Source: Thermoplasmata archaeon (GTDB lineage Archaea > Thermoplasmatota > Thermoplasmata > RBG-16-68-12 > JAFNFQ01). From it: a stretch of DNA of 64,000 bases. Positions within the stretch are counted from its first letter, which is position 1. The number at the start of each line of letters is the position of its first letter. Where the stretch lies: NCBI GenBank assembly GCA_041489255.1, contig JBGPQV010000001.1, positions 110,606-174,605 of the forward strand, in the 5' to 3' direction. Below the pieces are notes generated by a model. It had not been told where the DNA came from. It ran no database searches and saw nothing but the letters and a program-made list of their open reading frames with translations. A program made the position numbers and the translations under genes. This document shows positions 1 to 64,000 of this stretch, in pieces.

Positions 1-9
1 GCCAGGGCG

Positions 10-579
10 ATGGAAGACACCAGATACTTCCTGCCCGCCATGCCACCCGCAGCCATACTGGGCGGATTGGCGATCACGCAATGTCTTCTGGTTCCGAGGA
101 GACGCAGGACCCTTGGCGTGATAATCCTCGCGTTTTTCGTCGTCGCTGGGTTCGCCGTCGCGCAAGTCGCTATTGAAGCACAGGTTGAAAGATCGGCCAA
201 CCAACCTGGAGGCGGGCCCGGTCCAAGCGGTCCGCCGAATCCACCGCCAACGCCAGAACAGAACTACACCGTCCTGACCGTCCGTCAGCTCTTGGGAGGG
301 CCAGGGGTCTACAGCGACAAGCTCGTCGAGGTGCGCAACTGCACGTTCGATCATTGGATCGACTCTTCTTCCTTCTTGTTCCGCGACGCCAGCTCCCCGG
401 TCCTGCTGAGGGTCGCGCTGCTGTCCGGTTACGCTCCCCCGGCGCTCTCGCCGGGCACCGTGTTCCATATCAAGGGGGTGTTCCTGTGGAATGACAACAA
501 TGGTGATACGATTCCGCAGCCGCAGGAACTCTTAATCACGGTGAAGGCGGGAACGACCGACTCGATAGTGCTCGCGTAG
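10..579 (+). CDS. hypothetical protein with hydrophobic N-terminal segment and Pro/Gly-rich linker
   Basis: 189-aa ORF from track. TM-like segment VIILAFFVVAGFAVAQVAI is followed by GGGPGPSGPPNPPPTP. No recognisable family. The real start may lie upstream of the window. Confidence 0.35.
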   Translation: MEDTRYFLPAMPPAAILGGLAITQCLLVPRRRRTLGVIILAFFVVAGFAVAQVAIEAQVERSANQPGGGPGPSGPPNPPPTPEQNYTVLTVRQLLGGPGVYSDKLVEVRNCTFDHWIDSSSFLFRDASSPVLLRVALLSGYAPPALSPGTVFHIKGVFLWNDNNGDTIPQPQELLITVKAGTTDSIVLA

Positions 580-582
580 GAA

Positions 583-1608
583 TCAGCCAATATTGCCCGC
601 GGAGGAGCGAGACGCAACCAGGTTGATTGCGATCTCGGCCAGGTCGGACGAATAGTGAGCCGTCCTCCCTATGCTCTCGACGACGCCGGCCAAAGCGAAG
701 ACATCCCGGCCTTTCATCGAGCGCATCGCTTCAGTTGTCCGGTTCATTGTCTTGTCGAATTCGTCTATGTCGTCAATCGCGCTGTTCGCATCTTCCACGC
801 TACCGCTCAATAGCGAGGTGAACGACCTGTCGAACATGCTCAGGGCCTGCGCGCTCGCTGCGTCGAGCGAGTCCATCAGCTTCTTATCCACACCCTTCTC
901 CATCAAAAGCACGCTGGCGGCGATGCGCTCCGCGTGATCCCCAATGCGCTCAAGGATCTTGGCGGCCTGGCGGTAGGAACTGCTCGTGCCCAGGTCTATG
1001 CCCTGCTTGGCAGCAAGGCCAGCATCCACGAGCATCAGGTTGAACTGCTTCGCGGTCATCCAGAAGAGCCTATCGATGTCCTCGTCCCTCGCTTCGACAT
1101 CGCGGGCGAGCGAAAGATTCAGAGTGCGGAGGGCGGTCATCGCCTCCTCGTGCATCGATCTGATGGTGAGATGCATCCGCCTGAGGCACTTCTCCTGTGA
1201 GAACTGTGCGGGATCCGAGAGGTCTTGAATGACTATCGCGTCCTTCGTCTCCTCGAGTATCTCGGGCCCTATCACCATGCGCGTGAACTCCCGCACTGCC
1301 TTGCGCAGCTCCGGCTCGTGATGGCCTTTGAACTCGACCTCGAGTATCTCGTTGCCCGCGATGTAGGCGGCGATCAGGCGGCGCAGCAGATGCTCGCGCC
1401 TTTCAGGCTTGTCGACAACGACGATCGCCCTTCTCGGTCCCCGTTCCGCGCTCGGCTGGGCTTGGACATACAGTCCGCCGTTCGGAGTCTTCGCGAAGAA
1501 CACCATGTCCCCTGCCTTCAAATGTGACTCGGTTACCCAGCGCTTCGGCAAAGTCACGAGGTAGGTCGAACCCCCTGTCATCTGCAACTTCCGTGCTTCA
1601 AGGGTCAT
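583..1608 (-). CDS. phoU: PhoU-family phosphate-uptake regulator with N-terminal AbrB/SpoVT-type domain
   Basis: 341 aa. N-terminus KLQMTGGSTYLVTLPKRWV matches the swapped-hairpin AbrB fold. The remainder is two PhoU-like helical repeats. This AbrB-PhoU fusion is common in archaea. Confidence 0.8.
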   Translation of the reverse strand: MTLEARKLQMTGGSTYLVTLPKRWVTESHLKAGDMVFFAKTPNGGLYVQAQPSAERGPRRAIVVVDKPERREHLLRRLIAAYIAGNEILEVEFKGHHEPELRKAVREFTRMVIGPEILEETKDAIVIQDLSDPAQFSQEKCLRRMHLTIRSMHEEAMTALRTLNLSLARDVEARDEDIDRLFWMTAKQFNLMLVDAGLAAKQGIDLGTSSSYRQAAKILERIGDHAERIAASVLLMEKGVDKKLMDSLDAASAQALSMFDRSFTSLLSGSVEDANSAIDDIDEFDKTMNRTTEAMRSMKGRDVFALAGVVESIGRTAHYSSDLAEIAINLVASRSSAGNIG

Positions 1609-1811
1609 GTCTACTCATGCCTCCATAATCTTCTCAGTCTGTCTATGGTCTCTGTGGATATAAGCCCTGTCTTTAGAGTGAAATGGAGAACCAGCGACAT
1701 TTCCGATTTGCGTCCTTTAGCCAAAGCTTAGTAAGCAACGACACGATGTGAGGAATGCCTGCGTTGCCGCCTTGTCGACAGGCAGAGGAAGGAAAGTTGA
1801 ACGTCAAAGAT

Positions 1812-1979
1812 ATGGAGAAGGTCGACTGCAAGTACTGCGGTGGCATCTTCCCGGTGGCCCAAGCAGTGGTGCTCGACGATGGCGGTGAGTTCAGGTACTA
1901 CTGCAGCAGTGATTGCGCGTTCGGGAAATTGGGCCCGAAATCATCGATTCCAAAGCCTGCGATCAGGAGCACCGGTTAA
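1812..1979 (+). CDS. small TRASH-like Cys4 metal-binding protein
   Basis: C-X2-C-X21-C-X3-C (CKYCGG...YYCSSDC) in a ~55-aa ORF. Internal ATG at 1812 inside track ORF 1755..1979. Convergent with the acr3 pseudogene. Confidence 0.4.
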
Positions 1980-3037
1980 GCTTGAGCCGGCCTCTGATCT
2001 CTGAAGTAGCGACGCTTTGCCCAAAGCGAGACGTTCACTGGGTTCATGCGGACGGGTACTTCAATCAAAGGCCCGATCACCGCCGCGAAAGCCTCGCCTG
2101 ACGATATCGTGAACACGCCGATTGCGGTGGCTATTGCCAACTTGAAGTTGTTGCTGGCGGCGGTGAAGGCCAGCGTCGCCGTCTCCTCGTACTTGAAACG
2201 AGGCGTTTCGACACGTAGAACGACACCGAGAACATGATGAGGAAGTTCAGGATGAGAGGGACGGCGATTCTCAAGACATCCAAAGGCAGCCCGATAATCT
2301 TGTCGCCTTTGTAGGAGAACATGATCACGACCGTGAACAGGAGACCGATTATGGACGTCGGCGCCAGCTTCGCCATGAACCTGTTATCGTACCAGTCCGC
2401 CCCCTTGCGCCGCACCAGGAAGAATCTGGTCAAGAAGCCCATGACAAACGGTATCCCCAGGTAGATGAGGACGCTCTCCGCCACTTGAACTATCGAGACC
2501 GACACCTCCATCGAGGCGGTGAGGCCCTCCATCCAACCCGAGAGCAGGGTCACGAAAAACCACGCCATCGGCGAGTAGAATATCATCTAGAAGACGCTGT
2601 TGAGGCCGACAAGCAGTGCGGCGTACTCGGCGCTGCCCTGTGCCATCGAATTCCAAACCAGAACCATCGCGATGCACCGCGCGAGGCCGATGATGATCAG
2701 CCCGACCCTGTACTCCGAGGTCCGGCAGGAACAACCATGCGAGGGCGAACATCAGGAAAGGTCTGATAACCCAATTCTGGAGCAGGGATACCGCCATCAG
2801 CTTTCGGTTCGATGCGAGGCGCGGTATGTCGCCGTAACGCACACGGGCCAGCGGCAGATACATCATCCAGATGAGACCGACCGCGATGGGGATCGACATG
2901 CGCCCCCAGGAAACGGAATCCAATGTTGAAGGAAGCCCGGGCACCGATGCCCCAAGTGCGATCCCCAACACCACCGCAATGAAAATCCAAAGCGTTGTGA
3001 GCTTGGCGGAGAGTGACATCCGCTGCCTATCGGACAT
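1976..3037 (-). pseudogene. acr3: ACR3-family arsenite efflux permease, disrupted by two frameshifts and an in-frame TAG
   Basis: Three reading frames together recover the full ACR3 signature. N-terminus: LWIFIAVVLG...SIPIAVGLIWMMYLPLARVRY...[13 protein letters not shown] frameshift near 2715-2722 leads into [23 protein letters not shown]...NSVF. An in-frame TAG sits at 2587-2589, followed by MIFYSPMAWFF...VLIYLGIPFVMGF...[29 protein letters not shown] second frameshift near 2205-2212 leads into [45 protein letters not shown]...SLWAKRRYF and a stop at 1976-1978. Confidence 0.7.
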
Positions 3038-3166
3038 CGCCAGCTTTGTGCATGAAACCCGCCACGATAAGCATTGTGTCCGGGGGCATTGGGCGGCATT
3101 TGGGGCATTCGCCCCCCGCCAAGCCTTTATACGAATTCAGGACCTTTCCCCGCCGAAGGGGAACCC

Positions 3167-4255
3167 ATGAAGAACAGGGTCAAGCAGATCTATCGCAACC
3201 TCGACAGGGATGTGGACATCGTCGTACTCGCGAATTCGACAGATCCGCATATTGACGCTACCTTCTACTATGCCACGGGGATCACCACAGGTCTTTTCGA
3301 AGGGTGCGCGGCGTTCCTGCATCCGGACGGGCACGTAGATCTACTCGCGTCCCAATTGGAGGAGGAGACGGCCAAGAAGGCGGGACTCCCGGTCACGACA
3401 TTCATGACGAGGAGGCAGCTGATGAGGGGGCTCAGGAATCACCTGGAAGGACACCGCCGGATCGGGCTGAACTTCGAGGAGATCACCCACCACTACTACG
3501 ACCGACTCAGGAAGTTGGCGCCGAAAGCCAGATTTGTCAATGTCTCCGAGGCCGTGAGAGCGGCGCGTTCGGTGAAGGACGAACACGAGCAAGGGTTGAT
3601 TGAGAAGGCGTGCAAGATCGCGAGCGAAGCATTCGAGGACCTGATTCCTAGGATCAGGAAAGGCAAGAGGGAGGACGAGCTGGCGGCGGACCTGGTTTAC
3701 CTCATGCAGAAGCACGGAGCTGGCGGTGCCTCATTTGAAACCATTGTGGCGTCAGGCCCCAATGGCGCTGAGCCGCATTACACTGCGGGAACAAAGAAAC
3801 TCCAGAAAGGCGAGCTCGTCGTGTTTGATTTTGGCGCGAAATATCACAAGTACGTCTCGGACATCACGCGCACAGTCGTTGTCGGCAAGGCGAGCGAACA
3901 ACAGAAGCGGATGCACTCGGTCGTCGAGCGAGCGCAAAAGGCTGCCCTCGCGAAGATGCGAAAAGGGGTGAAGGGCGCGGCGGTTGACAAGGCCGCAAGG
4001 GACCTGATCGACAAGACCGAGTTCAAAGGGCGCTTCGTCCACAGTCTAGGTCACAGCATAGGCCTGGCGGTGCACGACGGCGCGGGTCTCGGTCCCGCAA
4101 GCAAGGTGGTGCTCAAGCCGGGCATGATCTTCACGAACGAGCCAGGAGTCTATCTCTCCGGCTACGGCGGCGTCAGGATCGAGGACAACGTCCTCATCAC
4201 GGCCGGCAAGCCGAAGACCCTGACGACCGCGACACGCGAACTCATCGAGGTGTGA
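3167..4255 (+). CDS. M24-family metallopeptidase (Xaa-Pro aminopeptidase/dipeptidase type)
   Basis: Pita-bread fold motifs HSLGHSIGLAVHD, NEPGVY and GGVRIEDNVLIT. ATG at 3167 preceded by GAAGGGGA. Track ORF 3074..4255. Confidence 0.85.
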   Translation: MKNRVKQIYRNLDRDVDIVVLANSTDPHIDATFYYATGITTGLFEGCAAFLHPDGHVDLLASQLEEETAKKAGLPVTTFMTRRQLMRGLRNHLEGHRRIGLNFEEITHHYYDRLRKLAPKARFVNVSEAVRAARSVKDEHEQGLIEKACKIASEAFEDLIPRIRKGKREDELAADLVYLMQKHGAGGASFETIVASGPNGAEPHYTAGTKKLQKGELVVFDFGAKYHKYVSDITRTVVVGKASEQQKRMHSVVERAQKAALAKMRKGVKGAAVDKAARDLIDKTEFKGRFVHSLGHSIGLAVHDGAGLGPASKVVLKPGMIFTNEPGVYLSGYGGVRIEDNVLITAGKPKTLTTATRELIEV

Positions 4256-4264
4256 GGTGGTGAA

Positions 4265-5650
4265 GTGAGAGAGCTTGCGAAATCCGCGTTGAGGGTCTTC
4301 GAGAAAGCGGGGGTCGACTTCGGCGACATCAGGACAGAGGAGAGGAAGTCGACCACCATCAGGATTGCGAACGAGCAGTTGCAGGCGCTGTCCTCGGTTG
4401 TCCGCAAGGGGTTCAGCGTCAGGGCGTTCCGCCGAGGGGCTTGGGGATACAGCTCGGGCACGAGCTTCACGCTCGATTCGGTCAAGCACGCAGCCGAAGC
4501 AGCCGCAAGAATCGCCCGCGCCAACTCGACAAAAGGACTGCCCCGCTCCTCCCTCAAGAACATCAAGCCGATGAAGAAGAACCTCAAACCTGCGGTGAAG
4601 ATCGACCCCGCGAATATCGGCCTCGACGAGAAGACCGAGCTGGCGATGACGGTGTCGAGAGCGCAGAGAACCGACCCCAAGGTCGCTAGCACATTCGCGA
4701 TTTACGGGGAATGGGACTACGCGTTCGAGGTTGCGAACACCGTCGGCACAGACGTTTCCTGGAGAGAGATGCGGACGCGGATTGGCGGTCAGGCCGTCGC
4801 TGCCGAAGGGGATAAGAGAGACTTCGCGTACGATTTCACTGATGGGACTGGCGGGTACGAGATAGTCAAAGCCGTCGACCCGAACGAGATGGGCAAGACA
4901 ATTGCGAGGGAGGCAATCGAGCTCCTCACCGCCAAGAAACCGCCGAGTGGCATGATGACGGTCATCACAGACCCCGACATATCCGGACTCCTCGCTCATG
5001 AGGTCATGGGGCATGCCTCAGAGGGGGACGAGATAACGAAGCGCCGTTCGTTCCTCACGGACATCGTTGGCAAGAAGGTTGGTTCACCCCTCGTGACAAT
5101 GTATGATGACGGTAAATATCCTGCCGCGCATGGAACGATCCCATTCGATTGCGAGGGCACGCCGGGTCATAAGACCAAAATCATCGACCGCGGCGTCTAC
5201 GCGGGCTACATGCACAGCCTGGAAACCTCAGGCACGTTGAAGATGCCTTTGACCGGGAACGGGCGGGCGGAGAACTACAGCCGCCGTGTCTGGGTCAGGA
5301 TGACCAACACCTACTTCGCCCCGGGTGACGACAAGTTCGATGAGATCGTCGAGGAAACGAAGGACGGCCTGCTGACGCATAAGTCGATCAGCGGCATGGA
5401 GGACCCGGTCGGCGGCGGCTTTCAGGCGGTGGCGCTCATGGGTCACCTTGTGAAGAATGGAGAAATCGGCCCCGCGGTCAGAGGGATGACCCTCACTGGC
5501 AAGGCACTGGAGATCCTGAAGAGCGTTGACATGGCCTCCAGGGAGTTCAAGCTCTCGGGCGGCTTCTGTGGGAAGGGAGAGGAGGACTACGTCCCTGTCT
5601 CCAGTGGCGGGCCTTACATGAGATCCAAGATAATCGTGGGAGGCGGATAG
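4265..5650 (+). CDS. tldD: TldD-family zinc metalloprotease
   Basis: 461 aa with the HEVMGHASEGD (HExxxH) motif typical of TldD. GTG start at 4265, 10 nt after the upstream stop. Confidence 0.85.
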   Translation: MRELAKSALRVFEKAGVDFGDIRTEERKSTTIRIANEQLQALSSVVRKGFSVRAFRRGAWGYSSGTSFTLDSVKHAAEAAARIARANSTKGLPRSSLKNIKPMKKNLKPAVKIDPANIGLDEKTELAMTVSRAQRTDPKVASTFAIYGEWDYAFEVANTVGTDVSWREMRTRIGGQAVAAEGDKRDFAYDFTDGTGGYEIVKAVDPNEMGKTIAREAIELLTAKKPPSGMMTVITDPDISGLLAHEVMGHASEGDEITKRRSFLTDIVGKKVGSPLVTMYDDGKYPAAHGTIPFDCEGTPGHKTKIIDRGVYAGYMHSLETSGTLKMPLTGNGRAENYSRRVWVRMTNTYFAPGDDKFDEIVEETKDGLLTHKSISGMEDPVGGGFQAVALMGHLVKNGEIGPAVRGMTLTGKALEILKSVDMASREFKLSGGFCGKGEEDYVPVSSGGPYMRSKIIVGGG

Positions 5651-7033
5651 ATGACGCTGCTCTCTCTAGCCGATGACGCGGTGAAGAAAGCACTCGCCGC
5701 GGGAGCTCAAGCTGCCGAAGCGTTCGCCATGACCTACCGCACGAAGTCCGTCTACATCGAGCAGGATGTGCCCAAGGTGGCCGAGGAACGGACGGAGGCG
5801 GGAATCGGCCTCAAGGTCGCTGTGGGGAAACGTGTTGCATTCACATCGGCGAGCCTTGAAGGTCAAAAGGATGTGCGGGCCGCCACTGCGACAGCCATGA
5901 AAGCCGTCAAGATGGTCCCCGAGGACCCAGACTTCCCCGGCTTCACCTCTTTCAGGGTCATGGGGAAGGTGGAGAAGACCCATGACGCGAAGACGGCGGA
6001 GACTCCTGTCGAGGAACTCGTCGAGATTGCACTCGAACTGACTGCGGCGGGCAAGGTCCGAAAAGATGTCACGGTCCCTAAAGGGATTTTCCGCGTGCAG
6101 GACTATGAGCTCAGGGTGGCGAACTCGGAAGGGGCCGAAGGTTCACACCGCGGCACCCTTGTATTCCTCTATTTCACCGCCAAGAGTGGCACGAGGACCA
6201 GGGCGGGCGAGGGGATAATCAAGAGCTTGGGAGTCTCGCTATCGCAGCAGGACTTCCAAGCGATCGGCAAGAGGCTGGGTGCTCGATCGGTGGAGAACCT
6301 GGAGGCCTCCGCCCTCCGCGAGAAAATCGCGGGAACCGTTGTCATGGACCCGCTCGATCTCGGCGAGATGTTGATCCAGACCGTCGGCTCCGCCGTCAAT
6401 GCGGAGGATGTGAGGAGGAAGAGGAGCCCATGGCAGGACAAGAAGGGTCAGAAGGTTGCATCTGAGGGGCTCAACATCGCCGACATGCCCCGCCTGCCGG
6501 CAGGGCTGTGCTCCTGCGCGGTAGACGACGAGGGCAACCCGACCGCAGACAGGCCCCTGGTGGCGGATGGGATCCTGCGCGACTTCGTCCACGATCACTA
6601 CAACGCTGCCATCCTCGGCGGAAAGGGCGGGAACGCGTTCCGCAGGGCTGTCGCCACCGTCGAAGGGGCTTACGCCCGGCCTGCTCAGTGCAGCATCAGC
6701 AACCTTGTCGTTGAACCGGGGACGCAATCGCTGGACGAGATCATCGGTTCGGTGCAGAAAGGGGTCTATATCGAGAAGCTCGCGGCGCCCGAGGTCAACC
6801 AGTTCAGCGGGGCGTTCGCCCTCGAGGTCAGGAACGCGGCGATCATAGAGAAAGGCGAACTCAAGGACCACGTGAAGTACGCCCTTCTGGTCGGGAACAT
6901 GTTCGAGGGCTTGAAGAACGTCGCCGCGACGGGGAGAGAGCTGCGTCCGAGCCACGGCTTCCTGACCGCCACAGGCTGCTGCTACCTGCCGCCAATGGCA
7001 TTTAATGGATTCGAGCTGGTCGGACAGAAGTAG
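5651..7033 (+). CDS. pmbA: PmbA/TldE-family protease partner (no HExxxH)
   Basis: 460 aa, TldD/PmbA fold without the zinc motif. ATG at 5651 directly abuts the tldD TAG at 5648-5650. Confidence 0.8.
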   Translation: MTLLSLADDAVKKALAAGAQAAEAFAMTYRTKSVYIEQDVPKVAEERTEAGIGLKVAVGKRVAFTSASLEGQKDVRAATATAMKAVKMVPEDPDFPGFTSFRVMGKVEKTHDAKTAETPVEELVEIALELTAAGKVRKDVTVPKGIFRVQDYELRVANSEGAEGSHRGTLVFLYFTAKSGTRTRAGEGIIKSLGVSLSQQDFQAIGKRLGARSVENLEASALREKIAGTVVMDPLDLGEMLIQTVGSAVNAEDVRRKRSPWQDKKGQKVASEGLNIADMPRLPAGLCSCAVDDEGNPTADRPLVADGILRDFVHDHYNAAILGGKGGNAFRRAVATVEGAYARPAQCSISNLVVEPGTQSLDEIIGSVQKGVYIEKLAAPEVNQFSGAFALEVRNAAIIEKGELKDHVKYALLVGNMFEGLKNVAATGRELRPSHGFLTATGCCYLPPMAFNGFELVGQK

Positions 7034-7216
7034 CTGTCACTGAGAATCGGCGAATCCTGGGACACCTGATAGGCTTCATCACATCAAGTGCGATGTGAAA
7101 ACACATCTCACCCGAAGATGTCAAAGAAGTAGTGGGCCCCATCCCCCCTCAGGACGGGGCCAGACGCGAAAGCGCCCTCCTCGACGCCCATATCAGGCAA
7201 CCTCTCCCCTCTCCCC

Positions 7217-7223
7217 TTTTTTT
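7217..7223 (+). terminator. oligo-T tract (candidate archaeal terminator) downstream of pmbA
   Basis: T7 run in the intergenic region, ~185 nt after the pmbA stop and after a 7-bp hairpin at 7079-7098. Confidence 0.2.
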
Positions 7224-7404
7224 GAGCCTGCCTGTTCCCTATTATGGATGGGCTAGCTACGTATATAACAGGTATCTGGTGTTCACCACGCGATTTACCA
7301 CTTACCAATCCGGTTGCCAATCCTCCCTTACGCGCCTCCCTTCCAGAGTGTTATCAAAAGGGGAATCATTGCTCGATACATATATATCACGGTATCCTTA
7401 TGAA

Positions 7405-8091
7405 ATGGCGAGTGTGGCGATGAGGGTTTCCCCTCCCCTCCCCCCAGCAGTTGCAGCGCTCCATGAAGCACCGCCAAAGACGTCCATTCATGGAAACGTC
7501 AAGGCGAAGCGAGTTCCAGCGAAGCGAGTTCCAGACGGAGTGGCGGCGCTGGTCATCCAGTTCATTTTCGGAAGAAAGAAGAAGAGCTCGCCCCCCAGCG
7601 ACCATGTCATCCCGACAGTGCCGTGGATCAAGATGGAGCCCGGCAGCACCTACCTCCTGCCCACTGACAAGCCGGACATGGCGTTCAAGATTTTCACCAA
7701 GGAGGTCAGCAATGGCGCCTCCGGCATGATCATCACGCGCCTGCATCCCGGGGAAGTCAAAGCGAGATTCAGCGTCGGTTCCAGCCCGATCCACTGGCTC
7801 AGCCGGGCCTTCACGAAGGAGAGCATGAGCCCGACGAACTTGGGGGCGGTGGCAGAGCAGATAGAGGGCTTCGTATCCAAGAACAACAACCCACTGGTCC
7901 TGCTCGACGGCATCGAATACCTGATCGTCCAGAACGACCTGCAGAAGGTCGTGAGGTTCATCTCCTCCGTCCGCGACAGCGTCGCCGTGCACAGCGCGCG
8001 GATGGTCATACCGTTCAACATGCAGAGCGTGGACGAGAGCGGGCGGGTCCTCATAAGCCGCGACCTTCACGTGATCAAGTGGAATGATTAA
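7405..8091 (+). CDS. DUF835-type protein (KaiC-associated family)
   Basis: C-terminal ~160 aa (MEPGSTYLLPTD...LLDGIEYLIVQNDLQKVVRFISSVRD) look like the archaeal DUF835 domain that typically sits next to KaiC homologs. TAA stop directly followed by the kaiC-like ATG. Track ORF 7132..8091, but the upstream part is compositionally odd. ATG at 7405 or 7420 follows an ATATATAT box at ~7379-7387. Confidence 0.55.
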   Translation: MASVAMRVSPPLPPAVAALHEAPPKTSIHGNVKAKRVPAKRVPDGVAALVIQFIFGRKKKSSPPSDHVIPTVPWIKMEPGSTYLLPTDKPDMAFKIFTKEVSNGASGMIITRLHPGEVKARFSVGSSPIHWLSRAFTKESMSPTNLGAVAEQIEGFVSKNNNPLVLLDGIEYLIVQNDLQKVVRFISSVRDSVAVHSARMVIPFNMQSVDESGRVLISRDLHVIKWND

Positions 8092-8838
8092 ATGAACGCA
8101 GATGATTCGCCCTCCCCGCCAATGAGGTTCTACAGGACCTACGTGCAGGGATTCGACGAGGCTTTGGGCGGCGGCATCCCCAAGGGGCACGTCATACTCG
8201 TCTCGGGGCCGCCGGGCACGATGAAGTCCTCGCTCGCCTACAGCATCCTCTACCAGAACGCGATCAGGGAGGACGTCAAGGGCGCCTACCTCACCCTCGA
8301 GCAGGGCAAGTCCAGCCTCGAGTTTCAGCTGAGCCGAATGGGGATGGACATGGAGAGGGTCGAGGACCGGGTTCAGATACAAGACCTCTCCCGCATAAGG
8401 CTGGGCATGGAGGAGCTGCGCGGCAAGGCCCGATTCGGGACTCCGGCTGAGAGGCCGTGGCTCGACGTGCTGAAGAGACACATCGAGGATGTGAAGGAAG
8501 GTCACCCTTTCGAGCTGCTGGCCCTTGATTCGCTCCCTGTGCTCGAAATCATCTCGGGCTTAAGGGAGAGACGCATCAACCTGTTCCAGTTCTTCGGCTG
8601 GCTGAAGGGATTGGGGTGCACGAGCTTCGTCATTTCCGAGGTCTCGCCGGATCCGAACACCGTGCACGACGAGGATTTCCTCGCGGACGGTCTGCTCTAC
8701 CTGACGATGGAGAAGGTCGGAGGGCTCGACGTCTACCGCCGCATGAGGTGCGTGAAGATGCGCGGGGTGAACCACAGTACGGGCATCTACACGCTCGAGT
8801 TCAAGGAAGGCGGCTTCAAGGTCAGCCAGGTCATCTGA
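8092..8838 (+). CDS. KaiC-like RecA-superfamily ATPase (single domain)
   Basis: Walker A GPPGTMKSS, Walker B LLALDSL, overall KaiC/RadA-like topology, 248 aa. Confidence 0.8.
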   Translation: MNADDSPSPPMRFYRTYVQGFDEALGGGIPKGHVILVSGPPGTMKSSLAYSILYQNAIREDVKGAYLTLEQGKSSLEFQLSRMGMDMERVEDRVQIQDLSRIRLGMEELRGKARFGTPAERPWLDVLKRHIEDVKEGHPFELLALDSLPVLEIISGLRERRINLFQFFGWLKGLGCTSFVISEVSPDPNTVHDEDFLADGLLYLTMEKVGGLDVYRRMRCVKMRGVNHSTGIYTLEFKEGGFKVSQVI

Positions 8839-10123
8839 CGTCAGACTCGTGGACTGCCTTCAGGTACCGCATGAGTGCGCGTTCCTCCGCCGTGAGTCCC
8901 TCTCCACTGATTTCCTCGTCCGCATATTCCGACAGCAACTTGATCTCCAGCGGGTTTCCTCTTGCGAGCCTGTATGCCTTGCTGAACTCCTGCTCGTCCA
9001 GTTGAGGCGCGATCCTGCGGCACGAGTCCCTGTCGAGACCGCGTAGCTGCAGCTCCTCGAGGAGCTGTTGACCCTTCATGCCCCGGCCCCAGTGCGGCAT
9101 CGTCCTGGCGGTGACCAATATCTGGTTTCCCGTGGCTGCCGCCGCCTCGATCAGGGCATGGGCCACATCCCCGACGTCCTCCAGTTCGCCGAGCAGGTCA
9201 TCGATCGCGAACAGGGCCCCGAGGTCGATCAGGGATGCTTCGAGCTTCTTCCCCAGTTCCTCGATCCCGTCATGCTCTTCGATTGTGAACTCGACCTTCC
9301 CCAGTTCGCGCAGGAAATCGGACAGGGCTCCGGCAAGCCTGTCCGCCGTCGTGGCAGGCTTGATGGAGAACCAGAAAACCGGCCTCCTGCCCTCGAGGGA
9401 GGCGACCGCTTGAAGCGCCAGGACCGTCTTCCCGATCCCTCTGGTCCCGGTGATGACCATGACCGGCGGTTTCTTCAGCTGCAGCCACGAGCGGACCTTC
9501 TTGAGTTCGTCGGCCCTGCCGTGGAACGGGGCCTCGGCGGGCGCTCCAATGATGTGGCTTACAGCCTCGACCTCCTTCTTCTTCGCCTTGGCTTTGAAGA
9601 CGTCGAGGACGTTGCGTTCGTCCAGCGCCGCCAGCATCGCCGTGTATGTCCTTGGCGGCAGGAGAAGCTTCCTTGCCTCGCCTGCGGGTAGCTCCCGCAA
9701 CCTCTGGCGGGAATCGCGAACCGAAACGAGAGTCTCGCCGATCCTGCCGTAGATGTTGTTCGCAACCGCCATCCCCTCCGCGGTGATGAGGTAGATCTTC
9801 TTGCGCCTGATTTCCCCCTTCACCCTCGCGGTGGCTTCCCTGATGAAGCCCTGCTTCTGAAGCGTCTTCGCCGCCCTGGAGACGTGGTTGACGAGGATGC
9901 CGAGGGCGTTCGCGATTCCGTCCTGCGTCATCGGCGCGGGGATGTCGATCGTGTGGCTGGCGGAACCGCTCTCCTTGAGGTGTAGGAGTATCCTCTCGTT
10001 CACCGTGAAGAGGCGCTTGTCAAGGCGAGATTCATCCCTGGCCATCTTGCTCAGGCTGTCGATGCGGCGTGCCGAATAAAAAGCTATCGCGCTAACTGCG
10101 CGTGCCGCGAATCTCTGGCTCAA
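8831..10123 (-). CDS. winged-helix DNA-binding domain fused to archaeal-type AAA ATPase
   Basis: N-terminal wHTH (GIANALGILVNHVSRAAKTLQKQGFI), Walker A GTRGIGKT, Walker B LFAIDDL. Arch_ATPase-like. Its start overlaps the stop of the upstream PKD gene by 4 nt. Confidence 0.65.
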   Translation of the reverse strand: MSQRFAARAVSAIAFYSARRIDSLSKMARDESRLDKRLFTVNERILLHLKESGSASHTIDIPAPMTQDGIANALGILVNHVSRAAKTLQKQGFIREATARVKGEIRRKKIYLITAEGMAVANNIYGRIGETLVSVRDSRQRLRELPAGEARKLLLPPRTYTAMLAALDERNVLDVFKAKAKKKEVEAVSHIIGAPAEAPFHGRADELKKVRSWLQLKKPPVMVITGTRGIGKTVLALQAVASLEGRRPVFWFSIKPATTADRLAGALSDFLRELGKVEFTIEEHDGIEELGKKLEASLIDLGALFAIDDLLGELEDVGDVAHALIEAAAATGNQILVTARTMPHWGRGMKGQQLLEELQLRGLDRDSCRRIAPQLDEQEFSKAYRLARGNPLEIKLLSEYADEEISGEGLTAEERALMRYLKAVHESDVR

Positions 10124-13100
10124 CCACCTATCGTAATCGTCAGCATCATTGTCGCAGAACCGCCATCGTCGTCCGTGACTGTCAGCATGATCGTGTACGT
10201 GCCGGCCACCCCGTAGACAAGGACCTGTTCATCCATCGCGGTCATCGGGTTGACATCGGGGCTGGGGTACGGATCCGGTCCGGCTCCATTGTTGTAGTAG
10301 ATTGACGTGAGTATCCTTCCGTCCCCGGAATCCCAGGTGAAGGTGAGGTCGTCGCTGCCCGGGTCTGTGGCGGTTCCCCTGAAGTGTATCCTCTGGTTGA
10401 CTGCGTAGATGTAGAGATGGTCGACGGTCCAGATCCACGTGTCAGGATGCTGGACGTTGAAGGTGTGGTGCAGCGACGTCTCCATTCCACTCTCCCAAGT
10501 GATGACGAGCCATGCTGGATTGGCTCCGTTTGGCTGGCCGTTGATCGGGTCGTCGTCCGGCGTGTAGTAGGCGACCGCGGAGAACTGCCTGCTGAGCGAT
10601 ATCTCCACGTCGTGCAGCGTCGCCATCTGTTCGTTCGGGCTGCCAGGATACCTGATGACCTGCACCCAGCCGACCTCCTGCCCGTCCTCGTAAAGCTTGA
10701 GGATGACGTCGTGCCACTTCTCTCCCGCGATCCTCAGGGTGATGTCCGCGAGCATGTAGGCCTCGGCATCCACTATCGTCGGCGGGACGTTGAGCACGGT
10801 GACCGCCGTCCAGTAGATTGGACCGCCGCCGGTCGTGTCGTCGTCATTGACCGATATCGTGATCGTGAAAACACCGTTATCTCCGTAGGTGTGCGAGACC
10901 GTATCGTTGACGCTGAATGGGAATATGCCGTCGGGGCTCTTCGCCGGGTCGGGTCCGACTCCGTCGTTGTAGTAGATGTGCTGGATCGTCGGTCCGTACT
11001 CGAACGTCCAGGTGAAGGTAAGGTCGTCGCTGCCAGGGTCGTTTGCGTTGGCGGTGATTTCCAGCGGCTGGCCCTCATACACCTCGAAGGGACCGACGCG
11101 TGAGATCGTCGGCAACACGTTGGTCACGTTGATCTCCGTCTGCCAGGACGCCGAGCCCCCATCGTCGTCCGTGACGGTGAGCGCGATCGTGTAGACCGCG
11201 TTGTCGCCATAGGTGTGGCTCGCAGCATCCGCGGCTGTGAACGGGAAGATTCCAGATGGGCTTTGCGACGGGTCTGGTCCGACGCCGTCGTTGTAGTAGA
11301 TGTGCTGGATCGCCGGGCCGAGCTCGAACACCCAGTCGAACGTGAGGTCGTCGCTTCCGGGGTCGGTCGCATTCGCCGCGACCTGGAGCAGGCTGCCCTC
11401 TTCCACGGCGAACGGACCGAACGGCGAGATCTCTGGCGGGAGGTTGGCGACCACGACCTGGCCCTGCCATGATGTCGAACCGCCGTCATCGTCCTTCACC
11501 GTCAACGTGGCGGTGTAGATACCGTTGTCTCCATACGGATGCGTGCCCGTGTCAGTGGCGGTGAATGGATGTGTGCCGCCCGGGCTGTTCGGCGGGTCCG
11601 GGCCCACTCCATTGTTGTAGTAGGTGTTGGAGTCTGACGACCCGTCACCCCACGTCCACGCGAACGTGAGGTCGTCGCTGCCCGGGTCTGTTGCGGTGGC
11701 GGTGAGGAGGACCGATTGGCCTTCGTCAATGTTGGTTCCGCCAGTGACCGACACCGTCGGCGGAAGATTGCCGGGCGTGGCGGTCACCCGCAACGTCGTC
11801 CCTTGGGCACCGCTGTCGTCGTCGGTGACGAACACGGTCACGGTGAACGCGCCATTGTCGCCGTACGTGTGGCTCTTGGCGTCTGTGACGTCTCTCGGAT
11901 GGATGTCGGGGCTCGGGAACGGGTCTGGGCTCGCACCGTTGTTGTAGTAGGTGGAGAATTCATCAGGAGCCCCGTAGCCCCAGGTCCACTTGAAGAGGAT
12001 GTCGTCGCTGCCTGGGTCCGTGACATGGGCCGAGAACGTGATCGGGGAACCTTCATCCTGTTGCGGAGTAGAAATGCTCACGGAACCGGAGGGAAGGACG
12101 TTGAAGACTGTGACGTTGGCGGTATCTGTGTCGTTGAGGTCGCCATCGCTGACCTGCAGCGCGGCGACACCAGAGTAGTCATCACCCCATGTGTAGGTCG
12201 CCATCGGACTCTGCGACCACTGCGTGTCCCAAGTGCCATCGTTCTGGAAGTCCCACCGGTACGTCAGGTTCGCCGGGCCGTTGTCGGGGTCGTAAGAGCC
12301 GCTCCCGTCGAATTTCACGGGCGTATCCTCGGCGACGGCGTACGGTCCGCCTGCTTCCGCCAACGGTGCGCGGTTGACGTGATAGATTTCGAGCAGGGGC
12401 TTCGCGCTGTGCGCGTCGTTGATGCCGTTATGGTTCGTGTCGACCGTAGCCCGCGGCAGCATCTCCCTTCCGGGCTTGAGCACGGGCAGAATCAACCGGT
12501 ACTTGAGCAGGACATGGTGATACGGGGACGGCTTGTTGATCGGCTTGTTGCCGACGTCTGCACCTGATATGGTCACTTTCCATGTTATCGTCGTGGTGCC
12601 ATCGGTATTATTGACAATTGAATCCGGCTGGGGGGTGAAGCTGTTCGGATTATAGGAATAGCCTTTTGGGACTGTTTCCTTGACCAGAGAATTCGTGGCT
12701 TTCACGAGGCTGCCGTCGCTGTAGCTGCTGTTGTAGACGCCCAGGTTTGTGACCGCGATCGTGATGTCCACCGTGTTCCCTGAGGTGTCCGGGATATTCT
12801 TGTACAACGGGGTCTTCCCAACGACCAGGGTCGGGTGCGTGTCCATATAATTCCACACGTCCGTCTGGGTGTTCTGGTCGTATCCTTGATTCCTCTGTGT
12901 CCAATTGTTGACCATGTCGGCCATGGCGAAAGGCAGGATTTCCCCGCCAAGGTGGATAAAGGGACCTGCCTGCACGACCTGGTTCGCTTCTGTGCACCAC
13001 CATTTCGGATCCGGCGCCATTCCGAAGATGACGGACAAGGCGTAGTTGTACGTGACCTGACCCCCCGTCGGAATGTTCCACTCCGAGAGGACTCCGTCTT

Positions 13101-13416
13101 GGGTCGTGGTGCCTCCTCCTGATTCCAGCGGATGGGGATTCAGCAACATGACTTTCTCATCCACAACTATCGGCACGGTTGCGTAGTTGGTGACTCGGTA
13201 ACCGCTCGGATCGAACATCGCGATTTCTACCTGCTGAATCGTTGCGAGATTCTTCGCATAGGCTTCCCAAAGGCTCATGGGACCAGCTGAAAGCGACGCA
13301 ACCTGAGACCCCTCAGAAAGCGCCGGAGTCGAATTCAGCCCGCCAACGGCCAGAATCGAGATAAACGCACTCAGAACTAGAGCAATCGCACTGCCAATTG
13401 ATAGCGCCTTAGACAC
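10120..13416 (-). CDS. secreted 1098-aa surface protein with at least five PKD-like repeats
   Basis: N-terminal signal/anchor MSKALSIGSAIALVLSAFISILAV. C-terminal half is built of repeated ~108-aa units of the form DPGSDDLTF.W...YYNDGVGPDP..SP.G.FPF...HTYGDNG.YT..L.V.DDDGG. Confidence 0.8.
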   Translation of the reverse strand: MSKALSIGSAIALVLSAFISILAVGGLNSTPALSEGSQVASLSAGPMSLWEAYAKNLATIQQVEIAMFDPSGYRVTNYATVPIVVDEKVMLLNPHPLESGGGTTTQDGVLSEWNIPTGGQVTYNYALSVIFGMAPDPKWWCTEANQVVQAGPFIHLGGEILPFAMADMVNNWTQRNQGYDQNTQTDVWNYMDTHPTLVVGKTPLYKNIPDTSGNTVDITIAVTNLGVYNSSYSDGSLVKATNSLVKETVPKGYSYNPNSFTPQPDSIVNNTDGTTTITWKVTISGADVGNKPINKPSPYHHVLLKYRLILPVLKPGREMLPRATVDTNHNGINDAHSAKPLLEIYHVNRAPLAEAGGPYAVAEDTPVKFDGSGSYDPDNGPANLTYRWDFQNDGTWDTQWSQSPMATYTWGDDYSGVAALQVSDGDLNDTDTANVTVFNVLPSGSVSISTPQQDEGSPITFSAHVTDPGSDDILFKWTWGYGAPDEFSTYYNNGASPDPFPSPDIHPRDVTDAKSHTYGDNGAFTVTVFVTDDDSGAQGTTLRVTATPGNLPPTVSVTGGTNIDEGQSVLLTATATDPGSDDLTFAWTWGDGSSDSNTYYNNGVGPDPPNSPGGTHPFTATDTGTHPYGDNGIYTATLTVKDDDGGSTSWQGQVVVANLPPEISPFGPFAVEEGSLLQVAANATDPGSDDLTFDWVFELGPAIQHIYYNDGVGPDPSQSPSGIFPFTAADAASHTYGDNAVYTIALTVTDDDGGSASWQTEINVTNVLPTISRVGPFEVYEGQPLEITANANDPGSDDLTFTWTFEYGPTIQHIYYNDGVGPDPAKSPDGIFPFSVNDTVSHTYGDNGVFTITISVNDDDTTGGGPIYWTAVTVLNVPPTIVDAEAYMLADITLRIAGEKWHDVILKLYEDGQEVGWVQVIRYPGSPNEQMATLHDVEISLSRQFSAVAYYTPDDDPINGQPNGANPAWLVITWESGMETSLHHTFNVQHPDTWIWTVDHLYIYAVNQRIHFRGTATDPGSDDLTFTWDSGDGRILTSIYYNNGAGPDPYPSPDVNPMTAMDEQVLVYGVAGTYTIMLTVTDDDGGSATMMLTITIGG
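10950..11950. repeat. tandem ~324-bp repeats (PKD-unit coding repeats)
   Basis: Reverse-strand shadow ORFs at 10976, 11300 and 11624 start with near-identical peptides (MCWIVGPYSN.., MCWIAGPSSN..), which gives a 324-nt period. Confidence 0.5.
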
Positions 13417-13485
13417 ACTATCCCCTCTTCTAATGCTTATGGAGCTGGCGCAGTATAAATTTTGTGCATGGAATCACGATTGATA

Positions 13486-13878
13486 CTACAGGCCGAGGAA
13501 AAGTCGGTATCCTGAGAGGCGAAGAGCCCCATCGACCAGTATGAGCGCTCCTACCGCAACCATCGAGACCACGGCCGAGATTGCCAGTCGCTCGCGTCCT
13601 CGCGATGATCGTCCGCCGATGAGGATATCCACCGCAAAGACTGCAAGAAATAGCAAAGGTGGGGCGAATAGGTCTGGCGTGAATAGCCGGAGAAGAATCA
13701 GCATGACCAGTGATGTGAGAGCGAGGCAAAATCCTCTCATCAGTGCGACCCACCATGGTTTCACTCCGAGCAGGTGCAAGGTCGCGGATTCAATGAGCCA
13801 GGTGAGCGCTATGGCCCCGAGAGCGCCTGCTGCCAACCTGGCGGTATCCGGCTCAATCATGCGGGACCACCAAGCCAT
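13486..13878 (-). CDS. hypothetical integral membrane protein
   Basis: 130 aa with 3-4 predicted TM helices. The overlapping + strand ORF is compositionally implausible. Confidence 0.4.
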   Translation of the reverse strand: MAWWSRMIEPDTARLAAGALGAIALTWLIESATLHLLGVKPWWVALMRGFCLALTSLVMLILLRLFTPDLFAPPLLFLAVFAVDILIGGRSSRGRERLAISAVVSMVAVGALILVDGALRLSGYRLFLGL

Positions 13879-14067
13879 AATCGGCCCTTAACTTTTCCGA
13901 CGTTGTCAAAAACCTAGGGATATTCGGGCTGAGACCTAATCTCAGCGAATGATCGTTCTCCATATGTGTAGGGCGGTCGATACGATTCCTGGCAGTTCTC
14001 ATCCCTGGAGATTTGACAACGCCAACTTTTCCGCAGAGTTCAAGTCGCCATCAGCGATGCACGAGGC

Positions 14068-15072
14068 GTGCTCGTCTTCCACCACGATTATCTCAAGCAC
14101 CTCCAGTCCCCGTGGCATGTCGAGTCCCCCGGTCGCCTCAAAGCGATCCTGATGAGCTTGAAAGCCCGCGGCTACCTGGATGATGCTCTCGAGCCAAAGG
14201 CGGTCGGGATGGAGGATCTCAAGAGGGTCCACACGCCTGAGTTACTGGAGCATCTCAAGGAATACGGGGAGGGGCCGCTGGACCCGGACACGACGATGCA
14301 CCCCGAAACCTGGGACATCGCCCGCCTGGCCGTTGGCGGGACCGTACTGGCTGCCGAAATGGCAGTCAAGGAGAAGCGGGGCTACATCGCCCTCGTGAGA
14401 CCGCCTGGCCATCATGCGGGCCCGGACTATCCTGGCGGATTCTGCTACCTGAACAACATAGCCGTCGCGGCGCACAGGCTGCTCGACAAGCTCGACCGCG
14501 TCGCGATTCTGGACTTCGACGTCCACCACGGCAACGGCACCAACGACATCTTCTATCGCAGTCCGCGAGTCCTCTACATTTCGACGCACCAGTACCGTAT
14601 CTTCCCTGGCACGGGACCAGCCGAGGCGATAGGCGAAGGCGACGGAGTTGGCTTCACCGTGAACATCCCTTTCGCCTCCGGATGCGGGGACTCGTCATTC
14701 CGGATGGCAACGAGGGAGGTCATAGAGCCGATAGTCAAGCAGTTCGCCCCCCAGGCGATTCTGGTCAGCCTCGGGACGGACGCTCACTACATGGATCCAC
14801 TGGCCTCGCTGACTCTTTCGTCACCCGGCTATTTCGAGATGATGGCGTCAGCCCTGAAGCTCGCCAAGGAGACTTGCGAAGGACGCCTCGCGATCACTCT
14901 GGAGGGCGGGTACAATCTCGAGGCGCTCGCGGAGGTCGTGACAGGGACGGAGGCTCTTCTGCGAGGCGACTCGCCGAACGTGGTCTTCACCGAAGTCCGC
15001 GACCCTGATTGCGCAGGCCGAAGAATAGTGCAGCTCGTGGAAGATATCCAGAGACGCCACTGGAAGCTATGA
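14068..15072 (+). CDS. histone deacetylase superfamily (AcuC/AphA-like) deacetylase
   Basis: RPPGHHA, DFDVHHGNGT and GGY motifs, 334 aa. Confidence 0.8.
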   Translation: MLVFHHDYLKHLQSPWHVESPGRLKAILMSLKARGYLDDALEPKAVGMEDLKRVHTPELLEHLKEYGEGPLDPDTTMHPETWDIARLAVGGTVLAAEMAVKEKRGYIALVRPPGHHAGPDYPGGFCYLNNIAVAAHRLLDKLDRVAILDFDVHHGNGTNDIFYRSPRVLYISTHQYRIFPGTGPAEAIGEGDGVGFTVNIPFASGCGDSSFRMATREVIEPIVKQFAPQAILVSLGTDAHYMDPLASLTLSSPGYFEMMASALKLAKETCEGRLAITLEGGYNLEALAEVVTGTEALLRGDSPNVVFTEVRDPDCAGRRIVQLVEDIQRRHWKL

Positions 15073-16206
15073 GAAGCCCCTCCGCCTCTCCGCGACCTTC
15101 CTGTCCTTCTCCTTCTTGATGCGGCTCTCAAGCTGGTCAAGCAGGCCCTCGAGCGCCGCGAACAAGTCCCAGTCGAAATGCCTGGCGTAGATCATCCCCG
15201 TGGTCGTCGCGAGGCGGCAGCGCAGCGACCATTTCGTCGTATCCCCATCCCCCTTGTAAGTGACGACGTGCACGCTGAATATCTTCGGCGTGACGATGCC
15301 GGCTATCCTCTTCATCCCCTTATGGATTATGTCGTACATCTGTTCATAGACATCCGGCTGCTCCTCGAGTCCGGATATCTGGACGAGCAGTTCCTTCCGC
15401 TCCTTGAATCCCGCAACGACCTCGAGCACATCCGCTTTCGTGACGAGACCGACCGGCTCGCTGTTCTCGGTCACGACTATCGAGGAAATCTCGTTCTGGA
15501 GCATGAGTTTCAGGGCTTGGCCGAGCTTCGCTTGCGGGCCGAGAGTGACAGGCGGCGACCGCATCAGGCTGGAAATCCTTACCCTCGCGGCGTCCTTCTC
15601 ACCGGTGAAATCGCCCCTCCTTTCCTTCTGCTTCGCAGATGCAAAGAAAGCGGTGAGATCTTTCAGCCCTATCACGCCGATCAAACGCCTCTCGTCGTCC
15701 ACGACCGGCACGGAGCGTTCGTGGAGGGAAGCCATGATTCGCCTCGCTTCGGTGACATCCGCCTCCCCATTGACGCAGAGGGGGGAGGAGCTCATAACGT
15801 CCTTGACCGGCACCGCATCGGCCTCCTCTGCCTGGGCCAGCGCGCGCGTTATGTCAGTCCTGGATATCAAGCCTACGAGGCGTTTCTTCTCCGTGACAGG
15901 CAGAGCCCTCAGATTGGCGCCCATCATTTTCTCTGCGACCGACGGCAAATCATCCTCCGGGGACACCTGCGGCGCCGAGCTGAGCACGCGGTCGGCCTTC
16001 GTGGTCGGGGGCATGTCCCGCCGCCGGGCTATCTCTGCGAGCGTCACCAAGCCGAGGAACTCGTTCTTCAGCACAATCGGTATCTCGTGAACATCCCTGG
16101 CCTTCATCAGCCCGATGATCTTGGAAAGCGACTCATCGGGAGTCGCTGTCGCAAGGTCCGTCGACATGAACTCCCGGACCTTGAGGTCCATCATCTTCGA
16201 CCGCTT
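15067..16206 (-). CDS. CBS-domain protein (four CBS motifs) with C-terminal ~110-aa domain of unknown function
   Basis: Four hV..M....V......V.......I...D repeats. Probable start MKRSKMMDLKVREFM at 16206; track ORF extends to 16266. Confidence 0.7.
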   Translation of the reverse strand, partial: KRSKMMDLKVREFMSTDLATATPDESLSKIIGLMKARDVHEIPIVLKNEFLGLVTLAEIARRRDMPPTTKADRVLSSAPQVSPEDDLPSVAEKMMGANLRALPVTEKKRLVGLISRTDITRALAQAEEADAVPVKDVMSSSPLCVNGEADVTEARRIMASLHERSVPVVDDERRLIGVIGLKDLTAFFASAKQKERRGDFTGEKDAARVRISSLMRSPPVTLGPQAKLGQALKLMLQNEISSIVVTENSEPVGLVTKADVLEVVAGFKERKELLVQISGLEEQPDVYEQMYDIIHKGMKRIAGIVTPKIFSVHVVTYKGDGDTTKWSLRCRLATTTGMIYARHFDWDLFAALEGLLDQLESRIKKEKDRKVAERRRGFS

Positions 16207-16283
16207 CATTTTCCGGCAACCTTGTGAAAGCCACAATCCGCGCTCCCATAATAACTTTATTCGCAATCGACCATGGCGGATTC

Positions 16284-16556
16284 GTGAAGGTCCGGGCGAC
16301 TGCCATCTTCCGAGGGAGGGTCCAGGGCGTCTTCTTCAGGGCAAACTGCGAGATGGAGGCAGAGAGGCTGGGACTCTCCGGATACGTGAGGAATCTCGCC
16401 AACGGAGATGTAGAGGCAATCTTCGAAGGGGAGAGGGGCCTGGTGGAAGAAGCGATCGAATGGAACAAGACCTCTCAGCCCAACGCCGTCGTCAGGGATA
16501 CGGAGATCGAATGGTCCGAGGCGACCGGCGAGTTCGAGGAGTTTGCGCGCCGATAG
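16284..16556 (+). CDS. acyP: acylphosphatase
   Basis: VQGVFFR and GYVRNLANGDVE signatures. ~90 aa from the GTG at 16284. Track ORF begins at 16224. Confidence 0.7.
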   Translation: MKVRATAIFRGRVQGVFFRANCEMEAERLGLSGYVRNLANGDVEAIFEGERGLVEEAIEWNKTSQPNAVVRDTEIEWSEATGEFEEFARR

Positions 16557-16562
16557 CCGGGT

Positions 16563-17408
16563 TCATCCGGTCTCGATACCATAGATGCGCCGAGGCCACT
16601 CTTCGTGGACCTCCTGCGCCATCTCCTCTGTCATGATGCCGCTCTGCATCAGCGCTTTCGTCCTTTTTGGAACCGTGGCGGGACCGAGGACCGCTCCCGG
16701 CCTCTTGAGGTCGTCGATGTAGTCAGTCTCCATGAAGAACCTCCCGCCATTCTCGATTGCCTTCCTCACGGGTTCCTCCTTCGCGAGGATGCTTGGCATG
16801 ATTCCGTGATTCTCCTCCGGCCGCACGAGTGGGGGCGAGAAATGCTTGACGACCTTCTCCCTCGGCAATCCTACGGAGTCAGCCATCTTCGCGAACTCCT
16901 CGCATGTGGCGGGAGTCGCGCTCTCCGAGTGTATCACGACCGGACATCCGTTCTCCTTCGCCACCTCCATCCCGTGCAGGAGGATCCCGTTGCACGCTTC
17001 GACGATGTCCCTGTCCGTCGGGAAATGGGGCCGCCCTATCTCCCCTATGGCGGTGACCTCGCCGTTTGAAACGAGCCGGCCAACGAGGTCCATCGCCTCA
17101 TTCTGCACCGCCACGGCAATTTCCAGACCAAGCGTATCCTTGAGGCGAATGAGTTCGACCGGATACGGACCGACCGCCACGTACACCTTCAGCTTGGTTG
17201 CTCCCCGGACGACGTTCGCAAGGTCAAGGGTCCTTCTGAACGCCGTGTCATAGTCTCGAGCCGAAGTGAGGGGCATGTCGTGAGGCGGAATGTGAGTAAG
17301 CATCAGTGCGGTTCCGCCAGCCTTCTCGAACAGCTTTGCGGCCTCCACGCCCATTCCCGTCGGACTTAGATGCATGTGGTTATCGTAGATTCTCATCTTT
17401 CCCGCCAT
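16563..17408 (-). CDS. TatD-related TIM-barrel metal-dependent hydrolase (COG1099-like)
   Basis: N-terminal DNHMHL metal-binding motif and a conserved HSE later. 281 aa. Confidence 0.75.
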   Translation of the reverse strand: MAGKMRIYDNHMHLSPTGMGVEAAKLFEKAGGTALMLTHIPPHDMPLTSARDYDTAFRRTLDLANVVRGATKLKVYVAVGPYPVELIRLKDTLGLEIAVAVQNEAMDLVGRLVSNGEVTAIGEIGRPHFPTDRDIVEACNGILLHGMEVAKENGCPVVIHSESATPATCEEFAKMADSVGLPREKVVKHFSPPLVRPEENHGIMPSILAKEEPVRKAIENGGRFFMETDYIDDLKRPGAVLGPATVPKRTKALMQSGIMTEEMAQEVHEEWPRRIYGIETG

Positions 17409-17481
17409 GCTGATGCGGCATGAACCGACCAGAGATTGCCGCCGATCGATGCTGGATTAGTGCTGCGACGCTTGACCGCGT

Positions 17482-18057
17482 CTATCTCAGCAGCCCCGCC
17501 GCCTTGAGTTCCTGCGTGATCTTTTCGACCGCCTGCTCGACATCAGACGGCTTCTTCGCGCCGGTGCAGACCAGCTTGCCGCTGCCGAAGAGGAGGACGA
17601 CGACCTTCGGCTCGTCAAGGCGGTAGACCAGGCCGGGGAACTGCTCGGGCTCGTACTCCACCTTCTCCAAGCCCAGGCTTATCGCGATCGCGTTGAGGTT
17701 GATCTCCGTTCCGAGGTCGCTCGACGCGACGATGTTCTGGACCGTGATGTCCGGGTGCTTCTTGATCTGGATTCCGGCAGCCTCGATCTGCTTGCCTACG
17801 GTCTCTATTGCGAGCTTGACAGCTTCCAGGCTCTTCGCCCCGGTGCAGACGACCTTCCCGCTCCTGAACAGGAGCGTGGCTGTCTTCGGTTCCTTAAGAC
17901 GATATATGAGCCCCGGGAACTGCTCGGGCTCATACTCAGCACCGCCAAGGGCCAACGCTATCGCCTGCAGGTCAAGCTCCCCTCCGAGTGAGGTCGATGC
18001 CACGACATTTTCGATCTTTATCTTCGCCAACGCTATTCCTCCATAGGGCTTGTGCAC
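17482..18057 (-). CDS. tbp: TATA-box-binding protein
   Basis: Two direct repeats with IENVVAS...LEYEPEQFPGLIYRL and IVASSDL...VEYEPEQFPGLVYRL. 191 aa. Confidence 0.9.
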   Translation of the reverse strand: MHKPYGGIALAKIKIENVVASTSLGGELDLQAIALALGGAEYEPEQFPGLIYRLKEPKTATLLFRSGKVVCTGAKSLEAVKLAIETVGKQIEAAGIQIKKHPDITVQNIVASSDLGTEINLNAIAISLGLEKVEYEPEQFPGLVYRLDEPKVVVLLFGSGKLVCTGAKKPSDVEQAVEKITQELKAAGLLR

Positions 18058-18268
18058 GGATGCGCTTTTTCCGCTCCCCGCCTGTGCGTCATTTAAATAG
18101 GTCTTTATAAACCTTCCTCTGGAAGAGAGGGGTCTCGGCCTTCACTAATCCACGCGCTGGCACTGCCCTGACGGCTCCGTGGAAGCCTTCACAGCGGCTG
18201 GAAATCGAAGAAATGAAAATGAAAAGGTGGAGAAGGTTGGCACCTTCTCCTTCAGCTGTTTTCCATGC

Positions 18269-21200
18269 TCAGAGATCTATCCGCACGATCTCGACGTCCA
18301 TTCCTGGCCACAGGTACGGAGACGAGTACGGGTTGCCGTTATCATCGTCCGCGACTATGAGCGTGACGTACAGGAAATAGGGCATCTGGCTCTCGTCGAA
18401 CGTGTGGGTGGCCGTGTCGTGCGCAGTGATTGGGTCGTATTCTGGACTTCTGACGGAATTGTCTGCGAAGATAAACTTCGGCTCCTTGAAGGGCAGCAGG
18501 TTGAAATCGTCGCTGGTTGCGCTGGTGTAGAAGATGCCCGGGTGCGCGTAGATGTGCAGGTTGTACGGAGTCAAGTCGCTCCACGCCCAAGCGAAGACGA
18601 GGTCGTCACTGCCTGGGTCTGTCGCCACGGCCTCGAATGTCAGCGGGCTGCCTATTGCGAGGCGCTTGAACTCCTTGTTGCCGATTGTAGCCACACTCGG
18701 ACCGTCATTGCTGTCGAATGTGCGCCTGAGCTCCTTCATCTTGCCGCCGGGCCAAGTCGATTCGAAGATCCAAGTGGGGTTGGCCCCGTTGTCTCCTGTC
18801 GGGTCGTAGGCGATTGTGAGGGTGTACTTGGTGTTTGGCGTCATGTCTATCCTCAAGGTCGGCAAGCAACCGACGGCTGGCTTCCCAGGTTCTCTAGTGG
18901 TCGTGACCGTGGAATAGCTGCCGTCCGTGCCCATCACGGCTAGCGTAGCTTCATTGCCTTTGTTGCCAGACATCCTGAGGCACAGTTCGGCATTGGCGTA
19001 CGCTGCAGCGCTTTGGATTGTCGGATCGACGTTATTCACCGTGACTGGTATGTAGCGGTGGGACAGGGTCTGTGTATATGTCGGATCGGCAACTGGTACG
19101 TTGCCGACTGAGTCCCATGTCCAGCCCATGTCGTCGTCGATGACCGTCACATCGACCGTGTAGAGACCGTTGTCGCCCCAAACGTGCGTCACTGCCGGGA
19201 TCTCAGCAGACGGAATTCCGCCGATGACCCAGCCGATGCAGTTGCGCAGCAGTTTCGAAGCGTCAGCCCCTCCGTATGCGGCGGTGTAGGCGTTGATCGC
19301 GCATGACCTCTTGTTGCCATCCTTCTCGTTGACACCGACCGCTGCACCGCCGTCGTTCCAACTGGCTAGTCTCAGACCACCTGCCGTCGTTGGCAGGTTG
19401 CCGGAGTGGATGGTGCCAGACGTCACGGCTGTGACGCCTTTCACCACTGGGTGCGCCGGATAGTGTATCGTGCCGAGTGCAGCGTTGGCGAACGGGTAGA
19501 CCGCTTTCTCGAACGGACCGTAGTCTTGATCCATGTACCGACCGGTCAAGCTGAACAGCTCACCGTAGGTCGAGGACAAGTCGTATGTGGCCATGAAGGT
19601 CACAACGCCTCCCCCATGCGCGTCAAGATAGTCTGCCAGCCTATTGCCGACCAAGAGCTTGGCCGCTTCGAACGCCGGAGAACCAGACGATGCCCACTCG
19701 CCGCCATATAGAATGACGTCGAATTGCAGCATGTAGGCAAGGGTCGGTGCCGACAGAGCCTCGAACCAGTTGTATCCGGTCACGGAGCCGACGAGGTCCA
19801 TGCTCAGCAGCATATTGGCGATTATCGTGTATGACGCGCAGGTGTTGCCTGTCGTGCAGGCGTGGTGGATGAATAGTATGTCCTGCTTCGGCGGCGATAG
19901 CGTCCCCTTGTAGACCCATTCAGCCGGAGTGCCATCGTCGAAATCCAGCTTGTAGGCGAACCATTCGGTCTGCGCCATCAATGCTGGGTCGGAAATTTCC
20001 CACCCGCTGAAAAGGACGCTTTGAGATTCGTCCCTCACGACCGATGTCGGACCGCCGATTATGGCTGGTGGCACATTCTGAACGAGGATTGTGCCGGCGA
20101 CCTCACCCAGACCGGTATCGATGAACCTCAGGCTTCTGAGGGTGACTTTCACATCATCGATTCCCCAGTACCAATCGTTGTTGTTGTAGAACCGGAATCG
20201 CAGTTTCATGGTGCTGGTGAGCGGATAGCCCATCAGGGAGAGCTCGTAATACTTGTCTTCAGTCGCCGGGTTCAAGTGATGGAATTCTGCGAGTATGTAC
20301 GGATATGTCGCTCCGTCGTCGCTGCTGAGTTCTATGAAGCCGTCTTGCGTTCCTCCCGCGTAGTTCGCCACCCAATAATTCCTCCACCGGATAGAGGCGT
20401 TGTTGTACGAAACGCCGGTCATGGAGAATGTCGGGCTGTATAGGTAGCTCCATGTCCCGTAGGTCGAATAGGAGTAGCTGTTGTATGCACCAAGGCTGGT
20501 CCAGACTGTGATGGTCTGGCACCTCCAGCCCGTGGTCCCAGTTGGCGCCTTCGTCCAACCTCCCGGGAATTGAGTGATTGTGCATGTCCCTTTCTGGAAG
20601 TCCTGGAAGAGTGCGTCGGTGGATATGCCCTCAGAACCTTGATAGTCGTCGTCCTTCACTTGCACTTTGACAGACATGTAGTCCTGAGGCGAGGTCGTCA
20701 TCGGGTCGTCATCCTTGAAGGTCAGCTGGTTCCAGGGTAGCGATATCGGCATCGACAATGGCACCGGGTCAGGCTGCCTGGAGACCCACCTGATGGCGTT
20801 CGCGACCATCCTGATGCAATCGCCATTGCACGTGCCATCTGCAGAGGTCCATGACCTCCATGGCATGGCGACCGCGCGCGCTCCATTTGACACCTTCGGG
20901 TTCTCTTTGGCGGCGACCATCACGGCTCCGTCGGTCCAGTCGGCGATCCTCGTCGCTCCAGGGTTCGTGTTGAACATCTGCGAGTGCGGGTACGCCGAGA
21001 CTGAGGTGACGCCGTCCAATATCGGGTGGCCGGGTACGTAGATCGTGCCTATGTTCTTGTAAAGCCACTGGCTTACACCGTATGGCACTGGGCTGTACTG
21101 ATCGGTGAAGTATCTTCCAAGAATCTGCCATGCCCCCGGATTGTACGGGCCTCTGCCGTTCACTATGACTCCGCCGGACCCTTGGCTGCCTTTGGCATCC

Positions 21201-22744
21201 ATGTAGTCAGCTAGCAGGTCGCCTGTTCCGGCAGGTGTCGTGCCGCTGTATGTGTCGACCCAGACGACGTCGTACGCCATCAGCTGGGACAGAGTCATTG
21301 GCGTCGTCCCGAAGTTGTAGGAGTCAACCTTGATGCAGAAAGCACCGCACTGGGCTATGATGCCAGCCCTGAATGCGTTGATATAGGTGTCCACGCCCGT
21401 GGCGGTGTGGTACAGGAGTACATTGGCTCCGCCAGAGTACTTCTTGACCGGATTCCATGCAGTGTAGGTTCCGTCGGGCAGTTGCCAGCGGTACTGCCAT
21501 GTGTCGTCCGAGCCCGGATCGTCAAACGTCGCAGACACCATCACAGGGCTGCCCTCGAGTCCCGGAGTCGGGTTCTGAACGATGTCATAAGTCTGCGGCG
21601 AGACATTGTTTACATCGACGAACGCGATGTCGCCGTAGGTCAACTCCTTCATTGTCGTTTGCCGCCACTCGAAGTCGATCATGGGCTCGTAAGTTGTCCC
21701 GCTGTTGTAGAGCACATTGGGGAATCTCTGAGGCGTCCCCGTAGCGTAGTACATCCCCATGAAGGAGACCTTCTCGAAAGAAACCGCCAAGTTATTGTAC
21801 GCATTCCAATAGCCGGTCGCACTCGCATCACTGTTCTTGTGACCCGATACCATGTATTCCTTGCCGCCAATCAAAGAAACGGCGGCAGGCAGGGTGCACC
21901 AGTACCAAGCGTATTGAGTCGGCATCGACGAGGGCGTGCATGTGCCGAGCTGTGTCTGCGTGGCATAATCCCAGATTCTTAGAGACCAAGGCGTCGTGAA
22001 TGCATAGATGTAATAGAAGAAGCCGAGTCTGGTGGCGTCCATGTCCTGCTTTGCCAAGAACCTCCAGCCTATGTTCCCATATGCGAATCCGTAGGTGTAG
22101 GCCCCAGATTCGCCCCATGTGTTGCCATAGATGGTGACGGGTATTTTCGATATCCCGTCCCAGCCCTCGGCCCGGACGTTCGCGTAGTAGTTGTCGTTGT
22201 AAGTTTTGTCATAAGTCATCTGGGTCAACCAAGGCGTGTCCGCGATTCCATCATTGTTCCAGTCCCAGCGGAAGAAAATCAGGGTCGGGTCATCGGTCGT
22301 GATCTCGAAATGGATCGTGCAACTGCCCTCGAAGCATGTCGGCCCACCATAGGGACCGCCAGCATCGATGCCTGGACTGCGCGTCCCCGTGTCATCGGTC
22401 TGCACGACTCGCGCCTTTATGCCGTTGCCGATATTTCCCGTGGATCCTTGTCCGTTTTGCCCTTCCACCAGAACATCGCGACCTTCGGCTTCCTGTTCAT
22501 CGTACGGCTGATTGTCAGTAGTTGCCAATGGCAGGTTGTCTTCCTGCACTGCATTCGTGTCCAGAACCCCGAGGGTTGAAACCGTGGTTGTCTGATCGGT
22601 TCTTGTTCCCGAGTCTCCTGCGGGGCCGCTCACTGCTGGCGTGGCATCCTTGTTTGAAACAAAGGATGTGACGCTCAGCCCCGAGCTGACCATCGCTATG
22701 ACAATCAGCACGGAAAACGCCAATCGCACCCTCGCTGTTCTCAT
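18269..22744 (-). CDS. giant secreted surface protein (~1491 aa) with duplicated ~190-aa module and C-terminal PKD-like domain
   Basis: ATG at 22744 is preceded by GGGGAGGGAG. Signal/anchor LAFSVLIVIAMVSSGLSV. Two homologous internal modules. C-terminal DPGSDDLVFAWAWSD PKD-like motif. Confidence 0.75.
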   Translation of the reverse strand: MRTARVRLAFSVLIVIAMVSSGLSVTSFVSNKDATPAVSGPAGDSGTRTDQTTTVSTLGVLDTNAVQEDNLPLATTDNQPYDEQEAEGRDVLVEGQNGQGSTGNIGNGIKARVVQTDDTGTRSPGIDAGGPYGGPTCFEGSCTIHFEITTDDPTLIFFRWDWNNDGIADTPWLTQMTYDKTYNDNYYANVRAEGWDGISKIPVTIYGNTWGESGAYTYGFAYGNIGWRFLAKQDMDATRLGFFYYIYAFTTPWSLRIWDYATQTQLGTCTPSSMPTQYAWYWCTLPAAVSLIGGKEYMVSGHKNSDASATGYWNAYNNLAVSFEKVSFMGMYYATGTPQRFPNVLYNSGTTYEPMIDFEWRQTTMKELTYGDIAFVDVNNVSPQTYDIVQNPTPGLEGSPVMVSATFDDPGSDDTWQYRWQLPDGTYTAWNPVKKYSGGANVLLYHTATGVDTYINAFRAGIIAQCGAFCIKVDSYNFGTTPMTLSQLMAYDVVWVDTYSGTTPAGTGDLLADYMDAKGSQGSGGVIVNGRGPYNPGAWQILGRYFTDQYSPVPYGVSQWLYKNIGTIYVPGHPILDGVTSVSAYPHSQMFNTNPGATRIADWTDGAVMVAAKENPKVSNGARAVAMPWRSWTSADGTCNGDCIRMVANAIRWVSRQPDPVPLSMPISLPWNQLTFKDDDPMTTSPQDYMSVKVQVKDDDYQGSEGISTDALFQDFQKGTCTITQFPGGWTKAPTGTTGWRCQTITVWTSLGAYNSYSYSTYGTWSYLYSPTFSMTGVSYNNASIRWRNYWVANYAGGTQDGFIELSSDDGATYPYILAEFHHLNPATEDKYYELSLMGYPLTSTMKLRFRFYNNNDWYWGIDDVKVTLRSLRFIDTGLGEVAGTILVQNVPPAIIGGPTSVVRDESQSVLFSGWEISDPALMAQTEWFAYKLDFDDGTPAEWVYKGTLSPPKQDILFIHHACTTGNTCASYTIIANMLLSMDLVGSVTGYNWFEALSAPTLAYMLQFDVILYGGEWASSGSPAFEAAKLLVGNRLADYLDAHGGGVVTFMATYDLSSTYGELFSLTGRYMDQDYGPFEKAVYPFANAALGTIHYPAHPVVKGVTAVTSGTIHSGNLPTTAGGLRLASWNDGGAAVGVNEKDGNKRSCAINAYTAAYGGADASKLLRNCIGWVIGGIPSAEIPAVTHVWGDNGLYTVDVTVIDDDMGWTWDSVGNVPVADPTYTQTLSHRYIPVTVNNVDPTIQSAAAYANAELCLRMSGNKGNEATLAVMGTDGSYSTVTTTREPGKPAVGCLPTLRIDMTPNTKYTLTIAYDPTGDNGANPTWIFESTWPGGKMKELRRTFDSNDGPSVATIGNKEFKRLAIGSPLTFEAVATDPGSDDLVFAWAWSDLTPYNLHIYAHPGIFYTSATSDDFNLLPFKEPKFIFADNSVRSPEYDPITAHDTATHTFDESQMPYFLYVTLIVADDDNGNPYSSPYLWPGMDVEIVRIDL

Positions 22745-23126
22745 TTCATTCTCCCTCCCCGAATCCGGTGGTTGAGAGGTCCGAAGAGAGCCAGAAAACG
22801 ATAGCATGCGCCCTCCCTTCGAAGCGCGAAGAGCACGAACCCATGCACTCTGACCACCCCATTCCCCTTCCTCCGTACTTGGAGGATTCAGAGGACCGTC
22901 ACATCAAGAGAGCAACGCGGACGGTGACTTCCAAGTTCCGCTTCTCCACCCCCTGCGTTTCCCCTTCTGCGATAGACCCTCATCCAGCAATATTGGACGC
23001 TGGATACTTAATGCTGTCGCAGCCAGACAGTCAAAAACCGGTCGCCTTGGAAAACTCGGGCCCACTTCCGCCATCGGGATTTCGGATCGTGTGAACGCTT
23101 AAAGAGGGAGCCGCCATGCGCCGCTC

Positions 23127-23975
23127 ATGCGACCGCTGATTGTGACCCACTGCGGTTCCGGATCCGACAAGAAGATGCAGGACGTGGCGGAGAAATCGGC
23201 AGAAGCCGGTATGAAGATCCTTCGACGCGGTGGTTCAGCTCTCGCCGCGGTTGAGGAGGCCATCGTGGTCCTCGAGGACGACCCGCGGACTAATACCGGC
23301 ATCGGCGCGAGGCGCCGGGTCGATGGCACTGTTCAGATGGACGCGGCGCTGATGGATTCCCAAATGAACATCGGAGCCGTGGCGGCGATAATGAACGTCC
23401 GCAACCCCATACGAGTCGCAAGGCTTGTCATGAAATCTCCCCATGTCCTCCTGGCGGGGGATGGAGCCATCCTCTTCGCCCGCCAGCACGGCGTCCCTTT
23501 CTTCGATCCCTCCAACAAGGAATCCGAGGAGAAGTGGCGGGACGCTCTCGCCAAGATTGAATCGGGCGACGTGCCCGAATGGGCGGCGAAGTGGCGGGCG
23601 TTCAGATTCAGGGATACGGTCGGCGCTGTTGCCCTGGACAAGAATGGTGGCTGCGCGGCTGGCAGTTCCACCGGTGGACATCCCTTCATGCTGCCCGGAA
23701 GGGTCGGAGACTCTCCGATAGTCGGTGCGGGCCTGTATGCCGGACCTCGCGGCGCCGTCACCGCCACGGGAGTTGGAGAGGAGATAATCCGCGTCGTCCT
23801 CAGCAAGACCGTTTACGACCACATCGGATTAAAGCACACCGCAATGGACGCCTGCATCTCGGGCATCAAGCTCTTCCCGGACACCGTCCCCGTCGGCGTC
23901 ATCGCTGTCGACCGCAGAGGCTGGGGCGAGTGCTGCAATAGGGACATGGCCTGGGCAGCGCTCCCCCGCCGTTGA
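23127..23975 (+). CDS. isoaspartyl peptidase / L-asparaginase (Ntn-hydrolase, plant-type)
   Basis: GGSG... with autoproteolytic DTVGAVALD threonine and GAG motifs. 282 aa. Confidence 0.8.
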   Translation: MRPLIVTHCGSGSDKKMQDVAEKSAEAGMKILRRGGSALAAVEEAIVVLEDDPRTNTGIGARRRVDGTVQMDAALMDSQMNIGAVAAIMNVRNPIRVARLVMKSPHVLLAGDGAILFARQHGVPFFDPSNKESEEKWRDALAKIESGDVPEWAAKWRAFRFRDTVGAVALDKNGGCAAGSSTGGHPFMLPGRVGDSPIVGAGLYAGPRGAVTATGVGEEIIRVVLSKTVYDHIGLKHTAMDACISGIKLFPDTVPVGVIAVDRRGWGECCNRDMAWAALPRR

Positions 23976-24047
23976 GCCCATGATGACCGATTCCTTTATG
24001 GCGGTGCATGTATTCATGAAGCACGCAGAGTAACAAGCAGAGTTGGG

Positions 24048-24362
24048 ATGATGCAGACCAAGAGAAACTCCCTCACGAGCAAGATCGAGGCAGAAGTAAA
24101 ATTGTTGGAAAGGCATGTCGCGATGCTGAAGGCGATCATCGAGAATCAGCCGATAGGCATCATCCGCCTTTCGGAACTCTTGGGCGTGCCCCAGCACAAG
24201 GTCCGCTATTCCCTCAGGATACTGGAGCAGGAAGGTTTGATCAAGCCTTCGCCTGACGGCGCCGTCACGGCGGAGAAGCTGCAGGAATTCCTCGATTACC
24301 TCAAGACCGTGCTCGACACGATGACGACGACGGTGCAGCAGCTCCGCCAGAGCCTCGGGTAA
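24048..24362 (+). CDS. small winged-helix transcriptional regulator
   Basis: 104 aa. HTH-like core LSELLGVPQHKVRYSLRILEQEGLI. Confidence 0.5.
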   Translation: MMQTKRNSLTSKIEAEVKLLERHVAMLKAIIENQPIGIIRLSELLGVPQHKVRYSLRILEQEGLIKPSPDGAVTAEKLQEFLDYLKTVLDTMTTTVQQLRQSLG

Positions 24363-24364
24363 GG

Positions 24365-24372
24365 TTTTATTA
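24365..24372 (+). promoter_or_regulatory. TATA-like box (TTTTATTA) ~25 nt upstream of tRNA-Asn
   Basis: AT-rich octamer in otherwise GC-rich DNA, at the spacing expected for an archaeal TATA box. Confidence 0.3.
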
Positions 24373-24395
24373 GCCCCCCCGCATAGCGCACTGGA

Positions 24396-24496
24396 GCCGT
24401 CGTAGCTCAGTCTGGTAGAGCCCCCGGCTGTTAGTCCGTCTCGTCGGAGATGGAGCAGGCACCGGGTGGTCTGCGGTTCGAATCCGCACGACGGCG
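24396..24496 (+). tRNA. tRNA-Asn(GTT) with 27-nt intron at canonical 37/38 position
   Basis: Acceptor GCCGTCG/CGACGGC; D-arm GCTC-AGTCTGGTA-GAGC; anticodon stem CCCGG/CCGGG; loop CTGTTA|intron|A; T-arm TGCGG-TTCGAAT-CCGCA; discriminator G. Intron ~24434-24460. Confidence 0.75.
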
Positions 24497-24573
24497 CTTT
24501 CTTCACGATGATCAAGGGAAGGGCGATGATTGAATAGATGGTTGGATGCAGTGCTTGTTCCGCCACCGAGGGA

Positions 24574-25323
24574 TCACTCGCTTGCCACGACTTTGGATAG
24601 TTCCTGTTCCCTCTTCCTCAACTTCTCCTCTCGTTCGAGAAGTTCGAAGGCTTTCTTCTGCACTATCTTGACGCGCATCTCCATGTCCTTCTGCGCCTGG
24701 ACAAAGTCTTCGGGGATCTTCGCCTTCGCGGAATACAGATCGGCTTTGAGGGTTTCGATATCTCTTTGCAGCCGCTCCTCCCTTTCCTTCGTTGCTGACG
24801 CGGCCGCCTCCATCTCCCGCAACTTGTCCTCCTTGGCTTGCAGCTCTACCGACTTCTCCGTGTTTGACTTCCTCTCTTGTATGAGCTGCGATTCGACCTT
24901 CTGCAGTTTCTCCTGCAGTTCGTCCAGGTTGATTCCAGAATCTTCCTCGGGGGATGCTTCTTTCGAATCAGAAGGTGCGGCTCCCGCGTCAACCTCCTCC
25001 GCCGGTCCCTCGTGTTGCTGAGCCAGAGAAGCTTCGACGGCGGTCAAGGTCGCCTTCGCCCACGTCAGTTCTTGGGAACCGAGGGGCCCCCTCGACATGG
25101 CGATGAGACTCAGCTGCGCACCGTGGAGCATGGTGGCCTTGTATTCGCCGATGAAGACAGTCTGCGAATCCTCCATCGCCATGTTCCCGACCGCCTTCAC
25201 GAAGTCGTCGAACTCGACGGTGCACTCGTCGTCGACGGTGTACTCTCCCGTATAGGCGCCCTGGTCGTCGATTACGAAGAGCTTCTGCAGGGTAGCGACG
25301 TTCTTCTTTTGCGGCGTCACCAT
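24574..25323 (-). CDS. hypothetical protein with globular N-terminal domain and long C-terminal coiled coil
   Basis: 249 aa. C-terminal half is a heptad-rich E/K/R/Q coiled coil. Confidence 0.5.
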   Translation of the reverse strand: MVTPQKKNVATLQKLFVIDDQGAYTGEYTVDDECTVEFDDFVKAVGNMAMEDSQTVFIGEYKATMLHGAQLSLIAMSRGPLGSQELTWAKATLTAVEASLAQQHEGPAEEVDAGAAPSDSKEASPEEDSGINLDELQEKLQKVESQLIQERKSNTEKSVELQAKEDKLREMEAAASATKEREERLQRDIETLKADLYSAKAKIPEDFVQAQKDMEMRVKIVQKKAFELLEREEKLRKREQELSKVVASE

Positions 25324-25461
25324 TGCTGGTCCTCCCTGATCACTTTGGTCCGCAGAGTATTGCTTTGGGAGTGCATGGTCTAAGCGACCTATCTTGCTAT
25401 AATGCCATGCGAACGATTCTCAACGGTGATAAGATTGCGGTTGCAGACTTGGGCGACCATG

Positions 25462-26043
25462 TCAAGGTTTGACGAACAGGCGCGAGACCGTACTGACGCT
25501 CAGGACAACCACAAGAACGACAATCATCACGATGCCGACCCCCGCCGCCACAGCGCCTTCGATCACCCTTCCCGAACTCACGAGGAAGACTCCCTCCAGG
25601 ACGAAGCCCACAGAGGCTCCTGCGAATATCGCCAGGTAGCCATACCATAGAGTGCGAACGATTTGCCGCGTCGTCAGCGCCCTGACGTCTTCTTCCTTGA
25701 TTGCCTTGTCGCCTGCCCTGAAGAACGGCGATTGGACCGATTGCGTCTCTCTGGCCATCCGGACCTTGTAGGCGTTGACCGACTTCGGCGAGAAGTCCAC
25801 GGACGTCCTTTCCCTGCTGGCGCTCCACCCGTCCCCGTGAATCACATCGCTCGCGGCGTAGAACGGGTTGCCGCAGAGCAACTCATAGGCCATCTGGACC
25901 CTTAGGAAGTCCTCCCTGGCCTCAGGTAAATTATTGATGTCGGGGTGACACCTTTTCACTGCTCGCCTGTAGGCCCTCTTGATCTGCTCCTGGCTCGCTC
26001 CCGGCCACAGGCCGAGCACCGCATACGGATCTATCGCAGGCAT
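25462..26043 (-). CDS. J-domain (DnaJ-like) protein with C-terminal transmembrane anchor
   Basis: DPYAVLG...YRRAVKRCHPD (HPD motif) J-domain. C-terminal ~70 aa form two hydrophobic helices. Confidence 0.7.
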   Translation of the reverse strand: MPAIDPYAVLGLWPGASQEQIKRAYRRAVKRCHPDINNLPEAREDFLRVQMAYELLCGNPFYAASDVIHGDGWSASRERTSVDFSPKSVNAYKVRMARETQSVQSPFFRAGDKAIKEEDVRALTTRQIVRTLWYGYLAIFAGASVGFVLEGVFLVSSGRVIEGAVAAGVGIVMIVVLVVVLSVSTVSRLFVKP

Positions 26044-26188
26044 CGAGAGTCCGATATGACAGCTCGAATTGAGTCTTTAAATCTGGCGTGGTTACTTCCA
26101 CGAACCGGAACGTTCGACCGCTTTAGGCTTAAATAGCGGTATCCTGTTGGCATCTTCGCGGACCGGTCTCGCGCCTGATCCGCAGGAT

Positions 26189-26291
26189 GGGCCCGTAGCT
26201 TAGTCCGGTGGAGCGTCCGGCTCATAACCGGATGGTCGTCGGTTCAAACACCCGTCCGTCATGGGGCGGGTTGGAAATCCGACCGGGCCCA
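26189..26291 (+). tRNA. tRNA-Met(CAT) (elongator or Ile2-type) with ~29-nt non-canonical intron inside the T-loop
   Basis: Acceptor GGGCCCG/CGGGCCC; D-arm GCTT-AGTCCGGTG-GAGC; anticodon stem TCCGG/CCGGA; loop CTCATAA. T-stem GTCGG...CCGAC is separated by 36 nt (TTCAAA-CACCCGTCCGTCATGGGGCGGGTTGGAAA-T) instead of 7. TTAAATA box at ~26129. Confidence 0.6.
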
Positions 26292-26373
26292 TCGAATCTC
26301 CCCTGATCGGCCAGTGCGCCTTCATAGCCCCGCCAACAGCCTTTTTAGCGTCCCTTGACGTGTCCATTGCGCA

Positions 26374-29115
26374 TTGAAAGACCTGGGTTTGGACAAGAGC
26401 ATTGTCAGGGCTCTCGGCAAGCTCGGCATCAGCGAGTTCACCGAACCCCAGCTCCGCGCGATACCCCTAATCATGCAAGGCAAGAACGTTCTTCTCGTTG
26501 CCCCGACGGGGCTCGGCAAGACCGAGGCCGCGATTCTCCCACTGCTCCACAAGCTCATCACGGAGAAGCCCAAGCCCATCAGCCTACTCTACATCACGCC
26601 CCTGAGATCGCTGAACAGGGACATGCTGCGTCGCATGACCTTCTTCGCCGAGGAATTGCATATACGCGTGGCGGTGAGGCACGGCGACACCTCGCCGCAG
26701 GAGAGAGCCGCCCTCTCCCGCAATCCTCCCGACATCCTCATTACAACGCCGGAAACGTTCCAGATACTATTCACTGGCACGAAGTTGAGGCAGCAGCTGC
26801 GGCAGGTGAGATGGGTCATCGTGGACGAGGTTCACGAGCTTGCCGACGACGAACGGGGAGGACAGCTCGCGATAGGGTTGGAGAGGCTCGCCGCTCTCGC
26901 GGGGAGACGTTTCCAGAGGATAGGGCTGTCTGCGACAGTCGGGACGCCGCAGGAAGCGGCCAGGTTCCTGGCGGGCACGAAAGACGGAATCGAAGTCGTG
27001 CAAGTGGCCGTCGTGAAGGACCTCGCGATAAATGTCGAGTACCCCGAGGTCACTCCGGCTGACGGGAAGCTCACCGACCAGATCCATGTGCAGCCGGGAA
27101 TGGCGGCCGCCATGAGACGATGCATGGAGCTCGTGGACCGCCACAGATCCACTCTATTCTTCGTGAATACCAGGGACACCGCGGAATTCCTCTCTTCCCG
27201 GATGCGGGCAGCCTTTCCAGAGTCGAGCATCGGCGTCCACCACGGCTCTCTCGCCCGCGACGTCAGGATACAGATGGAAGACGAGTTCAAGTCTGAGAAA
27301 CTCAAGACCCTTATCTGCACCTCTTCCCTGGAACTTGGAATTGACGTCGGCAGCGCGGACTTCACCCTTCAGTTCAACTCGCCTCGCCAAGTGACCCGAC
27401 TCGTACAGCGCGTGGGAAGATCGGGGCATGGGGTCGGCAAGACGTCAAAGGGCACGGTCATCGCGACATCGGAGGACGACATCGCGGAGGCAATGGTCAT
27501 TGCAAGGAAGGCGCTCTCCGGGGAACTCGAGCCTCTCAGAGTGAGGCGCAACAACATGAGCGTCCTCGCGAACCAGCTCGTCTCGATGACGATGACTCAG
27601 CCGTCGATGACCCTCGATGAGGCGTTCGAGCTCGTAAGAGGCGCATATCAGTACAGGGACCTCAAGAGAGTCGACTTCGAAGCATTGGCCAACCAGCTGG
27701 CTGAACTGAGAGTCTTGTGGTGCAGGGACGGCAGGATAGGGCGCTCTCGGGGATCGATGACCTACTTCTACGAGAACATCTCGATGATCCCTGACGTGAG
27801 GACGTACCGCGTCACCGACATCCCCTCACGGAACGAGATAGGGACGCTCGATGAGTGGTTCGTCGCGGAGTATGCGAAGGAGGGCAGCACATTCGTCATG
27901 AAAGGGTTGGCATGGCGGTTCGTCGAGTTCAAGGAAGACAGGATACTGGTCGAGCCCGTGAAGGACATCGGGGAGGTGCCCAGCTGGATCGGCGAGGAAA
28001 TCCCCGTGCCCCTCGACGTCGCGATGGAGGTGGGGAGGCTCAGGCGGGAGAGACATCTAGCGGACTACCCCGTGAACGAGGATGGCGGGAGAACCCTGGC
28101 CAAGCACCTCGATGAACAGGGAGAGCTCCCGACCCCCTCGGACAGACTCGTGACAATAGAGTCCTTGAAAGACATGATCGTCGTCAACGCGTGCTTCGGC
28201 ACGAAGGTGAACGAGACTCTAGCCCAGCTGTTCACGGCTTTGTTGTCGGCGAGATTCGGACAGAGCGTCGGCGTCCGAACGGACCCGTATCGCATAATCC
28301 TGCAAGTCCCGAGGGCGGTGCAGCCCGACCTGATCAAGACGATACTGATGCCTGATGACCCGTCCGCCATCGAGCCCCTGCTGCGCGTGGCGCTGAGGAA
28401 CTCGCCCTATCTGCGCTGGTCGTTCGTCCATGTAGCCAAGAAGTTCGGCGCCCTCAGGAGGGACGTTGAATGGGAGGCGGTGAACATCCAGAGGCTGTTG
28501 AAGGTCTTTGACCGCACTCCGCTACTCGAGGAAGTCTTCGCGAAGGTATTCTGGGAGAGGCTCGACATCGAGGCAACTGCGGTGGTGCTCGAGAGAATCA
28601 AGAAGGGAGACATACGAATCGAGTTCTCCAAGCTATCTCCCATAGGCAAGGCCGGTCTCGGTCCTTATATGATGCTCATTGCCCCTGCCAAGGCAGATCA
28701 TGCGACGCTCATGGCGCTGAAGCATAGGCTCGAAGAGTCGTTCATGGTGATGGTCTGTCTGAAATGCAAAAGCAGCTGGAGGACGCGGGTGGGAGGCTTG
28801 AAGGAGAAAGTGCGCTGCCCTCAATGCGATGGCATGATGATTGCGGCTCTCAGGCCATATGAGAGGGAACTTGCCGAGCGCGTCCGCAGGCGGGAGGGGA
28901 AGCTCTCCGAGGGAGAATACAGGAAGCTTCGAACGATAGCCAGTCTGGTCGCGGCCAATGGGAGAAAGGCGGTAATCGCGCTTGCCGCGAGGGGGGTAGG
29001 TCCAGAAACCGCCGCGAGAATATTGAGGGGGCTCCATGACACCGAGGAGGACTTCCTCAGGAGCGTGTTGGCGGCCGAGGTCAATTACGCGAGGACGAAG
29101 CGCTTTTGGGACTAG
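26374..29115 (+). CDS. lhr: Lhr-type large ATP-dependent helicase (DEAD/DEAH box) with C-terminal zinc ribbon
   Basis: Motif I APTGLGKT, DEVH box, and motif VI. C-terminal CLKCKS...CPQCDG. 913 aa. TTG start. Confidence 0.85.
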   Translation: MKDLGLDKSIVRALGKLGISEFTEPQLRAIPLIMQGKNVLLVAPTGLGKTEAAILPLLHKLITEKPKPISLLYITPLRSLNRDMLRRMTFFAEELHIRVAVRHGDTSPQERAALSRNPPDILITTPETFQILFTGTKLRQQLRQVRWVIVDEVHELADDERGGQLAIGLERLAALAGRRFQRIGLSATVGTPQEAARFLAGTKDGIEVVQVAVVKDLAINVEYPEVTPADGKLTDQIHVQPGMAAAMRRCMELVDRHRSTLFFVNTRDTAEFLSSRMRAAFPESSIGVHHGSLARDVRIQMEDEFKSEKLKTLICTSSLELGIDVGSADFTLQFNSPRQVTRLVQRVGRSGHGVGKTSKGTVIATSEDDIAEAMVIARKALSGELEPLRVRRNNMSVLANQLVSMTMTQPSMTLDEAFELVRGAYQYRDLKRVDFEALANQLAELRVLWCRDGRIGRSRGSMTYFYENISMIPDVRTYRVTDIPSRNEIGTLDEWFVAEYAKEGSTFVMKGLAWRFVEFKEDRILVEPVKDIGEVPSWIGEEIPVPLDVAMEVGRLRRERHLADYPVNEDGGRTLAKHLDEQGELPTPSDRLVTIESLKDMIVVNACFGTKVNETLAQLFTALLSARFGQSVGVRTDPYRIILQVPRAVQPDLIKTILMPDDPSAIEPLLRVALRNSPYLRWSFVHVAKKFGALRRDVEWEAVNIQRLLKVFDRTPLLEEVFAKVFWERLDIEATAVVLERIKKGDIRIEFSKLSPIGKAGLGPYMMLIAPAKADHATLMALKHRLEESFMVMVCLKCKSSWRTRVGGLKEKVRCPQCDGMMIAALRPYERELAERVRRREGKLSEGEYRKLRTIASLVAANGRKAVIALAARGVGPETAARILRGLHDTEEDFLRSVLAAEVNYARTKRFWD

Positions 29116-29467
29116 CTTTCGCCTTTCCCAGCCTCCTTACCGCCGACTCGAGCTTTTGGATGGTTCGAGCGAAATCGTCGCGCGCGGCGTTCAGCATATC
29201 TTGGACAGGGCGTAGCGAGTACTCGTAAGCGATCTTCCTCGAACCACGCGGAACCGCCCTTCTTTGCAGGAGACCCCGCCGTACGAGGAGGGACAGGTGT
29301 TTCCGGACGCTCCTCTCGGACATCCGCACGTGCTTCACCAGCTCCTTCACGGGCAGGAACCTGCCAGCCCGAGCGAGGCTCTCCATGATTCTCTCTGCGG
29401 TCCGCGGAAGACTTAGGGCTTCGCTCATGCTCCGGACTATGCGCAGTCTCGGCTTGCTCTTCGGCAC
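29081..29467 (-). CDS. winged-helix transcriptional regulator
   Basis: 128 aa. VKELVKHVRMSERSVRKHLSLLVRRGLL HTH. 3' end overlaps the lhr 3' end (convergent). Confidence 0.5.
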   Translation of the reverse strand: MPKSKPRLRIVRSMSEALSLPRTAERIMESLARAGRFLPVKELVKHVRMSERSVRKHLSLLVRRGLLQRRAVPRGSRKIAYEYSLRPVQDMLNAARDDFARTIQKLESAVRRLGKAKASPKSASSSRN

Positions 29468-29620
29468 GTCAATACGCCCATATATCGACAGATATATGAA
29501 ATTTATTCTTCATAGATGCCCGCATCCTCTCCTGAATCGGGAAAAGGATAAATAGAGTGAATCCAATCGCTTTGTCACTTCAGAGGGCAGGCCCGTCACG
29601 ACTTCGAAAGGGAGCATTCG

Positions 29621-31363
29621 ATGACCGACTACGACCCCAATGGCGCGAAGATCGTCCTCACCTCGCCGCGAAGCGAAATCAGCAGGTTCAGCGGCGACCC
29701 GTTCTCGGCTTTCATGGCCGTCTTCCCTGAGAAGGTAATACCACGCTTCATCCTCAGACCCAAGTGGTTCAAGCCGGAGAACAACCCAGACGGCTCCGCG
29801 AAGTTCGTGCCATATGGCCTCAGGAAGGTCGAATCACTTCTGCTGAAGGAATTCCCCCGGGAAGACATCGTGTGCTGCCATCCGGACAATCTGGATAGGT
29901 TCGTAGGTCCGAATACGAAGATAGTCGGGATATCTAGCATGGACCCGATGGGGCTGGCCTATGTCTCGGTCACCTACAACTCCATGATTGCTGTGCCGGG
30001 GGATTCGTTCGATGCCGATCAATTCAAGGATTTGATCAACCACAGGGTGCTCAAGAAGTTCGACCCATTCATCGTTCTCGGCGGGCCAGGAGCGTGGCAG
30101 GTGCGCCATGCGAGAAAGGTCGAGGAATATGGCATCGACCTCATGATGCACGGGGAAGTCGAACTGAATGTGGCGGACACGTTCAAGAGAATCTTGGCGG
30201 GAGAGAAGATGCCGTCGGAAATTCTCGGCAGCAAAGTGCCGATTGGCAACATCTCCACCATACAGTCCGCGGCGAGCCACGGCGTCGTCGAGATCACGCG
30301 GGGGTGCGGCCGCGGATGCCAGTTCTGCTCGCCGACCAACCGCAGGCGACACTCGTTGCCACTCGACCACATAATGAAGGAGGTGGAAGTGAACGTCAAG
30401 GGAGGCAGCGACTCGATCTTCATCGCGACTGAGGACATGTTTCTCTACGAGTGCGGACCGAAGTTCGAGCCGAACGAGACCGCACTCGAGAAGTTGTTCA
30501 GGTCAATCGCTGACTATCCAGGTGTCAACTTCATCCATCTCTCTCACATCGCCATAGCGCCGGTCGTCTACAACCCCAAGATGGTGGAGACGATTTCACC
30601 GATTCTCATGGAGAAGACCAGATACACACCCGAGTTCAGACCGAACTACCCGAGGCCGTTCATCACGGCCCTCTTCGGAATCGAGTCGGGCAGCGTCCGC
30701 ATCATGAAAAAGTACATGCGGGGCAAAATCTGGCCCTTTGACATCGAGAAGTACCATGAGGTCGTCGTCCAGGGCACGGGCATACTGAACGACAACGGCT
30801 GGCGGCCAATGGCCACGCTCATGACCGGCTGGCCGGACGAGACACCGGCAGATACCGTTCAGACGCTTGAGCTGCTGGACAAGCTCAAGGGCCACGAGAT
30901 GTTCCTTGTCCCGCTCCTCTTCACCCCGCTCGAGGACACCAAGCTCAGGGACGAGCACATCATGTCCCTCGAGAAGCTGACGGACGCGCAGTGGGACGTT
31001 TTCGGCTCGGCTTGGAAGTTCAACATCGACGTCTGGGATCCGAATAGCCAGCCGTTCTTCTCCTTCGCAGCGCTCTTCGCCTACTTCGCCTACTTCAGAT
31101 GGAAACATGGACCGAAGGTCTGGAAGACCATCGCCAGGATCGCGGGCGTGCCGAGCAAGTTCCCTCTGCTGGGACCGGGGAGCTGCGACCCAAGGCTCTG
31201 TGTGGAGAACCCGAGCGTGGCGGGTGAAAATGTGGATGCTGTACCTTATGTACCTCAGACACACCTGGGAGAACTCAAAGCCAATCAACTGCAGCAGACA
31301 AGGACTGGTTTCGACGGGAATTCCCGCCAGCCGCAGGGCTCCCTCAGACGGTCTCGAACTTGA
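29621..31363 (+). CDS. radical SAM enzyme with ~220-aa N-terminal extension
   Basis: CGRGCQFC (CX3CX2C) cluster motif at ~aa 228-235. 580 aa. Confidence 0.8.
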   Translation: MTDYDPNGAKIVLTSPRSEISRFSGDPFSAFMAVFPEKVIPRFILRPKWFKPENNPDGSAKFVPYGLRKVESLLLKEFPREDIVCCHPDNLDRFVGPNTKIVGISSMDPMGLAYVSVTYNSMIAVPGDSFDADQFKDLINHRVLKKFDPFIVLGGPGAWQVRHARKVEEYGIDLMMHGEVELNVADTFKRILAGEKMPSEILGSKVPIGNISTIQSAASHGVVEITRGCGRGCQFCSPTNRRRHSLPLDHIMKEVEVNVKGGSDSIFIATEDMFLYECGPKFEPNETALEKLFRSIADYPGVNFIHLSHIAIAPVVYNPKMVETISPILMEKTRYTPEFRPNYPRPFITALFGIESGSVRIMKKYMRGKIWPFDIEKYHEVVVQGTGILNDNGWRPMATLMTGWPDETPADTVQTLELLDKLKGHEMFLVPLLFTPLEDTKLRDEHIMSLEKLTDAQWDVFGSAWKFNIDVWDPNSQPFFSFAALFAYFAYFRWKHGPKVWKTIARIAGVPSKFPLLGPGSCDPRLCVENPSVAGENVDAVPYVPQTHLGELKANQLQQTRTGFDGNSRQPQGSLRRSRT

Positions 31364-31568
31364 ACAGGACTTTCATGCCTTTCAAGGTCGCTTGGACCAA
31401 GTCGGCGAGATCCAGAGTTTCTGAGGGGTCAACGGCTTTCTTGGGCCAGGAGTAGACGAAATCATAGTTCCCTGTCATCGGCTTGAAACCGATCCCCTGA
31501 AGCAGGGAGGAGACCTCGGATGGCCTGCCGCCCTCCGTGGTGAAAGTGATGGTGAGATACGTTTTCAT
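31344..31568 (-). CDS. small hypothetical protein (74 aa)
   Basis: Protein-like composition. Convergent 20-nt overlap with the radical SAM gene. No family recognised. Confidence 0.35.
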   Translation of the reverse strand: MKTYLTITFTTEGGRPSEVSSLLQGIGFKPMTGNYDFVYSWPKKAVDPSETLDLADLVQATLKGMKVLFKFETV

Positions 31569-31757
31569 GGACGGGCAATGGCAACCTTCGGGGCGGAGAT
31601 AAATGTTGTGCCGGGCACGAGGTTGTCAAGAAATTAGGGATATCTGGCTGCGGAGCGGACCTGTCGTGTCTTGTCTTCTCCATAAGCCAGGTGCCGTTAG
31701 CTTTCTTTCCCGGGCATTTCATCCCTAAGAATTCGATAACGCCGCCGGGCACCCGTG

Positions 31758-34280
31758 TCAGGTAGATCCGCGCCTGACCAACCTCTTGAACGCGGCCTCG
31801 TAGCGCAGGAAGTTATCCGACGTCACGAAGCCATTCACGATATCGGCCGGCATGTTCGCTATGAATTTGTCCACGACGGTGAGGGCGTCTCTCGCGCTCT
31901 CGACCTGCTCCTCGTAGTCCTTCAGCTTCCTCTCTAATTCCTTCATCCGGTCGTCGAACGGGATGACCTCTTCCGGGTCCTTGCCAGTTGTCCTCGGTTT
32001 CCCCTTCGCCAGCTCCTCCTCGCTGGCCCTAATCCCAGCCTGGATCTGCGTTATCTCCTTGTGAGACTTCTCCAATAGGGCTTCCCTGTTCCTGAGATCC
32101 TTCTCCAACTCAGCGAGTCTCCGGCTCTCCTCCTCAAAATCGCGGACCTGCTTTGTGGTTGCCGCCATCTCTGCGTGGCGGGAGTCGAGCTCCTTTTCCC
32201 GGTTCACAAGCCGACCCTCCTTTTGCAGGAACTCCGATTCTCTGGAGGCCAGCTGCCTGGCTTTCTCCTCCAGTTCGTTCGTCTTGGCGTCCATCTCCGT
32301 CCTCAGCGCCTCTATGGAAGCCACGGCCTCGCCCATGCGCTTTTCGCGTTCCGCCATCGCGTCCTCTGCGGCCTTCACTCTCTCGTTCAGCGACGCCTCC
32401 TTCCTCTCCATCTCCCTCTTCACGGCTTCCATCGATCGGTCCTCACCCGCAGCTGACCGCCTGAGATCCTCGGACTTCTTTGCCTCCTCCGCCTGTGTCC
32501 GCTGCAGGTCCAGCACGCGGGCTTCCACGAGCCGTGCCTCCGCGAGCCGCTTCTCCAATTCCTCGCCCAGCCTCTTCGCCATCTCCCTCTCGGCATCGAC
32601 CGCCTCGCGCTCGCGCCTGATTGATGCGCGCACCGCGTCCACTTGGGCCATGTTCATCTTGAACGTCTCTTTCGCCTGGTCCGCCTCGCGTTCCTTGACG
32701 GCCAGATCCTGCTCCTTCTTCCTCATTCTCTCTTCCTTCGCGCCAATCTCCGCCTCAATGCCTTTGACCGCCGCGGCCTTCTGCTCGGTCTCGCGTAAGC
32801 GCGCAGCGAGGCTGTTTTCCTGCTGCCGCGTCGAATCCTGCCTGACTTTCAAATCGGCGTCCATCGCCTCGATCGGGGCTGTCCTCTTGTCCAGCTCGCG
32901 GTCCCTGGCGGTGAGCTCCTGTTCCATGCGCGTGATGCTCTCCTCCCTCGCCGCGAACTTCGACTCCATCGCAGCGGTCATTGCCGACCTGTCACCGACT
33001 TCCTTCTCTCTCTTGACCAGCTCTTGTTCCTTCTGCTTCAGGACATTTTCTTTCGCGGCGAGTTTTGCCTGGGTGACCTCGATTGGCGCGGCTTTTCGTT
33101 CTATCTCCTTCTCCCTCGCGAGCAGCTCCTCTTCTTTCCTCTTCGCCGTGGCTTCATTCTCCAGGAGCCCTTTCAATGTCCTGTCGATGGTCGCGACCTT
33201 CTCGCCCACTTCTCGCTCGCGGACCCTCTCCTCGCTCAAAGTCCTCTCTCTGTCCGCGCGGATCTGGTCCATCTGGAGGCGCAACGACTCCTGCACGGAC
33301 ATCAGAGATGCGGCATGCTGGCCCACATCCGCCAGCTTCTTCGAGGCCTCCTCTATCGCCGCGATGTTGCCCTCCCTCTGCTGTATGTCAGCGATCTCGG
33401 CCCTTATCCTCTCCTCCTGCTCCTTCATTTGGGCCTCGAGGGACCTGAGGGCTTCCTCCCTCCTCTCAATCTCCGCCTTGCTTGCCGCCATCTCCGCTTC
33501 CTTTCCGGCCATCTGCGCAATCTGCTCTTCGAGTTTCTTCCTCGAATCATCGAGCGCGAATCGCTCCTTGCCGAGATCCAACAGCTTCTCTTCGAAATCG
33601 CGCACGCGAGCGTCCATGTCCTCCATGAGAACTGCAATCTCGCGCGTGTTGACCAATACCTCTCGGGCGATCTCGTATTCTGACTCCAAGCTCGACGGGC
33701 GCTTTTCGGGCATAGCGGGTATCTCCTCCGACTTGGGGGCTTCTTCCACCGCCTCTTCGGCTGGTTCTTCAACAACTGGTATTTGGATTCGGGTCACCGG
33801 CTGCGGGGCTTCGGGCGGCGGTGGTTCCTCCGGCCCGAGGCGATCCGGCGGTGGGGTGGGTTCTTCAATCACCGCAGGTTCGTCCATGATTGGCTGCACG
33901 ATTTCAGCGGACTCTGCCGCCATCATCGGCGGGGGCGGCGTCGGCATGTATTGCACTGATTCCGCTGGCGGTACCGGAATCTGCGGTTCGACCGGTTTCC
34001 TCCTTGAGGGGAATGGACTCAGCCAAACGTATTCCACCCCATCCCCGCCCTGCGCCTCGACGAATCGGATGAGTCTACCCTTCATTTCGTCGACGTCGCC
34101 GGAGTCGTCGATGTGGTAGGCCTTGCACAGATTCTTGAGAGGGCGCTCCTGCGTGTAGGACATGATCGCCCTGGCGGGGAGCAGCTGCACATGCAAGGTC
34201 CGCTCGACGACAATCGCCGAGGCGATGAGCACAGCCGCCAGGATGATGAATGCATTCAGTCCCAACACGTCAACTGACAA
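31758..34280 (-). CDS. membrane-anchored 840-aa coiled-coil protein with Rho_N/SAP-like motif
   Basis: N-terminal TM FIILAAVLIASAIVV. Motif LKNLCKAYHIDDSGDVDEMKGRLIRFV. Pro-rich linker. ~550 aa of E/K/R/A coiled coil. Globular C-terminus. Confidence 0.7.
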   Translation of the reverse strand: MSVDVLGLNAFIILAAVLIASAIVVERTLHVQLLPARAIMSYTQERPLKNLCKAYHIDDSGDVDEMKGRLIRFVEAQGGDGVEYVWLSPFPSRRKPVEPQIPVPPAESVQYMPTPPPPMMAAESAEIVQPIMDEPAVIEEPTPPPDRLGPEEPPPPEAPQPVTRIQIPVVEEPAEEAVEEAPKSEEIPAMPEKRPSSLESEYEIAREVLVNTREIAVLMEDMDARVRDFEEKLLDLGKERFALDDSRKKLEEQIAQMAGKEAEMAASKAEIERREEALRSLEAQMKEQEERIRAEIADIQQREGNIAAIEEASKKLADVGQHAASLMSVQESLRLQMDQIRADRERTLSEERVREREVGEKVATIDRTLKGLLENEATAKRKEEELLAREKEIERKAAPIEVTQAKLAAKENVLKQKEQELVKREKEVGDRSAMTAAMESKFAAREESITRMEQELTARDRELDKRTAPIEAMDADLKVRQDSTRQQENSLAARLRETEQKAAAVKGIEAEIGAKEERMRKKEQDLAVKEREADQAKETFKMNMAQVDAVRASIRREREAVDAEREMAKRLGEELEKRLAEARLVEARVLDLQRTQAEEAKKSEDLRRSAAGEDRSMEAVKREMERKEASLNERVKAAEDAMAEREKRMGEAVASIEALRTEMDAKTNELEEKARQLASRESEFLQKEGRLVNREKELDSRHAEMAATTKQVRDFEEESRRLAELEKDLRNREALLEKSHKEITQIQAGIRASEEELAKGKPRTTGKDPEEVIPFDDRMKELERKLKDYEEQVESARDALTVVDKFIANMPADIVNGFVTSDNFLRYEAAFKRLVRRGST

Positions 34281-34546
34281 GCCTGAAGGTACAGGAACGC
34301 AGATGACGAACAGGATTATGAGTCCGATAAGGACTACTTGCCAGTACTTCAGCCCTGACGTTGATTCTCCCCCTCAACCCGAGGGGTTGTTTTATGAGTC
34401 TCAGGCTACTTAAAAGCTTCCGTGGAAACGATGCCTCGATGGCGGGCGAGAGTAATCAAAGGCGGGGATGTTCGCGCGCGGCAGTCTGCAATCCCCTTCA
34501 TCTCCAAAATGATTAATAGCGGGTCGCGTTTGATGGCAGGAAGCCC

Positions 34547-34822
34547 ATGGAACTCAAGCTCTTGAGCGAAGAAAAGAATACCGCCAAGATAGAGGTGACC
34601 GACTCCGACGACACAGCCATCAACCTCCTGGTCAGCGAGCTGCTGAAGTCTTCGGACGTCGCCGAGGCAGGCTATTACATCGGCCACCCTCACCTCGACA
34701 AGCCGCTGCTCACGGTGAAGACGAAGAGGTCGAAACCCCAAGCCGCCATCAAGAAGGCTGCAGAGGGGCTCGCGGAACAGTACCGCGATTTGAGGATGCT
34801 CCTTGAGAAGGAGCTGAAGTAG
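34547..34822 (+). CDS. rpoL: DNA-directed RNA polymerase subunit L (Rpb11 homolog)
   Basis: 91 aa. ...AINLLVSELLKSSDVAEAGYYIGHPHLDKPLLTVKTK pattern of RpoL. Confidence 0.7.
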   Translation: MELKLLSEEKNTAKIEVTDSDDTAINLLVSELLKSSDVAEAGYYIGHPHLDKPLLTVKTKRSKPQAAIKKAAEGLAEQYRDLRMLLEKELK

Positions 34823-34826
34823 TGTT

Positions 34827-36107
34827 ATGGAGAGAGACGTAGGCATAGAGGTCTACCTGACCACCACCCGGGGGTTTGGCGGCAGGATAAAAGTCAATCC
34901 TGAGGATTTCGTCGTCAGCGAGATTCCAATTCTACCGCCGCGCGAGGAGGGCGGGAGATACACGGCAGCTTGGATCAGGACCAGGAACTGGGAGACCAAC
35001 CGCCTGGTCAGGATGATGTCGAGAGAACTGCGGATCTCCCGCAAGCGGATCAGTTTCGCGGGGACGAAAGACAAGCGGGCCCTCACCTCTCAGCTTTTCC
35101 AGTTCGACGCTCCAATCGATCTCGTTGGCGGCTTGAGAATCAAGGACGTCGAGTTGCTGGATTTCTACCAGACATCGAAGAAGGTCGAGATTGGCGACCT
35201 CCGGGGCAACCGCTTCGACATCATCATCCGGGATATCCGACTGTCGGGAGAGGAGACGGCTAAGCTCGCGACCGCCACCGCCGCGGAGCTTGCGGCGGCG
35301 GGAGGCTTCCCCAACTTCTTCGGCGTGCAGAGGTTCGGATCTATCAGGCCGATAACGCACATCGTCGGGAGGCATATCGTCAGAGGGGGATTCAAGGCGG
35401 CGGTGGACGCCTATGTCGCAAACCCGATCGAGGGCGAGGACGAGCAGGCATTCGAAGTCAGGACCGCGCTCGAGCAGAGCGGGGATTATGGCGAGGCCCT
35501 GAAGACGTATCCCGATGTGATGAGCTTCGAGAAGGCCATCCTGAACCATCTCGTCAAGCATCCGGATGATCATATAGGTGCGCTGGAGCAGCTCCCCTTC
35601 AACCTGCTGATGATGTTCGTCCACGGCTACCAGTCCTACCTGTTCAATCGCATTCTCAGCGAGAGGATCAAACGCAGAATGCCGCTGAGCATGCCGACTG
35701 TGGGCGACGTGGTCATGGCGGTGGGCAAAGACGGTCTGCCTGATGATCGACATTTCGTCCCAGTGACGGGGGATAATATTGAGAAGGTAGGTAGGCAGAC
35801 ATCAAGCGGCAAAGCGTTCGTCACAGGAGTATTATTCGGGTCGGAATCCACCCTCGCCGCCGGTGAAATGGGGGAGATCGAGAAGGGAGTCGTCGAATCA
35901 GAGGGACTGAGACCGCACGACTTCACGCTGCCGGCAATGCCACGGCTCTCTTCCAAGGGCACGAGGCGACCCCTCGCGATGCCCCTGCCGAGGATGGACG
36001 TGAAACCTTCAGACGGATCGGTCGAAACGAAGTTCGAGCTCTCGAAGGGCTGCTACGCGACGATTCTCCTGAGGGAGTTCATGAAGGTCGACCCACTCAA
36101 GGGCTAG
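34827..36107 (+). CDS. truD: tRNA pseudouridine synthase TruD/Pus7 family
   Basis: 426 aa. N-terminal GIEVYLTTTRGFGGRIKVNPEDFVVSEI and catalytic GTKDKRA. Confidence 0.85.
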   Translation: MERDVGIEVYLTTTRGFGGRIKVNPEDFVVSEIPILPPREEGGRYTAAWIRTRNWETNRLVRMMSRELRISRKRISFAGTKDKRALTSQLFQFDAPIDLVGGLRIKDVELLDFYQTSKKVEIGDLRGNRFDIIIRDIRLSGEETAKLATATAAELAAAGGFPNFFGVQRFGSIRPITHIVGRHIVRGGFKAAVDAYVANPIEGEDEQAFEVRTALEQSGDYGEALKTYPDVMSFEKAILNHLVKHPDDHIGALEQLPFNLLMMFVHGYQSYLFNRILSERIKRRMPLSMPTVGDVVMAVGKDGLPDDRHFVPVTGDNIEKVGRQTSSGKAFVTGVLFGSESTLAAGEMGEIEKGVVESEGLRPHDFTLPAMPRLSSKGTRRPLAMPLPRMDVKPSDGSVETKFELSKGCYATILLREFMKVDPLKG

Positions 36108-37183
36108 ACGAACCCCCATGCGTGCTCGCAGTTGCCGACGACCTCGCCAAGGTCGGAAAGTGACCATTTGCGCGGACCCTCCTCGTACTCGAACCGCGTG
36201 ACGTTCACGGGGTATTCGTTGTAATACAGTATCGTCGTGATCGGTCCGAGGAACGGCTGAACTATCTTCCAGTAGGCCCTCGCGTAGGCCGCCATTTCCA
36301 TCTTGAGCTTCTGGCCCCCTTTCTCGCCCTGAAGGAGGAAGATCGGCAGGTCGTCCTCGTAGCGCTTGCTCATCTTGATTCCCTTGAGCTTGTGGAGCTT
36401 GCCGTCGCCGCCGTCGATGAACTGGAACCCCTTCGAAAGCATCCTCTCGCCCCAGTCGAACCCGCTGGCGTGACTCTCGGTCCTCCTGAGCATTGGCGGG
36501 CCGATGTGCGGCATGAAGTAGTCGATGTAGGAGTCGTTTTCAGATTGGAAGACTCCCCAGTACCATGGAGACGTCGGTGAGTTGATTCGGACCTTTTGGA
36601 AGTAAGCGGTCCCGTCAACTTCCTCCTTCGTCCCCGCCACCGACACGGTCCCCGTGACCCTGTTGCCGCGGATCTTGTGCATCTTGTACCCGAGGTGCCC
36701 GAGGTAATCCTTCCCAGTCGGGATGATCGAGTCCAGATGATTGGTCAACTTGTCCAGCGTGAGGTCAACGCGCGCGTCAGGGCGATCCACGAGGATGCGG
36801 TACGGCCTCGCCGTCGCATCGAGCGCGTAGGTGGAATCTGATTTGACCGAGAGAGTCCCGCCATCGTCCGTCCATCTCGTCTCCAAGTTACCGCCATCGA
36901 CGAACAGGGGGTCGTGCATTACCTCGCCGTCGTAGTACCATCCCGCCGCCATGCCCCTGGTATCAATGCTGTTACCTTTCCTCAGGAAGGCGCCGTCGTT
37001 CTTCCATGGGATGTCGTTGATCACGAGCTTCTTGCAGTTGCGGGTGCCCCAGAGAATGACCATCTGTTTGGTCCTATCCGGTCTGGCGGGATTCTTGAAG
37101 AAGAAAATGAACCACCACCACCACCAGGTCCTGCTCTTGAGCTCGTGAGAGCGGTCGATGTCGAGGACTTCCTGCCAGCTCAT
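36104..37183 (-). CDS. hypothetical Trp-rich protein (possible AttH/CrtC-like lipocalin fold)
   Basis: 359 aa. N-terminal TWWWWWFIFFF resembles the EWWYF motif of the AttH/CrtC hydratase-like family. 4-nt convergent overlap with truD. Confidence 0.5.
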   Translation of the reverse strand: MSWQEVLDIDRSHELKSRTWWWWWFIFFFKNPARPDRTKQMVILWGTRNCKKLVINDIPWKNDGAFLRKGNSIDTRGMAAGWYYDGEVMHDPLFVDGGNLETRWTDDGGTLSVKSDSTYALDATARPYRILVDRPDARVDLTLDKLTNHLDSIIPTGKDYLGHLGYKMHKIRGNRVTGTVSVAGTKEEVDGTAYFQKVRINSPTSPWYWGVFQSENDSYIDYFMPHIGPPMLRRTESHASGFDWGERMLSKGFQFIDGGDGKLHKLKGIKMSKRYEDDLPIFLLQGEKGGQKLKMEMAAYARAYWKIVQPFLGPITTILYYNEYPVNVTRFEYEEGPRKWSLSDLGEVVGNCEHAWGFV

Positions 37184-37285
37184 CGTCTCATTCCGAACCT
37201 GAAGCGGGTAATAACACTTTATGGCGGCGGTCTTCGCGAATTTCCTCGCATAATCTAAATACGCATCGTCCCTTGAGGTGCCTGA

Positions 37286-37768
37286 TTGAAAGTCGACGAA
37301 GTGATGACAAAGAGCCCGTTCACGCTCAGACCCGACCAGACGCTGAGGGAGGCCGCGATCAAGCTGGCAGACTTGAACGTGTCAGGCGCCCCCGTGGTCA
37401 GCGAGACCGGGGGGATTCTGGGGGTGCTCAGCGAGGTCGACATCCTGGAGGCGCTGAAGACCCATTACAAGGCGCTGAAGATGCTCATGCCGCCGGAGAT
37501 CACCTTCGGCATCAGCTTCGTCGAGGTCGTGAAGGAGAGAGACGCGATCAGGGCTTTCCAGGAGCTGAAGGACGTCAAGGTCAAGGACGTCATGAAGAAA
37601 CCGATCACCGTCAACCCTGGAGACAAGGTCGAGAACGCGATCAAACTGATGGTGGAGCACAAGATCAGCCGCGTGCCAGTGGTCGACCACGAGAAGGTCG
37701 TCGGGATAGTCACCCGCGGCGATGTCCTCAAGGGGTTCTTCCGGCAGGTCGGGCAGCTCGTCCTCTAG
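37286..37768 (+). CDS. CBS-pair domain protein
   Basis: Two CBS motifs. 160 aa from TTG at 37286, or 154 aa from ATG at 37304. Confidence 0.75.
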   Translation: MKVDEVMTKSPFTLRPDQTLREAAIKLADLNVSGAPVVSETGGILGVLSEVDILEALKTHYKALKMLMPPEITFGISFVEVVKERDAIRAFQELKDVKVKDVMKKPITVNPGDKVENAIKLMVEHKISRVPVVDHEKVVGIVTRGDVLKGFFRQVGQLVL

Positions 37769-39354
37769 TCCTTCCAGAGGTTCTTGAACTTGGACCACAC
37801 GCCAGTCGGCGCCCTCCACCTGTAGGTGTAGCCGCAGTCCGAGCACCTGCTCCATCCGTCGTCGGTGAACTGAAGGCGGTTCGAACCGCACGACGCGCAT
37901 ACGCCCTCCATCGGTTTCGCTATGCCCCTCTTTGCCCTTTCTTCGACCAGTTTGGGCTCGAGCCTCCTTGAGGCCTCGGCGGCGTTCTTGGCGAAAATTG
38001 TGCCGTTCACGTAGTCGCCTTCGGTAAGGATGTCCTTGGCCTGCTGTAGGAGCGTCCGCGCTTCCCCGACGTCAATCCCGAAGCTCTCCGCCTCGTCGAT
38101 TACTGGCTCAATCTGCGTCACGATCGCCTGAGCCTTCTCGACCTGCCGCCTGCGGAGTTCCATCGCCCGGAGTATCTGGTTTTGCTGGCTCTCCATGGCA
38201 GCCCTCTCGGCCCTCTTTACCAGCTCGCTCGCGAGCAGGTATTCCTTCGACGCGAAGGCCGTCTTCGCCTTTGAGACGAGGCGCTCCGCCTCGGAGATAT
38301 CCGCGCCGACATGCTTCGCCTCTTCTATTATCAATACCGTGCCTGGAATTGCCTCTTCTATGTTCCTCAGCCGCTCTTGCTTCGCGGTCTCGGCCATCTC
38401 GATCGCCCTGGCCGAGTGCTCGAGGCTCCTCTTGTACTCGCTCCGCTTGAGTGCGTCCCTGGCCTCGCTCAGCATCTCCTCCGCCTTGCGCACGTCAGCA
38501 CCCAGGTTTGAGATGTCCCGCATGACCTCCTGTGTCCTATGTATCTCGTCCCTGGCCCTCTGTACCTCCGCTGAGAACAAGCTCCTGCTAACCGCCTCGA
38601 GTTCCTTCAGCTGCCCGTTCATCCCGCCAGTATCCCCCTCTCGGAAGAGCCTCTTCGCCGTGCGCAGGATATCCGCGGCCTTCTCCACATCCCGCCCCGC
38701 CTTGCCGCATTCCTCCACGAGGCGCTGCGCGGAAAGAATCGCGTAGGCTAGCGTCGAGTTCTCCATCTCCTTCCTGCACTTCTCTGCAGACTCCCTCGCC
38801 TCCACCGCCGCACTCAGCGCGCCCTCGAAGTTCTTCTCTTCGAAACGCATCCTCGCCTGGTCGAGCAGATCCTCGCAGTGATCGAAGTCGACTTCCAAAC
38901 TGAGGGCTTGCTTCAACGCCGGGTCGACGGTAGAGTCCTCCAGAGGAGGCAGCCTGACAGCCTCGGCTGTCTTGACAATCTCACCCTTGACCTCCTCAAG
39001 CTCGTCCTTGATCGTGTCCAACGATTTCTCGGATTTCAGCGACTCGGCGATCGCAGCTGCGGACGGATGAGAGATCAAGGTGCTGATGAGTTCCTTCCTA
39101 TGTTCATCTTTCGAGACGGAGACGCCATGTCTTGCCGCGATGTCCTTCAGTTCCTTCAGGCTCTTGCTGTCCAGCAAGTGTGGCAGGCTACCCTCCCATG
39201 CTTTGACGACGTCGCCTATGTTCTCGAGGGAGGTGAGCTTGGTGACGAACTCGTCACGCTTTTTCATGCCTTCGGTCTGGATCCCGGCCTGGGCCGCGAT
39301 CTCTTTCAGCTCGCGCAGGCTCATCTCTTTCAAACGGAGGTCGACGCGGGGCAT
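37765..39354 (-). CDS. 529-aa protein: two Rho_N/SAP-like N-terminal motifs, five ~65-aa alpha-helical repeats, C-terminal zinc ribbon
   Basis: Rho_N/SAP-like motifs SLRELKEIAAQAGIQTEGMKKRDEFVTKL and LKELKDIAARHGVSVSKDEHRKELISTLI. Repeats carry (E/D)GDY...A..A.EA signatures. C-terminal CASCGS...CSDCGY zinc ribbon. Confidence 0.7.
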   Translation of the reverse strand: MPRVDLRLKEMSLRELKEIAAQAGIQTEGMKKRDEFVTKLTSLENIGDVVKAWEGSLPHLLDSKSLKELKDIAARHGVSVSKDEHRKELISTLISHPSAAAIAESLKSEKSLDTIKDELEEVKGEIVKTAEAVRLPPLEDSTVDPALKQALSLEVDFDHCEDLLDQARMRFEEKNFEGALSAAVEARESAEKCRKEMENSTLAYAILSAQRLVEECGKAGRDVEKAADILRTAKRLFREGDTGGMNGQLKELEAVSRSLFSAEVQRARDEIHRTQEVMRDISNLGADVRKAEEMLSEARDALKRSEYKRSLEHSARAIEMAETAKQERLRNIEEAIPGTVLIIEEAKHVGADISEAERLVSKAKTAFASKEYLLASELVKRAERAAMESQQNQILRAMELRRRQVEKAQAIVTQIEPVIDEAESFGIDVGEARTLLQQAKDILTEGDYVNGTIFAKNAAEASRRLEPKLVEERAKRGIAKPMEGVCASCGSNRLQFTDDGWSRCSDCGYTYRWRAPTGVWSKFKNLWKD

Positions 39355-39466
39355 GATTGCACTCCCAATAGACGCCGGGCATTCTCATCCGGTGCAATAG
39401 GATAAAAGTTTCGGGAAGGTTCGCACGGAAGGATATTTGGCGGGCAATCTCTGAATCAATTGCAAC

Positions 39467-39814
39467 CTAGAGAGTCCTCTCCATGAACCCTCCGATCTCC
39501 TTCTGGATGACCGATACGAGGTCCTTCGAAAACTCCTCTCTCATCTTTGGCGGCACCAATTCGAGCCCGAGCTTGACCCCCGCTTTCGCCAGCTTCACGA
39601 GCGCGTAGCCCTCCTTAATCTTGGCCTCCATGAGCTCCTCGACGGCGGCCTTCATCTCGTTCTTCAGCTCTGGGTTCTCGTCAATCTTCTTCCTGATATA
39701 TTTCTTGACTTCGTCCCTGACCATGTCCTTGAGGGCCTCCGCGACGAGGTTCTCCGCGCGGAGCATGTTGGTCGATTCGGCAAGCATATCCTCTATGGGC
39801 GTGCGCTCGGACAT
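39467..39814 (-). CDS. small alpha-helical hypothetical protein
   Basis: 115 aa, charged helical composition, no family recognised. Confidence 0.45.
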   Translation of the reverse strand: MSERTPIEDMLAESTNMLRAENLVAEALKDMVRDEVKKYIRKKIDENPELKNEMKAAVEELMEAKIKEGYALVKLAKAGVKLGLELVPPKMREEFSKDLVSVIQKEIGGFMERTL

Positions 39815-39878
39815 GCTGACGCTATCCGAGATGGCGGTAATAAGTGTTTGCGGTCTCGATGGCGGTCAGCGATCGCCC

Positions 39879-40466
39879 TCAGATTTTCCCAACGAGGTCC
39901 CAGCGAGGTTTCAGCGTCTTCTTGCCCGGCTCCCAGCTCGCGGGGCAGGCTTCTCTCTTGGTCTCCCTGACGTACTTCGCCGCCCGCAACTTTCTGAGCA
40001 GCTCCTTGACGCTCCTACCTATGTTGTTGTCGTGGATCTCAAATGCCTTGACGATCCCGTCTGGATCGATGACGAAGGTGCCCCTGTAGGCCACGCCTTC
40101 ATCGCTTTTATAGACGCTAAATTCCCTAGCGAGGCTGCCCGTCGGGTCGGCGATCATGGGGAACCTGACCTTGTTCACGGTCTTCGAGGTGTCATGCCAT
40201 GCTTTGTGCGAGTGGACTGAGTCGGTGCTGGCGCTCAACACCTCGACGCCGAGTCTCTTGAACTGGTCATAGTTGTCGGCGAGTTCGCCGAGCTCCGTCG
40301 GGCAGACGAACGTGAAATCCCCGGGGTAGAACATGAGCACGACCCACTTCCCTTTGTAATCTGACAGATTGATTTTCTTGATTCCACCCTGGTGGTAAGC
40401 CCGCACCTCCAGGTCAGGGACCTTCTCGTTTATTGACACCATTTCGATTACGCCTTCCCGGTTCAA
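39879..40466 (-). CDS. peroxiredoxin (thioredoxin-dependent peroxidase)
   Basis: Peroxidatic FTFVCPTE motif, 195 aa. TTG start at 40466 or ATG at 40442. Confidence 0.85.
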   Translation of the reverse strand: MNREGVIEMVSINEKVPDLEVRAYHQGGIKKINLSDYKGKWVVLMFYPGDFTFVCPTELGELADNYDQFKRLGVEVLSASTDSVHSHKAWHDTSKTVNKVRFPMIADPTGSLAREFSVYKSDEGVAYRGTFVIDPDGIVKAFEIHDNNIGRSVKELLRKLRAAKYVRETKREACPASWEPGKKTLKPRWDLVGKI

Positions 40467-40589
40467 TAGGCGGTAGCGGTTAATGAGTTTTTAGGATTCC
40501 CGAGATGGTTGGCGTGGGTACCGCCACGGGAATAGGATTGATACTAAGCCACCGCAACCCTTTAACGATTGAGCACCATGGTGCCCGCC

Positions 40590-40664
40590 GGACCCGTGGC
40601 CTAGACAGGATATGGCACCGGCTTTCTAAGCCGGCGATCCCGGGTTCGAATCCCGGCGGGTCCG
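40590..40664 (+). tRNA. tRNA-Arg(TCT), copy 1, full length
   Basis: Acceptor GGACCCG/CGGGTCC; anticodon stem CCGGC/GCCGG; loop TTTCTAA; T-arm CCGGG-TTCGAAT-CCCGG; discriminator G. Confidence 0.8.
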
Positions 40665-40708
40665 TCTCAGACCGTATCGACCGCCCTGTTGGCTCTCGGA
40701 TAATCAGA

Positions 40709-41146
40709 CTATTGAGAACGATTATGCTTCGTTGGTCTCGGCGGAGTCTTGCCGCGCAGGGTGCAGATGCTGAACTCGGCGTCCAAGGCAACTCTCCCAC
40801 TCAGCTTCTTGACCTCTTCGAGGGCGGCGAGGGCACGTTGTTCGTCGAACGGATATACATCATTGGCTGCCCACACCCTCACATATGGATTGTCGTGGTC
40901 TAGGAGCGAGTTCAAGGCTTGCTTGCCCTCATCTCCAGCTCTCTTCAGTCCGCGTGCCGCCGCAATGACGCGCCTAGCGTATCGATTCACCGTCAGTGGA
41001 TGTGAGTGAGCGTCACACGCGGCTCCGTACTTGATTGCGGCATCGACATAACGAGCCTTCAGTCGGGCGACGGCCCGAGATTCGTCTTGAATGCTCATGG
41101 CCGCCACTCGCCCCCTGAGATCATCTCGAGTACCTGCCAACCTCAA
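40709..41146 (-). CDS. small HEAT-like repeat protein, paralog A
   Basis: 145 aa. LL.H.NP.VR..AA HEAT-type motif. ~35% identical to paralog B. Confidence 0.5.
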   Translation of the reverse strand: MRLAGTRDDLRGRVAAMSIQDESRAVARLKARYVDAAIKYGAACDAHSHPLTVNRYARRVIAAARGLKRAGDEGKQALNSLLDHDNPYVRVWAANDVYPFDEQRALAALEEVKKLSGRVALDAEFSICTLRGKTPPRPTKHNRSQ

Positions 41147-41184
41147 CCCGAGTACCCATCATAAGATTTCCCGATGGTTTACGC

Positions 41185-41249
41185 CCTAGACAGGATATGG
41201 CACCGGCTTTCTAAGCCGGCGATCCCGGGTTCGAATCCCGGCGGGTCCG
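41185..41249 (+). pseudogene. 5'-truncated copy of tRNA-Arg(TCT) (positions ~12-73)
   Basis: 100% identical to copies 1 and 3 from CCTAGACAGG through the 3' end plus TCTCAG. Lacks the 5' acceptor strand. Confidence 0.7.
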
Positions 41250-41424
41250 TCTCAGTCCATATAAACCGGCGTCATTCGAGCGGGATTGAGCGAACACGAC
41301 TGATGCGCTTCCAGCCTCTGACCCTGAAAAATCCCCTTCCCCACTTCCAAGGGAGCAGCCCTCGATACTTCGCCTTCAGGCGAGAAGGATTCGACGTGGA
41401 CTGGGGTCTCTTTGATCCCCACTC

Positions 41425-41805
41425 TCAGGGGTGGAGCCGCCCCGCCCGCCACTCCCGCAAGACCATCTTTGCATTGAAGCCAACAATGCTTTTCTCCCTC
41501 GTCAAGGCCTCAATCATTTTCGTTGCTTCCGCTTCGTGATACTTCAGGTATATGCTCGCTGCGACCAAACGTACCCAAGGATTCGAATGCTCTAGTAGCG
41601 CATGAATCGCGTGCCGTCCGGCTTCTCCTTTCTTCTCCAAGCGCTTCCTGAGACTATCATAACGCTTGTACTGCTTGTTCGTCGTCTTGTAGTCGGCCGC
41701 ATCGGCCGCAGCTCCATGCTTGGTGACTGCGTCCACGAACTCTTCGACCAAACTCGAGATGGATTCCGGATTGCGCAGAATGCGACTCTTCACCCGCGGC
41801 GGCAT
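41425..41805 (-). CDS. small HEAT-like repeat protein, paralog B
   Basis: 126 aa. Homologous to 40709..41146 (FVDAV.KHGAA.DA...LLEHSNPWVRLVAAS). Confidence 0.5.
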   Translation of the reverse strand: MPPRVKSRILRNPESISSLVEEFVDAVTKHGAAADAADYKTTNKQYKRYDSLRKRLEKKGEAGRHAIHALLEHSNPWVRLVAASIYLKYHEAEATKMIEALTREKSIVGFNAKMVLREWRAGRLHP

Positions 41806-41900
41806 TGGCGTTGGCGGGATATTAAGGTTGTATGGAACCGGGGGGAAAAGAAACTCCCGCCACCGCCACGGTTCGACGAGTGAATACCATAACGCCCCCC

Positions 41901-41975
41901 GGACCCGTGGCCTAGACAGGATATGGCACCGGCTTTCTAAGCCGGCGATCCCGGGTTCGAATCCCGGCGGGTCCG
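41901..41975 (+). tRNA. tRNA-Arg(TCT), copy 3, full length, identical to copy 1
   Basis: Same 75-nt sequence as 40590..40664. Confidence 0.8.
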
Positions 41976-42134
41976 TCTATTCCCGAAGAAGGATAAAACT
42001 AATCAACCGTTTAGGCCAAAGTGGTCGTTCGACCTCTTTTCCTTTGGTTCCTGTCCCCCCAAGCTCCTGCCTGGAAACGGGCGGGGACACCTTTCCTCTT
42101 TTATACATTGGATTTATTGCCGCAATCGATTCAT

Positions 42135-42392
42135 ATGCCGAAGAAAGACTATCAGGGATATTTGTCTGTGATTGGGGAGGTGCTCAAACAGGATGCACTG
42201 GTGTTGAAGGCTGAAGTTGCGGGGAAGAAATCTTACGATGAGGGAACACTCACCGGCTATGCTCTCGCTCTCGACACCATGTTAGATTATCTTGAAATGT
42301 TCAACCTGAAACCTAAGGATTTAGGTTGGAAAGACTTCATTCCGGAGCGTGATTTATTGAGTGGCCGCAAGCCCATGAAAAGAAAGAAATGA
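42135..42392 (+). CDS. small hypothetical protein in lower-GC DNA
   Basis: 85 aa from internal ATG (MPKKDYQGYLSVIGEV...). By eye this stretch is noticeably AT-richer than the window. Confidence 0.4.
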   Translation: MPKKDYQGYLSVIGEVLKQDALVLKAEVAGKKSYDEGTLTGYALALDTMLDYLEMFNLKPKDLGWKDFIPERDLLSGRKPMKRKK

Positions 42393-42934
42393 GAAGTTAA
42401 GTCACGTTTCATGTTTCAGGGCAAGGGAACGATACGGAATCCGAATTGCAAGTAGGGAGTAGGGACTCGCTCTCCCGCACTCGGATCGAGGGCGGGGACA
42501 CCATTGCGTCTCACCTCCCTTGACCGCGCCTGGCTTCCCCGAACCCAAGCTGTGATCGCAAGCGCTCGGACGATTATGTTCACGCAGCCCTGTCACGTCC
42601 TCTACGTCGCCGGCATGCCATCGGCGACGCGCTCACTCGATGATTCGGGCCTCCACGGGGAACGATCCTTTTCCGCGTCTTTCCAACACGGGAAATGCCT
42701 CGCTTTTTCGGAAGGTCCACCTCGTTCTCTCCTCGTTCACACCTCGCTCTCACCTGATATAGAGGCTTTACACTCGCCTTTCGAGGCTTTCTGATCCTCG
42801 GCATACACGCGGGCATGGCGGCGATCAGCCCTCAAAAACCGCCAAGAACGCTGATTCTCCGCGAATCAATTAAGAGGAGGATGCGCGCATGACTTTGCGC
42901 CGTTTCACCTCGGCGGGAATCGGGGGAGAGGATC

Positions 42935-43522
42935 ATGGCGAAGATAACGAACATATTCGGTACCAAGTTCCGCGGTCGGATAGGCAAGGACATGGTCGCG
43001 ACGTCGTGGAAGGGGCACGAGTACCTGCGCACGTACGTCGTCCCGCACGACCCGAAGACGGAGGACCAGCTGGCGCAGAGGGGCCTGCTCGGGAAGGCGG
43101 TGGAGGCATGGCGGGAGCTGTCGAAACCGCAGACCAGGTTCTTCAACGCCCTGGCGCACGGGATGTCCGGGTACAACCTCTTCATCCGCAGGCACATCAG
43201 GGCGGCTGTCGACGGGCGGGAGCTGGAGCTCCCCGCCGTGATGAGGTGGCGGACGGAGGGCGGGCAGCGCATGAAGGACGCGAGGCTGGTGGTCGCGCAC
43301 GACGGACGTCACGTCTTCAACGACGACCTCGGGGACGGCGTGATCGAGATCGCGCTCACGAGGTCGGACGCGCCGTACAGCTTCGAGCTCAGGAAGGGAC
43401 ACCAGGAGGAGGTCGTGAAAGTATTCGAGAACGAACTGCAGGTTGACTTGCTGGCGGTCCTGGAGAGCGAGGCATTGGGCATCAAGCTCGTCCCGGACAC
43501 GCCGGATCCGAAAGCACCATGA
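42935..43522 (+). CDS. hypothetical protein
   Basis: 195 aa. ATG preceded by GGGGGAGAGGATC SD-like sequence. No family recognised. Confidence 0.5.
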   Translation: MAKITNIFGTKFRGRIGKDMVATSWKGHEYLRTYVVPHDPKTEDQLAQRGLLGKAVEAWRELSKPQTRFFNALAHGMSGYNLFIRRHIRAAVDGRELELPAVMRWRTEGGQRMKDARLVVAHDGRHVFNDDLGDGVIEIALTRSDAPYSFELRKGHQEEVVKVFENELQVDLLAVLESEALGIKLVPDTPDPKAP

Positions 43523-43639
43523 CGTGCAAGAGCTGGCGGGTCACACCGTCTGAGGTCGCTTCCCCCGCGCACTCTGAGAATGGATATCAGGAATCCCGCA
43601 ACGAGGATGATCATTTCCATCGGCAATATCCGGGGTTCT

Positions 43640-43953
43640 GTTGAGCCAGGGCGAGCCTGACCGCTCCGTTGAATCTTCTCCAAGGAGTTCCTCACCCGGG
43701 TCACCGCCACGTAGACTATCGCCTTCGTGACCGGATCTATGGCCACCCAGACGTAGCAGTCCCGCCTGCCCTCCATGAGGGGCGCCTCGTCCACGACTAC
43801 GATATCGGGCAGCCCCCCTTGGTGGAACATGCCCGCCATGGCCGTCCCGAACTTCTGTATCCAGCCCCAGACAGCCAGGTGGCTTCTCCTGCGCACAACA
43901 CCTTTTTCTTTCAGGAGACCTATCAGACCTTCGGTCCCACTCGCTTCTGGCAT
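43640..43953 (-). pseudogene. IS6-like DDE transposase N-terminal fragment
   Basis: W.QKFG ... DIVVVDEAPLMEGRRDCYVWVAIDPVTKAIVYVAVTRVRNS matches the IS6-family first catalytic D and AID-box region. The frame degenerates after ~105 aa. Confidence 0.45.
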
Positions 43954-44019
43954 GTTTGATTACAAAACTGCATCAGGAGTGAAGGGACTTCCTTTTCGCT
44001 AACTTGACAGAACCGGAGG

Positions 44020-44952
44020 ATGGGCGGCACAAGTATCTTATGGCGGCGTTGCCAATGCTTCATCATGTGGGGTCATGGCGTTCGTGAGGGCCCGTCTTCT
44101 GCGTTTGTGTTGTCCGCGCTGATCGCCGCGGCATTGATCATCTGCGCATTTCCGGATTCTACGGCGGCGTCAGGGGACAAGCCGTCGTGGAGCGTTGGGG
44201 ACTATTGGGAATACGATGGTTGGAACTACCCCTACGTCTTCAAGCAAAGGGTTGAGGTCAAGGGCGAGGAGACGTTAATCCAGAACGGGAGGAGCTATTC
44301 CGCCTTCAAGCTCTTCTTTAACAGTACCCTATCCCTCGGACCCGAAGTTGAGACGTATACATACTCCCATTGGTACCAATCATCCGACTTATCCCTCCTC
44401 AGGTTAGAATCCAACATGAGCGCCATAAACGCCACCGCCACAGTGACTTACGACCCGCCATTGCCCGTATTCCAATTTCCTATGGAGGTCGGCGAGACGT
44501 GGACATCGTCAAGCAACATCGTCATGAACAAGACTTGCACGAATTGCACCCTTATCGTACCAACGAACCTCAACAGGGAAATCACTTCAATCGTCGACCT
44601 CACCCTGACCTTGAATATGAGTGGACAAGGACAGACGCGCACATTCAGAACCTACGTGCTTAAGGAGTCATGGACGACGCCCGGCCACTATCTCTCTTAT
44701 TACTCGGATGACGCCGGTTTCTGGGTCAAGCGCGAAGCATTCGCTGACAACGGCACAAGGATGATGGAGTATTCCTTGACATCATTCGGCTATGCGCTAG
44801 CGCCCGCCCCGCCAAATACGATAATCATGGTAATCATCATCGTCATCGTGGCCTGTGCGATTACCGTATTCATCATCCTGATTCGGCTGCGAAGAAGGTC
44901 AGCTGCGAGCCTGCCTCGGTCCGAGGACGAGACTGAGCCGCCACTCCCCTAG
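44020..44952 (+). CDS. membrane-anchored extracellular protein with multiple N-glycosylation sequons
   Basis: Signal-like N-terminus. Eight or more N-X-S/T sequons. C-terminal TM IIMVIIIVIVACAITVFIIL plus RLRRR. Lower GC than the window average. Confidence 0.55.
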   Translation: MGGTSILWRRCQCFIMWGHGVREGPSSAFVLSALIAAALIICAFPDSTAASGDKPSWSVGDYWEYDGWNYPYVFKQRVEVKGEETLIQNGRSYSAFKLFFNSTLSLGPEVETYTYSHWYQSSDLSLLRLESNMSAINATATVTYDPPLPVFQFPMEVGETWTSSSNIVMNKTCTNCTLIVPTNLNREITSIVDLTLTLNMSGQGQTRTFRTYVLKESWTTPGHYLSYYSDDAGFWVKREAFADNGTRMMEYSLTSFGYALAPAPPNTIIMVIIIVIVACAITVFIILIRLRRRSAASLPRSEDETEPPLP

Positions 44953-45140
44953 TAAAAATCCCGTAATCCCAAAGCAAGAATGAAAGAGGGAGGATACCGC
45001 CATAATCGCATGTTCGAACGTGAGTATCCTTCCTCTACACCATTTGCTCCATTCATCTTGAAGCATGACGGAATCGACCGCCGTGAGACAGTAATGATTT
45101 TCACTAGGCCGCGCATTCGCCCCTCGGCGAGGGCACATAG

Positions 45141-46187
45141 ATGGACGCAAGAAGGAAGAGACAGCACCTGAAGCATCCGAGAATCGAAATCGAGGCGGGC
45201 AGGCGCACCGCTGGCGAGCTCCTGGAGGACATGGCGGAGACCGCCTTCCAGGGAAGGAAGATGGGCGAGGCCTTCGCCGTATGGAAACAGATGCTTTCCG
45301 AGAGGAACACGACCGTCTTCATGGGACTGGCGGGCGCGATGGTGCCTGCGGGCATGGGCCGCCTTGTATCGTTCCTAGTTGAGCGGAGAGGCATCGACGT
45401 CCTCGTGACGACGGGCGCCGCCCTCTCGCATGACCTGTACCAGGCACTCGGCCGCCAGCACTTCATGGGCACGCCGCAGGTCGACGATGATGAGTTGCAG
45501 AGGCTCAGGATCGACAGGGTCTACGACACGTACACCGACGAGGACGGCCTCTACGCGGCGGACAAATGGGTCATGCGCACCCTCCCGGAACTCCTCGACG
45601 ACCACACACCATACACCTCAAGAGAGATTGTCGAGGTCATAGGGCGGGAGGTCAACAAGATGAAGCACGGGCGCGGCTCCCTGCTCGCGACGGCCTACAG
45701 GTCGAAGCTCCCAATCTTCGTGCCCGCGTTCGGGGACTCCAGCATCGGATTCGCGCTCATGTTCGCGAACCGAAAACGAAAGAGGAACATCGTCGTGGAC
45801 ATGATGAGAGACGTCGATCAGACCTGCCAGATCACTGAGCGTGCGGGAAAGACCGGGGTCGTCTTGATAGGCGGCGGTGTCCCGAAGAACTACATTCAGC
45901 AGACCGCCGTCGTGGCGGGCTACGAGACGGACAAGGAAATGATGCACAAGTTCGGCGTGTCGATCACGACCGACTCGCCGCAGTGGGGCGGACTGAGCGG
46001 CTGCACGTTCGATGAGTCGAAGAGCTGGGGCAAGTACGACGTGAACGCTGTGTTCGCCACATGCTACGCCGACGCCACCATCGCGCTCCCGATGCTCGTC
46101 AACGGGCTGGCAGAGTGGAAAGGCCTGAAAAACAGGAAGCCGCCGAGATTCGATTGGAGCGGCAAGCGATTGAAACTCACGTACTGA
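45141..46187 (+). CDS. dys: deoxyhypusine synthase
   Basis: GGGVPKNY, SPQWGGLSG and ESKSWGK motifs. 348 aa. Confidence 0.85.
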   Translation: MDARRKRQHLKHPRIEIEAGRRTAGELLEDMAETAFQGRKMGEAFAVWKQMLSERNTTVFMGLAGAMVPAGMGRLVSFLVERRGIDVLVTTGAALSHDLYQALGRQHFMGTPQVDDDELQRLRIDRVYDTYTDEDGLYAADKWVMRTLPELLDDHTPYTSREIVEVIGREVNKMKHGRGSLLATAYRSKLPIFVPAFGDSSIGFALMFANRKRKRNIVVDMMRDVDQTCQITERAGKTGVVLIGGGVPKNYIQQTAVVAGYETDKEMMHKFGVSITTDSPQWGGLSGCTFDESKSWGKYDVNAVFATCYADATIALPMLVNGLAEWKGLKNRKPPRFDWSGKRLKLTY

Positions 46188-46275
46188 CCTCCTGTCGCGA
46201 GGACTGGGCCATCGCGAACCCACGAGCAAAAGTAGATAAATGAACCGTTGATACGAGTGAAATGCCGAGGTCTTG

Positions 46276-46383
46276 ATGAAGCGCAGCTCTAGAGCGTGGA
46301 AGAAAAGAGGAAAGCAGCGCTGGAAGTGGCGCAAGAAGAAGATGCGCCGCCGGAAGCGCGAGCAGAAGATGAGACAGCGCTAG
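46276..46383 (+). CDS. rpl41e: 50S ribosomal protein eL41 (35 aa), absent from the ORF track
   Basis: Translation MKRSSRAWKKRGKQRWKWRKKKMRRRKREQKMRQR matches the archaeal/eukaryotic L41e W(K/R)KK.MRR.KR...KMRQR pattern. TATA-like AGATAAAT at ~46233. Confidence 0.65.
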   Translation: MKRSSRAWKKRGKQRWKWRKKKMRRRKREQKMRQR

Positions 46384-46394
46384 CGTTGCGCCGT

Positions 46395-46568
46395 GGGGAC
46401 GTAGGCTAACCTGGTAGACTGGCGGGCTCCAGTTATGGACGTGAACGGCAACGGGTTTGCTGACTCCGTGATGACTGACTGGAGCTGTGACCCTGATTCC
46501 GTGTCAGGTGGGGTCGCACCCCACCTGGTGGAAACCCGCTGACCTGGGTTCAAATCCCAGCGTCCCCA
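46395..46568 (+). tRNA. tRNA-Trp(CCA) with ~101-nt intron carrying box C/D-like motifs
   Basis: Acceptor GGGGACG/CGTCCCC; anticodon stem GCGGG/CCCGC; loop CTCCAG|intron|A; T-arm CTGGG-TTCAAAT-CCCAG; discriminator A. Intron ~46433-46533 contains GTGATGA (box C-like) and CTGA boxes. The D-stem is imperfect. Confidence 0.65.
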
Positions 46569-46681
46569 CTCAAATTCTCCAATAGCGGGACTCGAATCCA
46601 TTCTTTCCCATTCCGACATCTTGCGTCGATACTTTAAAGACACCGACTCTGATGTGTGTAAAAATAGGGGATGACAGATTT

Positions 46682-49600
46682 ATGTCGAAGGATTCGCACA
46701 TTCGGGCTCGCTTGATGACTGTCGTTGTCGCGTCTGCGATGGTGCTCAGCCTATTGCTCGTCTCGAGCGGTAAGACTGGAGCGCACACGGGAGATTGGAT
46801 TGATTCGGCCTGGACCACGTCCCCGCCGACGATCGATGGGTCCATGGCTGCGGGTGAATGGTCCGACGCCGCTTCAGCTGACCTGGGGGCCATCCCGGGG
46901 AACGCGTTCCTGGCATATCTCCTGGTCAAGAACGACGCGAACTTCCTCTACATAGCCTATGATGCCGTCGGGGATGCCACGGTGGACTCGATGGATGAAG
47001 CGGCCGTGTCTTTCGACACGGGCCATGACGTCACCACAACCGTGGGAGGCGAGAGTGAGTTCTCCTGGGGTCCCGGAGCGAACAACGGGCAGGCACATCT
47101 CGTGTTCGATGGTTCTGGATGGAGCACCGAGGACAGCCCCTTCGACACGGGTCTGCCTAATCACGCGGGACTCGCCAGCGCATTCGGTTACGGGCCGAGT
47201 GACCTCAACGCGCTCGACCATAGAATCTATGAGCTCCAAATTCCGCTTGCACTGCTGGATGCAGTCCCGACTGATGTGATCGGCTTTCTGGGCGCAAGTG
47301 AGCCGTCCCCCGGAGTATGGGACGCGGGCACCGGCTACGATTGCTGGCCTGCCGCCCTGACGGGCCCTCCTTCCTTGGTGGACTACGGCGATCTAAGGAT
47401 AGGCCGGGCGCCCATGGCTGCCGACCTCGACATGAACCCACCGTCGCAGGTCGGACAAGCCCTTCCCTCATCGAGCGCCGACTACACAATCACCGTGGTG
47501 AACCGCGGGACTGCCAATGATATCTTCGAAATGCAGGTGATGTCCGTCTGGGTCACCGACCTGTTCGACTCAGGAGGCGTGAACCCCCTCGTCGATAGCG
47601 ACGGGGACTTGATCCCCGACACGGGGAGCCTCGGCCCTGGGGCGAACGTCCAGATCATCGCGCGGGTGAACACTCCGGCGTCAGGCACATGCGACGATGC
47701 TCTGATCACCGGCACGTCTTCGAACGATCCGTTGACCTCGAACACCGCCGTCGTGAGCACGTGCCTCACGGGAGCTGGCCTGAATCCGCCTCATGCAGAC
47801 TCCGGAATCGACACGGATCTGCCGGCGAATGGTCTCTACGACGAGCTGCAGATCGATGTCGGCGTCATGGTAGGCACAGACGGCTTCTATGACGTCGCAA
47901 TCGACCTCTACGATCCTTCTGACGTCTTCTTCATCACATCCGGCAGCAATTACAACTACCTCTCCACCGGTCCCCAGATCGTGTCGGTCTTCCTGCAGGG
48001 GGCAACGATCTACGATAGCGGCTTCGACGGCCAGTATGTGGCGTACATCTATCTTTACGATGATTTCGGAAACACGCTGGACATCGGGATGTATGTCACG
48101 GCATCCTATATGCACACCGATTTCGACGGACCCGATGCGCTGCTGAACCCGCCGCATTCCGATTTCGGGATGGATACCGATTCCCCGCCGAACAGCCTAT
48201 ACGATGAACTATGGATCAATGTCGGCGTCATGGTGAGCGTCGATGGCTATTACGAGGTCGATGTCGCTCTCTACGATCCTTCTGACATCTTCTACATTAC
48301 ATCCGCCGTCAACTACAGCTACCTCCCCACCGGCCCTCAAAGCGTGTCGGTCATCCTTCAGGGACTGGATATCTACGACAGCGGCTACGACGGGCAGTAC
48401 GTGGCGTACATCTACCTCTATGACGACTTCGGCAATCCCCTGGACAACGGGATATACGTCACCTCGTCCTACGCGCACACAGACTTCGACGGACCGGGTG
48501 GCTTGTTCAATCCGCCGCACAGCGATCACGGCATCGACACCGATGTCCCACCAAATGGGCTGTACGACGAGCTCGTGATAGATGTGGGCGTGACCGTCAC
48601 TGAGGCCGGGACCTACGCGATAAGCGGCCCCCTCTTCGACCAGTTCATGAATTTCATCGCATTCAACAATACGGTCGTTGATCTGGCTATCGGAAACCAA
48701 GTCGTCCCCCTCGCGTTCTCGGGGCTGCAGATCTTCCTATCTGGACTCGATGGCCCCTATACCACGTCATTAGCACTCTCCGACCTCAACGTCACCCTGG
48801 ACTCAAACACCTACACCACGGGCGTATACAGCTGCACCGATTTCGACACGCTGCCCGGCCGGTTCGAGCCGCCACACAACGACCGCGGCCTGGATCTCAC
48901 TGTGCCCGCCGACGGCCTTTACGAGTTCCTTGAACTGGCGATCATAGTGAATGTGTCGGAGGCTGCCTCCTTTGAAATCGATGTAGAACTGTACGACTCG
49001 ACCGGCATGAACTACATCCTCTCGACGAATGTGATCGAGGACCTTGACTTCGGGTTGCAGACTGTGCCGGTCAGGCTGGACGGGCTCACGATACGCAACT
49101 CTGGATTCGACGGACCCTACGAGGCGGACCTATACCTCATCAGCGATTCCATTACAATCGACGTTGACATTTACGTGACTCAGGCATATCTGCATTCAGA
49201 CTTCTCCCCAGAGGGTGCCGCATTCACCCCGCCATACTCCGACTGGACCGTTGACTATGATGTACCTCCAGACGGCAAGGCCGACCTCCTTCTCGTCGAA
49301 GTGAACATCGACGTCATGATTGACGGGCCCTATTCCGTCATGGCCATGCTGGTGGCGTCCGGTTCGATATTCATCGAATTCACTGAGGTGCGACAAACGT
49401 TGACCATCGGAGTATCACCAGTCACAATCCCGTTCGATGGCCACAAGATTGCCGATTCCGGAGCGGATGGTCCGTATATGGTCGAGATGCTGCTCTATGA
49501 TGAGTATCATCGCCTTATCGATATGGATATTTACATAACAACGGCGTACGCGTCGGATCAATTCGAACTCCCTGACTTGACTGCACCCATCTCGACCGTA

Positions 49601-50935
49601 GGGGCTATGTCTTACTGGAAGAACGGGATTCCTTTGCTGGTCCCATATGCAGCCGCCGATTCATCTCCGACGGATGGACTGGAATCGGTGACCTTGTACT
49701 ACCAGTACAGCGCGGATAACTCCTCATGGAGCTCTTGGACAGAGTACTCCTCCGCTTTCACCGGCTCTAACCCGTCCGCAGGAATCATGCCGTTTACATT
49801 CCCCGACGGAGCCGGCTACTATCGGTTCCAGATGATTTCTATCGACGCGGCAGGGAATCAGGAATCGCTCGGAGCACCTGAGGCCGAAGTCGCCTATCTC
49901 CCCTTGGCTGAAGTGCGGTTCCAGCCCGATCCGCTCCCGCTCTCTGCTGGACAGCAGAGGACCCTCACCGTCTCGATACTGAGCACGAACGGTCAACCTG
50001 CCATGCTTGAATCTTCCCAAACGGTGAACCTCGACACATGGTCCCAGTCAGGGGAGTACCGTGCAGTGAGCGGCTCGACTCCGATCACGAGTGTGACCAT
50101 CCAGGCGGGTTCTTCAAGCGCGAGCGTCGACTACTACGACGCTGCAGCCGGCACATGGACGCTCCTCGGGTACACGAGTGGCGGCATTGGCGGCATGGGC
50201 GAAGCGATTGTGATCGCAGGCTCCGTCGCGTCCATTACGGTCGAACCGGGGGCGATTGCCATCGAGGTCACTCAAGCCCAAACCTTCACGGCAATTGCCA
50301 AAGACGCCTACGGGAACAGCGTATCAAGCGCCATCATAACATGGGATGTTGGCAGCAGCCTTGGCACAGTCGACGCCACCGGCAGGTTCACTGCCGGCAC
50401 CTTGGCGCGATCGGGGACAATCACAGCACGGTCCGATAGCATCCAAGGCTCCGCTGATATAATCTTGACACCAGGACCTGCGGCCGGCATCGAGGTCACC
50501 CCGGACAGCGCGACCATCCAGTCCGGAACGGAGGTGACCATCATCGCGGAGGTCGTGGATGCCTACGGGAATGTCATCAACGCCGCATCCGTCACATGGA
50601 CAGTGTCTGGTCCCGGGACTGTCAGCCCGGGCTCTGGCGCCACCACCACGGTCACCGCCAACGGTGCGGGAGCGATTTCCGTCACTGCCACCCTTGGATC
50701 GCTCAGTGCGACTGCAACTTTCACCTCGGTCGACACTGGAGGCGGGCTCTCGAGCATGGCGATAGCCGGCATCGCGGGCAGTCTCATCGGCGGTATCCTT
50801 ATCGGCTTTGCAGTCGGCTGGATCCTCCATAAGAGACGAACCAAGCCGCAACAGCCCGCGCAGATGCAGGTTCCACCGCCTCCCCCAGTGAACTTCCCGC
50901 CCGCCCAACCTCCGCTACCGCCACAAGGAACCTAA
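46682..50935 (+). CDS. 1417-aa cell-surface protein: signal peptide, 5 x ~118-aa tandem repeats, Ig-like (Big) domains, C-terminal TM + Pro-rich tail
   Basis: ATG at 46682 after GGGGA. Repeats begin NPPH(S/A)D.G.DTD.P.N.LYDEL.I.VGV... Big_2-like ITVEPGAIAIEVTQAQTFTA. C-terminus AIAGIAGSLIGGILIGFAVGWIL-HKRRTKPQQP...PPQGT. Confidence 0.8.
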   Translation: MSKDSHIRARLMTVVVASAMVLSLLLVSSGKTGAHTGDWIDSAWTTSPPTIDGSMAAGEWSDAASADLGAIPGNAFLAYLLVKNDANFLYIAYDAVGDATVDSMDEAAVSFDTGHDVTTTVGGESEFSWGPGANNGQAHLVFDGSGWSTEDSPFDTGLPNHAGLASAFGYGPSDLNALDHRIYELQIPLALLDAVPTDVIGFLGASEPSPGVWDAGTGYDCWPAALTGPPSLVDYGDLRIGRAPMAADLDMNPPSQVGQALPSSSADYTITVVNRGTANDIFEMQVMSVWVTDLFDSGGVNPLVDSDGDLIPDTGSLGPGANVQIIARVNTPASGTCDDALITGTSSNDPLTSNTAVVSTCLTGAGLNPPHADSGIDTDLPANGLYDELQIDVGVMVGTDGFYDVAIDLYDPSDVFFITSGSNYNYLSTGPQIVSVFLQGATIYDSGFDGQYVAYIYLYDDFGNTLDIGMYVTASYMHTDFDGPDALLNPPHSDFGMDTDSPPNSLYDELWINVGVMVSVDGYYEVDVALYDPSDIFYITSAVNYSYLPTGPQSVSVILQGLDIYDSGYDGQYVAYIYLYDDFGNPLDNGIYVTSSYAHTDFDGPGGLFNPPHSDHGIDTDVPPNGLYDELVIDVGVTVTEAGTYAISGPLFDQFMNFIAFNNTVVDLAIGNQVVPLAFSGLQIFLSGLDGPYTTSLALSDLNVTLDSNTYTTGVYSCTDFDTLPGRFEPPHNDRGLDLTVPADGLYEFLELAIIVNVSEAASFEIDVELYDSTGMNYILSTNVIEDLDFGLQTVPVRLDGLTIRNSGFDGPYEADLYLISDSITIDVDIYVTQAYLHSDFSPEGAAFTPPYSDWTVDYDVPPDGKADLLLVEVNIDVMIDGPYSVMAMLVASGSIFIEFTEVRQTLTIGVSPVTIPFDGHKIADSGADGPYMVEMLLYDEYHRLIDMDIYITTAYASDQFELPDLTAPISTVGAMSYWKNGIPLLVPYAAADSSPTDGLESVTLYYQYSADNSSWSSWTEYSSAFTGSNPSAGIMPFTFPDGAGYYRFQMISIDAAGNQESLGAPEAEVAYLPLAEVRFQPDPLPLSAGQQRTLTVSILSTNGQPAMLESSQTVNLDTWSQSGEYRAVSGSTPITSVTIQAGSSSASVDYYDAAAGTWTLLGYTSGGIGGMGEAIVIAGSVASITVEPGAIAIEVTQAQTFTAIAKDAYGNSVSSAIITWDVGSSLGTVDATGRFTAGTLARSGTITARSDSIQGSADIILTPGPAAGIEVTPDSATIQSGTEVTIIAEVVDAYGNVINAASVTWTVSGPGTVSPGSGATTTVTANGAGAISVTATLGSLSATATFTSVDTGGGLSSMAIAGIAGSLIGGILIGFAVGWILHKRRTKPQQPAQMQVPPPPPVNFPPAQPPLPPQGT
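47780..49550. repeat. five tandem ~354-bp coding repeats inside the surface-protein gene
   Basis: Protein-level 118-aa periodicity. Reverse-strand shadow ORFs at 47681 and 48209 are mutually similar. Confidence 0.5.
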
Positions 50936-51144
50936 GCCGAAACCCCGACCTTGGTGGGCCTACTGCGCGAATTCTCGCTCCAGCCAGCGGGAGCTTTGCC
51001 GCGTGAGCATCCAGCCCCATCGAGACGATTGTCGGGGGACAGTGCATCCACCTCAGCGTTCTCGGATGAAGGCATGACACCACAAGTTAGATAAGCAACC
51101 GATTTCTACTTTCAATCCGGCGGATACAGGTCAGCCGAGACCAA

Positions 51145-52152
51145 ATGGCCGGACTTAGCCGATTCATCGTAAAGCGGAGCATCCAGGGAATCATTACTGT
51201 ACTCGTTGTCACGACCCTCGTTTTCATTCTATTCGAAGCGATGCCAGGGGACCCAATCGCTCGCTTCCGATTCGACCCGACATGTGCGAGGAACCCCGAG
51301 TGCCTTCCGCGGCTGATCGAGCAGTTCGGGCTGGACGCCCCCATCCAAGTCCGATACCTGAACTTCATGAGGAACATGTTCACACTGCAGTTCGGACTGT
51401 CTTACCAGTACAACCGGCCTGTCAGCGACATTTTGTCCGACGCGTTGCCGAGGACTCTCGGTCTATTCGGCACAGCCACCATCATCACCTATCTCCTGGG
51501 AGTGGTCATCGGCTCGCGCATCGGCTGGAAGCGCGGGGGTGCGGAGGAGGGCGGCTGGATCTTATTCAGCCTATTCTTCTACAACATGCCGTCTTTCTGG
51601 ATAGGGTTGATTTTCATCTGGATATTTGCGTTCAAGTTTGGCTTTTTCCCGTTAGGTGGCTTCCAATCCGCCAATATGGATGAGCTCGTCAACAGGTTCA
51701 CCTTCCTCAAAGGCTCGTTCCTCATAGGCCCCTTCGATTATGTCTGGCATCTGATTCTTCCTCTCACCGTTCTCGTACTCATAAACCTCGCCGGAGTCAT
51801 CCTGCTGATGAGGACTTCCCTGCTGGAAGTGCTCAAAGAGGATTACATCCTGACCGCAAGGGCCAAAGGCCTCCCTGAGCGAATCGTGCGGCGCCGCCAT
51901 GCAAATAGGAATGCCTACCTCCCGATCGTGACATCGTTCGCGATAGCCCTGGCATACTCCGTGGGCGGCGCCATCATACTTGAGCAGATTTTCACATATC
52001 AGGGGTTGGGGTACTTCTTCCTCCAAGCGATACTCACGCAGGACCATTTCCTTGCGGGCGCGACATTGTTCATCCTCTCTCTACTCGTTATTGTCGGCAA
52101 CATATTCGCAGACCTCCTATATGCGTGGCTTGATCCACGGGTGAGGCTCTAG
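51145..52152 (+). CDS. ABC transporter permease, Opp/Dpp/Nik-type (OppB-like)
   Basis: 335 aa, binding-protein-dependent transport inner membrane component topology. Confidence 0.85.
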   Translation: MAGLSRFIVKRSIQGIITVLVVTTLVFILFEAMPGDPIARFRFDPTCARNPECLPRLIEQFGLDAPIQVRYLNFMRNMFTLQFGLSYQYNRPVSDILSDALPRTLGLFGTATIITYLLGVVIGSRIGWKRGGAEEGGWILFSLFFYNMPSFWIGLIFIWIFAFKFGFFPLGGFQSANMDELVNRFTFLKGSFLIGPFDYVWHLILPLTVLVLINLAGVILLMRTSLLEVLKEDYILTARAKGLPERIVRRRHANRNAYLPIVTSFAIALAYSVGGAIILEQIFTYQGLGYFFLQAILTQDHFLAGATLFILSLLVIVGNIFADLLYAWLDPRVRL

Positions 52153-52162
52153 GAGAAATCGC

Positions 52163-54439
52163 ATGGTTGATCCAGAGAAGGCGGAAATAAGCACTCTCAG
52201 AACATTGACCAGAACGATCAAGAAGTCCTGGGCATTGTTCAAGCGCAGCAAGCTCGGCCTCGCAGGAACCGCCGTAATCGCAATCTTCGTGTTCCTTGCG
52301 GTTTTCGCTCAATGGATTTCGCCTTTCACCCCCGAATTCCTTGCCCCCGACTCAGACGTCTTCAAAGAGGTCTCATACACCAAGACGTACAACGCGAGCG
52401 CGCATCTCTACGATCCGGTGATCGGCCCTTCGGCGCCCAAAGATCCCCTCAAACAAGGGGGAAGACTTTGGATCATCATGACACGAGAAGATGGGCGGGT
52501 CTTCATGGATCCCGTCATGAGGAATGCGACTCCATTCAGTGATCCGGGAGCCATGCTTGAGTTCAACATAACGGACTTCGGGCTAAGGACCCCTGTCACC
52601 AACATGCTGTACATTGTGCCCGGCCGCAACAGGCTCGGTCAGACTGAGTTCTATGACGACCTGAGGAAGAATGGCCTGCTCGCATTCGTCGCGAACCAAG
52701 AGCTCATCCTATTCGACCCGTTCCAGAGCCGAATCCTGTACAGGGATGACGTCGGGTTCCAGCCCAAGTGGTTCGTCGAGGATCCGGTGTCTTCCGGGGA
52801 CATGTACGAGTTCCCCCTGCTACTCTATGACGTATTCAGCGGATTCCATACCTGGCGATTCATCGTCGCCGCGAACGATACTCACGTGACCGTCTACCGC
52901 GTGAACTACAGATCGAGCCAAGACTCGCCTCAGCTGAGTGGCGTGGACAAAATAGTCTCCGTCGACTTGCCGGTTACGGCCATGCCCCTCGCGTATTACC
53001 TGCAATTGAATGACCAGCGCTCCGGCATCCTTGTTCCAACCGCCAACAACAAGCTTGCCGTTTTCTCCATAGATGGCACGGTTCGCGTTGACTTGAATCT
53101 GACCCTCGGCGGAGAGCCGTCGAATGTCACCGCTCCAATCGGCTACATCAGGGCTCCGGAAATCTTCATGCTTTATGTGCCGCTTAAGTCCGCCAATAAC
53201 GCAGGGATAGGTTACCTCTTGCCGAGGGACACGAGACTCGGGAATCTAACCTTCGAACATGAGCTCGTGATAGATGACCCCAACGCAACCGTGACCGTCC
53301 AACCCGACCCCGGCAATGCTGACACGCCGCAATTCGTGCTGACGCATTACAGTGCCGGTAACCCTGTGAGCAGCGATCTTCTGCGCGGGTCGCCGAACGG
53401 CATGCTCGACCCCGTCGTGGACGTTCCCCTTTCGAGACCGGTCATTGGCTTCTTCTTCAGCCCAACGACCTCGCAGGTCATGGCGCTCGACACAGACGGC
53501 ACTGTATGGAGCCATCCGACCGTTTCGTTGAGCGTGCTGCGCCAAGGATTGACGAACTTCCTGCGTAACAGCGACCCGAACAGGAAAACGCTGATGTACA
53601 TGGGCAGCTGGGGTGGTGCCAAGTACAGCATACAGATGTCCAGCGAGGAGACACTGGCGCTGGTGTTTGAGCCAGGCACGGGCAGGACGACGATACTCAA
53701 GATCATCGGAACATCCATCGCCCCTCTTCCCCCAGGCAAGTATCCCTCGGGCAACACCTATTGGCTTGGAACAGATGATCAGGGTCATGACATCCTCACA
53801 CAACTGATCTACGGCTCAAGGGTCGCGCTCGAAGTCGGTATCGTGGCGGCGCTCGCTGCCGTCGTGATCGGCACGATCGTAGGCCTTGTCGCCGGATTCT
53901 ACGGAGGGCTGCTGGATACAATCCTGATGAGGTTGACTGACATAGCCCTGGTCCTCCCGTTCCTCCCCATAGTCCTGATACTTGCGGCAATTCTGGGTCC
54001 AAGCATTCTCAACATAATCATCGTGATAGCGGTTCTGGGTTGGCCCGGCATCGCTCGTGTAATCAGAGCGCAGACTCTGTCCCTGAAGGAGAGACCATTC
54101 GTCGATGCGGCCCGCATTTCTGGAGCGTCGAGGAGCAGGACCATGATAATCCACATCGGGCCAAACGTTCTGCCGTTCGCCTTCCTGTACATGACGCTCA
54201 ACGTCGGCGGCGCCATCTTGACCGAAGCCGCTGTCAGCTTCCTTGGCCTAGGCGATCCCAGACCGGGCGCTGTTTCATGGGGCATAATGCTCCGCACGCT
54301 CAGTTCATCGGGGAACACCCTTACCGCATGGTGGTGGCTCCTGCCCCCGGGCCTCTGCATCACGCTCGTGTCGCTCGGATTCTACCTGGTAGGGAGAGCC
54401 ATAGATGACATCGTGAACCCAAGACTGAGGGAGAGGTGA
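52163..54439 (+). CDS. ABC transporter permease, OppC-like, with ~430-aa extracytoplasmic insertion after TM1
   Basis: 758 aa. TM1 LAGTAVIAIFVFLAVFAQWISPF. OppC core resumes at YWLGTDDQGHDILTQLIYGSRVAL (~aa 520). The insertion is beta-rich. Confidence 0.8.
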   Translation: MVDPEKAEISTLRTLTRTIKKSWALFKRSKLGLAGTAVIAIFVFLAVFAQWISPFTPEFLAPDSDVFKEVSYTKTYNASAHLYDPVIGPSAPKDPLKQGGRLWIIMTREDGRVFMDPVMRNATPFSDPGAMLEFNITDFGLRTPVTNMLYIVPGRNRLGQTEFYDDLRKNGLLAFVANQELILFDPFQSRILYRDDVGFQPKWFVEDPVSSGDMYEFPLLLYDVFSGFHTWRFIVAANDTHVTVYRVNYRSSQDSPQLSGVDKIVSVDLPVTAMPLAYYLQLNDQRSGILVPTANNKLAVFSIDGTVRVDLNLTLGGEPSNVTAPIGYIRAPEIFMLYVPLKSANNAGIGYLLPRDTRLGNLTFEHELVIDDPNATVTVQPDPGNADTPQFVLTHYSAGNPVSSDLLRGSPNGMLDPVVDVPLSRPVIGFFFSPTTSQVMALDTDGTVWSHPTVSLSVLRQGLTNFLRNSDPNRKTLMYMGSWGGAKYSIQMSSEETLALVFEPGTGRTTILKIIGTSIAPLPPGKYPSGNTYWLGTDDQGHDILTQLIYGSRVALEVGIVAALAAVVIGTIVGLVAGFYGGLLDTILMRLTDIALVLPFLPIVLILAAILGPSILNIIIVIAVLGWPGIARVIRAQTLSLKERPFVDAARISGASRSRTMIIHIGPNVLPFAFLYMTLNVGGAILTEAAVSFLGLGDPRPGAVSWGIMLRTLSSSGNTLTAWWWLLPPGLCITLVSLGFYLVGRAIDDIVNPRLRER

Positions 54440-54442
54440 GCC

Positions 54443-55462
54443 ATGCCGTTGCTCGAAATCCAAGACCTCGTGGTGCACTACAAAATCAAGACAGGCTGGG
54501 TGCATGCGTGCGACGGAGTCTCCCTACATCTGGACAGAGGCGAGACCCTCGGCCTCGTCGGAGAATCCGCCTGCGGCAAGACCACACTGGCGTACGGAAT
54601 CTCGCAACTGCTGCCCTCCAACGCCTACATCAAGGGCGGAAGGATCGTGTTCAACGGCCAGAACCTCCTTCAGCTGTCGATGAGGAAGGACGGGAGATTG
54701 AGAGAATACGAACCTAAGCTCAACAAGATACGCTGGAAAGAAATCTCCATGATTTTCCAGGGCGCGATGAACGCCCTCAACCCGGTCCACCGCGTCGGTG
54801 ATCAGATAATCGAGGCGATAGTCTTCCATGAGCGCGTCACAAAGCAAGTCGCGAGGATGAGGGTCGAACAGCTCTACGACTTGGTCGGCGTGCCCAAGGA
54901 CCGCATCGACAACTATCCGCACGAGTACAGCGGTGGCATGAAACAGAGGGCGATGATAGCCATGGCCCTCGCATTGAACCCCAAGCTCGTCATCGCGGAC
55001 GAACCGACTACCGCCCTCGACGTCATCACTCAAAGCAAGATACTCGGAAGGATCAAGGACTTACAGAGTCAGCTGGATATGGCGATGATAATCATTACGC
55101 ACGACGTTTCCGTCGTTGCGAAAACCGCGAAGAGAATCGCGGTGATGTACGCCGGCCAGTTATCAGAGATCGGCACCACTAGGCAAGTATTCAAGGAAAC
55201 GGCGCACCCCTACACTTCCGGTCTCCTTGGTAGCTTCCCGAGCGTGAAGGGCGAGGTGCGCAAGCTCACGACGATCAAAGGGAATCCTCCGAGCCTCGTG
55301 GAGCCGCCGACCGGCTGCCGCTTCCACCCCCGTTGCCCATATATGCAGGACATCTGCAAGACCGTGCAGCCTCCTGCGGTGGACATGGGTGACAATCACT
55401 TCTCGCAGTGCCACTTCTCCAAGGAACTCGCAGGAACGCTGTCTCCAGAGGTGTTCGGGTGA
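54443..55462 (+). CDS. ABC transporter ATP-binding protein (OppD-like)
   Basis: Walker [10 protein letters not shown], signature LSGGMKQR, Walker [14 protein letters not shown]-terminal oligopeptide-type extension. Confidence 0.85.
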
Positions 55463-56529
55463 TCACTGCGCCAGCCGTCCCGGTCACAGACGCCTCCAGG
55501 ATCCTCACTATCCAAGATTTAGTCAAGCATTTCGAGTTGAAACAGTCGTTCTTCGCTATGTCGGGCCCGCCGCTGACGGTGACGGCGGTCGATGGCGTCT
55601 CGTTCAGCATCAGGTCAGGCGAGATACTTGGCCTGGTGGGCGAGTCCGGATGCGGCAAGACGACGGTAGGTCGCCTCATCGCGCGATTGGAGAACCCAAC
55701 CGCGGGCCGGATCGACTTCCTCGGCGTCGACATCGCGACAATCAGAGGCAGCGATCTTGTCGCTTTCAGGAAGTACATTCAGATGATCTTCCAAGACCCC
55801 TACGAATCGCTGAACCCCAGATTCAGCGTTTTCCGCGCGGTCGTCGAACCCTTGAGAATCCTAGGCATCGGCGACACGAAAGAACAGCGCCTCGAGCTCG
55901 TGATCAAGGCGCTGGAGGATGCAGGCCTGAAGCCTGCCGAGGAATTAATCGGACGTTTTCCCCATGAACTGAGCGGCGGGCAAAGACAACGAGTCGCCAT
56001 AGCCCGCGCGCTCGTGGTGGGCCCCAAGTTCATTGTGGCTGACGAACCCGTGAGCATGCTCGACGTCTCGATCCGAGCGGGTGTCATGAACCAGATGCTC
56101 GAGCTCCGGGACAAGTACGACATACCTTTCCTCTTCATCACTCACGACATATCAGTGGCGAGGTATATGTCAGACACAATCGGCGTCATGTATCTCGGGA
56201 AAATCGTGGAAACGGGGCCGACGGAGCAGATTATCAACCAGCCAACCCACCCGTACACGAGGGCCCTCCTCGCTGCGGTCCCGGTGCCAGATCCGGAGCA
56301 CGCGTATCCGCCCGTGCCGATAAGCGGAGAACTGCCGAGCCCGATCAATGTTCCGAAGGGCTGCAGGTTCCACACGAGGTGCGTCTACGCTACTCAGTTG
56401 TGCAGGGAGGTGGACCCCGCGTCCACCGAGGTCAGTCCGGGCCATGCAGCCCTATGCCACTTCGCCTACGACTTCTTCTCCATGGGGCCTTACACCCCGC
56501 CGGCTCCATTGCCGCCCAAGGAGGGATAG
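55459..56529 (+). CDS. ABC transporter ATP-binding protein (OppF-like)
   Basis: [17 protein letters not shown] and [12 protein letters not shown] motifs. GTG at 55459 overlaps the upstream TGA (GTGA). Track ORF starts at 55408. Confidence 0.8.
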
Positions 56530-56534
56530 GGCCC

Positions 56535-57200
56535 TTGCGGGTCAACCCGAAGAGGTTGAAGATAATCCGCATCACCGCTTGGGCATCGCTTCTCGCTTTG
56601 ACATTCTCTTTCGCGGGCCTCTCCCTGCTGAGTGCCGCAAACTACACCGACGTCGCGTTTGCAAAGCTGTCCGTCGAGATTGGCGCGGACCTCGTCATTG
56701 AGGCCTCGGCTCTTGGAACCTCCGGGGAAGTCCTCGACGGAACGGTGTTCTGGTACAATGCCACGATAAACGTGTCGAATCCAAGCCAGAGGACCGTGAA
56801 GCTCCAGTATATCAAATACCAGGGATGGATCGAGGACTACATCACGGAGGACCATTTCGGCGGGACTTTCACGAGCTATTACCCCATGCTCACCGCGAAC
56901 CAGAGCTATCCGGCGAACTCCGGGATCATTGCTCCCCAAAGCGCGGAAACATACCAAATGAACTGGACGCTCAGCCATCCGCAGCAGCTGGTCTACTTCG
57001 AGGGAACGCAGCAAATCTTAAACTACGTGCTCCTGAACTCGAGCCGCCATCTGCGCTGGGACCAGGCATCATGGAACCATTTCTTCGTGTTCCGACTCAC
57101 GGTGACGAATGTGCCAACAGACTACTACGGACCCAATTCTGACTATCTGTCCCAACTCCCGGTGATAACGAAGACGCAGGGGGTCAGCCATGGCAGCTAG
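56535..57200 (+). CDS. secreted/anchored hypothetical protein
   Basis: TTG at 56535 gives MRVNPKRLKIIRITAWASLLALTFSFAGLSLLSA signal/anchor. N-glycosylation sequons. Track ORF 56379..57200 overlaps oppF out of frame. Confidence 0.45.
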   Translation: MRVNPKRLKIIRITAWASLLALTFSFAGLSLLSAANYTDVAFAKLSVEIGADLVIEASALGTSGEVLDGTVFWYNATINVSNPSQRTVKLQYIKYQGWIEDYITEDHFGGTFTSYYPMLTANQSYPANSGIIAPQSAETYQMNWTLSHPQQLVYFEGTQQILNYVLLNSSRHLRWDQASWNHFFVFRLTVTNVPTDYYGPNSDYLSQLPVITKTQGVSHGS

Positions 57201-57215
57201 GCTGGAGGGGGGGTA

Positions 57216-57698
57216 GTGTTCAAGCTCTCCAGGGCCCTGTTGAAGCGGATCGCGAGGATCATCGTCCTTTCCCTCTGCATCGGGACGGTGGTCGGCTACC
57301 TGTCGTTCTACATGATGATGCCGAGCGTGTCAGTGCCCCAGACAAACAGCCCGTCGCTGGCGGTGGCTGGCCTTTTCCTCCTCGTGGTCGGTGTCCTTGC
57401 AGGGGCTTTATCGGAAGATCTTGAGTCGATGACTATCGAGGCGCTCTCAGGGATAGGGATAGGCGTCGTGCTCGGCTGGCTTCTCTTCATCTCGCCATCC
57501 GCCAACCCGGACATTATGATACCGAATGCCGGGGGATACATCATCAACGTCATCCATGCCGCACTGCCCCTGATAATCCTGGCGGTCTTGACCCTCTTCA
57601 TTGGAGGTTTCATCGGAGGAATGATCATGGAAAGCATGCAGGCGAAAGGCGCATCCTCCGTGTTCGATAGAATGAATGCGGGGAAGAAAGCCGAGTAG
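57216..57698 (+). CDS. hypothetical membrane protein (4 TM)
   Basis: 160 aa, hydrophobic helices, GTG start. Confidence 0.45.
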   Translation: MFKLSRALLKRIARIIVLSLCIGTVVGYLSFYMMMPSVSVPQTNSPSLAVAGLFLLVVGVLAGALSEDLESMTIEALSGIGIGVVLGWLLFISPSANPDIMIPNAGGYIINVIHAALPLIILAVLTLFIGGFIGGMIMESMQAKGASSVFDRMNAGKKAE

Positions 57699-57735
57699 CA
57701 TAAGCAATAAATGTCGATGCATCTGTGCTCTTTCC

Positions 57736-58257
57736 GTGTTGGTCGCGATAACCGGGACGCCGGGCACCGGAAAGAGTTCAGTTTCCAGGGAGCTAGCCCG
57801 CCGCGGCTTCACCGTCGTCGACGCCGCGCGACTGGCGTTTGAAAAGGGGTTTGCGGTGCGTCCGAAAAGGACAGGAGCTCCCGCCATCGTGGATATCGCG
57901 AGATTGAGGAAAGTGCAATTGCCCAAGGGCGATCTCGTCTTCATCTCCTCTCACTTCTCGCATCTCCTTAAATCGGATATCGCGATAGTCCTGCGCTGTT
58001 CCCCAAGTATCCTGAAGGCCAGGCTGGAAGGCAGGAAATGGCGGAAGGAGAAAGTGATGGAGAATGTCGAGGCAGAGGCGATCGACCTGATTACCGTGGA
58101 AGCGATCCAGCGCTGCAAGAAGGTCTTCGAGGTCGATACGACCTCCATTGACGCAAAGGAGGCCTCGCGCCAAATCCTTGAAATAGTGAAAGGGTCGGTG
58201 AAGGGCCACGAACCCGGGCATATAGACTGGAGCGAGGAGATCCTTTCATGGTACTAG
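57736..58257 (+). CDS. Fap7/adenylate-kinase-6-like putative kinase
   Basis: GTG at 57736 gives (M)LVAITGTPGTGKSS, the canonical Fap7 P-loop start. ~174 aa. Confidence 0.65.
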   Translation: MLVAITGTPGTGKSSVSRELARRGFTVVDAARLAFEKGFAVRPKRTGAPAIVDIARLRKVQLPKGDLVFISSHFSHLLKSDIAIVLRCSPSILKARLEGRKWRKEKVMENVEAEAIDLITVEAIQRCKKVFEVDTTSIDAKEASRQILEIVKGSVKGHEPGHIDWSEEILSWY

Positions 58258-58868
58258 ACGCTCATCGGGGCCTGGCGGATCGCTATCTCCTGCCGATGGC
58301 CAACAGGATGATCGACGTCGATCCGAACATGCTCACGTGGATGGCGTTCGGATTCGCGGTGTTGGCGGGGGTGGCCTTCTATGCCGGCGGTGCTTTGTTC
58401 CTGCTGGCCGCGATGTTCTGCGTGTTTTTCAACGCGCTGTTCGATGCGCTTGACGGCAGGATCGCCAAGCTGACCGGGAAAGCCTCCAGTCGCGGGGACT
58501 TCCTCGACCATGTCCTCGACCGCTATGCTGATATATTCATTCTCGGCGGGATCGCGTTCGGTCCTTATTGCAGCCCCCCCATCGGCATTATGGCGGTGCT
58601 CGGCGTGCTCCTCGCAAGCTATATGGGCACCCAGGCGCAGGCGGTCGGGGTCGGGCGGGACTACGGTGGTCTGCTGGGTCGGGCGGATCGCCTTGTGATC
58701 ATCTTCTTCGCGGCCTTCCTCCAGTTGATAGTGATTCTCGGCAACTTCAATCTCGGCAACTCCAATCTGCGGATCATCGAGTGGGCCATGATAGTATTCG
58801 CAGTGTTTGGGAACCTCACCGCCATCCAGCGGGGAGTCGCAACCTGGAGGAAGCTCTCGCGCACCTAG
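58248..58868 (+). CDS. CDP-alcohol phosphatidyltransferase family enzyme
   Basis: DALDGRIAKLTG...GDFLDHVLDRYAD motif. Multi-TM. 10-nt overlap with the upstream gene. Confidence 0.75.
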   Translation: MVLDAHRGLADRYLLPMANRMIDVDPNMLTWMAFGFAVLAGVAFYAGGALFLLAAMFCVFFNALFDALDGRIAKLTGKASSRGDFLDHVLDRYADIFILGGIAFGPYCSPPIGIMAVLGVLLASYMGTQAQAVGVGRDYGGLLGRADRLVIIFFAAFLQLIVILGNFNLGNSNLRIIEWAMIVFAVFGNLTAIQRGVATWRKLSRT

Positions 58869-58878
58869 GGAAGCACGA

Positions 58879-59934
58879 CTACTTCGCAGCCTTCCTTGGC
58901 GGGGAACCGGTGCCTTTCTGGCCTTCCATCCTAGCCTTGAGCCTGTAGTAGCTCAGTGGATGTCTGATTCTGAGGCATGTCTCGTCGGGGCCGGGGCACA
59001 GGCCATACGACTTCATCGTCGCGCATTCAGGCGGGGTGTACTCGGTGGAGCTGATCTTCCCGGTTATATGCTCGATCTGGTAGCCAGTCTTACGCTCGTC
59101 GAAGTCTGGGACCGTCGCGAACACGTTGAAGATCTCCTCGTTGGACATCCCCAAGTTGTGGAGGAAGGACACTATCGCGAACCGCCCGGTGTGGGGAACA
59201 TTCTCACCGGCCTGCACCATTGCGAGCAGCTGGTACATGCATGGCGGGAATCTGGTGATTCTAACCTTGCCGAGGTCCTCCGCCTTGAATCTGGCCTTCT
59301 TCTCTGCAACAATCCCCCGTATCTCTTCCAACTGACCCTGGAAGCCTCTGAGGATTAGATCGTTCACGACCATCTCTTCGAGCTCCTTCTCGATCTTCTT
59401 TTGGATGGCATTCTGGAGGACGCGTATCGCCTTCTGCTTGGTGAGGATGACGTAGCCGCCATCGACAATCTGGTTGATCAGCTTCCATGTCTTGCTCCTC
59501 ATCTGGTTCGTGTACCGCAGGAAATCGCTGAAGTGGATCCTTGCCGAGCCGTTCTCCCGACTAAGGTCGACCTCCAATTCCTTCGCGACCGCCTCGATGA
59601 AAACGATCTCCTCGACCTGTAGCCGGCTGTTCGCCGCCACCGCCTCCGAGAGAGCGTAGCGGCGGGTGAGGTAAGGATCCTGGACTGAAGCGACCAGCAT
59701 CCGGGCGACCGGATAGGACAGGAGCTCCAGCAGAGCCTCGTACTCGCTGGCGAAAGGCGCCTCCGGCACCTCGCCCTTTTCCAGGGCGGCGAGCACCCTC
59801 CTCTTGCCCATGAGCCTCGCTCGTTCCAGCGCGATGTCGCCGACCAGATCCTCCAGGCTGATATCCTTGCTTCTGATTAGCTGGCCGCTCTCCCTGAAGA
59901 AAGGATATCGAGCGAGTGTCCTGACATCCATCAC
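58879..59934 (-). CDS. priL: DNA primase large subunit
   Basis: 351 aa. C-terminal Fe-S domain with FPPCMY, ...ECATMKSYGLCPGPDETCLRIRHP cysteines. Confidence 0.8.
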   Translation of the reverse strand: MMDVRTLARYPFFRESGQLIRSKDISLEDLVGDIALERARLMGKRRVLAALEKGEVPEAPFASEYEALLELLSYPVARMLVASVQDPYLTRRYALSEAVAANSRLQVEEIVFIEAVAKELEVDLSRENGSARIHFSDFLRYTNQMRSKTWKLINQIVDGGYVILTKQKAIRVLQNAIQKKIEKELEEMVVNDLILRGFQGQLEEIRGIVAEKKARFKAEDLGKVRITRFPPCMYQLLAMVQAGENVPHTGRFAIVSFLHNLGMSNEEIFNVFATVPDFDERKTGYQIEHITGKISSTEYTPPECATMKSYGLCPGPDETCLRIRHPLSYYRLKARMEGQKGTGSPPRKAAK

Positions 59935-59992
59935 TCTTTGAGAAGACGGCGGAGCTAAAAAGGCTGGTGCGGGGATGAACGAATGTGCTTCG

Positions 59993-60547
59993 CTACTTCA
60001 TTTCTGGCCGATCGTACTTCGGGTGCTCCTCCGTCAAGCCCGTGGACTTCTTGACGTTCAATGCCAACACATATAGGAGCGTGGAAACGCGGTTGAGGTA
60101 CTCCAGGACGTGTTTGCTTAATTCCTGGTGTCGGGAGAGTGCGACCGCCGCCCTCTCTGCCCGGCGGGCAATGGCCCTGGCGAGCTGAAGGCATGCGACC
60201 TGCATCGACCCGCCAGGCAGGACGAACTCGCTCGCCGCTCCCGGACTCAACTTCTCGATATCTCGCTCGAGAGCTTTGACATGCCCCTCTGTCACCTTCG
60301 GCAGCTTCAGCTCTTTGCCAGGCGCGACGGAAAGATCGGCCCCGACCGTGAACAAATCGTTCTGCACCCGATGAAGGGCTGCGGTGATGTCTCTATCCTC
60401 TATCACCGCCATCGCGAGTCCGATTGCGGCGTTGAGTTCATCGACTTCGCCGAGAGCCGCGATCCTCAGATCGTCTTTGGGGACCCGCATCCCGCCCATG
60501 AGATCGGTCTCCCCCATGTCTCCTCGGCGCGTATATATCTTGGCCAT
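59993..60547 (-). CDS. ATP:cob(I)alamin adenosyltransferase, PduO/MMAB type
   Basis: MAKIYTRRGDMGETDL...RVQNDLFTVGADL family pattern. 184 aa. Confidence 0.8.
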   Translation of the reverse strand: MAKIYTRRGDMGETDLMGGMRVPKDDLRIAALGEVDELNAAIGLAMAVIEDRDITAALHRVQNDLFTVGADLSVAPGKELKLPKVTEGHVKALERDIEKLSPGAASEFVLPGGSMQVACLQLARAIARRAERAAVALSRHQELSKHVLEYLNRVSTLLYVLALNVKKSTGLTEEHPKYDRPEMK

Positions 60548-60589
60548 AGGTCCGGCGGGTTCATCGTCTACGGATTCATTAGGGTTTCT

Positions 60590-61345
60590 CTACCTCATGC
60601 GCTTGAAAGCCAAAGTCCCCACCACGATCATCACGACCGCAAATCCTATGATGACCGCGAAATCGAGTGGAAGCGGAATTGCCGAAGCCGTTCCGAGCTG
60701 GATCGACCGCAGCGCGTCGACCGCATAGGTCAGCGGGTCGAAGTAAGATACCGTCGTCAGCCAGGCCGGCACTTTGTCGCCACTGAGCGGATAAAGGGCG
60801 CCGGACAGGAAGAAAAGCGGGAAGACGAGGAAGCTGATTATCACCTGGAACCCCTCCAAGCTCTCAAAGAAAGAGCCGATTGTCAGACCGACCGAAACCA
60901 TCCCAATGGCCACCAGCAAGGCTATGCCCAGTGCTGCAACGACCGTTACCGCGGACATTGGCGCGAAGAAGACGCCGATGACCAAGAAAACGCAAACCTG
61001 CAGGATGACATCGGTGCAGCCGCCGAGAACCTTGCCGAAGAAGATGGCCGTCCTCGGCACGGGCGAGACCAGCACCTCCTTGAGCACGTCTATCTTCCTG
61101 TCCCAGACTATGTAGAGGCCGAAGAAGACCGAGGAGAACAAGGCGAGCATCATCACGATTCCGGGGAACATGAACGCCTGATAGCTGAAGCCCTCAGGAC
61201 TGAACGAGCCGCCAAGACCGCCCCCGACGATGACCATCCACATGAGCGGCGTGACTATGCTCGATATCACTCTGGATTTCTCTCTCTGGAAGACTTTGAA
61301 CTCCCTCAGCCAGATCCCGTAGATGCCCCCGAGAACCCCTGGCAT
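60590..61345 (-). CDS. ABC-2 type exporter permease
   Basis: 251 aa, 6 TM, ABC-2 topology. Start abuts the upstream ATPase stop. Confidence 0.75.
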   Translation of the reverse strand: MPGVLGGIYGIWLREFKVFQREKSRVISSIVTPLMWMVIVGGGLGGSFSPEGFSYQAFMFPGIVMMLALFSSVFFGLYIVWDRKIDVLKEVLVSPVPRTAIFFGKVLGGCTDVILQVCVFLVIGVFFAPMSAVTVVAALGIALLVAIGMVSVGLTIGSFFESLEGFQVIISFLVFPLFFLSGALYPLSGDKVPAWLTTVSYFDPLTYAVDALRSIQLGTASAIPLPLDFAVIIGFAVVMIVVGTLAFKRMR

Positions 61346-61346
61346 C

Positions 61347-62318
61347 TTATCTCCCCCCTGCTTGATGCCGCCAGGCGGCCTCCGCCCAACCTTCGTCGGT
61401 ATCCTCCTCTCTGATTGCCCGCCCCGTGTATTTCAGAAATACGTCGTTGAGCGTCGGCGTTCTGACCTCCACGGCTTCCACATTCTTGAACAGCGAGAGT
61501 ATCTCCTTCAGATGCACTGCCGCGTTTTCGACAGTCAGGCCGACCTGCCCGTCCTTCACCTCGACATTCTTGACATAGGAGAGTCCTTCCAGCACCTTGA
61601 GGTCTGGATCCTTGATTTTCAGGCACACTAGATCCCCGCCAAGGCGGCGCTCAAGGTTGTCCGGTGTGTCGAGGGCGATGACCTTTCCGTGATCGATTAT
61701 GCCGATGCGGTCGCAGACGTTGTCGGCTTCATCCATATAATGGGTCGTGAGGACTATCGTGGTCTGCTCCTGCTGCGCCATCGCCTTGATGTACCGCCAC
61801 GTTAGCTCCCTCGTCTGAGGGTCGAGCCCCAGGGTCGGCTCGTCGAGGAACAGCACGGCGGGGCGATGGAGCAGACCCCTCGCCAGCTCGAGCCGCCTCC
61901 TCATCCCTCCGGAATAGTGCTTGACAATGTTGTCCGCCCTGTCCTCAAGATCCATGAGGGCTAGGAGTTCGGCAATCCGCTTCTTCCAGACCACTTTGGG
62001 GACGTTGTAGAGGCGCGCGTGCAGCTCGAGGTTCTCGCGGCCCGTCAGAATCGTGTCCAGGCTCGGGTCCTGGAAGACTATCCCCACAGATTGCCTGACC
62101 TTCGCGGGCTGAGCGCGTATGTCGAAACCGTTGACCTTGGCAGTACCCGAGGTTGGCGGGAGCAGGGTGACGAGCATGTTTATCGTCGTGGTCTTGCCAG
62201 CGCCGTTCGGTCCAAGCAGCCCGAAAATCTCTCCTCGCTCCACGTTGAAGCTCACGGAATCGACTGCCGTCAGGTCTCCGAACTTCCTGCTCAATCTGTC
62301 GGTCTCAATCATTGCCAT
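61347..62318 (-). CDS. ABC transporter ATP-binding protein (DrrA-like)
   Basis: GPNGAGKTT, YSGGMRRRLELA and LFLDEPTLGLD motifs. 323 aa. Confidence 0.85.
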   Translation of the reverse strand: MAMIETDRLSRKFGDLTAVDSVSFNVERGEIFGLLGPNGAGKTTTINMLVTLLPPTSGTAKVNGFDIRAQPAKVRQSVGIVFQDPSLDTILTGRENLELHARLYNVPKVVWKKRIAELLALMDLEDRADNIVKHYSGGMRRRLELARGLLHRPAVLFLDEPTLGLDPQTRELTWRYIKAMAQQEQTTIVLTTHYMDEADNVCDRIGIIDHGKVIALDTPDNLERRLGGDLVCLKIKDPDLKVLEGLSYVKNVEVKDGQVGLTVENAAVHLKEILSLFKNVEAVEVRTPTLNDVFLKYTGRAIREEDTDEGWAEAAWRHQAGGR

Positions 62319-62590
62319 GGTTCGGCCTCTTGACTGGTCACGTGAGTCGGGAGACTCAGCGGGACGTGCCTATCCTTTCCAGCAGACCTGCGTAGGTCTA
62401 AAGGTTGTTCTTTTCGAGTTTGAGAATGGGTTGTTCCACACTTGTGCCAAAATGGGGATATAAGCACGCCTCAATCGGTCTATGGGGAAGCCGCAATCAT
62501 TTCACCAGTGATTGCAGCAGAGGAGTGGCGACTCAGGTCGTCTCTTCGCCCTGGGTGAGTGGAGCATTGGTAAAAATCGGAGCCAAGACA

Positions 62591-64000
62591 GTGCGGCAGG
62601 TCCTCTCCCGCCGCGTGACGAGTGCCATAGTTGCGACTGCAATACTTGCGAGTGCATTCACGGCACTGGCGATAACCCAGAACCAGAACGCACCGCAATC
62701 TAGCCCGCCAGGGAGCCTCCCGACGGCGATAATAGTCTCGCCTTGGGCGGTACTCGATCCCTCGACGAGCGCCAACGACAAAGATGGATTCCCGCCGACA
62801 CAATCCCAAGCGGACCCGGAGGAGGCTTTCCTTTTGGGGAAGATAACCACCACCGAGGTCATATACAGCCCATCCGCCACGGTGCTTGACTACAATTACG
62901 ACAGCGTCAATGACCTGATCGTGGACGATGATACACCGAGGAATCTGGACGCGCTTGACGGGTTGAACGATGGCCAGCTGGCTGTCGGCACCTACTATAT
63001 CTATTGGAATCTGAACAAGACCGGCTATGTCCCGGTAAACACCACGCCCGGTTCCGACTACAACGGCTCGAACTCCGCTTCGCTCTCACTCGTGAACGAC
63101 ATGGAGCAGTTCCAGCTGCAGCTGAATTTCAGCACGACCGAGGGCGGTTCAATGCAGACCATCACTTCCGACCTCTATACAATCGAGATGGGAAAGACAT
63201 CGTCCATCGGGCAGAACGACCTCGACTGGATCGACACGGAGCCCAAGGTTGTGATTGCGGAGACTGGGGATTTATTCCACGTGCGCAGCAAGTACCAGCA
63301 ATCCAGCGCACAGGGTCTGGATTGGTTCATACTCCAGTGCTATTTCAATGGAGTCAGCATCAGGATGAGATCGGTTTCCATGTATTTCTATGACAATTTC
63401 GATCCAGGCAGCATAGTCAATGGGGTTCCTCCTGGCTACAGCAAGTACTGGACTGACAAGCAGCAGTACACCGGCTCGGATCTTGGCGACACCACCAACA
63501 AGGACTTCTGGGTGACAGACTACACGTTCGAAGTGAGGGAGAAAGGTTTCAGTGAAGTCATTCCCTACATACAGACGAAGAAGGGCGGTGACACTTGGAA
63601 GGTCGACACCGGATACAGGAACTTCCAGAGCCACGTGCCTGGGGGAGTCAACCCGGCGGTCCTCGACATCTCGAAGTACTTCTCCGAGAGCTTTCCGGGC
63701 GGAGTCGTGAGCGGCCCCAACCCGCCAATTGTTGGCGAGACCACCGTCTACGAGATTAGCATCAATGTCGCCAACACGGGTGCGGACACCGCAACCAACG
63801 TTGTCGTGACTGACACGGCGCAGCTCAGCGACGTCACTTGGCTCGGCATATACACCGTCAGCCAAGGATCGCTGTCTTTCAACCCATTCACCGGCAAGAT
63901 TACGTGGAGCGTCGGGATGTTGGCACCGAATGCGAGCGCGACCCTGGACTATCAGGTGTCCGTGCTCCCAGGACCCGAGAAGGCGGGTCAGACCATCATG
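62591..64000 (+). CDS. secreted protein with C-terminal DUF11/CARDB-like domain (3' partial; continues past window)
   Basis: My own translation; not in the track. GTG at 62591 gives signal peptide MRQVLSRRVTSAIVATAILASAFTALA, after GGAG. No in-frame stop to 64000. DUF11-like segment GETTVYEISINVANTGADTATNVVVTD. Confidence 0.55.
   Translation, partial: MRQVLSRRVTSAIVATAILASAFTALAITQNQNAPQSSPPGSLPTAIIVSPWAVLDPSTSANDKDGFPPTQSQADPEEAFLLGKITTTEVIYSPSATVLDYNYDSVNDLIVDDDTPRNLDALDGLNDGQLAVGTYYIYWNLNKTGYVPVNTTPGSDYNGSNSASLSLVNDMEQFQLQLNFSTTEGGSMQTITSDLYTIEMGKTSSIGQNDLDWIDTEPKVVIAETGDLFHVRSKYQQSSAQGLDWFILQCYFNGVSIRMRSVSMYFYDNFDPGSIVNGVPPGYSKYWTDKQQYTGSDLGDTTNKDFWVTDYTFEVREKGFSEVIPYIQTKKGGDTWKVDTGYRNFQSHVPGGVNPAVLDISKYFSESFPGGVVSGPNPPIVGETTVYEISINVANTGADTATNVVVTDTAQLSDVTWLGIYTVSQGSLSFNPFTGKITWSVGMLAPNASATLDYQVSVLPGPEKAGQTIM

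Follow-up and report, generated by a model that had tools for sequence, protein, structure and literature searches.

Non-canonical introns of archaeal tRNA genes have been tied to splicing endonucleases of the (alpha-beta)2 and epsilon2 types, and Cluster II Euryarchaeota, including the Thermoplasmatales, are described as having the alpha'2 type only, for which a strict motif is required (PMC5829648). This strict 3-4-3 motif is a substrate of all types of the endonuclease EndA (PMC3239211, PMC5829648). Position 59/60 of the T-loop is a major insertion site, the motif being relaxed in the pre-tRNA-Cys and strict in the pre-tRNA-Pro (53/54 plus 59/60) of ARMAN-2 (PMC3239211), and introns at 59/60 are also found in Thermoproteales and Thaumarchaeota (PMC8450103). 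T-loop introns at this site are well known, and their category is already on record near the lineage considered here: tRNAscan-SE 2.0 counted 25 non-canonical versus 520 canonical introns in 144 euryarchaeal genomes, with 6 non-canonical ones in 3 genomes of Methanomassiliicoccales and 1 in 5 genomes of Thermoplasmatales (Supplementary Table S7, PMC8450103). A literature search, outside which lay Marck & Grosjean 2002 and 2003 and Sugahara 2007, found no paper describing the intron reported below in Thermoplasmata. As regards the tRNA itself, an archaeal anticodon CAU may belong to an initiator tRNA-Met, an elongator tRNA-Met or a tRNA-Ile2 (PMC2584109, PMC8450103). The last is exemplified by tRNA-Ile2(CAU) of H. 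volcanii and H. marismortui, an agmatidine-modified decoder of AUA (PMC2584109, PMC3895270).

The locus under study lies in a 64-kb stretch of DNA (the window, 64,000 nt) and reads as a tRNA(CAU) gene whose T-loop is split by a 29-base intron with a strict archaeal splicing signal. The gene occupies 26189-26291 on the forward strand as a 103-nt precursor, laid out as GGGCCCG TA GCTT AGTCCGGTG GAGC G TCCGG CTCATAA CCGGA TGGTC GTCGG (36 nt) CCGAC CGGGCCC A. The 5' exon (26189-26248, tRNA positions 1-59) is colinear with intronless orthologues and holds the acceptor 5' strand, the D-arm, the anticodon arm with its CAT anticodon at 26223-26225, the variable loop, the T-stem 5' strand GTCGG (26238-26242) and the first six T-loop residues, TTCAAA (54-59). 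It is followed by the 29-nt intron at site 59/60 (26249-26277), whose extent is supported by the minimum free energy (MFE) fold, by a 29-nt gap in the orthologues and by covariation of its inner helix. The 3' exon (26278-26291) consists of U60, the T-stem 3' strand CCGAC (26279-26283), the acceptor 3' strand CGGGCCC (26284-26290) and the discriminator A73 (26291); CCA is not encoded. The T-stem strands are 36 nt apart (26243-26278), and removal of the 29 nt CACCCGTCCGTCATGGGGCGGGTTGGAAA restores a TTCAAAT T-loop within a 74-nt cloverleaf, in which all seven acceptor pairs (26189-26195 with 26284-26290) are Watson-Crick, all five T-stem pairs form, and the predicted exon-exon junction reads ...GGTTCAAA/TCCGAC.... 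This spliced sequence is accepted by ARAGORN over its full length as tRNA(cat). The preliminary description, which had proposed a tRNA gene with a CAT anticodon and a T-loop intron of about 29 nt, is thereby confirmed in both the 36-nt spacing and the restored loop. No second copy of the intron is present in the 64-kb window.

The unconstrained MFE structure of the 103-nt precursor has an energy of -56.6 kcal/mol (z = -4.8), and none of 200 shuffled controls was equally stable. It is a strict hBHBh' motif, with two 3-nt bulges on opposite strands 4 bp apart, each flanked by a helix longer than the 2 bp required next to the bulges. The outer helix h, between exons, is the 5-bp T-stem, and the inner helix h', within the intron, is an 8-bp ACCCGUCC/GGGCGGGU helix closed by a 6-nt loop. 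Between them, the exon strand UUCA (T-loop 54-57, 26243-26246) pairs with the intron strand UGGA (26272-26275) in the central helix, which leaves the bulges AAC (26247-26249) at the 5' and AAU (26276-26278) at the 3' splice site. Read from 5' to 3', the intron is thus composed of C, the h' 5' strand ACCCGTCC (26250-26257), the loop GTCATG (26258-26263), the h' 3' strand GGGCGGGT (26264-26271), the central-helix strand TGGA and AA. None of the features of a relaxed motif (HBh', hBH or BHL, with a bulge missing, disrupted or not of 3 nt) is seen in this copy.

In the curated H. volcanii pre-tRNAs, exon positions 32-35 pair with the intron to give the 4-bp helix, and positions 36 and 37 make up the bulge together with the first base of the intron (PMC2584109). 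Moved to the T-arm, this geometry gives a helix of positions 54-57 and a bulge consisting of 58 and 59 plus the intron's first base. In the H. volcanii BHB drawings, each 3-nt bulge is cut behind its second nucleotide; this rule, combined with the strict hBHBh' geometry, places the predicted cuts at 26248/26249 and 26277/26278, that is, the intron at 59/60. The ambiguity of the junction (56-60) noted in the preliminary description is real at the level of sequence, since four registers from 56/57 to 59/60 yield an identical mature sequence; it vanishes once the motif is applied, which fixes 59/60. The label "non-canonical" given there suits the position of the intron and does not suit its motif, which is strict 3-4-3 in the MFE fold. 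Because such a motif is cleaved by all EndA types, no enzyme of relaxed specificity is required for this copy, and the earlier proposal of an endonuclease with relaxed BHB cleavage becomes unnecessary for it.

Compared with the 59/60 introns of archaea whose enzymes are of the (alpha-beta)2 or epsilon2 type, the intron shares the T-loop site, the use of the T-stem as h, a central helix made of T-loop nucleotides and intron, and the form of a short hairpin. It differs from them in its Thermoplasmata host, in residing in a tRNA(CAU) gene, and in that this copy needs no relaxed recognition. With the canonical 37/38 introns of H. volcanii pre-tRNA-Met, -Gln and -Trp (PMC2584109) it has in common an identical 3-4-3 geometry and the predicted cleavage rule; unlike them, it sits at 59/60 and pairs with the T-loop, so that formation of the T-loop rather than of the anticodon loop would depend on splicing. 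Two introns of the canonical kind, in tRNA-Asn and tRNA-Trp, are present in the window itself. It belongs to the same archaeal class and the same feature category as the introns counted in Supplementary Table S7, a table that gives neither positions nor isotypes.

The tRNA gene adjoins a leaderless gene for an Lhr-type helicase (26374-29115, forward strand; DEAD, Helicase_C, WH_Lhr and DEAD_assoc domains), which offers a handle on the host. The closest genomic relative of this helicase, at 98% identity, comes from a MAG labelled 'Methanobacteriota archaeon', and other relatives come from Thermoplasmata and Methanomassiliicoccales MAGs at 46-63% identity; the G+C content of the window is 56-61%. 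By these relationships, the host is an uncultured Thermoplasmata archaeon near Methanomassiliicoccales and outside Thermoproteota. At the same place upstream of the helicase gene, the tRNA(cat) gene is uninterrupted and 74 nt long in three related loci, L002 (a Methanomassiliicoccales MAG), L007 and L008, where it scores 64-67 bits with the Rfam tRNA model. In L002, the one Methanomassiliicoccales MAG set beside the Table S7 counts, this gene is thus intronless. When aligned with these orthologues, the window exons are colinear and interrupted by a single T-loop gap of exactly 29 nt; the only differences are an anticodon-stem pair with a compensated change (C-G versus U-A), one T-stem pair (U-A in place of U.G, or the reverse) and bases of the D-loop. 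No single argument for removal of the 29 nt on the way to a functional RNA weighs more, in our view, than these intronless orthologues. No CAU tRNA was present within the flanks examined of L003-L006 and L009-L013. The same comparison bears on taxonomy: a link to Thermoproteota-type lineages had been drawn from the intron, which had been considered informative for lineage placement, and neither suggestion withstands the helicase relatives, which place the host in Thermoplasmata, or the absence of the intron from the three orthologues. A T-loop intron is therefore an unreliable marker of Thermoproteota affiliation.

An exon-anchored scan of metagenome contigs, limited by design to copies in which 23-50 nt are inserted after GGTTC and hence silent on the frequency of intronless alleles, retrieved at least 120 contigs with an intron at the same T-loop site. 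The matches listed comprise 47 distinct inserts and represent 51 distinct pre-tRNAs; their introns measure 20-35 nt, and each of the 51 variants can be parsed into T-stem / UUCA / AAN / hairpin / 4 nt / NNU / T-stem. Eighty-one loci among these matches also hold the helicase gene; since their helicases are 55-99.8% identical to that of the window, the intron spans a broad clade. An alignment of 50 distinct pre-tRNAs, related sequences that were compared with slid partners and with 500 shuffles, places 95.5% of cells in pairs of the cloverleaf and BHB structure, versus 27-59% in the slid controls. Six of the seven h' pairs are changed on both sides, and compensatory cells number 65 versus 18.2 +/- 4.8 in the shuffles, not one of the 500 reaching 65. 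Alignment pairs 56:94, 57:93 and 58:92 are paired in every sequence, and 59:91 is A-U in the window's family. Across this set, the exons are nearly invariant and the introns diverge.

At least three intron families can be recognised. In the window's family (ACCCGUCC...UGGA), the 4-bp central helix is perfect and the accompanying helicases are roughly 67-99.8% identical to that of the window, or 79-99.8% where more than 100 helicase residues can be aligned; this family is the only one in which a strict BHB appears in the MFE (5 of 50 variants). The commonest family (GGUCCCG...GGAA), which includes L014 (e.g. L014:15-118:-), L037 and about 40 other distinct variants, combines U-A, U-A/G and C-G pairs with an A57.G mismatch, and its MFE is a symmetric 7x7 internal loop. 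A third family (L046:3714-3807:-, L079) has a 20-nt mini-intron at 59/60 with a GGGC/GCCC hairpin and a perfect UUCA/UGAA central helix. According to these folds, the strictness of the motif is not uniform across the clade, the commonest family being predicted to have three Watson-Crick pairs plus A.G and to lack the motif in its MFE.

In a neighbour-joining tree of the helicase N-terminus, a single protein and a tree without support values, each of the three families falls on a deep branch of its own; of the intronless loci, L002 and L007 are nested between these branches and L008 lies outside them. Such a distribution would imply an old intron that was precisely lost two or more times, or else three or more gains at the one site. 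Similarity between the families is not significant (p = 0.2-0.98), the corresponding value within the window's clade being p = 0.04, and that between the T-loop intron and the tRNA-Asn intron of the same genome is not significant either (p = 0.09). Within the window's clade, the intron is barely alignable already at about 80% helicase identity, and on this ground the lack of significant similarity between families would be compatible with common descent. An origin of the intron by transposition was considered and found no support, there being no other copy in the window and no significant similarity between families; these values favour neither homology nor independent gain.

These observations lead us to favour a functional intron-containing tRNA(CAU) gene that would be spliced by EndA and RtcB and whose product is most likely tRNA-Ile2, with a probability of about 0.8. 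Annotation tools point elsewhere. On genomic sequence, ARAGORN reports an uninterrupted 73-nt gene at 26193-26265 that ignores the true 3' half, and the Rfam tRNA model matches 26194-26258 at 35.8 bits, above the gathering threshold of 29, though over model positions 6-65 only. That this uninterrupted gene (26193/4-26258/65) is the real tRNA is barely credible: its acceptor and T stems both contain mismatches and its T-loop measures 9 nt, a fold that is out of reach of the intronless orthologues, whereas the spliced model is fully paired in both stems and matches them base for base. It was rejected on these grounds. A second objection would accept the gene and dispute the intron, the 29 nt being either an inactivating hairpin insertion, as in a pseudogene or a mobile-element scar, or an expansion kept in the mature RNA. 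Splicing is indeed predicted from sequence, and families devoid of detectable mutual similarity are what independent insertions would be expected to leave. Yet the exons are essentially invariant even where the helicases are only 55-65% identical, the insert evolves fast while compensatory changes keep its exact bulge-helix-bulge geometry, the promoter-like box is conserved, and the window holds no other copy of the insert. A T-loop of 36 nt is, moreover, incompatible with the elbow formed by T-loop and D-loop. We consider retention or inactivation very improbable, if somewhat less so than the uninterrupted gene.

The isotype is the part of the favoured reading that faces the most serious competitor, an elongator tRNA-Met with the same 59/60 intron and spliced alike. 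The CAT anticodon and the ARAGORN label tRNA-Met speak for it, as does the reliance of the Ile2 assignment on the reference set of H. volcanii alone; the preliminary description had likewise called the gene a tRNA-Met. The spliced tRNA was compared by whole-sequence identity with 37 curated H. volcanii tRNAs (Additional files 1 and 2, PMC2584109), a single reference species from another class, and its best match is tRNA-Ile2(CAU) at 80.0%, followed by Lys(CUU) at 77.6% and Ile1(GAU) at 77.0%. Elongator tRNA-Met reaches 64.9% (rank 10 of 37) and initiator tRNA-Met 61.5%, so that the body is closer to tRNA-Ile than to either tRNA-Met, as judged against H. volcanii. The spliced tRNA, Ile2 and Ile1 have in common a GGGCCC-type acceptor, U8-A9 and the variable loop UGGUC; H. 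volcanii elongator tRNA-Met has instead the acceptor GCCCGGG, U8-G9 and the variable loop AGAUC, and its GCC-type acceptor is not found in the window gene. H. volcanii elongator tRNA-Met also has its intron at 37/38 (PMC2584109), where the window gene has none. The initiator is excluded by G1:C72, in place of A1:U72, which leaves the CAU anticodon on an elongator-type body. The likeness to H. volcanii Ile2(CAU) extends to A73; a difference is that the H. volcanii tRNA-Ile2 gene is without an intron. AUA makes up 82 of the 345 isoleucine codons in eight long ORFs (12.8 per 1000 codons), and its use in host ORFs means that a decoder for it is needed. The tRNA is thus probably Ile2(CAU), the AUA decoder, and the tRNA-Met label of the earlier description is not sustained; we hold an elongator tRNA-Met to be unlikely, though clearly less so than the two alternatives weighed above.

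For the favoured gene, a spliced tRNA-Ile2, the following course of events can be proposed. Transcription would probably begin downstream of a conserved TATA-like box, about 28 nt ahead of the mature 5' end. In the precursor, the T-stem would stack on the 4-bp helix formed by UUCA (54-57) and the intron's UGGA, and together with the two 3-nt bulges and the 8-bp hairpin complete the hBHBh' motif. EndA would then cut after the second nucleotide of each bulge, at the two sites predicted above, and RtcB would ligate the exons; only afterwards could the UUCAAAU T-loop form, be modified and dock on the D-loop. CCA would be added post-transcriptionally, and TiaS would convert C34 to agmatidine, thereby allowing AUA, a frequent codon in this organism, to be read.

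The upstream elements assumed in this scheme were recognised by their conservation. A promoter-like block, CCGCTTTAGGCTTAAATAGCGGT (26119-26141, forward strand), is near-invariant in 8 loci of the window's clade, its clade form being CCGCTyTAGkCTTAAATAkCGGT, with two variable positions and drifting flanks. It contains the TATA-like sequence CTTAAATA (26129-26136, forward strand), 52-60 nt upstream of the mature 5' end, a distance from which a 5' leader of about 28 nt would follow. In the major intron family, an invariant CCTTAAGTAACG box is located at -32..-21. Such boxes are consistent with archaeal TATA elements and, with the oligo-T run described next, would speak for transcription in an indirect way. 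Downstream of the gene, a conserved block GCCAACAGCCTTTTTAGC with a T5 run (26335-26352, forward strand; consensus GCCAACAGsCTTTTTAGC in 7 loci of the clade) would probably end the tRNA transcript as an oligo-T terminator, serve the Lhr helicase gene as its TATA box, or do both. Between the TATA-like box and the mature 5' end (26142-26188), the predicted leader of about 28 nt retains GCGG and C.GC elements without variation; these could pair with each other (in the window, GCGGA...TCCGC) and may represent a conserved leader hairpin.

For the enzymes expected to act on this precursor, neither an EndA nor an RtcB gene turned up in the window and 133 related loci totalling 929 kb, the EndA search combining a motif regex with phmmer runs of three PDB-verified EndA sequences against all stop-to-stop ORFs. 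An EndA profile search of a 5.8-billion-protein set returned short DPANN-type fragments only, none attributable to the clade. That the host has a splicing endonuclease is argued by two further BHB introns in the window, in tRNA-Asn and tRNA-Trp. It is tempting to go further and to suggest that this widespread environmental Thermoplasmata clade is undergoing an expansion of tRNA introns like those in Thermoproteota, Thaumarchaeota and ARMAN-2, even though only the alpha'2 enzyme is supposed to occur here. Such a view would fit three dissimilar families at a single 59/60 site on three deep branches, whether as recurrent gains at a hotspot or as an old intron precisely lost more than once, and an extra tRNA-Asn intron in the window's clade; it would also fit the majority motif (3 bp plus A.G, 7x7 loop), which may demand an endonuclease of broadened specificity. 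We offer this as a doubtful conjecture with the odds well against it. If true, it would constitute an independent case of intron/EndA co-evolution inside Cluster II Euryarchaeota.

The locus has practical consequences for annotation. ARAGORN made 8 tRNA(cat) calls over roughly 122 gene-bearing loci, and all calls on intron-bearing copies were wrong; in L048, with introns allowed, it produced a spurious 1710-nt 'tRNA-Met' from an intron-bearing copy. MAGs of this abundant environmental Thermoplasmata clade would consequently seem to be devoid of tRNA-Ile2 or to possess a defective tRNA-Met, labelling by anticodon yields tRNA-Met, and a tRNA-Ile2 that is hidden or mislabelled distorts inferences on completeness and decoding. 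Sister lineages that differ in whether an orthologous gene is interrupted, and dozens of fast-evolving variants that keep the motif, also amount to a compact natural experiment on how introns come and go and on the requirements of EndA, and document the presence, absence and turnover of an intron beyond the phyla classically rich in them.

Of the five full-length tRNA genes of the window, three are interrupted, which makes its lineage richer in introns than its relatives. The tRNA-Asn(GTT) gene (24396-24496) has a 27-nt intron at 37/38 that is restricted to the window's clade among the loci compared (L001, L065, L093, L103, L079 and 37 others); L079 has an 11-nt intron, and the gene is intronless in 37 loci of other clades and L007. 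The tRNA-Trp(CCA) gene (46395-46568) has a 101-nt intron (46433-46533) with box C/D motifs, namely a GTGATGA box C at 46468 and three CTGA boxes at 46460, 46475 and 46493, and with a sub-threshold match to the Rfam C/D family sR3 (20.2 bits). This gene is called neither by ARAGORN nor by the Rfam tRNA model, and its spliced 74-nt product is recognised. A canonical-intron tRNA-Asn and a tRNA-Trp with a box C/D intron had both been placed beside the T-loop intron; both are present, and the tRNA-Trp gene lies 20 kb away. A search of the window with Rfam at E <= 5 revealed no hidden tRNA besides Asn, CAU, Trp and two Arg genes with a fragment.

The last of these belong to a 120-nt unit with tRNA-Arg(TCT) that occurs as three direct repeats in 40548-41978. 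Two contain full genes (40590-40664 and 41901-41975; units 90% identical) and one a 5'-truncated copy (41193-41249; 67%), and the repeats may have arisen by tandem duplication or be scars left by elements that inserted in the tRNA gene. Between them lie small ORFs at 40709-41146(-), with a weak HEAT_2 match, and at 41425-41805(-), with a match to DUF2019. Elsewhere in the window, two very large ORFs, 18269-22807(-) of 1512 aa and 46652-50935(+) of 1427 aa, show weak PKD and Big_1 Ig-like matches only and presumably encode surface proteins.

Follow-up and report, generated by a model that had tools for sequence, protein, structure and literature searches.

Very little is known, to our knowledge, about chromosome positioning and segregation, and about their coupling to FtsZ-based division, in euryarchaea outside the haloarchaea, and we know of no chromosome-tethering or division-site machinery of this kind in Thermoplasmata. 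Eukaryotic helix-extension-helix (HeH) proteins include the HeH/LEM proteins of the inner nuclear membrane, and the spectrin repeat, a building block of helical rods, spans about 106 aa and three helices. DNA binding is combined with a weak amphipathic helix in Noc (PMC4331003), and the helices that target MinD and Noc to the membrane are described as conserved in character and as set behind a variable spacer (PMC6803595, PMC4331003). The locus described here lies in a stretch of 64,000 nucleotides (hereafter the window) and encodes a protein of 529 aa, which belongs to a real, conserved and unnamed protein family of uncultured Thermoplasmata archaea.

The gene reads as the preliminary description had it, as a minus-strand ORF with an ATG start, and its start methionine is common to the aligned orthologues. 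Also correct were the archaeal origin, a Thermoplasmata-type genome from a metagenome matching the locus at 99% identity, and the domain order, with two SAP/Rho_N-type motifs followed by five helical repeats and a zinc ribbon (Table 1). Two further features are an acidic linker, which is flexible, and a C-terminal tail of conserved basic and amphipathic character. A homology search retrieved 51 homologues (38 to 98% identity) and a deep search 1258 representatives at E<=1e-3 (167 at E<=1e-30), the family being confined to Thermoplasmata metagenome genomes. Widening the alignment for a last homology search brought hardly any gain, and none of the matches was a named protein of a cultured organism. 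All homologues were annotated as hypothetical or mislabelled as TPR repeat protein, the TPR label being carried by some from JGI.

Table 1. Features of the locus, in window positions and in residues of the 529-aa protein.
Feature	Position	Residues	Strand	Basis and remarks
Gene of the 529-aa protein	37765..39354		minus	ORF, ATG start, 529 aa plus stop
SAP/Rho_N-type helix-loop-helix motif 1	39223..39339	6-44	minus	Rho_N score, PHROG, AF2 model
SAP/Rho_N-type motif 2	39064..39180	59-97	minus	Reciprocal HMMs, conservation, AF2 model
Acidic linker, length-variable	38893..39063	98-154	minus	AF2, pI, alignments
Rod of five helical repeats	37915..38892	155-480	minus	Unit HMMs, AF2 helices
C4 zinc ribbon	37804..37914	481-517	minus	C486-x2-C489-x14-C504-x2-C507, then conserved W513
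Basic amphipathic C-terminal tail, candidate membrane-targeting or partner-binding helix	37768..37803	518-529	minus	GVWSKFKNLWKD; AF2, charge, moment
BRE/TATA-like element	39401..39413		minus	CGAAACTTTTATC; read from sequence, about 48 nt upstream of the ATG
GGGAG Shine-Dalgarno-like motif	39362-39366			Ahead of the ATG; read from sequence
Upstream partner gene p115	39467..39814		minus	115 aa; modelled as three long helices; outside known families
Convergent CBS-pair gene	37286..37768		plus	160 aa; Pfam CBS E 2e-33; 3' end overlaps the stop codon of the 529-aa gene by 4 nt
Gene noted earlier as a second SAP-like gene	31758..34280			840 aa; N-terminal transmembrane helix, Pro-rich linker, coiled coil of about 600 aa

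No Pfam or NCBIfam model covers the family, and targeted literature searches gave no description of it, in agreement with the earlier statement that no described factor has this architecture. Pfam and NCBIfam showed no enzymatic or catalytic domain, PADLOC no defence family, and the protein no transmembrane segment (highest 19-aa hydropathy mean of 0.86). Sequence and profile searches and Foldseek detected no relative in the PDB (nothing at E<=0.001 with Foldseek). An NCBIfam SAXB match (28.5 bits, cut-off 95) was taken as compositional, and a defence or phage origin was rejected, PADLOC giving no match and PHROG matches being confined to the small SAP module and to one weak match with a helical tail protein.

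The protein is acidic overall (pI 5.6), with E, A, L, R and K as its abundant residues. This composition, together with weak SAXB, CHASE and similar matches typical of biased helical sequence, could be expected of an ORF that arose by chance or of an artefact of low-complexity coiled coil. The conservation data already refute this explanation and leave it a virtually nil probability: full-length orthologues at 20 to 99% identity keep the Cys, GDYVNGT and RMRxEE motifs unchanged, AF2 models the protein with confidence (mean pLDDT 85.5), and synteny and a promoter-like element are conserved. Full-length conservation down to about 20% identity implies purifying selection on the gene.

The assignment of the N-terminal motifs to the Rho_N/SAP type holds at the family level only, since orthologues pass the thresholds and the window protein falls narrowly below them. 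The whole protein scored 24.2 bits against Pfam Rho_N (E 3.3e-5, in two stretches; cut-off 24.9) and 16 bits against Pfam SAP (16 to 17.7 bits over all scans; cut-off 23.9), and motifs 1 and 2 scanned singly scored 24.7 and 13.5 bits against Rho_N. Failure at profile thresholds, named in the preliminary description as a result that would count against the motifs, was found for the window protein, by 0.2 to 0.7 bits for Rho_N (24.2 to 24.7 against 24.9), and not for its orthologues. Family profile matches (n = 27, E<=0.01) comprised Rho_N in 12 of 27 (best 2.5e-8), SAP in 7 (best 4.6e-7) and SAP_RNF34_RFFL in 5; PF07498 was precomputed in six orthologues, and several carry PF07498 or PF02037. 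HMMs of motifs 1 and 2 detected each other (i-E 4.6e-6 and 6.8e-8), with no other carrier among all window ORFs of at least 80 aa, including those of 840 and 1,512 aa. In the AF2 model each motif forms two helices (13-22 and 33-41; 66-75 and 86-95) around an extended 10-residue loop, within about 35 residues and at pLDDT 79 to 85. Reciprocal HMMs, family-level profiles and the modelled helix-loop-helix units (13-41 and 66-95) therefore bear out the two consecutive motifs that had been recognized by their pattern.

Residues 7-43 matched phrog_2724 (E 1.2e-7) and phrog_3281, an endonuclease VII (E 1.2e-6), so that the residues matching Rho_N also match C-terminal modules of phage proteins, including the endonuclease VII family. 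Motif 1 is missing in some lineages, for example the P0038/P0045 clade, and family members differ in its net charge, which lies between -5 and +5 and is acidic (-2 to -5) in one clade. Motif 2 is kept in all members, including those at 20 to 28% identity, with L61 and A73 invariant and a net charge of +1 to +5 in most of them. By analogy with such motifs elsewhere, the SAP-type motifs may bind nucleic acid, most likely double-stranded DNA; protein contacts are also possible through motifs of this type. The nucleic-acid-binding scaffold proposed earlier is in this respect a reasonable reading of the protein.

Likeness to Rho is limited to the N-terminal helix-loop-helix unit, which aligns with positions 2-29 of 43 in Pfam Rho_N. 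Rho carries an RNA-binding OB domain and a hexameric RecA-type ATPase, whereas the protein has neither, and architecture and phyletic range also differ. Neither Pfam nor NCBIfam matched an OB or cold-shock-like domain at E<=10, the region behind the motifs being all helical in the AF2 model, and neither matched a RecA-type ATPase, the C-terminal part consisting of helical repeats and zinc ribbon. A relationship to Rho was rejected for want of its RNA-binding and ATPase domains, and the protein is not a Rho-like transcription terminator. What the preliminary description had concluded from Rho does not stand, as the Rho_N model matches only a small unit common to SAP domains; that archaea lack Rho is no argument for novelty, since Rho_N here marks merely the general SAP/helix-extension-helix fold.

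In the spirit of the same description, the protein could be an RNA- or RNA polymerase-associated transcription factor using Rho_N-like motifs and a zinc ribbon, an explanation that now appears very unlikely. Rho_N is indeed the best Pfam match, the ribbon bears a weak likeness to the RPB9, TFIIB and A2L ribbons (E 0.01 to 0.2), and both the window and L006 carry Rpo11 and TruD genes at a distance of about 3 kb. However, the ribbon matches are far under cut-offs and spread over many unrelated families, the protein is without the OB domain and the ATPase of Rho, and the N-terminal helical sub-domain of Rho is not known to contact RNA. The analysis gave no link between the protein and RNA polymerase. 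Rpo11 and TruD neighbour the gene in the window's own clade only, Cdc6 and deoxyhypusine synthase (DS) occupying their place in other lineages.

Behind the motifs, the AF2 model shows the linker as one long helix followed by a low-confidence segment (pLDDT 50 to 66 over residues 111-140, below 50 at residues 127-132). The linker has a pI of 4.5, with many indels and Pro-rich inserts in relatives. The rod units begin at residues 155, 220, 285, 350 and 426 (periods 65, 65, 65 and 76), each with a helix of about 16 residues followed by one of 28 to 53 residues and the consensus G-x-D-V-x2-A-x2-L-L-x2-A-x2-A-x5-Y. Unit HMMs cross-matched in register, unit 3 recovering the other four at i-E 4.6e-9 to 5.7e-3, which substantiates the five repeats of about 65 aa reported earlier; they matched no other window ORF, the 840-aa and 1,512-aa ORFs included. 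Locally, the repeats resemble three-helix bundles with a TPR-like helix junction. The same repeat, defined here and without a Pfam model, builds giant cytoplasmic proteins in Thermoplasmatota (1,500 to 7,686 aa, up to 35 copies), often with a C-terminal Cys-rich finger, and without transmembrane segment or SAP motif. Since the repeat also builds these SAP-less proteins with other C-terminal zinc fingers, the rod says nothing specific about DNA.

These giants are consistent with a pure protein-protein scaffold or cytoskeleton-like rod, in which the repeat would be a Thermoplasmatota-specific unit for making long cytoplasmic rods, SAP-like motifs, ribbon and tail would be protein-interaction modules and no nucleic acid would be bound. 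The acidic motif 1 of one clade, the helical and probably oligomeric conserved partner p115 and the TPR-like junction point the same way, TPRs being protein-binding repeats. Such a scaffold is nevertheless rather unlikely, as the N-terminal motifs specifically match SAP, Rho_N and phage DNA-enzyme modules and the mostly basic motif 2 is retained in every member. The junction between short and long helix (x-G-D-Y-x2-A-x3-a-x2-A) resembles the TPR A/B junction, and the repeat-unit profile matched Hop TPR2A (E 7.6e-5) and consensus TPR designs, the design matches being individually insignificant and their summed score inflated by repetition. The period is 34 in TPR against 65 to 76 aa here, with a second helix of 28 to 53 residues, and the window protein has no Pfam TPR match at E<=10; it is thus not a canonical TPR protein.

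At the C-terminal end, the four Cys of the predicted ribbon (C486, C489, C504 and C507) never vary, even in aligned members at 20% identity, and the AF2 model places three short strands (494-496, 501-504 and 510-512) around the two CxxC knuckles, as in beta-hairpin zinc ribbons, so the C4 ribbon called from the sequence is upheld. All zinc-ribbon Pfam families were sub-threshold, the best being Zn_ribbon_IS1595 (17.2 bits against 25.4), and matches were scattered over many unrelated ribbon families; a small ribosomal protein chain was weakly matched by Foldseek (E 0.24 to 1). The tail forms a helix (519-528) at low pLDDT, with a net charge of +2 and a hydrophobic moment of 0.54 in the window protein. 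Among 121 family proteins, the last 12 residues had a mean net charge of +2.5 and a hydrophobic pair in 101, as in KKRKGFLKW, KKGLFRW and KGLFRRRKR, and the spacer between ribbon and tail varied from 3 to 60 aa. The physico-chemistry of the tail is thus conserved across these proteins, and its sequence is not. The tail has only about 11 residues and a moderate moment (0.4 to 0.7), and some members stop right behind the ribbon; it agrees with amphipathic membrane-targeting helices of the MinD, FtsA and Noc type in sequence character only.

The gene has a conserved neighbourhood, with p115, the CBS-pair gene and DS as members, and probably its own promoter, suggested by the BRE/TATA-like element, whose core AA..TTAT is invariant in the spacer between p115 and the gene in six lineages. 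From its TATA-like part (39402-39407), a transcription start is predicted about 25 nt downstream. Apart from the L004/L005/L010 clade and L024, every lineage examined has p115 immediately ahead of the gene and in the same direction (50 to 93% identity); the two genes are neighbours in about 15 lineages, and many of the 26 p115 homologues lie on contigs that also carry a homologue of the 529-aa protein. Its product was modelled at low confidence (pLDDT 70.3, pTM 0.34; helices 6-46, 48-86 and 89-114), with no Pfam, PADLOC or PHROG match and no fold match for the model. A marginal match to the P. abyssi XerA recombinase profile (E 8e-4) was rejected and judged to be chance, as it covers a short segment without catalytic His/Arg context. 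The CBS gene keeps its convergent position in most lineages; the distant L024 clade (22% identity) is one of them, and DS is kept there too. Owing to this orientation, the CBS gene is not co-transcribed with the gene.

In most lineages Orc1/Cdc6 is found upstream and an RHH-FtsZ gene pair 1.5 to 7 kb downstream. This synteny is lost in the window's own clade, where the trio of p115, the 529-aa gene and CBS is intact and has moved away from Cdc6, and the RHH-FtsZ pair is absent from the window. Cdc6 and FtsZ genes are housekeeping genes, and their synteny may reflect inherited gene order, not a functional link. The proximity to ftsZ, the tail resembling a membrane-targeting sequence and the precedent of Noc (PMC4331003) would suit an EzrA-type division regulator, a membrane-associated helical-bundle rod modulating FtsZ assembly, with DNA binding conferring a nucleoid-occlusion-like role. 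Such a regulator is improbable: the structural match (TM-score 0.13, E 1.3) is no better than those of dozens of other helical bundles without any relation to it, sequence searches gave no likeness to EzrA, Noc or SlmA, the genes between the 529-aa gene and ftsZ vary by lineage, and the FtsZ link is missing in the window itself.

The gene at 31758..34280, described earlier as a second SAP-like gene, exists, and its product is a membrane-anchored coiled-coil protein. Its SAP-like motif is conserved in the L006 orthologue and lacks profile support, with no Pfam SAP or Rho_N match at E<=10, no match to the motif HMMs of the 529-aa family, and a single match (SAP_new25, E 0.2) when 50 aa were scanned alone.

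We tentatively favour, as possible rather than probable, a soluble, elongated, cytoplasmic and Thermoplasmata-specific scaffold or tether that would link the chromosome with the periphery of the cell or with a partner complex. The SAP-type motifs at the N-terminal end would hold nucleic acid, the rod would serve as a spacer of very roughly 10 to 20 nm, and zinc ribbon and tail would attach the far end to the cytoplasmic membrane, like the amphipathic helices of MinD, FtsA and Noc, or alternatively dock it on a protein partner such as p115. A DNA-type end, a spacer and a membrane or partner end would together provide such a coupling. This tether reading is supported by the architecture with its rod-like helical fold, by the purifying selection that full-length conservation implies, by the occurrence of the SAP-type module in phage DNA-metabolism proteins, by the universal and mostly basic motif 2 in an otherwise acidic protein, by the conserved tail character without transmembrane segment, catalytic or defence family, and by the conserved neighbourhood and promoter-like element. 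Against it, the motifs of the window protein are slightly under Pfam thresholds and motif 1 is acidic in one clade, each functional step is an analogy and SAP-type motifs can serve protein contacts, the tail is short, of moderate moment and missing in some members, the Cdc6/FtsZ synteny is possibly inherited order, CBS is not co-transcribed, and the repeat also occurs in SAP-less giants.

More doubtful is a specific form of the tether, in which the protein and p115 would be an origin-proximal chromosome-to-membrane tether, functionally analogous to Noc/RacA and HeH/LEM proteins, with SAP/HeH motifs holding DNA, the rod bridging the gap, and zinc ribbon and amphipathic tail gripping the membrane. 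Being conserved lineage-wide, combining a DNA-type motif, a spacer and an anchor-like tail, and usually lying beside Orc1/Cdc6, the protein is a tangible candidate for such a role that can be put to the test. If this specific form is true, the protein would have a part in positioning or segregating chromosomes or in controlling the division site; if it is a generic scaffold only, it is an ordinary conserved hypothetical protein. Two misleading labels of the family, Rho-like and TPR, are corrected here.

Among known systems, helical-bundle rods (EzrA, Staphylococcus EbhA, streptococcal BibA and spectrin-like rods) have no sequence relation to the protein, and matches to them were no stronger than to designed helical bundles. 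Its period of 65 aa with two helices per unit differs from three-helix repeats of about 106 aa, and it is without the N-terminal transmembrane anchor of EzrA. With SAP/HeH proteins (PF02037 SAP, PF07498 Rho_N, PF23632 SAP_RNF34_RFFL) it shares the N-terminal tandem motif of about 35 residues and a long spacer. Unlike HeH/LEM proteins, it lacks both a transmembrane segment and an MSC/LEM partner domain, and its repeats and zinc ribbon have no counterpart there; the apparent homology to the eukaryotic proteins covers the small motif. Both join a putative DNA-binding end with a putative membrane-associated end. Compared with Noc, MinD and FtsA, it lacks ParB and ATPase domains and any likeness in sequence, and its membrane binding is putative, but, like them, it ends in a short predicted helix that lies behind a variable spacer, has a hydrophobic side bordered by Lys/Arg, and is conserved weakly in sequence but well in character (PMC4331003, PMC6803595).

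As judged from sequence, the 529-aa protein represents a real, conserved and unannotated family of the Thermoplasmata. A word-indexed search returned 51 homologues (38 to 98% identity), all from metagenomes or Thermoplasmata metagenome genomes and named 'hypothetical protein' or, from JGI, 'TPR repeat protein'; an exhaustive profile search gave 1258 cluster representatives at E ≤ 1e-3, 167 of them at E ≤ 1e-30. Named source organisms were Thermoplasmata, Thermoplasmatota or 'Euryarchaeota archaeon' genomes, and the window locus was 99% identical to a 'Methanobacteriota archaeon bin_16' contig. In relatives at 20-28% identity the C-terminus was still basic and hydrophobic, and the repeats, all four cysteines and at least the second N-terminal motif persisted. 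Invariant landmarks were DxxxRMRxEE (residues 165-173, repeat 1) and GDYVNGT (446-452, repeat 5). Neither the overall architecture nor the 65-aa repeat was described in the family libraries and literature searched.

The anatomy first read from the sequence (two N-terminal motifs, five repeats, a zinc ribbon) was correct and not due to chance, as displayed by profiles, cross-matching HMMs and invariant cysteines. The best Pfam match was Rho_N, over two stretches (24.2 bits, E 3.3e-5; curated cut-off 24.9), and Pfam SAP reached 16 bits (cut-off 23.9); scored singly with Rho_N, motif 1 (residues 1-45) obtained 24.7 bits and motif 2 13.5 bits. The proposed Rho_N/SAP match thus fell just under thresholds in this protein but held in orthologues: among 27 aligned family members, Rho_N matched 12 (best E 2.5e-8), SAP seven (E 4.6e-7) and SAP_RNF34_RFFL five (E 6.2e-8), a solid sequence-based assignment at family level. 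HMMs built from the family alignment of each motif matched each other reciprocally (i-E 4.6e-6 and 6.8e-8) and nothing further in the six-frame set of window ORFs 80 aa or longer. The small SAP/Rho_N motif class would be the only one to which the protein belongs, its own sequence lying narrowly under threshold. Rho itself was ruled out because the OB domain and ATPase are missing (Pfam), and the Rho-based reasoning of the preliminary description fails. Its suggestion of an RNA- or RNA-polymerase-associated factor has nothing behind it but the name of the Pfam model.

Coordinates of the features (window nucleotides unless stated otherwise)
Feature	Position	Strand	Details
529-aa protein ORF	37765..39354	-	ATG start
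BRE/TATA-like element	39401-39413		CGAAACTTTTATC; spacer between p115 and 529-aa genes; core invariant in six lineages
840-aa protein	31758..34280	-	N-terminal transmembrane helix (hydropathy 2.58), Pro-rich linker, ~600-aa coiled coil
359-aa ORF	36104-37183	-	Trp-rich N-terminus (WWWWWFIFFF)
tRNA	24396-24496	+	101-nt Rfam match, 56 bits
tRNA-Arg(TCT) unit, 120 nt	40548-40667	+	
tRNA-Arg(TCT) unit, 120 nt	41133-41252	+	degenerate, 67% identity, tRNA score 29.8 bits
tRNA-Arg(TCT) unit, 120 nt	41859-41978	+	90% identity
HEAT-like ORF	40709..41146	-	between tRNA copies
DUF2019 ORF	41425..41805	-	between tRNA copies
Repeats 1 to 5	residues 155, 220, 285, 350, 426		start residues, repeat analysis
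Long helix	residues 99-130		AlphaFold2; followed by low-confidence acidic segment
Five repeat units	residues 157-475		AlphaFold2; each ~16-residue helix, then 28-53-residue helix
Three short strands	residues 494-512		AlphaFold2; surround cysteines
C-terminal helix	residues 519-528		AlphaFold2; low confidence
131-aa protein	L004, 7506-7901		in place of p115
RHH-ftsZ pair	L001, 13580-15209		
RHH-ftsZ pair	L003, 12728-14205		
RHH-ftsZ pair	L007, 17778-19098		
RHH-ftsZ pair	L008, 13271-14698		

The AlphaFold2 model, computed from the family alignment (mean pLDDT 85.5, pTM 0.51), bore out the two-motif architecture, with predicted helix-loop-helix units at residues 13-41 and 66-95. HMMs of single repeat units matched the remaining units in register (for unit 3 against the other four, i-E 4.6e-9 to 5.7e-3) and no other window ORF. 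The repeat-unit profile locally resembled the junction between TPR helices A and B (Hop TPR2A, E 7.6e-5; consensus TPR designs also matched), but a canonical TPR protein was ruled out by the 65-76 aa period and the silence of Pfam TPR models; no Pfam model covered the repeat in this protein or its giant relatives. EzrA and spectrin-repeat identities were likewise rejected. The whole protein has a pI of 5.6 and no transmembrane segment (top 19-aa hydropathy mean 0.86).

Outside the window, the ~65-aa repeat also forms giant cytoplasmic Thermoplasmatota proteins (P0055, P0061, P0067, P0089-P0094 and P0091); these are 1,500-7,686 aa long, contain as many as 35 copies and lack transmembrane segments. 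Many end in a Cys-rich finger, which looks RING-like in proteins of ~1,500 aa and like a zinc ribbon in those of ~7,300 aa. That these giant paralogues employ the repeat without any SAP motif favours a rival reading of the 529-aa protein as a pure protein scaffold.

The zinc ribbon cysteines (C486, C489, C504, C507) were invariant in the family alignment. The tail beyond them had gone unremarked; its final 12 residues, GVWSKFKNLWKD, make up an amphipathic helix (net charge +2, hydrophobic moment 0.54). A set of 121 family proteins, each 400-700 aa long and carrying a C-terminal zinc ribbon, averaged a net charge of +2.5 over the final 12 residues; 101 had a hydrophobic pair there. Tail sequences drifted among members (GLWERFRSLLRE, KKGLLGKLFKKE, KGLFRRRKR, KKRKGFLKW, KKGLFRW), and the spacer after the ribbon measured 3 to 60 residues. 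MinD and Noc likewise have amphipathic helices for membrane targeting that conserve their character over a variable sequence and spacer (PMC6803595, PMC4331003). By this analogy the tail may bind membrane; it may just as well be a short peptide that binds a partner.

Gene order was stable over 24 loci: DHH phosphoesterase, DUF835 and divergent Orc1/Cdc6 upstream of p115 (the 115-aa protein) and the 529-aa protein, then, downstream, the convergent CBS pair gene, deoxyhypusine synthase and, further on, a ribbon-helix-helix (RHH) protein and FtsZ. Orc1/Cdc6 lay upstream in every lineage whose sequence reached far enough, apart from distant L024 and the clade that the window forms with L009 and L006. 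In that clade the trio of p115, the 529-aa protein and CBS was relocated yet intact, an argument that the conserved unit is this trio rather than the origin region. L024, in which the 529-aa protein's relative has 22% identity, retained the CBS and deoxyhypusine synthase genes and lacked p115. The BRE/TATA-like element in the spacer suggests that the 529-aa gene is probably transcribed from a promoter of its own. Another rival reading, a division regulator like EzrA or Noc, takes its basis from weak structural similarity and this loose ftsZ synteny.

p115, encoded at 39467-39814 on the minus strand, had 26 homologues, many on contigs shared with homologues of the 529-aa protein, and matched no known family (Pfam, PADLOC, PHROG); its model showed three long helices at low confidence. 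Its family profile marginally matched a segment of the catalytic domain of XerA, a tyrosine recombinase from Pyrococcus abyssi (4a8e; E 8e-4, 64 residues), probably by chance, since the conserved His residues were unmatched. In the L004/L005/L010 clade, the place of p115 is taken by a 131-aa protein whose C-terminal part matches DnaJ (J-domain) at 27.7 bits (cut-off 27.8), and that of the CBS gene by an unannotated 288-aa gene. In these Thermoplasmata the gene for the ~105-aa RHH protein (64-82% identity between lineages) always came immediately before ftsZ, suggesting a conserved unit.

The second SAP-like gene of the preliminary description exists, encoding an 840-aa protein, but Pfam SAP, Rho_N and the family motif HMMs were silent on it; the sole match to its SAP-like stretch, LKNLCKAYHIDDSGDVDEMKGRLIRFV, was SAP_new25 (E 0.2). 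This stretch was conserved in the L006 orthologue (741 aa, same relative position). The coiled coil gave weak SMC/Rad50/JetC-like matches, and the protein may have a structural role as a coiled coil anchored in the membrane. The 359-aa ORF, without match in the Pfam scan, has an unannotated 359-aa counterpart in L006, adjoining the CBS gene in the same position. The three tRNA-Arg(TCT) units, on the side of the p115-target pair occupied by Orc1/Cdc6 in related lineages, look like the product of tandem duplication at a tRNA gene, or like scars left by integration there. The Rfam match at 24396, unreported by ARAGORN, is probably a tRNA with an intron.

For the 529-aa protein, domain layout, conservation and conserved partner genes are established, along with a predicted rod-like helical nature; catalytic, defence and transmembrane modules were absent (Pfam, NCBIfam, PADLOC, hydropathy). 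The SAP-type motifs would bind nucleic acid, since phage proteins, an endonuclease VII family among them, have C-terminal modules that match these residues too, and motif 2 is basic in most members. The repeats would serve as a spacer, and the zinc ribbon and tail would anchor the opposite end to membrane or a partner. An elongated tether or scaffold coupling DNA to the cell periphery or a partner complex is the best-supported reading, tentatively held; its specific DNA-to-membrane version is rather unlikely. The architecture is of interest for this tether-like layout, from which we infer function, and its proposed working most resembles that of SAP/HeH-motif scaffolds and peripheral membrane tethers such as Noc.

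What the first reader, a model, noticed from the sequence alone, without database searches (positions are those of the whole stretch)
40590..41975. Triplicated tRNA-Arg(TCT): two identical full copies and one 5'-truncated copy in tandem
Copies at 40590 and 41901 are identical over 75 nt. The middle copy (41185-41249) is identical from position ~12 to the 3' end and lacks the acceptor 5' strand. Copy 2 can be derived from copy 3 plus its upstream flank (AACGCCC|CCCGGACCCGTGGCC|TAGACAGG) by a 15-nt deletion. Copies 1 and 2 share 6 extra nt downstream (TCTCAG), while copy 3 diverges. This is the footprint expected from repeated site-specific integration into, or tandem duplication of, a tRNA att site. 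Each spacer carries one cargo gene on the opposite strand.
Basis: seen in the sequence. Interest (0 to 1): 0.6.

Follow-up and report, generated by a model that had tools for sequence, protein, structure and literature searches.

The report
tRNA-Arg repeats framing orphan toxin-immunity genes
An archaeal tRNA-Arg gene is present as two full copies and one partial copy because single-gene cassettes have been inserted at it, each carrying an "orphan" immunity gene taken from an Rhs toxin locus, so this is a small strain-variable antitoxin stockpile.

Summary
Two identical tRNA-Arg(TCT) genes (40590-40664, 41901-41975) flank a 5'-truncated copy (41185-41249), in two independent assemblies.

The two spacer genes are DUF2019/HEAT-like paralogs, only 30% identical to each other. 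Each has much closer relatives (81% and 66%) that sit directly downstream of RHS-repeat polymorphic toxin genes in related archaea. A 30-aa remnant of a toxin C-terminus survives upstream of gene a. The spacers are therefore independently acquired orphan immunity cassettes, not in-situ duplicates.

Related populations show:
- a single tRNA-Arg with an empty site;
- the same tRNA followed by a tyrosine integrase, and the four homologs of that integrase whose loci I examined also abut tRNA-Arg(TCT);
- the same two cassettes in the opposite order.

Best reading: a small archaeal polyimmunity locus, built by Campbell-type recombination of tRNA-bearing cassettes into resident tRNA-Arg copies. The catalyst is either an integrase acting in trans or homologous recombination; sequence alone cannot decide. 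No integrase lies in the window.

This is a new variant of known kinds (tRNA att islands, polyimmunity/AID loci). Interest is moderate to high.

The parts
40548..40589 (+). Native-type promoter module of tRNA-Arg copy 1, with a TATA-like TTTAA at 40561-40565, centred about 27 nt upstream of the tRNA
   Evidence: This flank (ccaccgcaaccctttaacgat...) is conserved upstream of the single tRNA-Arg in L001-L006 and L008. The role as an archaeal TATA box is inferred from position.
40590..40664 (+). tRNA-Arg(TCT) copy 1, full length; probably the expressed copy
   Evidence: ARAGORN and Rfam at 64.6 bits. It is 100% identical to the tRNA in all related loci.
40665..40676 (+). Cassette-proximal motif TCTCAGACCGTA, directly after the tRNA 3' end
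   Evidence: Shared as TCTCAG + (A/T)(C/T)C(G/A)(T/G)A by cassettes a, b and b2 in the window, L005/L013 and L007. Empty sites have CTT here instead.
40709..41098 (-). Orphan immunity gene a (DUF2019/HEAT-like, 129 aa from the ATG at 41098; the ORF is open up to 41146)
   Evidence: Pfam HEAT_2 and DUF2019 matches, both below the gathering cut-offs. 66% identical to P0117, which overlaps by 4 nt the stop of an RHS-repeat ORF in L019.
41098..41187 (-). Remnant of the last ~30 codons of an Rhs toxin C-terminal domain, including the ATGA stop/start overlap with gene a
   Evidence: tblastn with the L019 Rhs C-terminus gives 50% identity over 30 aa.
41185..41249 (+). Partial tRNA-Arg copy 2 (tRNA positions 11-75; G at 41183 also matches position 9). 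It lacks the 5' acceptor strand
   Evidence: The same junction is conserved in L007, where positions 9-75 are intact.
41250..41261 (+). Cassette-proximal motif TCTCAGTCCATA of cassette b
   Evidence: The following ~60 nt are shared with the b flanks in L013 and L007, but not with the Rhs locus L011.
41425..41805 (-). Orphan immunity gene b (DUF2019, 126 aa)
   Evidence: Pfam DUF2019, E = 3e-10. The AlphaFold model (pLDDT 88) matches PDB 2I9C with TM about 0.8. 81% aa and 84.6% nt identity, including 92 nt of 3' UTR, to the gene overlapping the stop of a 3313-aa RHS/YD protein in L011/L012. A third pairing is in L024.
41859..41900 (+). Diverged copy of the tRNA promoter module upstream of copy 3. 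The TATA-like box is changed from TTTAA to TTCGA
   Evidence: the repeat finder family D1; 30 of 45 nt identical to the copy-1 flank. The same flank precedes tRNA_B in L005/L013/L014/L016. Loss of promoter function is inferred.
41901..41975 (+). tRNA-Arg(TCT) copy 3, full length
41976..45140 (.). Rest of the variable region between the tRNA array and the deoxyhypusine synthase gene: 85/123-aa, 195-aa and 310-aa ORFs of unknown family, and a low-GC patch
   Evidence: Absent or different in L001, L002, L008 and L004, and partly shared with L003 and L007. No Pfam, PHROG or PADLOC hits. GC profile.

Best explanation
The locus is a small archaeal polyimmunity array anchored on tRNA-Arg(TCT).

Each spacer is a minimal cassette cut out of an Rhs polymorphic-toxin locus. 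It holds the tail of the toxin gene (for cassette a), the cognate DUF2019 immunity gene and a short 3' UTR. Each cassette is joined to its own copy of the tRNA: positions 9-75 for cassette a, and the whole gene plus about 42 nt of promoter for cassette b. Each begins with the same TCTCAG-N6 motif right after the tRNA 3' end.

A circular or transferred unit of this kind recombines, Campbell-style, within the tRNA sequence of any resident copy. That adds one cassette and one more tRNA copy. It reproduces both the window order (tRNA-a-psi-b-tRNA) and the opposite order in a sister strain (tRNA-b-tRNA-a).

I consider it most likely that the crossover is made by a tRNA-Arg(TCT)-specific tyrosine integrase supplied in trans. 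That family sits at this very tRNA in related populations. The payoff is protection against Rhs toxins fired by neighbouring strains.

Shown: the anatomy, the independent Rhs origin of the cargo, empty sites, an integrase at the same tRNA elsewhere, and strain-to-strain reordering.

Inferred: circular intermediates, the catalyst, the immunity function, and which tRNA copy is expressed.
For: - Repeats and cargo.
- Cargo origin: b-type genes directly follow RHS-repeat toxins in L011/L012 and L024, and an a-type gene does so in L019.
- The two Rhs proteins are 85% identical except in their last ~100 aa.
- A toxin-tail remnant lies upstream of a in the window, and a 108-aa remnant (75% identity, E = 8e-49) lies upstream of b2 in L007.
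- Gene b is 81% identical to the Rhs-linked gene but 30% identical to a.
- Empty sites: L001, L002, L008.
- An integrase immediately follows the same tRNA in L004, whose 70-nt upstream flank is identical to that of the empty-site contigs.
- Integrase family evidence: PHROG integrase hit at 6e-5; homologs named site-specific integrase, some carrying PF00589; conserved R...K...RPYxLR...Y positions.
- Four homologs at 53-55% identity all lie about 50 nt downstream of a tRNA-Arg(TCT).
- All island-type tRNA copies are followed by TCT, as in L004, whereas empty sites have CTT.
- The opposite cassette order appears on four contigs, including k141 assemblies that span the ~82-nt repeat.
- The tRNA copy carried by cassette b has the promoter flank of the Prx-linked type even in a strain whose native tRNA has a different flank. 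This implies the cassette travels with its own tRNA copy.
- A published review reports that tRNA-Arg(TCT) is among the most used archaeal att sites, and that archaeal attB sites can extend over the D-loop and beyond the gene (PMC8371274).
Against: - No integrase of this family, or any recognisable recombinase, lies in the 64-kb window.
- None of the integrase-bearing loci carries a DUF2019 gene.
- No attR or attP of an integrase-bearing element was recovered, so the true att core is unknown.
- Left repeat boundaries differ between cassettes (+9, -22, -42). A single site-specific mechanism would be expected to give one boundary.
- No free or viral copy of the att sequence or of the integrase was found in IMG/VR.
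- Only two cassettes are present in the window.
- How an Rhs fragment first became fused to tRNA sequence is not explained.
Confidence: 0.45

Rival explanations
1. The architecture and cargo are as above, but there is no site-specific enzyme. Cassettes are gained, lost and reordered purely by homologous recombination between the 68-120-nt identical tRNA repeats (loop-out circles, unequal crossing-over). They also enter by recombination of incoming DNA, using the universally conserved tRNA as a homology anchor.
For: - No recombinase lies in the window.
- Repeat lengths vary and include a whole gene plus promoter, more than an att site needs.
- The tRNA is 100% identical across populations that are only 73-96% identical elsewhere, which makes it an ideal homology anchor.
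- Every observed junction is equally well produced by homologous crossover.
- The review notes module exchange by homologous recombination between mobile elements integrated in tandem (PMC8371274).
Against: - It does not explain why independent cassettes share the same TCTCAG-N6 boundary right after the tRNA, or the switch from CTT to TCT at occupied sites, which is shared with the integrase-bearing L004.
- Efficient recombination between direct repeats should collapse the array.
- A dedicated integrase family demonstrably uses this tRNA in the same lineage.
Confidence: 0.35
2. The repeats are attL/attR scars of two conventional, once large, integrase-encoding elements integrated in tandem. 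Each later lost its integrase and almost all cargo by deletion, leaving one gene apiece.
For: - Copy 1 (full), gene a and copy 2 (3' partial) form the classic attL-element-attR pattern.
- Integrase-bearing elements exist at this tRNA in relatives and carry defence-type cargo, for example HEPN_AbiV in L021.
Against: - It would require at least two independent deletions ending 12 nt after the tRNA.
- The array ends with a full tRNA plus a promoter copy rather than a partial attR.
- The same tiny cassettes recur intact, in a different order, in another strain.
- No integrase pseudogene fragments were found by tblastn.
Confidence: 0.1
3. Simple in-situ tandem duplication of a tRNA-plus-gene unit, followed by divergence of the gene copies. 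The tRNA sequence is kept identical by selection or gene conversion.
For: - The two spacer genes are paralogs of one family.
- The copy-3 upstream flank is a diverged copy of the copy-1 promoter.
Against: - Gene b is 81% identical (84.6% at nucleotide level, including the UTR) to an Rhs-linked gene elsewhere but 30% identical to a. Gene a is 66% identical to another Rhs-linked gene.
- A toxin remnant lies upstream of a.
- The non-functional partial copy is still 100% identical.
- Relatives have a single tRNA.
Confidence: 0.03
4. An assembly artefact: repeat-induced mis-joins create apparent extra tRNA copies.
For: The repeats are short enough to confuse short-read assemblers. One related contig (L007) ends in an odd inverted junction.
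Against: - The arrangement is identical in a 400.9-kb contig and in an independent MAG contig.
- Each adjacency is confirmed on separate contigs from other samples, including k = 141 assemblies that span the repeat.
Confidence: 0.02

Closest known systems
Polyimmunity loci (Zhang et al. 2012, PMC3482391), orphan immunity arrays of Vibrio cholerae T6SS loci (PMC5361080), and AID/rAID-1 clusters of gut Bacteroidales (bioRxiv 10.1101/471110)
   Same: - Tandem genes homologous to cognate immunity genes of polymorphic toxins, held without the toxin.
- Toxin-gene remnants retained.
- Gene content and order vary between close strains.
- Repeated intergenic sequences.
- Recombinases are suspected of building such arrays.
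   Different: - The host is an archaeon. Zhang et al. found extended polyimmunity loci only in some bacterial phyla.
- The repeats between genes are copies of a tRNA gene, not short non-coding motifs.
- No recombinase gene is adjacent.
- Only two genes are present in the window, and up to five in a related strain.
- The immunity family is DUF2019, for which a full-text search found no paper describing an immunity role.
Archaeal tyrosine-integrase elements that integrate into tRNA genes (reviewed in PMC8371274), including tandem integrations
   Same: - Direct repeats of the 3' part of a tRNA flank inserted DNA.
- An intact tRNA is kept at the promoter side.
- tRNA-Arg(TCT) is a favoured target.
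- The att can reach the D-arm and beyond the 3' end.
- Empty sites occur in relatives.
- An integrase of a tRNA-Arg(TCT)-associated family sits at the same site in a sister population.
   Different: - The inserted units are 585 and 726 bp with one gene each and no integrase.
- One unit carries a complete tRNA gene with a promoter copy.
- Repeat boundaries differ between units.
- The cargo is derived from chromosomal Rhs loci of the same lineage. Its GC content is close to the host's.
Integrons (IntI, attI, attC gene cassettes)
   Same: It works like one in outline: single-gene cassettes, each with its own recombination sequence, stacked next to a fixed site and re-orderable between strains.
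   Different: - No IntI-type integrase and no attC hairpins.
- The recombination sequence is a tRNA gene.
- Cassette b appears to carry its own promoter-like TTAATAT box (inference from the sequence).
- Genes are antisense to the tRNA.
Orphan Rhs/CdiA C-terminal-plus-immunity modules downstream of bacterial rhs/cdi loci (own knowledge, not checked in a paper here)
   Same: A truncated toxin C-terminal fragment followed by its immunity gene, with the ATGA stop/start overlap preserved. L007 keeps an a2 - toxin remnant - b2 block that looks like such an orphan array.
   Different: The modules are not downstream of an rhs gene. They are relocated to a tRNA hot spot and bounded by tRNA copies. No RHS-repeat gene lies in the 64-kb window.

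Membership tests
tRNA-targeting integrative element (tyrosine integrase att footprint) | Direct repeats comprising the 3' part of a tRNA gene flank the inserted DNA, with an intact tRNA at one end | tested here: met
   Copy 1 is full and copy 2 covers tRNA positions 11-75 plus TCTCAG, with 71 nt identical.
tRNA-targeting integrative element (tyrosine integrase att footprint) | An integrase gene lies inside or next to the inserted DNA | tested here: not met
   tblastn with the L004 integrase finds nothing in the window. The ORF inventory and Pfam scans show no recombinase. The integrase is present only in related loci L004, L017, L018, L020 and L021.
tRNA-targeting integrative element (tyrosine integrase att footprint) | An unoccupied site with a single tRNA exists in related genomes | tested here: met
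   L001, L002 and L008 have the 115-aa gene, a single tRNA-Arg and then the deoxyhypusine synthase region, without DUF2019 cassettes.
tRNA-targeting integrative element (tyrosine integrase att footprint) | The repeat (att) boundary is the same in independent insertions | tested here: inconclusive
   The 3' boundary is constant (tRNA end plus TCTCAG-N6). The 5' boundary is +9 for a, -22 for a2 and -42 for b. No attR of an integrase-bearing element was recovered.
Polyimmunity / orphan immunity locus | The genes are homologs of immunity genes that elsewhere sit immediately downstream of a polymorphic toxin gene | tested here: met
   b-type genes follow RHS proteins in L011/L012 and L024. An a-type gene follows an RHS ORF in L019. 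All overlap the toxin stop by 4 nt.
Polyimmunity / orphan immunity locus | No intact cognate toxin is adjacent | tested here: met
   Only a 30-codon toxin tail remains upstream of a. The large proteins of the window have PKD/Big domains and no RHS repeats.
Polyimmunity / orphan immunity locus | Gene content and order vary between closely related strains | tested here: met
   The window has a then b. L005, L013, L014 and L016 (92-96% identity) have b then a. L007 adds a2, b2 and c.
Polyimmunity / orphan immunity locus | The encoded proteins neutralise the corresponding toxins | not testable with these tools
   Inferred from conserved toxin-immunity gene pairing only.
rAID-1 (recombinase-associated AID) | A XerD-like tyrosine recombinase gene lies at the 5' end of the array | tested here: not met
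   No recombinase in the window. The rAID criteria are taken from bioRxiv 10.1101/471110.
Integron | An IntI integrase with attI, and cassettes ending in attC hairpin sites | tested here: not met
   There is no IntI, and the repeats between cassettes are tRNA gene copies.
DUF2019 (PF09450) protein family | Sequence match to the Pfam model and the six-helix alpha-repeat fold of PDB 2I9C | tested here: met
   Gene b scores E = 3e-10 at 40.4 bits, above the cut-off of 23.3. Gene a is below the cut-off (18.8 bits) but is homologous to b (E = 2e-16). The model of b matches 2I9C with TM 0.79-0.82.
Tyrosine recombinase (for the L004 ORF) | The catalytic R...K...HxxR...H/W...Y signature and a Phage_integrase-type domain | tested here: inconclusive
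   The L004 protein itself has no Pfam hit. It hits PHROG_1 integrase at 6e-5. Homologs are annotated as integrase and four carry PF00589. The alignment has invariant R162, K210, R297-P-Y-x-L-R302 and Y337. The assignment of these residues to catalytic roles is by position only.

The most novel reading that the evidence does not exclude
A tRNA gene serves as the recombination site of an integron-like cassette system in archaea. Minimal circles, each holding one orphan Rhs-immunity gene and a tRNA-Arg-derived att, are captured, stacked, shuffled and exchanged between strains by a tRNA-Arg(TCT)-specific tyrosine integrase acting in trans. This would give archaea an adaptive, heritable stockpile of antitoxins analogous to bacterial rAID/integron platforms.
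Probability: 0.25. Interest if true: 0.8.

Novelty: new variant of a known kind. Interest (0 to 1): 0.6.

Why it matters
- It would extend polyimmunity (acquired interbacterial defence) loci to Archaea. It also gives genomic evidence that Rhs-type polymorphic toxin warfare shapes natural archaeal populations: toxin-armed and immunity-hoarding genotypes co-occur in one sample.
- It assigns a likely function, immunity to Rhs C-terminal toxins carrying a WHH/FHH motif, to the uncharacterised DUF2019 family.
- It shows a tRNA gene acting as the repeat unit of a gene-cassette array. That offers a simple, testable system: 585-bp and 726-bp units, one candidate integrase family and one tRNA. The system can address whether site-specific integrases or homologous recombination build such arrays.

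Tried and rejected
1. The left flank is homologous to the end of an Rhs gene, and L007 has ACGGCC at the junction.
2. In-situ duplication is rejected on cargo affinities.
3. I looked for a free attP or virus carrying the tRNA 3' part or the integrase in IMG/VR. Three scans found nothing.
4. I looked for an attR repeat in the integrase-bearing loci L017, L018 and L021. None lies within the DNA available, because the contigs end inside the elements.
5. I tested whether the Rhs-linked immunity gene in L011 is followed by a degenerate tRNA remnant. The alignment score was no better than shuffles.
6. I considered tRNA-primed reverse transcription, because the cargo is antisense to the tRNA. I rejected it: there is no CCA between the tRNA end and the cargo, and the next tRNA copy is in the sense orientation (reasoning from the sequence).
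7. Pfam found no named toxin domain in the Rhs C-termini.
8. PADLOC and PHROGs found nothing for the cassette or neighbouring ORFs.
9. The P0116 integrase context was uninformative.
10. A search for a remnant tRNA 3' end before the deoxyhypusine synthase gene found none.
Full report
**Observation.** ARAGORN finds two tRNA-Arg(TCT) genes, which Rfam places at 40590-40664 and 41901-41975 with 64.6 bits each. A third, partial copy lies at 41185-41249. Exact identity runs are as follows:
- copy 1 vs copy 3: 80 nt (40588-40667 = 41899-41978);
- copy 1 vs copy 2: 71 nt (40600-40670 = 41185-41255, i.e. tRNA position 11 to the 3' end plus TCTCAG);
- copy 2 vs copy 3: 68 nt.

The 3'-terminal 23-mer occurs only at these three sites, with zero expected by chance. 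The roughly 42 nt upstream of copy 3 are a diverged copy of the copy-1 upstream region (30 of 45 nt). The window is 100% identical to a 400.9-kb JGI contig and 99.95% identical to an NCBI MAG contig, and both have the same arrangement. The organism is an archaeon. The closest species-level genome is titled 'Methanobacteriota archaeon', and the neighbours include TruD and deoxyhypusine synthase.

**The cargo.** Both spacers carry one minus-strand gene of the DUF2019/HEAT-like family. They are homologous to each other but only 30% identical.

An AlphaFold model of gene b (pLDDT 88) matches the DUF2019 prototype 2I9C with TM about 0.8. Gene b has a relative at 81% aa and 84.6% nt identity, including 92 nt of 3' UTR. 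That relative overlaps by 4 nt the stop codon of a 3313-aa protein with RHS and YD-shell repeats in L011/L012. A more distant b-type gene has the same position after a toxin tail in L024. Gene a has a relative at 66% identity in the same position after an RHS-repeat ORF in L019.

The L012 and L019 Rhs proteins are 85% identical except for their last ~100 residues. Those tails carry EWHHIVEQ and VFHHFVEQ motifs respectively. This is the hallmark of a polymorphic toxin with alternative C-terminal toxin domains and matched immunity genes.

In the window, the 90 nt upstream of gene a (41098-41187) still encode the last ~30 residues of such a toxin tail, including the ATGA stop/start overlap. In L007, a 108-residue toxin tail (75% identity, E = 8e-49) precedes a b-type gene. 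No RHS-repeat protein lies in the window. Genes a and b are therefore orphan immunity genes, acquired separately from two different Rhs modules. They are not products of an in-situ duplication.

**Relatives.** A scan for the tRNA core found one species-level genome and seven metagenome contigs.
- L001, L002 and L008 have a single tRNA-Arg between the conserved 115-aa gene and the deoxyhypusine synthase region. They have no DUF2019 genes, and CTT follows the tRNA.
- L004 has a 70-nt upstream flank identical to L002 and L008, so it comes from the same population. There the tRNA is followed by TCT and, 45 nt later, by a 427-aa ORF.
- That ORF hits the PHROG integrase family (6e-5). It has 110 homologs, several annotated as site-specific integrase and four with PF00589. 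It shares invariant R, K, RPYxLR and Y positions with them.
- The four homologs I inspected (53-55% identity) each lie about 50 nt downstream of a tRNA-Arg(TCT) in other archaeal contigs.
- A review reports that tRNA-Arg(TCT) is among the most frequently used archaeal attachment sites, and that archaeal attB sites can extend over the D-loop and beyond the gene (PMC8371274). The partial copy here starts at the D-stem.

**Strain variation.** Contigs L005(=L015), L013, L014 and L016 are 92-96% identical to the window. Their order is: 115-aa gene, tRNA, b, full tRNA, a. This is the two cassettes in the opposite order and without the peroxiredoxin gene. Two of these are k = 141 assemblies, whose k-mers span the ~82-nt repeat.

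L007 comes from the same sample as L013 and as the Rhs-bearing L019. Reading downstream in tRNA orientation, it carries:
- gene a;
- the same partial tRNA;
- b2, a toxin remnant and a2;
- a full tRNA;
- then a further paralog c and a VapBC pair.

All cassette-proximal tRNA ends read GGGTCCG-TCTCAG plus about 6 similar nt. The other boundary differs between cassettes: tRNA position 9 for a, -22 for a2 and -42 for b. The tRNA copy travelling with b has the promoter flank of the Prx-linked type, even in the strain whose native tRNA has a different flank. This implies that the unit carries its own tRNA copy.

**Mechanism.** Treat each unit as a segment that starts with TCTCAG... and ends with a tRNA copy. 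A single crossover within the tRNA sequence between such a unit and any resident copy then generates exactly the window array (tRNA1-a-psi2-b-tRNA3). It equally generates the sister-strain array (tRNA-b-tRNA-a-psi...). It also explains why copies 1 and 2 share TCTCAG while copy 3 does not. The order of events cannot be inferred, because insertion into the full or the partial copy gives the same product.

Whether the crossover is made by an integrase in trans or by homologous recombination cannot be decided from sequence.
- For the integrase: the dedicated family at this tRNA, the shared 3' boundary, and the CTT-to-TCT change at occupied sites.
- For homologous recombination: no recombinase in the window, no DUF2019 in any integrase-bearing locus, and variable left boundaries.
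- I give 0.45 to the integrase version and 0.35 to recombination-only.
- How Rhs fragments first became fused to tRNA sequence remains unexplained.

**Expression (inference only).** Copy 1 keeps a TTTAA box centred about 27 nt upstream. The copy-3 flank has TTCGA there, so copy 3 may be silent. Gene b has a TTAATAT box about 20 nt upstream of its ATG. Genes a and b are co-oriented and could be co-transcribed.

**Comparison with known systems.** The locus works like a polyimmunity locus (Zhang et al. 2012, PMC3482391) or an AID/rAID-1 cluster (bioRxiv 10.1101/471110), and like V. cholerae orphan immunity arrays (PMC5361080). Shared features are orphan immunity genes, toxin remnants, strain-variable order, repeated spacers and suspected recombinase involvement. 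It differs in four ways: it is archaeal, its repeats are tRNA gene copies, it lacks an adjacent recombinase, and it uses DUF2019, which a full-text search did not link to immunity. It also resembles tandem tRNA-site integrations of archaeal elements, but the units are only 585 and 726 bp and have no integrase. It is not an integron.

**Verdict.** This is a new variant of known kinds, with interest 0.6.

Noticed in passing
window 42050-42105; L007 about 2400-2470 and 470-530: A ~55-nt hairpin-containing motif (TGTCCCCCCAAGCTCC(T/C)GC...GGGCGGG.CAC.TTTCC) lies upstream of the 85/123-aa ORF. In L007, two copies of it flank a 1.9-kb insertion carrying a third DUF2019 paralog and a VapBC (PIN) pair. 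This suggests a second kind of repeat-bounded cassette in the same island.
   Followed up: partly
window 39853-40549: The peroxiredoxin gene between the 115-aa gene and the tRNA is an indel. It is present in the window and in the distant L006, and absent in L001, L002, L003, L005 and L013. Its right boundary coincides with position -42 of the tRNA, the same boundary as the promoter module copied upstream of copy 3.
   Followed up: partly
L001 5802-6938; L002 260-400: L001 has a Ca/cation exchanger gene between the tRNA-Arg and the deoxyhypusine synthase gene. L002 keeps only a ~100-nt remnant of its 3' end, and L008 shares the same flank downstream of the tRNA. The window lacks the gene. The 'empty' sites have therefore themselves been remodelled.
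   Followed up: partly
L007 4379-4795: Gene a is truncated at codon 102. It is joined through an 11-nt microhomology (CCGTTCGACGA) to the b-type flank and an inverted full tRNA at the contig end. This is either a real inversion between short inverted repeats or a chimeric contig end.
   Followed up: no
window 43309-43953 (-): The N-terminal part of this ORF resembles IS6-type DDE transposases by eye, and it overlaps the 3' end of the 195-aa gene. Pfam and PHROGs give no hit, so this is unsupported.
   Followed up: partly
L012 8482-8646: A degenerate second DUF2019-like fragment (42% identity over 55 aa) lies 92 nt downstream of the Rhs-linked immunity gene. That is exactly where nucleotide homology with the window's cassette b ends, so the Rhs locus itself looks modular.
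   Followed up: no
L004 1134-1295 (integrase C-terminus) and P0116: The last 53 aa of the L004 integrase are 92% identical to the tail of an otherwise unrelated 305-aa PF00589 integrase. This points to module exchange between elements.
   Followed up: partly
L021 2102-7656: An element with a homologous integrase at tRNA-Arg(TCT) carries defence-like cargo: an AAA_23/SMC_N ATPase, HEPN_AbiV and HATPase_c_3.
   Followed up: no
window 8831-10123 (-): A STAND/NACHT-like NTPase with an N-terminal HTH lies next to a 1098-aa PKD-repeat surface protein. It is unrelated to the finding.
   Followed up: no

Follow-up and report, generated by a model that had tools for sequence, protein, structure and literature searches.

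A predicted eight-bladed beta-propeller within the OppC permease of an Opp/Dpp-type ABC importer from a Thermoplasmata-type archaeon

The 64-kb stretch of DNA analysed here (the window) contains an operon of oppB-oppC-oppD-oppF followed by two small conserved genes for membrane proteins, referred to as X and Y (Table 1). Pfam recognizes both permeases above its curated cut-offs, one as OppB type (BPD_transp_1_N at residues 6–107 and BPD_transp_1 at 119–334) and the other as OppC type (OppC_N at residues 21–58 and BPD_transp_1 at 570–756, with no Pfam match between them), the permease pair of the PepT or Opp/Dpp family (TC 3.A.1.5). The best NCBIfam matches to both are Opp/Dpp/Nik permease models, all below the equivalog cut-offs (Opp4B and Opp2B for OppB), and the Opp4C/DppC models cover only residues ~529–756 of OppC. 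Both ATPases have the oligo_HPY extension and a C-terminal 4-Cys motif, with the Walker A, signature and Walker B motifs intact (including the Walker B Glu in OppD). The GTG start of oppF (55459–55461) overlaps the oppD TGA (55460–55462), its frame is open to 56529, and the same 4-nt overlap is found in relatives. By its sequence, the system is a type I ABC importer of the PepT family, from a Thermoplasmata-type archaeon. Of the two downstream products, X has an Ig-like or LEA-2-type beta-sandwich ectodomain with many glycosylation sequons and is kept in all family operons with readable downstream DNA; Y lies directly 3′ of X throughout the family in an alignment across loci, and has no match in Pfam or NCBIfam.

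Table 1. Coordinates of the operon, of the segments of OppC, and of the gene upstream, numbered from the first base of the window.
Feature	Coordinates	Strand	Description	Basis
1427-aa surface protein	46652..50935	+	Ends 209 bp before oppB, in the OppA slot of relatives	
oppB	51145..52152	+	OppB/DppB-type permease, 335 aa; P1 (scoop-motif) region intact	Pfam
oppC	52163..54439	+	OppC/DppC-type permease bearing the insertion, 758 aa	Pfam, NCBIfam, homologues
OppC TM1	52253..52309	+	Residues 31–49	Hydropathy and charge count
Predicted propeller domain with two short linkers	52322..53758	+	OppC residues 54–532; 8 N-X-S/T sequons	
Conserved OppC core	53759..54436	+	Residues 533–758: GTDxxGxD motif, TM2–TM6, coupling helix	Pfam, NCBIfam
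oppD	54443..55462	+	OppD-type ATPase, 339 aa	Pfam ABC_tran and oligo_HPY
oppF	55459..56529	+	OppF-type ATPase, 356 aa	Sequence, Pfam ABC_tran and oligo_HPY, motifs
X	56535..57200	+	TTG start; single-pass membrane protein, 221 aa, identical to P0049	
Y	57216..57698	+	160 aa, four hydrophobic (predicted transmembrane) segments	Alignment across loci, hydropathy

The oppC gene carries a large insertion, which extends from 'PFTPEFLAPD', just after TM1, to 'YWLGTDDQGHD' (about residues 535–545) and comprises ~480 residues with its linkers, ~450 of them folded. It occupies P1, the first extracellular loop of OppC, between TM1 and the GTDxxGxD motif. A word search identified 17 homologues (31–100% identity) with this same architecture, and because they keep it, the gene with its insertion is real and not a chance open reading frame. 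Across the family the OppC core is 70–96% identical and the inserted domain 31–73%; the domain is thus faster-evolving, yet never lost. Public annotation describes these proteins simply as 'peptide/nickel transport system permease', and the domain is therefore currently invisible in databases.

A high-confidence AF2 model (pLDDT 88.5, pTM 0.88) shows the insertion as an eight-bladed beta-propeller, with 33 strands that fall into eight blades, as grouped from the strand list rather than from coordinates, and the blades, four-stranded antiparallel sheets, arranged as a toroid. On this grouping the last blade appears to be closed by the N-terminal strands, and such a closure would bring both termini of the propeller together, as insertion into a loop requires. 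There is no Pfam match on OppC residues 60–560, a profile search of PDB sequences with the insertion gave nothing credible, no WD40, PQQ or Kelch sequence repeat is recognizable by either approach, and identity to the structural neighbors is 8–10%.

Several features bear on the location of the propeller. First, the OppC N-terminus preceding TM1 is basic and cytoplasmic (8 K/R in 30 residues), and the loop at residues 50–557 is net acidic. Second, the insertion contains 8 N-glycosylation sequons where 3.4 are expected, and the 17 homologues together contain 169 where 62 are expected (a ~2.7-fold excess); there are none in OppB, the OppC core, OppD, OppF or Y. Third, the topology of DppC is known, with the N-terminus inside and P1 outside (PMC10954201, PMC12136057). 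Together these indicate that the propeller is extracellular, and it is predicted to be N-glycosylated. The initial annotation had arrived at much of this description. Its B-C-D-F order with the overlapping oppD and oppF, its 758-aa OppC with a domain between TM1 and the YWLGTDD core, and its downstream 221-aa and 4-TM proteins all agree with the coordinates and homologues; its proposals that the insertion faces outward with sequons, that it might be a beta-propeller, and that relatives might share the fused architecture are borne out, although the ~430 aa assigned to the insertion is slightly too small.

The propeller family is tiny, with ~30 representatives among 1.84 billion proteins (36 matches, two of them spurious), all from Thermoplasmata-type archaea. 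Family loci number two among 185,579 species (one representative genome each) and 11 in metagenomes. The fusion of the propeller to OppC is strictly kept down to ~30% identity, always together with the X and Y genes. The propeller is the conserved feature that defines this very small group of archaeal proteins; the propeller-bearing Opp/Dpp importer is a rare, undescribed variant. In one relative (L024) OppB also bears an insertion, Ig-like and ~320 aa long.

There are also stand-alone TM-propeller-TM paralogues situated away from any ABC genes, with neighbors that include TBP, asparaginase, AbiEii or methyltransferase genes, and these keep the most conserved motif of the family (GFQPxWFVQDxVSAGxMYxFP). 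Because they nest within the fused family and contain GTDxxGRD motif and TM2 remnants, they look like fragments derived from OppC and not like the source of the domain. Their persistence nonetheless means that the propeller has a function independent of an adjacent OppA, and even of membership in a transporter.

[quoted passage not shown] The window, in which all open reading frames of at least 450 aa were scanned, contains no SBP_bac_5 gene, nor do the syntenic loci L005 and L009 within their 10-kb flanks, and a tblastn search of the window with the head of a relative's OppA gave no match. Among the relatives whose upstream DNA can be read, however, the two most divergent, L007 and L023, do have such a gene. 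In each, oppB is directly preceded by a gene for a giant OppA (1473 aa with SBP_bac_5 at residues 94–510 in L007, and 1583 aa with SBP_bac_5 at 139–553 in L023), followed by the same B-C(propeller)-D-F-X-Y arrangement, with propellers 35% and 30% identical to that in the window, respectively. These giant OppAs have an SBP_bac_5 head, an Ig-like stalk and a C-terminal TM anchor. In L010 the upstream protein aligns with the L007 OppA over the latter's tail (E 4e-76), and this locus probably also carries an OppA. Midpoint rooting of an NJ tree places the OppA-bearing clade of L007 and L010 outside the window's clade (L023, with the most divergent propeller at 30% identity, was left out of the tree). 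The comparison shows that the operon has lost its OppA gene in the window's clade, and that the slot is either empty or contains a gene for an unrelated 1427-aa surface protein.

The 1427-aa protein has a signal or TM segment at residues 21–39, an N-terminal beta-rich head, five tandem repeats of ~120 aa (residues ~375–975), Ig-like Big_2/Big_1 domains at 1192–1358 (only weak Pfam matches), and a C-terminal TM anchor at 1370–1388 followed by a Pro-rich tail. An SBP_bac_5 domain is absent, as are NCBIfam matches and any similarity to the L007 OppA head, and the only matches among PDB sequences are to LigA-type Ig domains. Giant PKD/Ig surface proteins are abundant in the window.

Whether the importer still depends on a binding protein can be considered in light of the Dpp structures. 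E. coli DppBCDF has no ATPase activity without DppA, into which the DppB scoop motif inserts (PMC12136057), and the OppB-type P1 scoop region contacts the SBP in the solved structures (PMC12136057, PMC10954201). In M. tuberculosis DppABCD, loops P1 and P3 of DppB and loop P3 of DppC make contact with DppA, and DppC P1 is not among the contacts listed (PMC10954201); a domain in OppC P1 can therefore coexist with a docked SBP. Within the propeller family, clades with and without OppA show the same degree of conservation in the OppB P1/scoop region, and conservation of this kind suggests that SBP dependence is probably retained. The initial annotation had stated that no OppA-like gene (>500 aa) is adjacent, which is correct insofar as the window has no SBP_bac_5 gene but overlooks the 1427-aa protein adjoining oppB. 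The evidence does not support its larger suggestion, a built-in capture domain that takes the place of the binding protein, given the OppAs of L007 and L023, the conserved OppB scoop, the compatibility of OppC P1 with a docked SBP, and the overlooked occupant of the OppA slot.

We therefore favor, as the best explanation overall and one that we place just on the probable side, that the propeller is an accessory to a binding-protein-dependent importer and not an SBP substitute. The giant OppA encoded in the L007 and L023 operons indicates that the propeller evolved alongside a binding protein, and its retention in such distant relatives that the propeller probably assists and does not replace it. 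Held on short linkers, the propeller would sit directly above the OppC periphery, adjoining the place where an SBP would dock on the OppB P1 and P3 loops and the OppC P3 loop, and could act as a fixed extracellular platform that binds or orients a partner; the candidates are the head of the tethered OppA, the ectodomain of X, and a polymeric or glycan-bearing substrate precursor. The imported substrate may be a peptide, a metal chelate or an oligosaccharide. Delivery of substrate into the translocation pathway would still be through an SBP, which in the window's lineage would be encoded elsewhere in the genome (with no SBP_bac_5 in the window or the L005 and L009 flanks, it is assumed and not seen). 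By analogy with the MalF P2 loop, the propeller most likely serves as an auxiliary platform on the cell exterior, next to where the SBP docks.

A different role could apply to the window's clade only, in which, following loss of OppA, the propeller would capture substrate and hand it to the OppB/OppC cavity as a covalently attached receptor lacking the periplasmic-binding-protein (PBP) fold. Propellers often bind ligands or peptides at the top face or in the central channel, this one is extracellular, well folded and under selection, the stand-alone paralogues suggest a self-sufficient binding module, and SBP_bac_5 is lacking from the window and from around the syntenic L005 and L009 operons. 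However, the propeller is older than the loss of OppA and coexists with it in L007 and L023, its invariant residues are mainly Gly, Pro and aromatic with no obvious clade-specific new binding site, and the OppB scoop region, which engages the SBP cleft (PMC12136057), shows no decay in the clade that lacks OppA. Moreover, orphan SBPs that serve permeases encoded elsewhere are common, as is reported for DppA1–5 of P. aeruginosa (PMC4206461). We thus consider this role unlikely, and quite improbable its extended form, in which the propeller of the OppA-less lineage, alone or with X, would be the first type I receptor without a PBP fold and the stand-alone TM-propeller-TM proteins would be permease fission products that retained the receptor function.

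It is also conceivable that the 1427-aa protein succeeded the giant OppA as a tethered non-SBP receptor or harvester in partnership with the propeller, perhaps binding a polymer that is then imported as fragments. It shares the position, strand and general design of the giant OppA (signal peptide, ectodomain, Big_1/Big_2 stalk, C-terminal TM and cytoplasmic tail), and is 70% identical to the giant protein of L005, with the same identity in L006 and a partial copy in L015. Yet it is missing from L009, whose operon is otherwise identical between the same flanking genes and which has no OppA either, its resemblance to OppA is a weak Ig-domain match only (E 0.002), it has no recognizable binding or catalytic domain, and the gap separating it from oppB is at odds with the tight packing of the other genes. 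Such a succession is highly improbable, and the transporter probably does not count the 1427-aa protein among its core components. Finally, the propeller could have no direct role in uptake, being a surface module (for envelope or glycocalyx organization, adhesion, or oligomerization with X and Y) for which TM1 and TM2 of OppC are a mere anchor. The stand-alone paralogues in unrelated gene neighborhoods would fit this, as would the wealth of giant surface proteins in the window and the OppB insertion of L024, from which the lineage seems to decorate its permeases with surface domains. The strict retention of the OppC fusion to ~30% identity, always with X and Y, argues otherwise, as does the appearance of the stand-alone forms as nested OppC derivatives, and we consider a role of this type improbable.

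As currently understood, type I ABC importers rely on a binding protein with a single conserved fold, and few elaborations of their outer face are known, namely fused substrate-binding domains and the P2 loop of MalF. A propeller in an extracellular permease loop is a new kind of elaboration, found in an importer with a tethered OppA of 1.5 kaa in some lineages, no OppA in the operon of others, and X and Y in all. The family allows three naturally occurring states to be compared (OppA present, replaced and absent), and this could show how archaea without a periplasm organize the capture of substrates on their surface. Unless uptake turns out to be independent of an SBP, the practical impact is modest.

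The system can be compared with several known ones. With canonical Opp/Dpp importers (E. coli DppABCDF; M. tuberculosis DppABCD and OppABCD) it shares an OppB with BPD_transp_1_N and a scoop P1, an OppC with OppC_N, two ATPases with the oligo_HPY extension and 4-Cys motif, the tightly coupled B-C-D-F order and, in its deep-branching relatives, a cluster C SBP encoded upstream. It differs in that canonical OppC is about 300 aa in contrast to 758 aa here, with the ~450-residue propeller in P1; canonical OppA is soluble or a lipoprotein, whereas that of the relatives is 1.5 kaa with a C-terminal TM anchor; and the window's operon has no OppA gene and has X and Y added after oppF. Fused importers of the OpuA/GlnPQ type also have an extracytoplasmic domain covalently joined to the translocator, with some operons lacking a separate SBP gene, which is the design that the initial annotation had suggested. 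In the OpuA/GlnPQ type the fused domain has the two-lobed PBP fold and is at a terminus of the transmembrane domain, whereas here an all-beta propeller is inside a loop, and in L007 and L023 a genuine separate SBP coexists with the fusion. Eight-bladed envelope propellers similar to BamB are likewise membrane-associated extracytoplasmic scaffolds that bind proteins, and one of them, Rv3035, is reported to bind the SBP-fold lipoprotein FecB (PMC13041763), an example of such a propeller with a partner of PBP fold. They are only 7–14% identical in sequence, and are separate lipoproteins or anchored proteins of outer-membrane or arabinan biogenesis and not domains of ABC permeases. The MalF P2 loop of E. 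coli MalFGK2-E is similarly a large folded extracytoplasmic loop domain that coexists with a separate SBP, and L007 and L023 show this same combination of a folded domain in a permease loop (OppC P1) and a separate SBP. MalF P2 is Ig-like, about 180 residues long, and located between TM3 and TM4 in another importer family, in contrast to the ~450-residue, predicted eight-bladed propeller between TM1 and TM2 of OppC. It nevertheless provides a working model, by analogy, for the propeller as an accessory docking platform with a putative SBP contact.

Six closely spaced forward-strand genes fill positions 51145-57698 of the window, and their open reading frames, sequences and Pfam matches bear out the initial annotation of an Opp/Dpp-type operon ordered B-C-D-F, with the in-frame GTG of oppF overlapping the TGA of oppD, followed by a 221-aa protein and a 4-TM protein (X, which is single-pass, and Y, which has four hydrophobic segments). 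The large insertion after TM1 of OppC is likewise evident, both in the reading frame and as a gap between the OppC_N and BPD_transp_1 matches; it is slightly larger than the ~430 aa first estimated, and the extra segment covers residues ~54-532, from 'PFTPEFLAPD' (just after TM1) to 'YWLGTDDQGHD' (before TM2). The Walker A, signature and Walker B-Glu motifs are all intact in OppD and OppF, and both carry, within the oligo_HPY region, a C-terminal C-x5-C-x6-C-x17-C motif (residues 292-323 and 302-333, respectively) resembling the [4Fe-4S] sites of bacterial Dpp/Opp ATPases (PMC12136057). The four Opp proteins match NCBIfam models of the Opp/Dpp/Nik/Gsi/Cnt type, with every match under the equivalog cut-off, and no substrate can therefore be assigned; the nickel, oligopeptide, dipeptide, opine and glutathione models all score far under their cut-offs. 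Archaeal genes in the window encode the PriL primase subunit, TruD, deoxyhypusine synthase and Lhr helicase. Elsewhere in the window, an 840-aa protein consisting of an N-terminal TM, a Pro-rich linker and ~600 aa of Glu/Lys/Arg/Ala-rich coiled coil, with no Pfam match, explains why GC and AT are so strongly skewed in the 32-34 kb bin; an ORF with a weak Rho_N match in a second skewed bin may resemble it. There are also two tRNA-Arg(TCT) genes 1.3 kb apart.

Coordinates of features in the window and at related loci
Sequence	Feature	Position	Strand	Description
Window	Surface protein	10120-13416	-	1098 aa; PKD domains
Window	Surface protein	18269-22807	-	1512 aa; PKD domains
Window	Coiled-coil protein	31758-34280	-	840 aa
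Window	ORF	37765-39354	-	weak Rho_N match
Window	tRNA-Arg(TCT)	40589-40666	+
Window	tRNA-Arg(TCT)	41900-41977	+
Window	Giant surface protein	46652-50935	+	1427 aa; ends 209 bp upstream of oppB
Window	Tandem repeats of giant	~47783-49580	+	residues ~375-975; starts 378, 499, 620, 739, 859
Window	oppB	51145-52152	+	335 aa; BPD_transp_1_N and BPD_transp_1
Window	oppC	52163-54439	+	758 aa; OppC_N 21-58, BPD_transp_1 570-756, no domain match between
Window	oppD	54443-55462	+	339 aa; ABC_tran and oligo_HPY
Window	OppD Cys motif	55316-55411	+
Window	oppF GTG	55459-55461	+
Window	oppD TGA	55460-55462	+
Window	oppF	55459-56529	+	356 aa; ABC_tran and oligo_HPY
Window	OppF Cys motif	56362-56457	+
Window	X	56535-57200	+	221 aa; TTG start; sequence of database protein P0049
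Window	Y	57216-57698	+	160 aa
L007	Giant OppA	4463-8884		1473 aa; SBP_bac_5 94-510 (E 6e-66)
L023	Giant OppA	3948-8699		1583 aa; SBP_bac_5 139-553 (E 6e-54)
L024	Enlarged OppB	111-2072		653 aa
L001	Stand-alone propeller	10001-11569
L002	Stand-alone propeller	2142-3845
L020	Stand-alone propeller	5544-7172
L028	Stand-alone propeller	1949-3547
L029	Stand-alone propeller	117-1736

The insertion was modeled with AlphaFold2 from a 17-sequence alignment, giving an all-beta structure of 33 strands (mean pLDDT 88.5, pTM 0.88). Grouped from the strand list alone, the predicted strands are read as eight four-stranded blades, which agrees with the beta-propeller that the initial annotation had suspected. 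Two N-terminal strands appear to complete the last blade; this closure would put the two termini on one side, which insertion into a loop requires. Foldseek recovers only generic WD40-type propellers (Cake8, SCAP and ODA16 have the top target-normalised TM-scores), and the structural neighbors are scaffolding WD40/BamB proteins, with enzymes ranking lower. The domain has no Pfam match, and the family profile finds no credible match among PDB sequences; the fold is a common one, but the sequence family is new. A catalytic propeller was set aside, as the invariant residues are nearly all Gly, Pro or aromatic and neither a catalytic constellation nor a cofactor motif is visible in the alignment.

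Seventeen relatives of the propeller came from a word-indexed search of 5.8 billion proteins. When 1.84 billion cluster representatives were searched exhaustively with an HMMER profile, 36 matched at E <= 1e-3, of which two are spurious (multi-C2 eukaryotic proteins). There are only two propeller loci in a collection where each of 185,579 species is represented by one genome (labeled 'Thermoplasmata archaeon' and 'Methanobacteriota archaeon') and 11 in JGI metagenomes. Full-length members come in two forms, permeases of 725-832 aa in which the domain occupies residues ~55-550, and stand-alone proteins of 520-570 aa; their public names are 'peptide/nickel transport system permease protein' or 'ABC transporter permease' only. 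No account of a propeller, or of any other large domain, in OppC or in ABC importer loops turned up in full-text literature searches. Across the family, identity is 70-96% in the transporter core and 31-73% in the propeller, and the fused architecture sought in relatives is kept in homologues down to ~30% identity; an artefact, a pseudogene and a recent insertion are each rejected on the retention of this architecture from 100% to ~30%.

The order B, C(propeller), D, F, X, Y is common to every locus with readable downstream DNA, and X and Y follow oppF in L005, L007, L008, L009, L023 and L024 as in the window (56535-57698). Both are alignable across the family (24-46% identity), and the X family, with nine proteins, is as small as that of the propeller. 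The ectodomain of X is a generic Ig-like or LEA-2-type sandwich whose fold gives no functional lead. X and Y seem to occur nowhere outside propeller operons, and may be dedicated subunits of the transporter. In one divergent relative (L024/L025), OppB is also enlarged, beside a propeller-bearing OppC of 779 aa, by a sequon-rich, Ig/filamin-like insertion of ~320 aa directly after the hairpin of the P1-loop scoop motif.

Several features bear on the location of the propeller. First, OppC has a basic N-terminus (8 Lys/Arg within the first 30 residues) ahead of TM1 (residues 31-49), and the loop that follows (50-557) is net acidic, with 38 K/R versus 53 D/E. Second, archaeal N-glycosylation takes place outside the cell, and the insertion contains eight N-X-S/T sequons versus 3.4 +/- 1.7 expected from composition; 169 versus 62 expected are present in the propellers of 17 homologues, six versus 2.3 in the X ectodomain, and none in OppB, the OppC core, OppD, OppF or Y. 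Third, the N-terminus of DppC is inside and its P1 loop outside (PMC10954201, PMC12136057). Together these indicate that the insertion domain is extracellular, the outward orientation originally proposed.

Stand-alone propeller proteins (including P0010-P0013, 522-567 aa) have a TM on each side of the propeller and end in a short basic tail. Their C-terminal TM aligns with TM2 of OppC, remnants of GTDxxGRD are kept in P0010 and P0013 ('DGRD' and 'GVD'), and a tree places them as the sister group of the window's clade, within the fused family; they seem to have arisen by fission of a duplicated oppC. They retain GFQPxWFVQDxVSAGxMYxFP, the most conserved stretch of the family. No ABC genes are nearby in five different contexts. 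A TBP gene is directly downstream in two lineages, and in two others the stand-alone gene lies between AbiEii toxin genes and genes for a collagen-repeat protein and a methyltransferase.

The initial annotation reported no adjacent OppA-like gene (>500 aa). Indeed, a Pfam scan of all ORFs of at least 450 aa finds no SBP_bac_5 (binding protein, SBP) gene within the window, and tblastn with a relative's OppA head finds nothing there better than E 0.7, but the 1427-aa gene beside oppB had been overlooked. Its product consists of a signal/TM segment, a beta-rich head with no known domain matched, five ~120-aa tandem repeats each opening with an N/E/T-P-P-H/Y motif, Big_2/Big_1 Ig-like domains, a C-terminal TM and a Pro-rich tail. 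PDB sequence matches are to LigA-type Ig domains only, and no cryptic SBP was found in it: Pfam, NCBIfam and PDB sequences give no signal, and the L007 OppA head shows no similarity to it. Very large extracellular proteins are unusually abundant in the window, two more of which contain PKD domains.

Relatives differ in what precedes oppB. In L007 and L023, whose propellers are 35% and 30% identical to the window's, the upstream gene encodes an OppA exceptionally large for a binding protein, with an N-terminal SBP_bac_5 head, ~900 aa of Ig-like domains (MG4, Big_1, CARDB) and a C-terminal TM anchor; in L010 (31%) it encodes a truncated protein matching the L007 OppA tail (E 4e-76). The window, L013 (99% identical) and L005/L006 form one clade, in which a giant surface protein without an SBP domain (70% identical between window and L005) lies between deoxyhypusine synthase and oppB. 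Two further members of this clade are L015 (59%), where the readable part of a partial protein at a contig end is a Big_2/Big_1 tail only, and L009, where the flanking genes are as in the window and a 580-bp gap holds no ORF. This census covers about seven loci; the contigs of L008, L011, L026, L027 and L024 end just before oppB, and we suspect that repeats of the giant gene cause such assembly breaks. In a midpoint-rooted neighbor-joining tree of propellers, from which L023, the most divergent, was left out, the OppA-bearing L007/L010 group is outside the window's clade. The simplest history starts from an ancestral operon ordered giant-OppA, B, C(propeller), D, F, X, Y; the window's clade then lost OppA from the operon, and in some of its members an unrelated surface-protein gene took the slot.

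Solved Dpp structures serve as the comparison for the mechanism. E. coli DppBCDF requires DppA and shows no ATPase activity without it; the DppB P1 scoop motif inserts into the DppA cleft (PMC12136057). In DppABCD of M. tuberculosis, the loops that touch DppA are P1 and P3 of DppB and P3 of DppC (PMC10954201); the DppC P1 loop, the site of the insertion here, is absent from the contacts listed. The OppB P1 region is equally conserved in OppA-bearing and OppA-less clades (invariant P34, G35, P37, F41, D44, P45, F61, G62). We slightly favor an SBP-dependent importer with an accessory propeller, the SBP for the window's lineage being encoded elsewhere in the genome. The linkers are short (the low-pLDDT ends of the modeled segment are ~12 residues N-terminally and ~7 C-terminally), which would place the propeller at the OppC periphery beside the SBP docking site. 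There it could bind or orient a partner, whether the head of a tethered OppA, X, or a substrate source that is polymeric or glycosylated, in a role likened to that of the MalF P2 loop.

The initial proposal that the propeller replaces the binding protein is unsupported by the comparative evidence, L007 and L023 having a giant OppA beside the propeller operon. In its narrower form, a built-in receptor in the OppA-less clade, it seems unlikely, as does a surface function unrelated to transport; both are kept alive by the persistence of stand-alone propellers and by the lack of an SBP gene near L009. It is very doubtful that the 1427-aa protein is a replacement receptor. It is like the giant OppAs in overall design, with sequence likeness limited to a weak Ig match (E 0.002), and its absence from L009 makes an obligatory place in the transporter unlikely.

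The propeller-bearing importer is real and rare, an undescribed variant in architecture of a class of transporters that is well known. Its permeases and ATPases assign it to the PepT/Opp-Dpp ABC family, and the operon-encoded SBP of that family is missing from the window. It does not count among the SBD-fused importers of the OpuA/GlnPQ kind: their fused domain has a binding-protein fold, and the domain here does not. The closest system in concept is MalF-P2, from which it differs in fold, loop and family.
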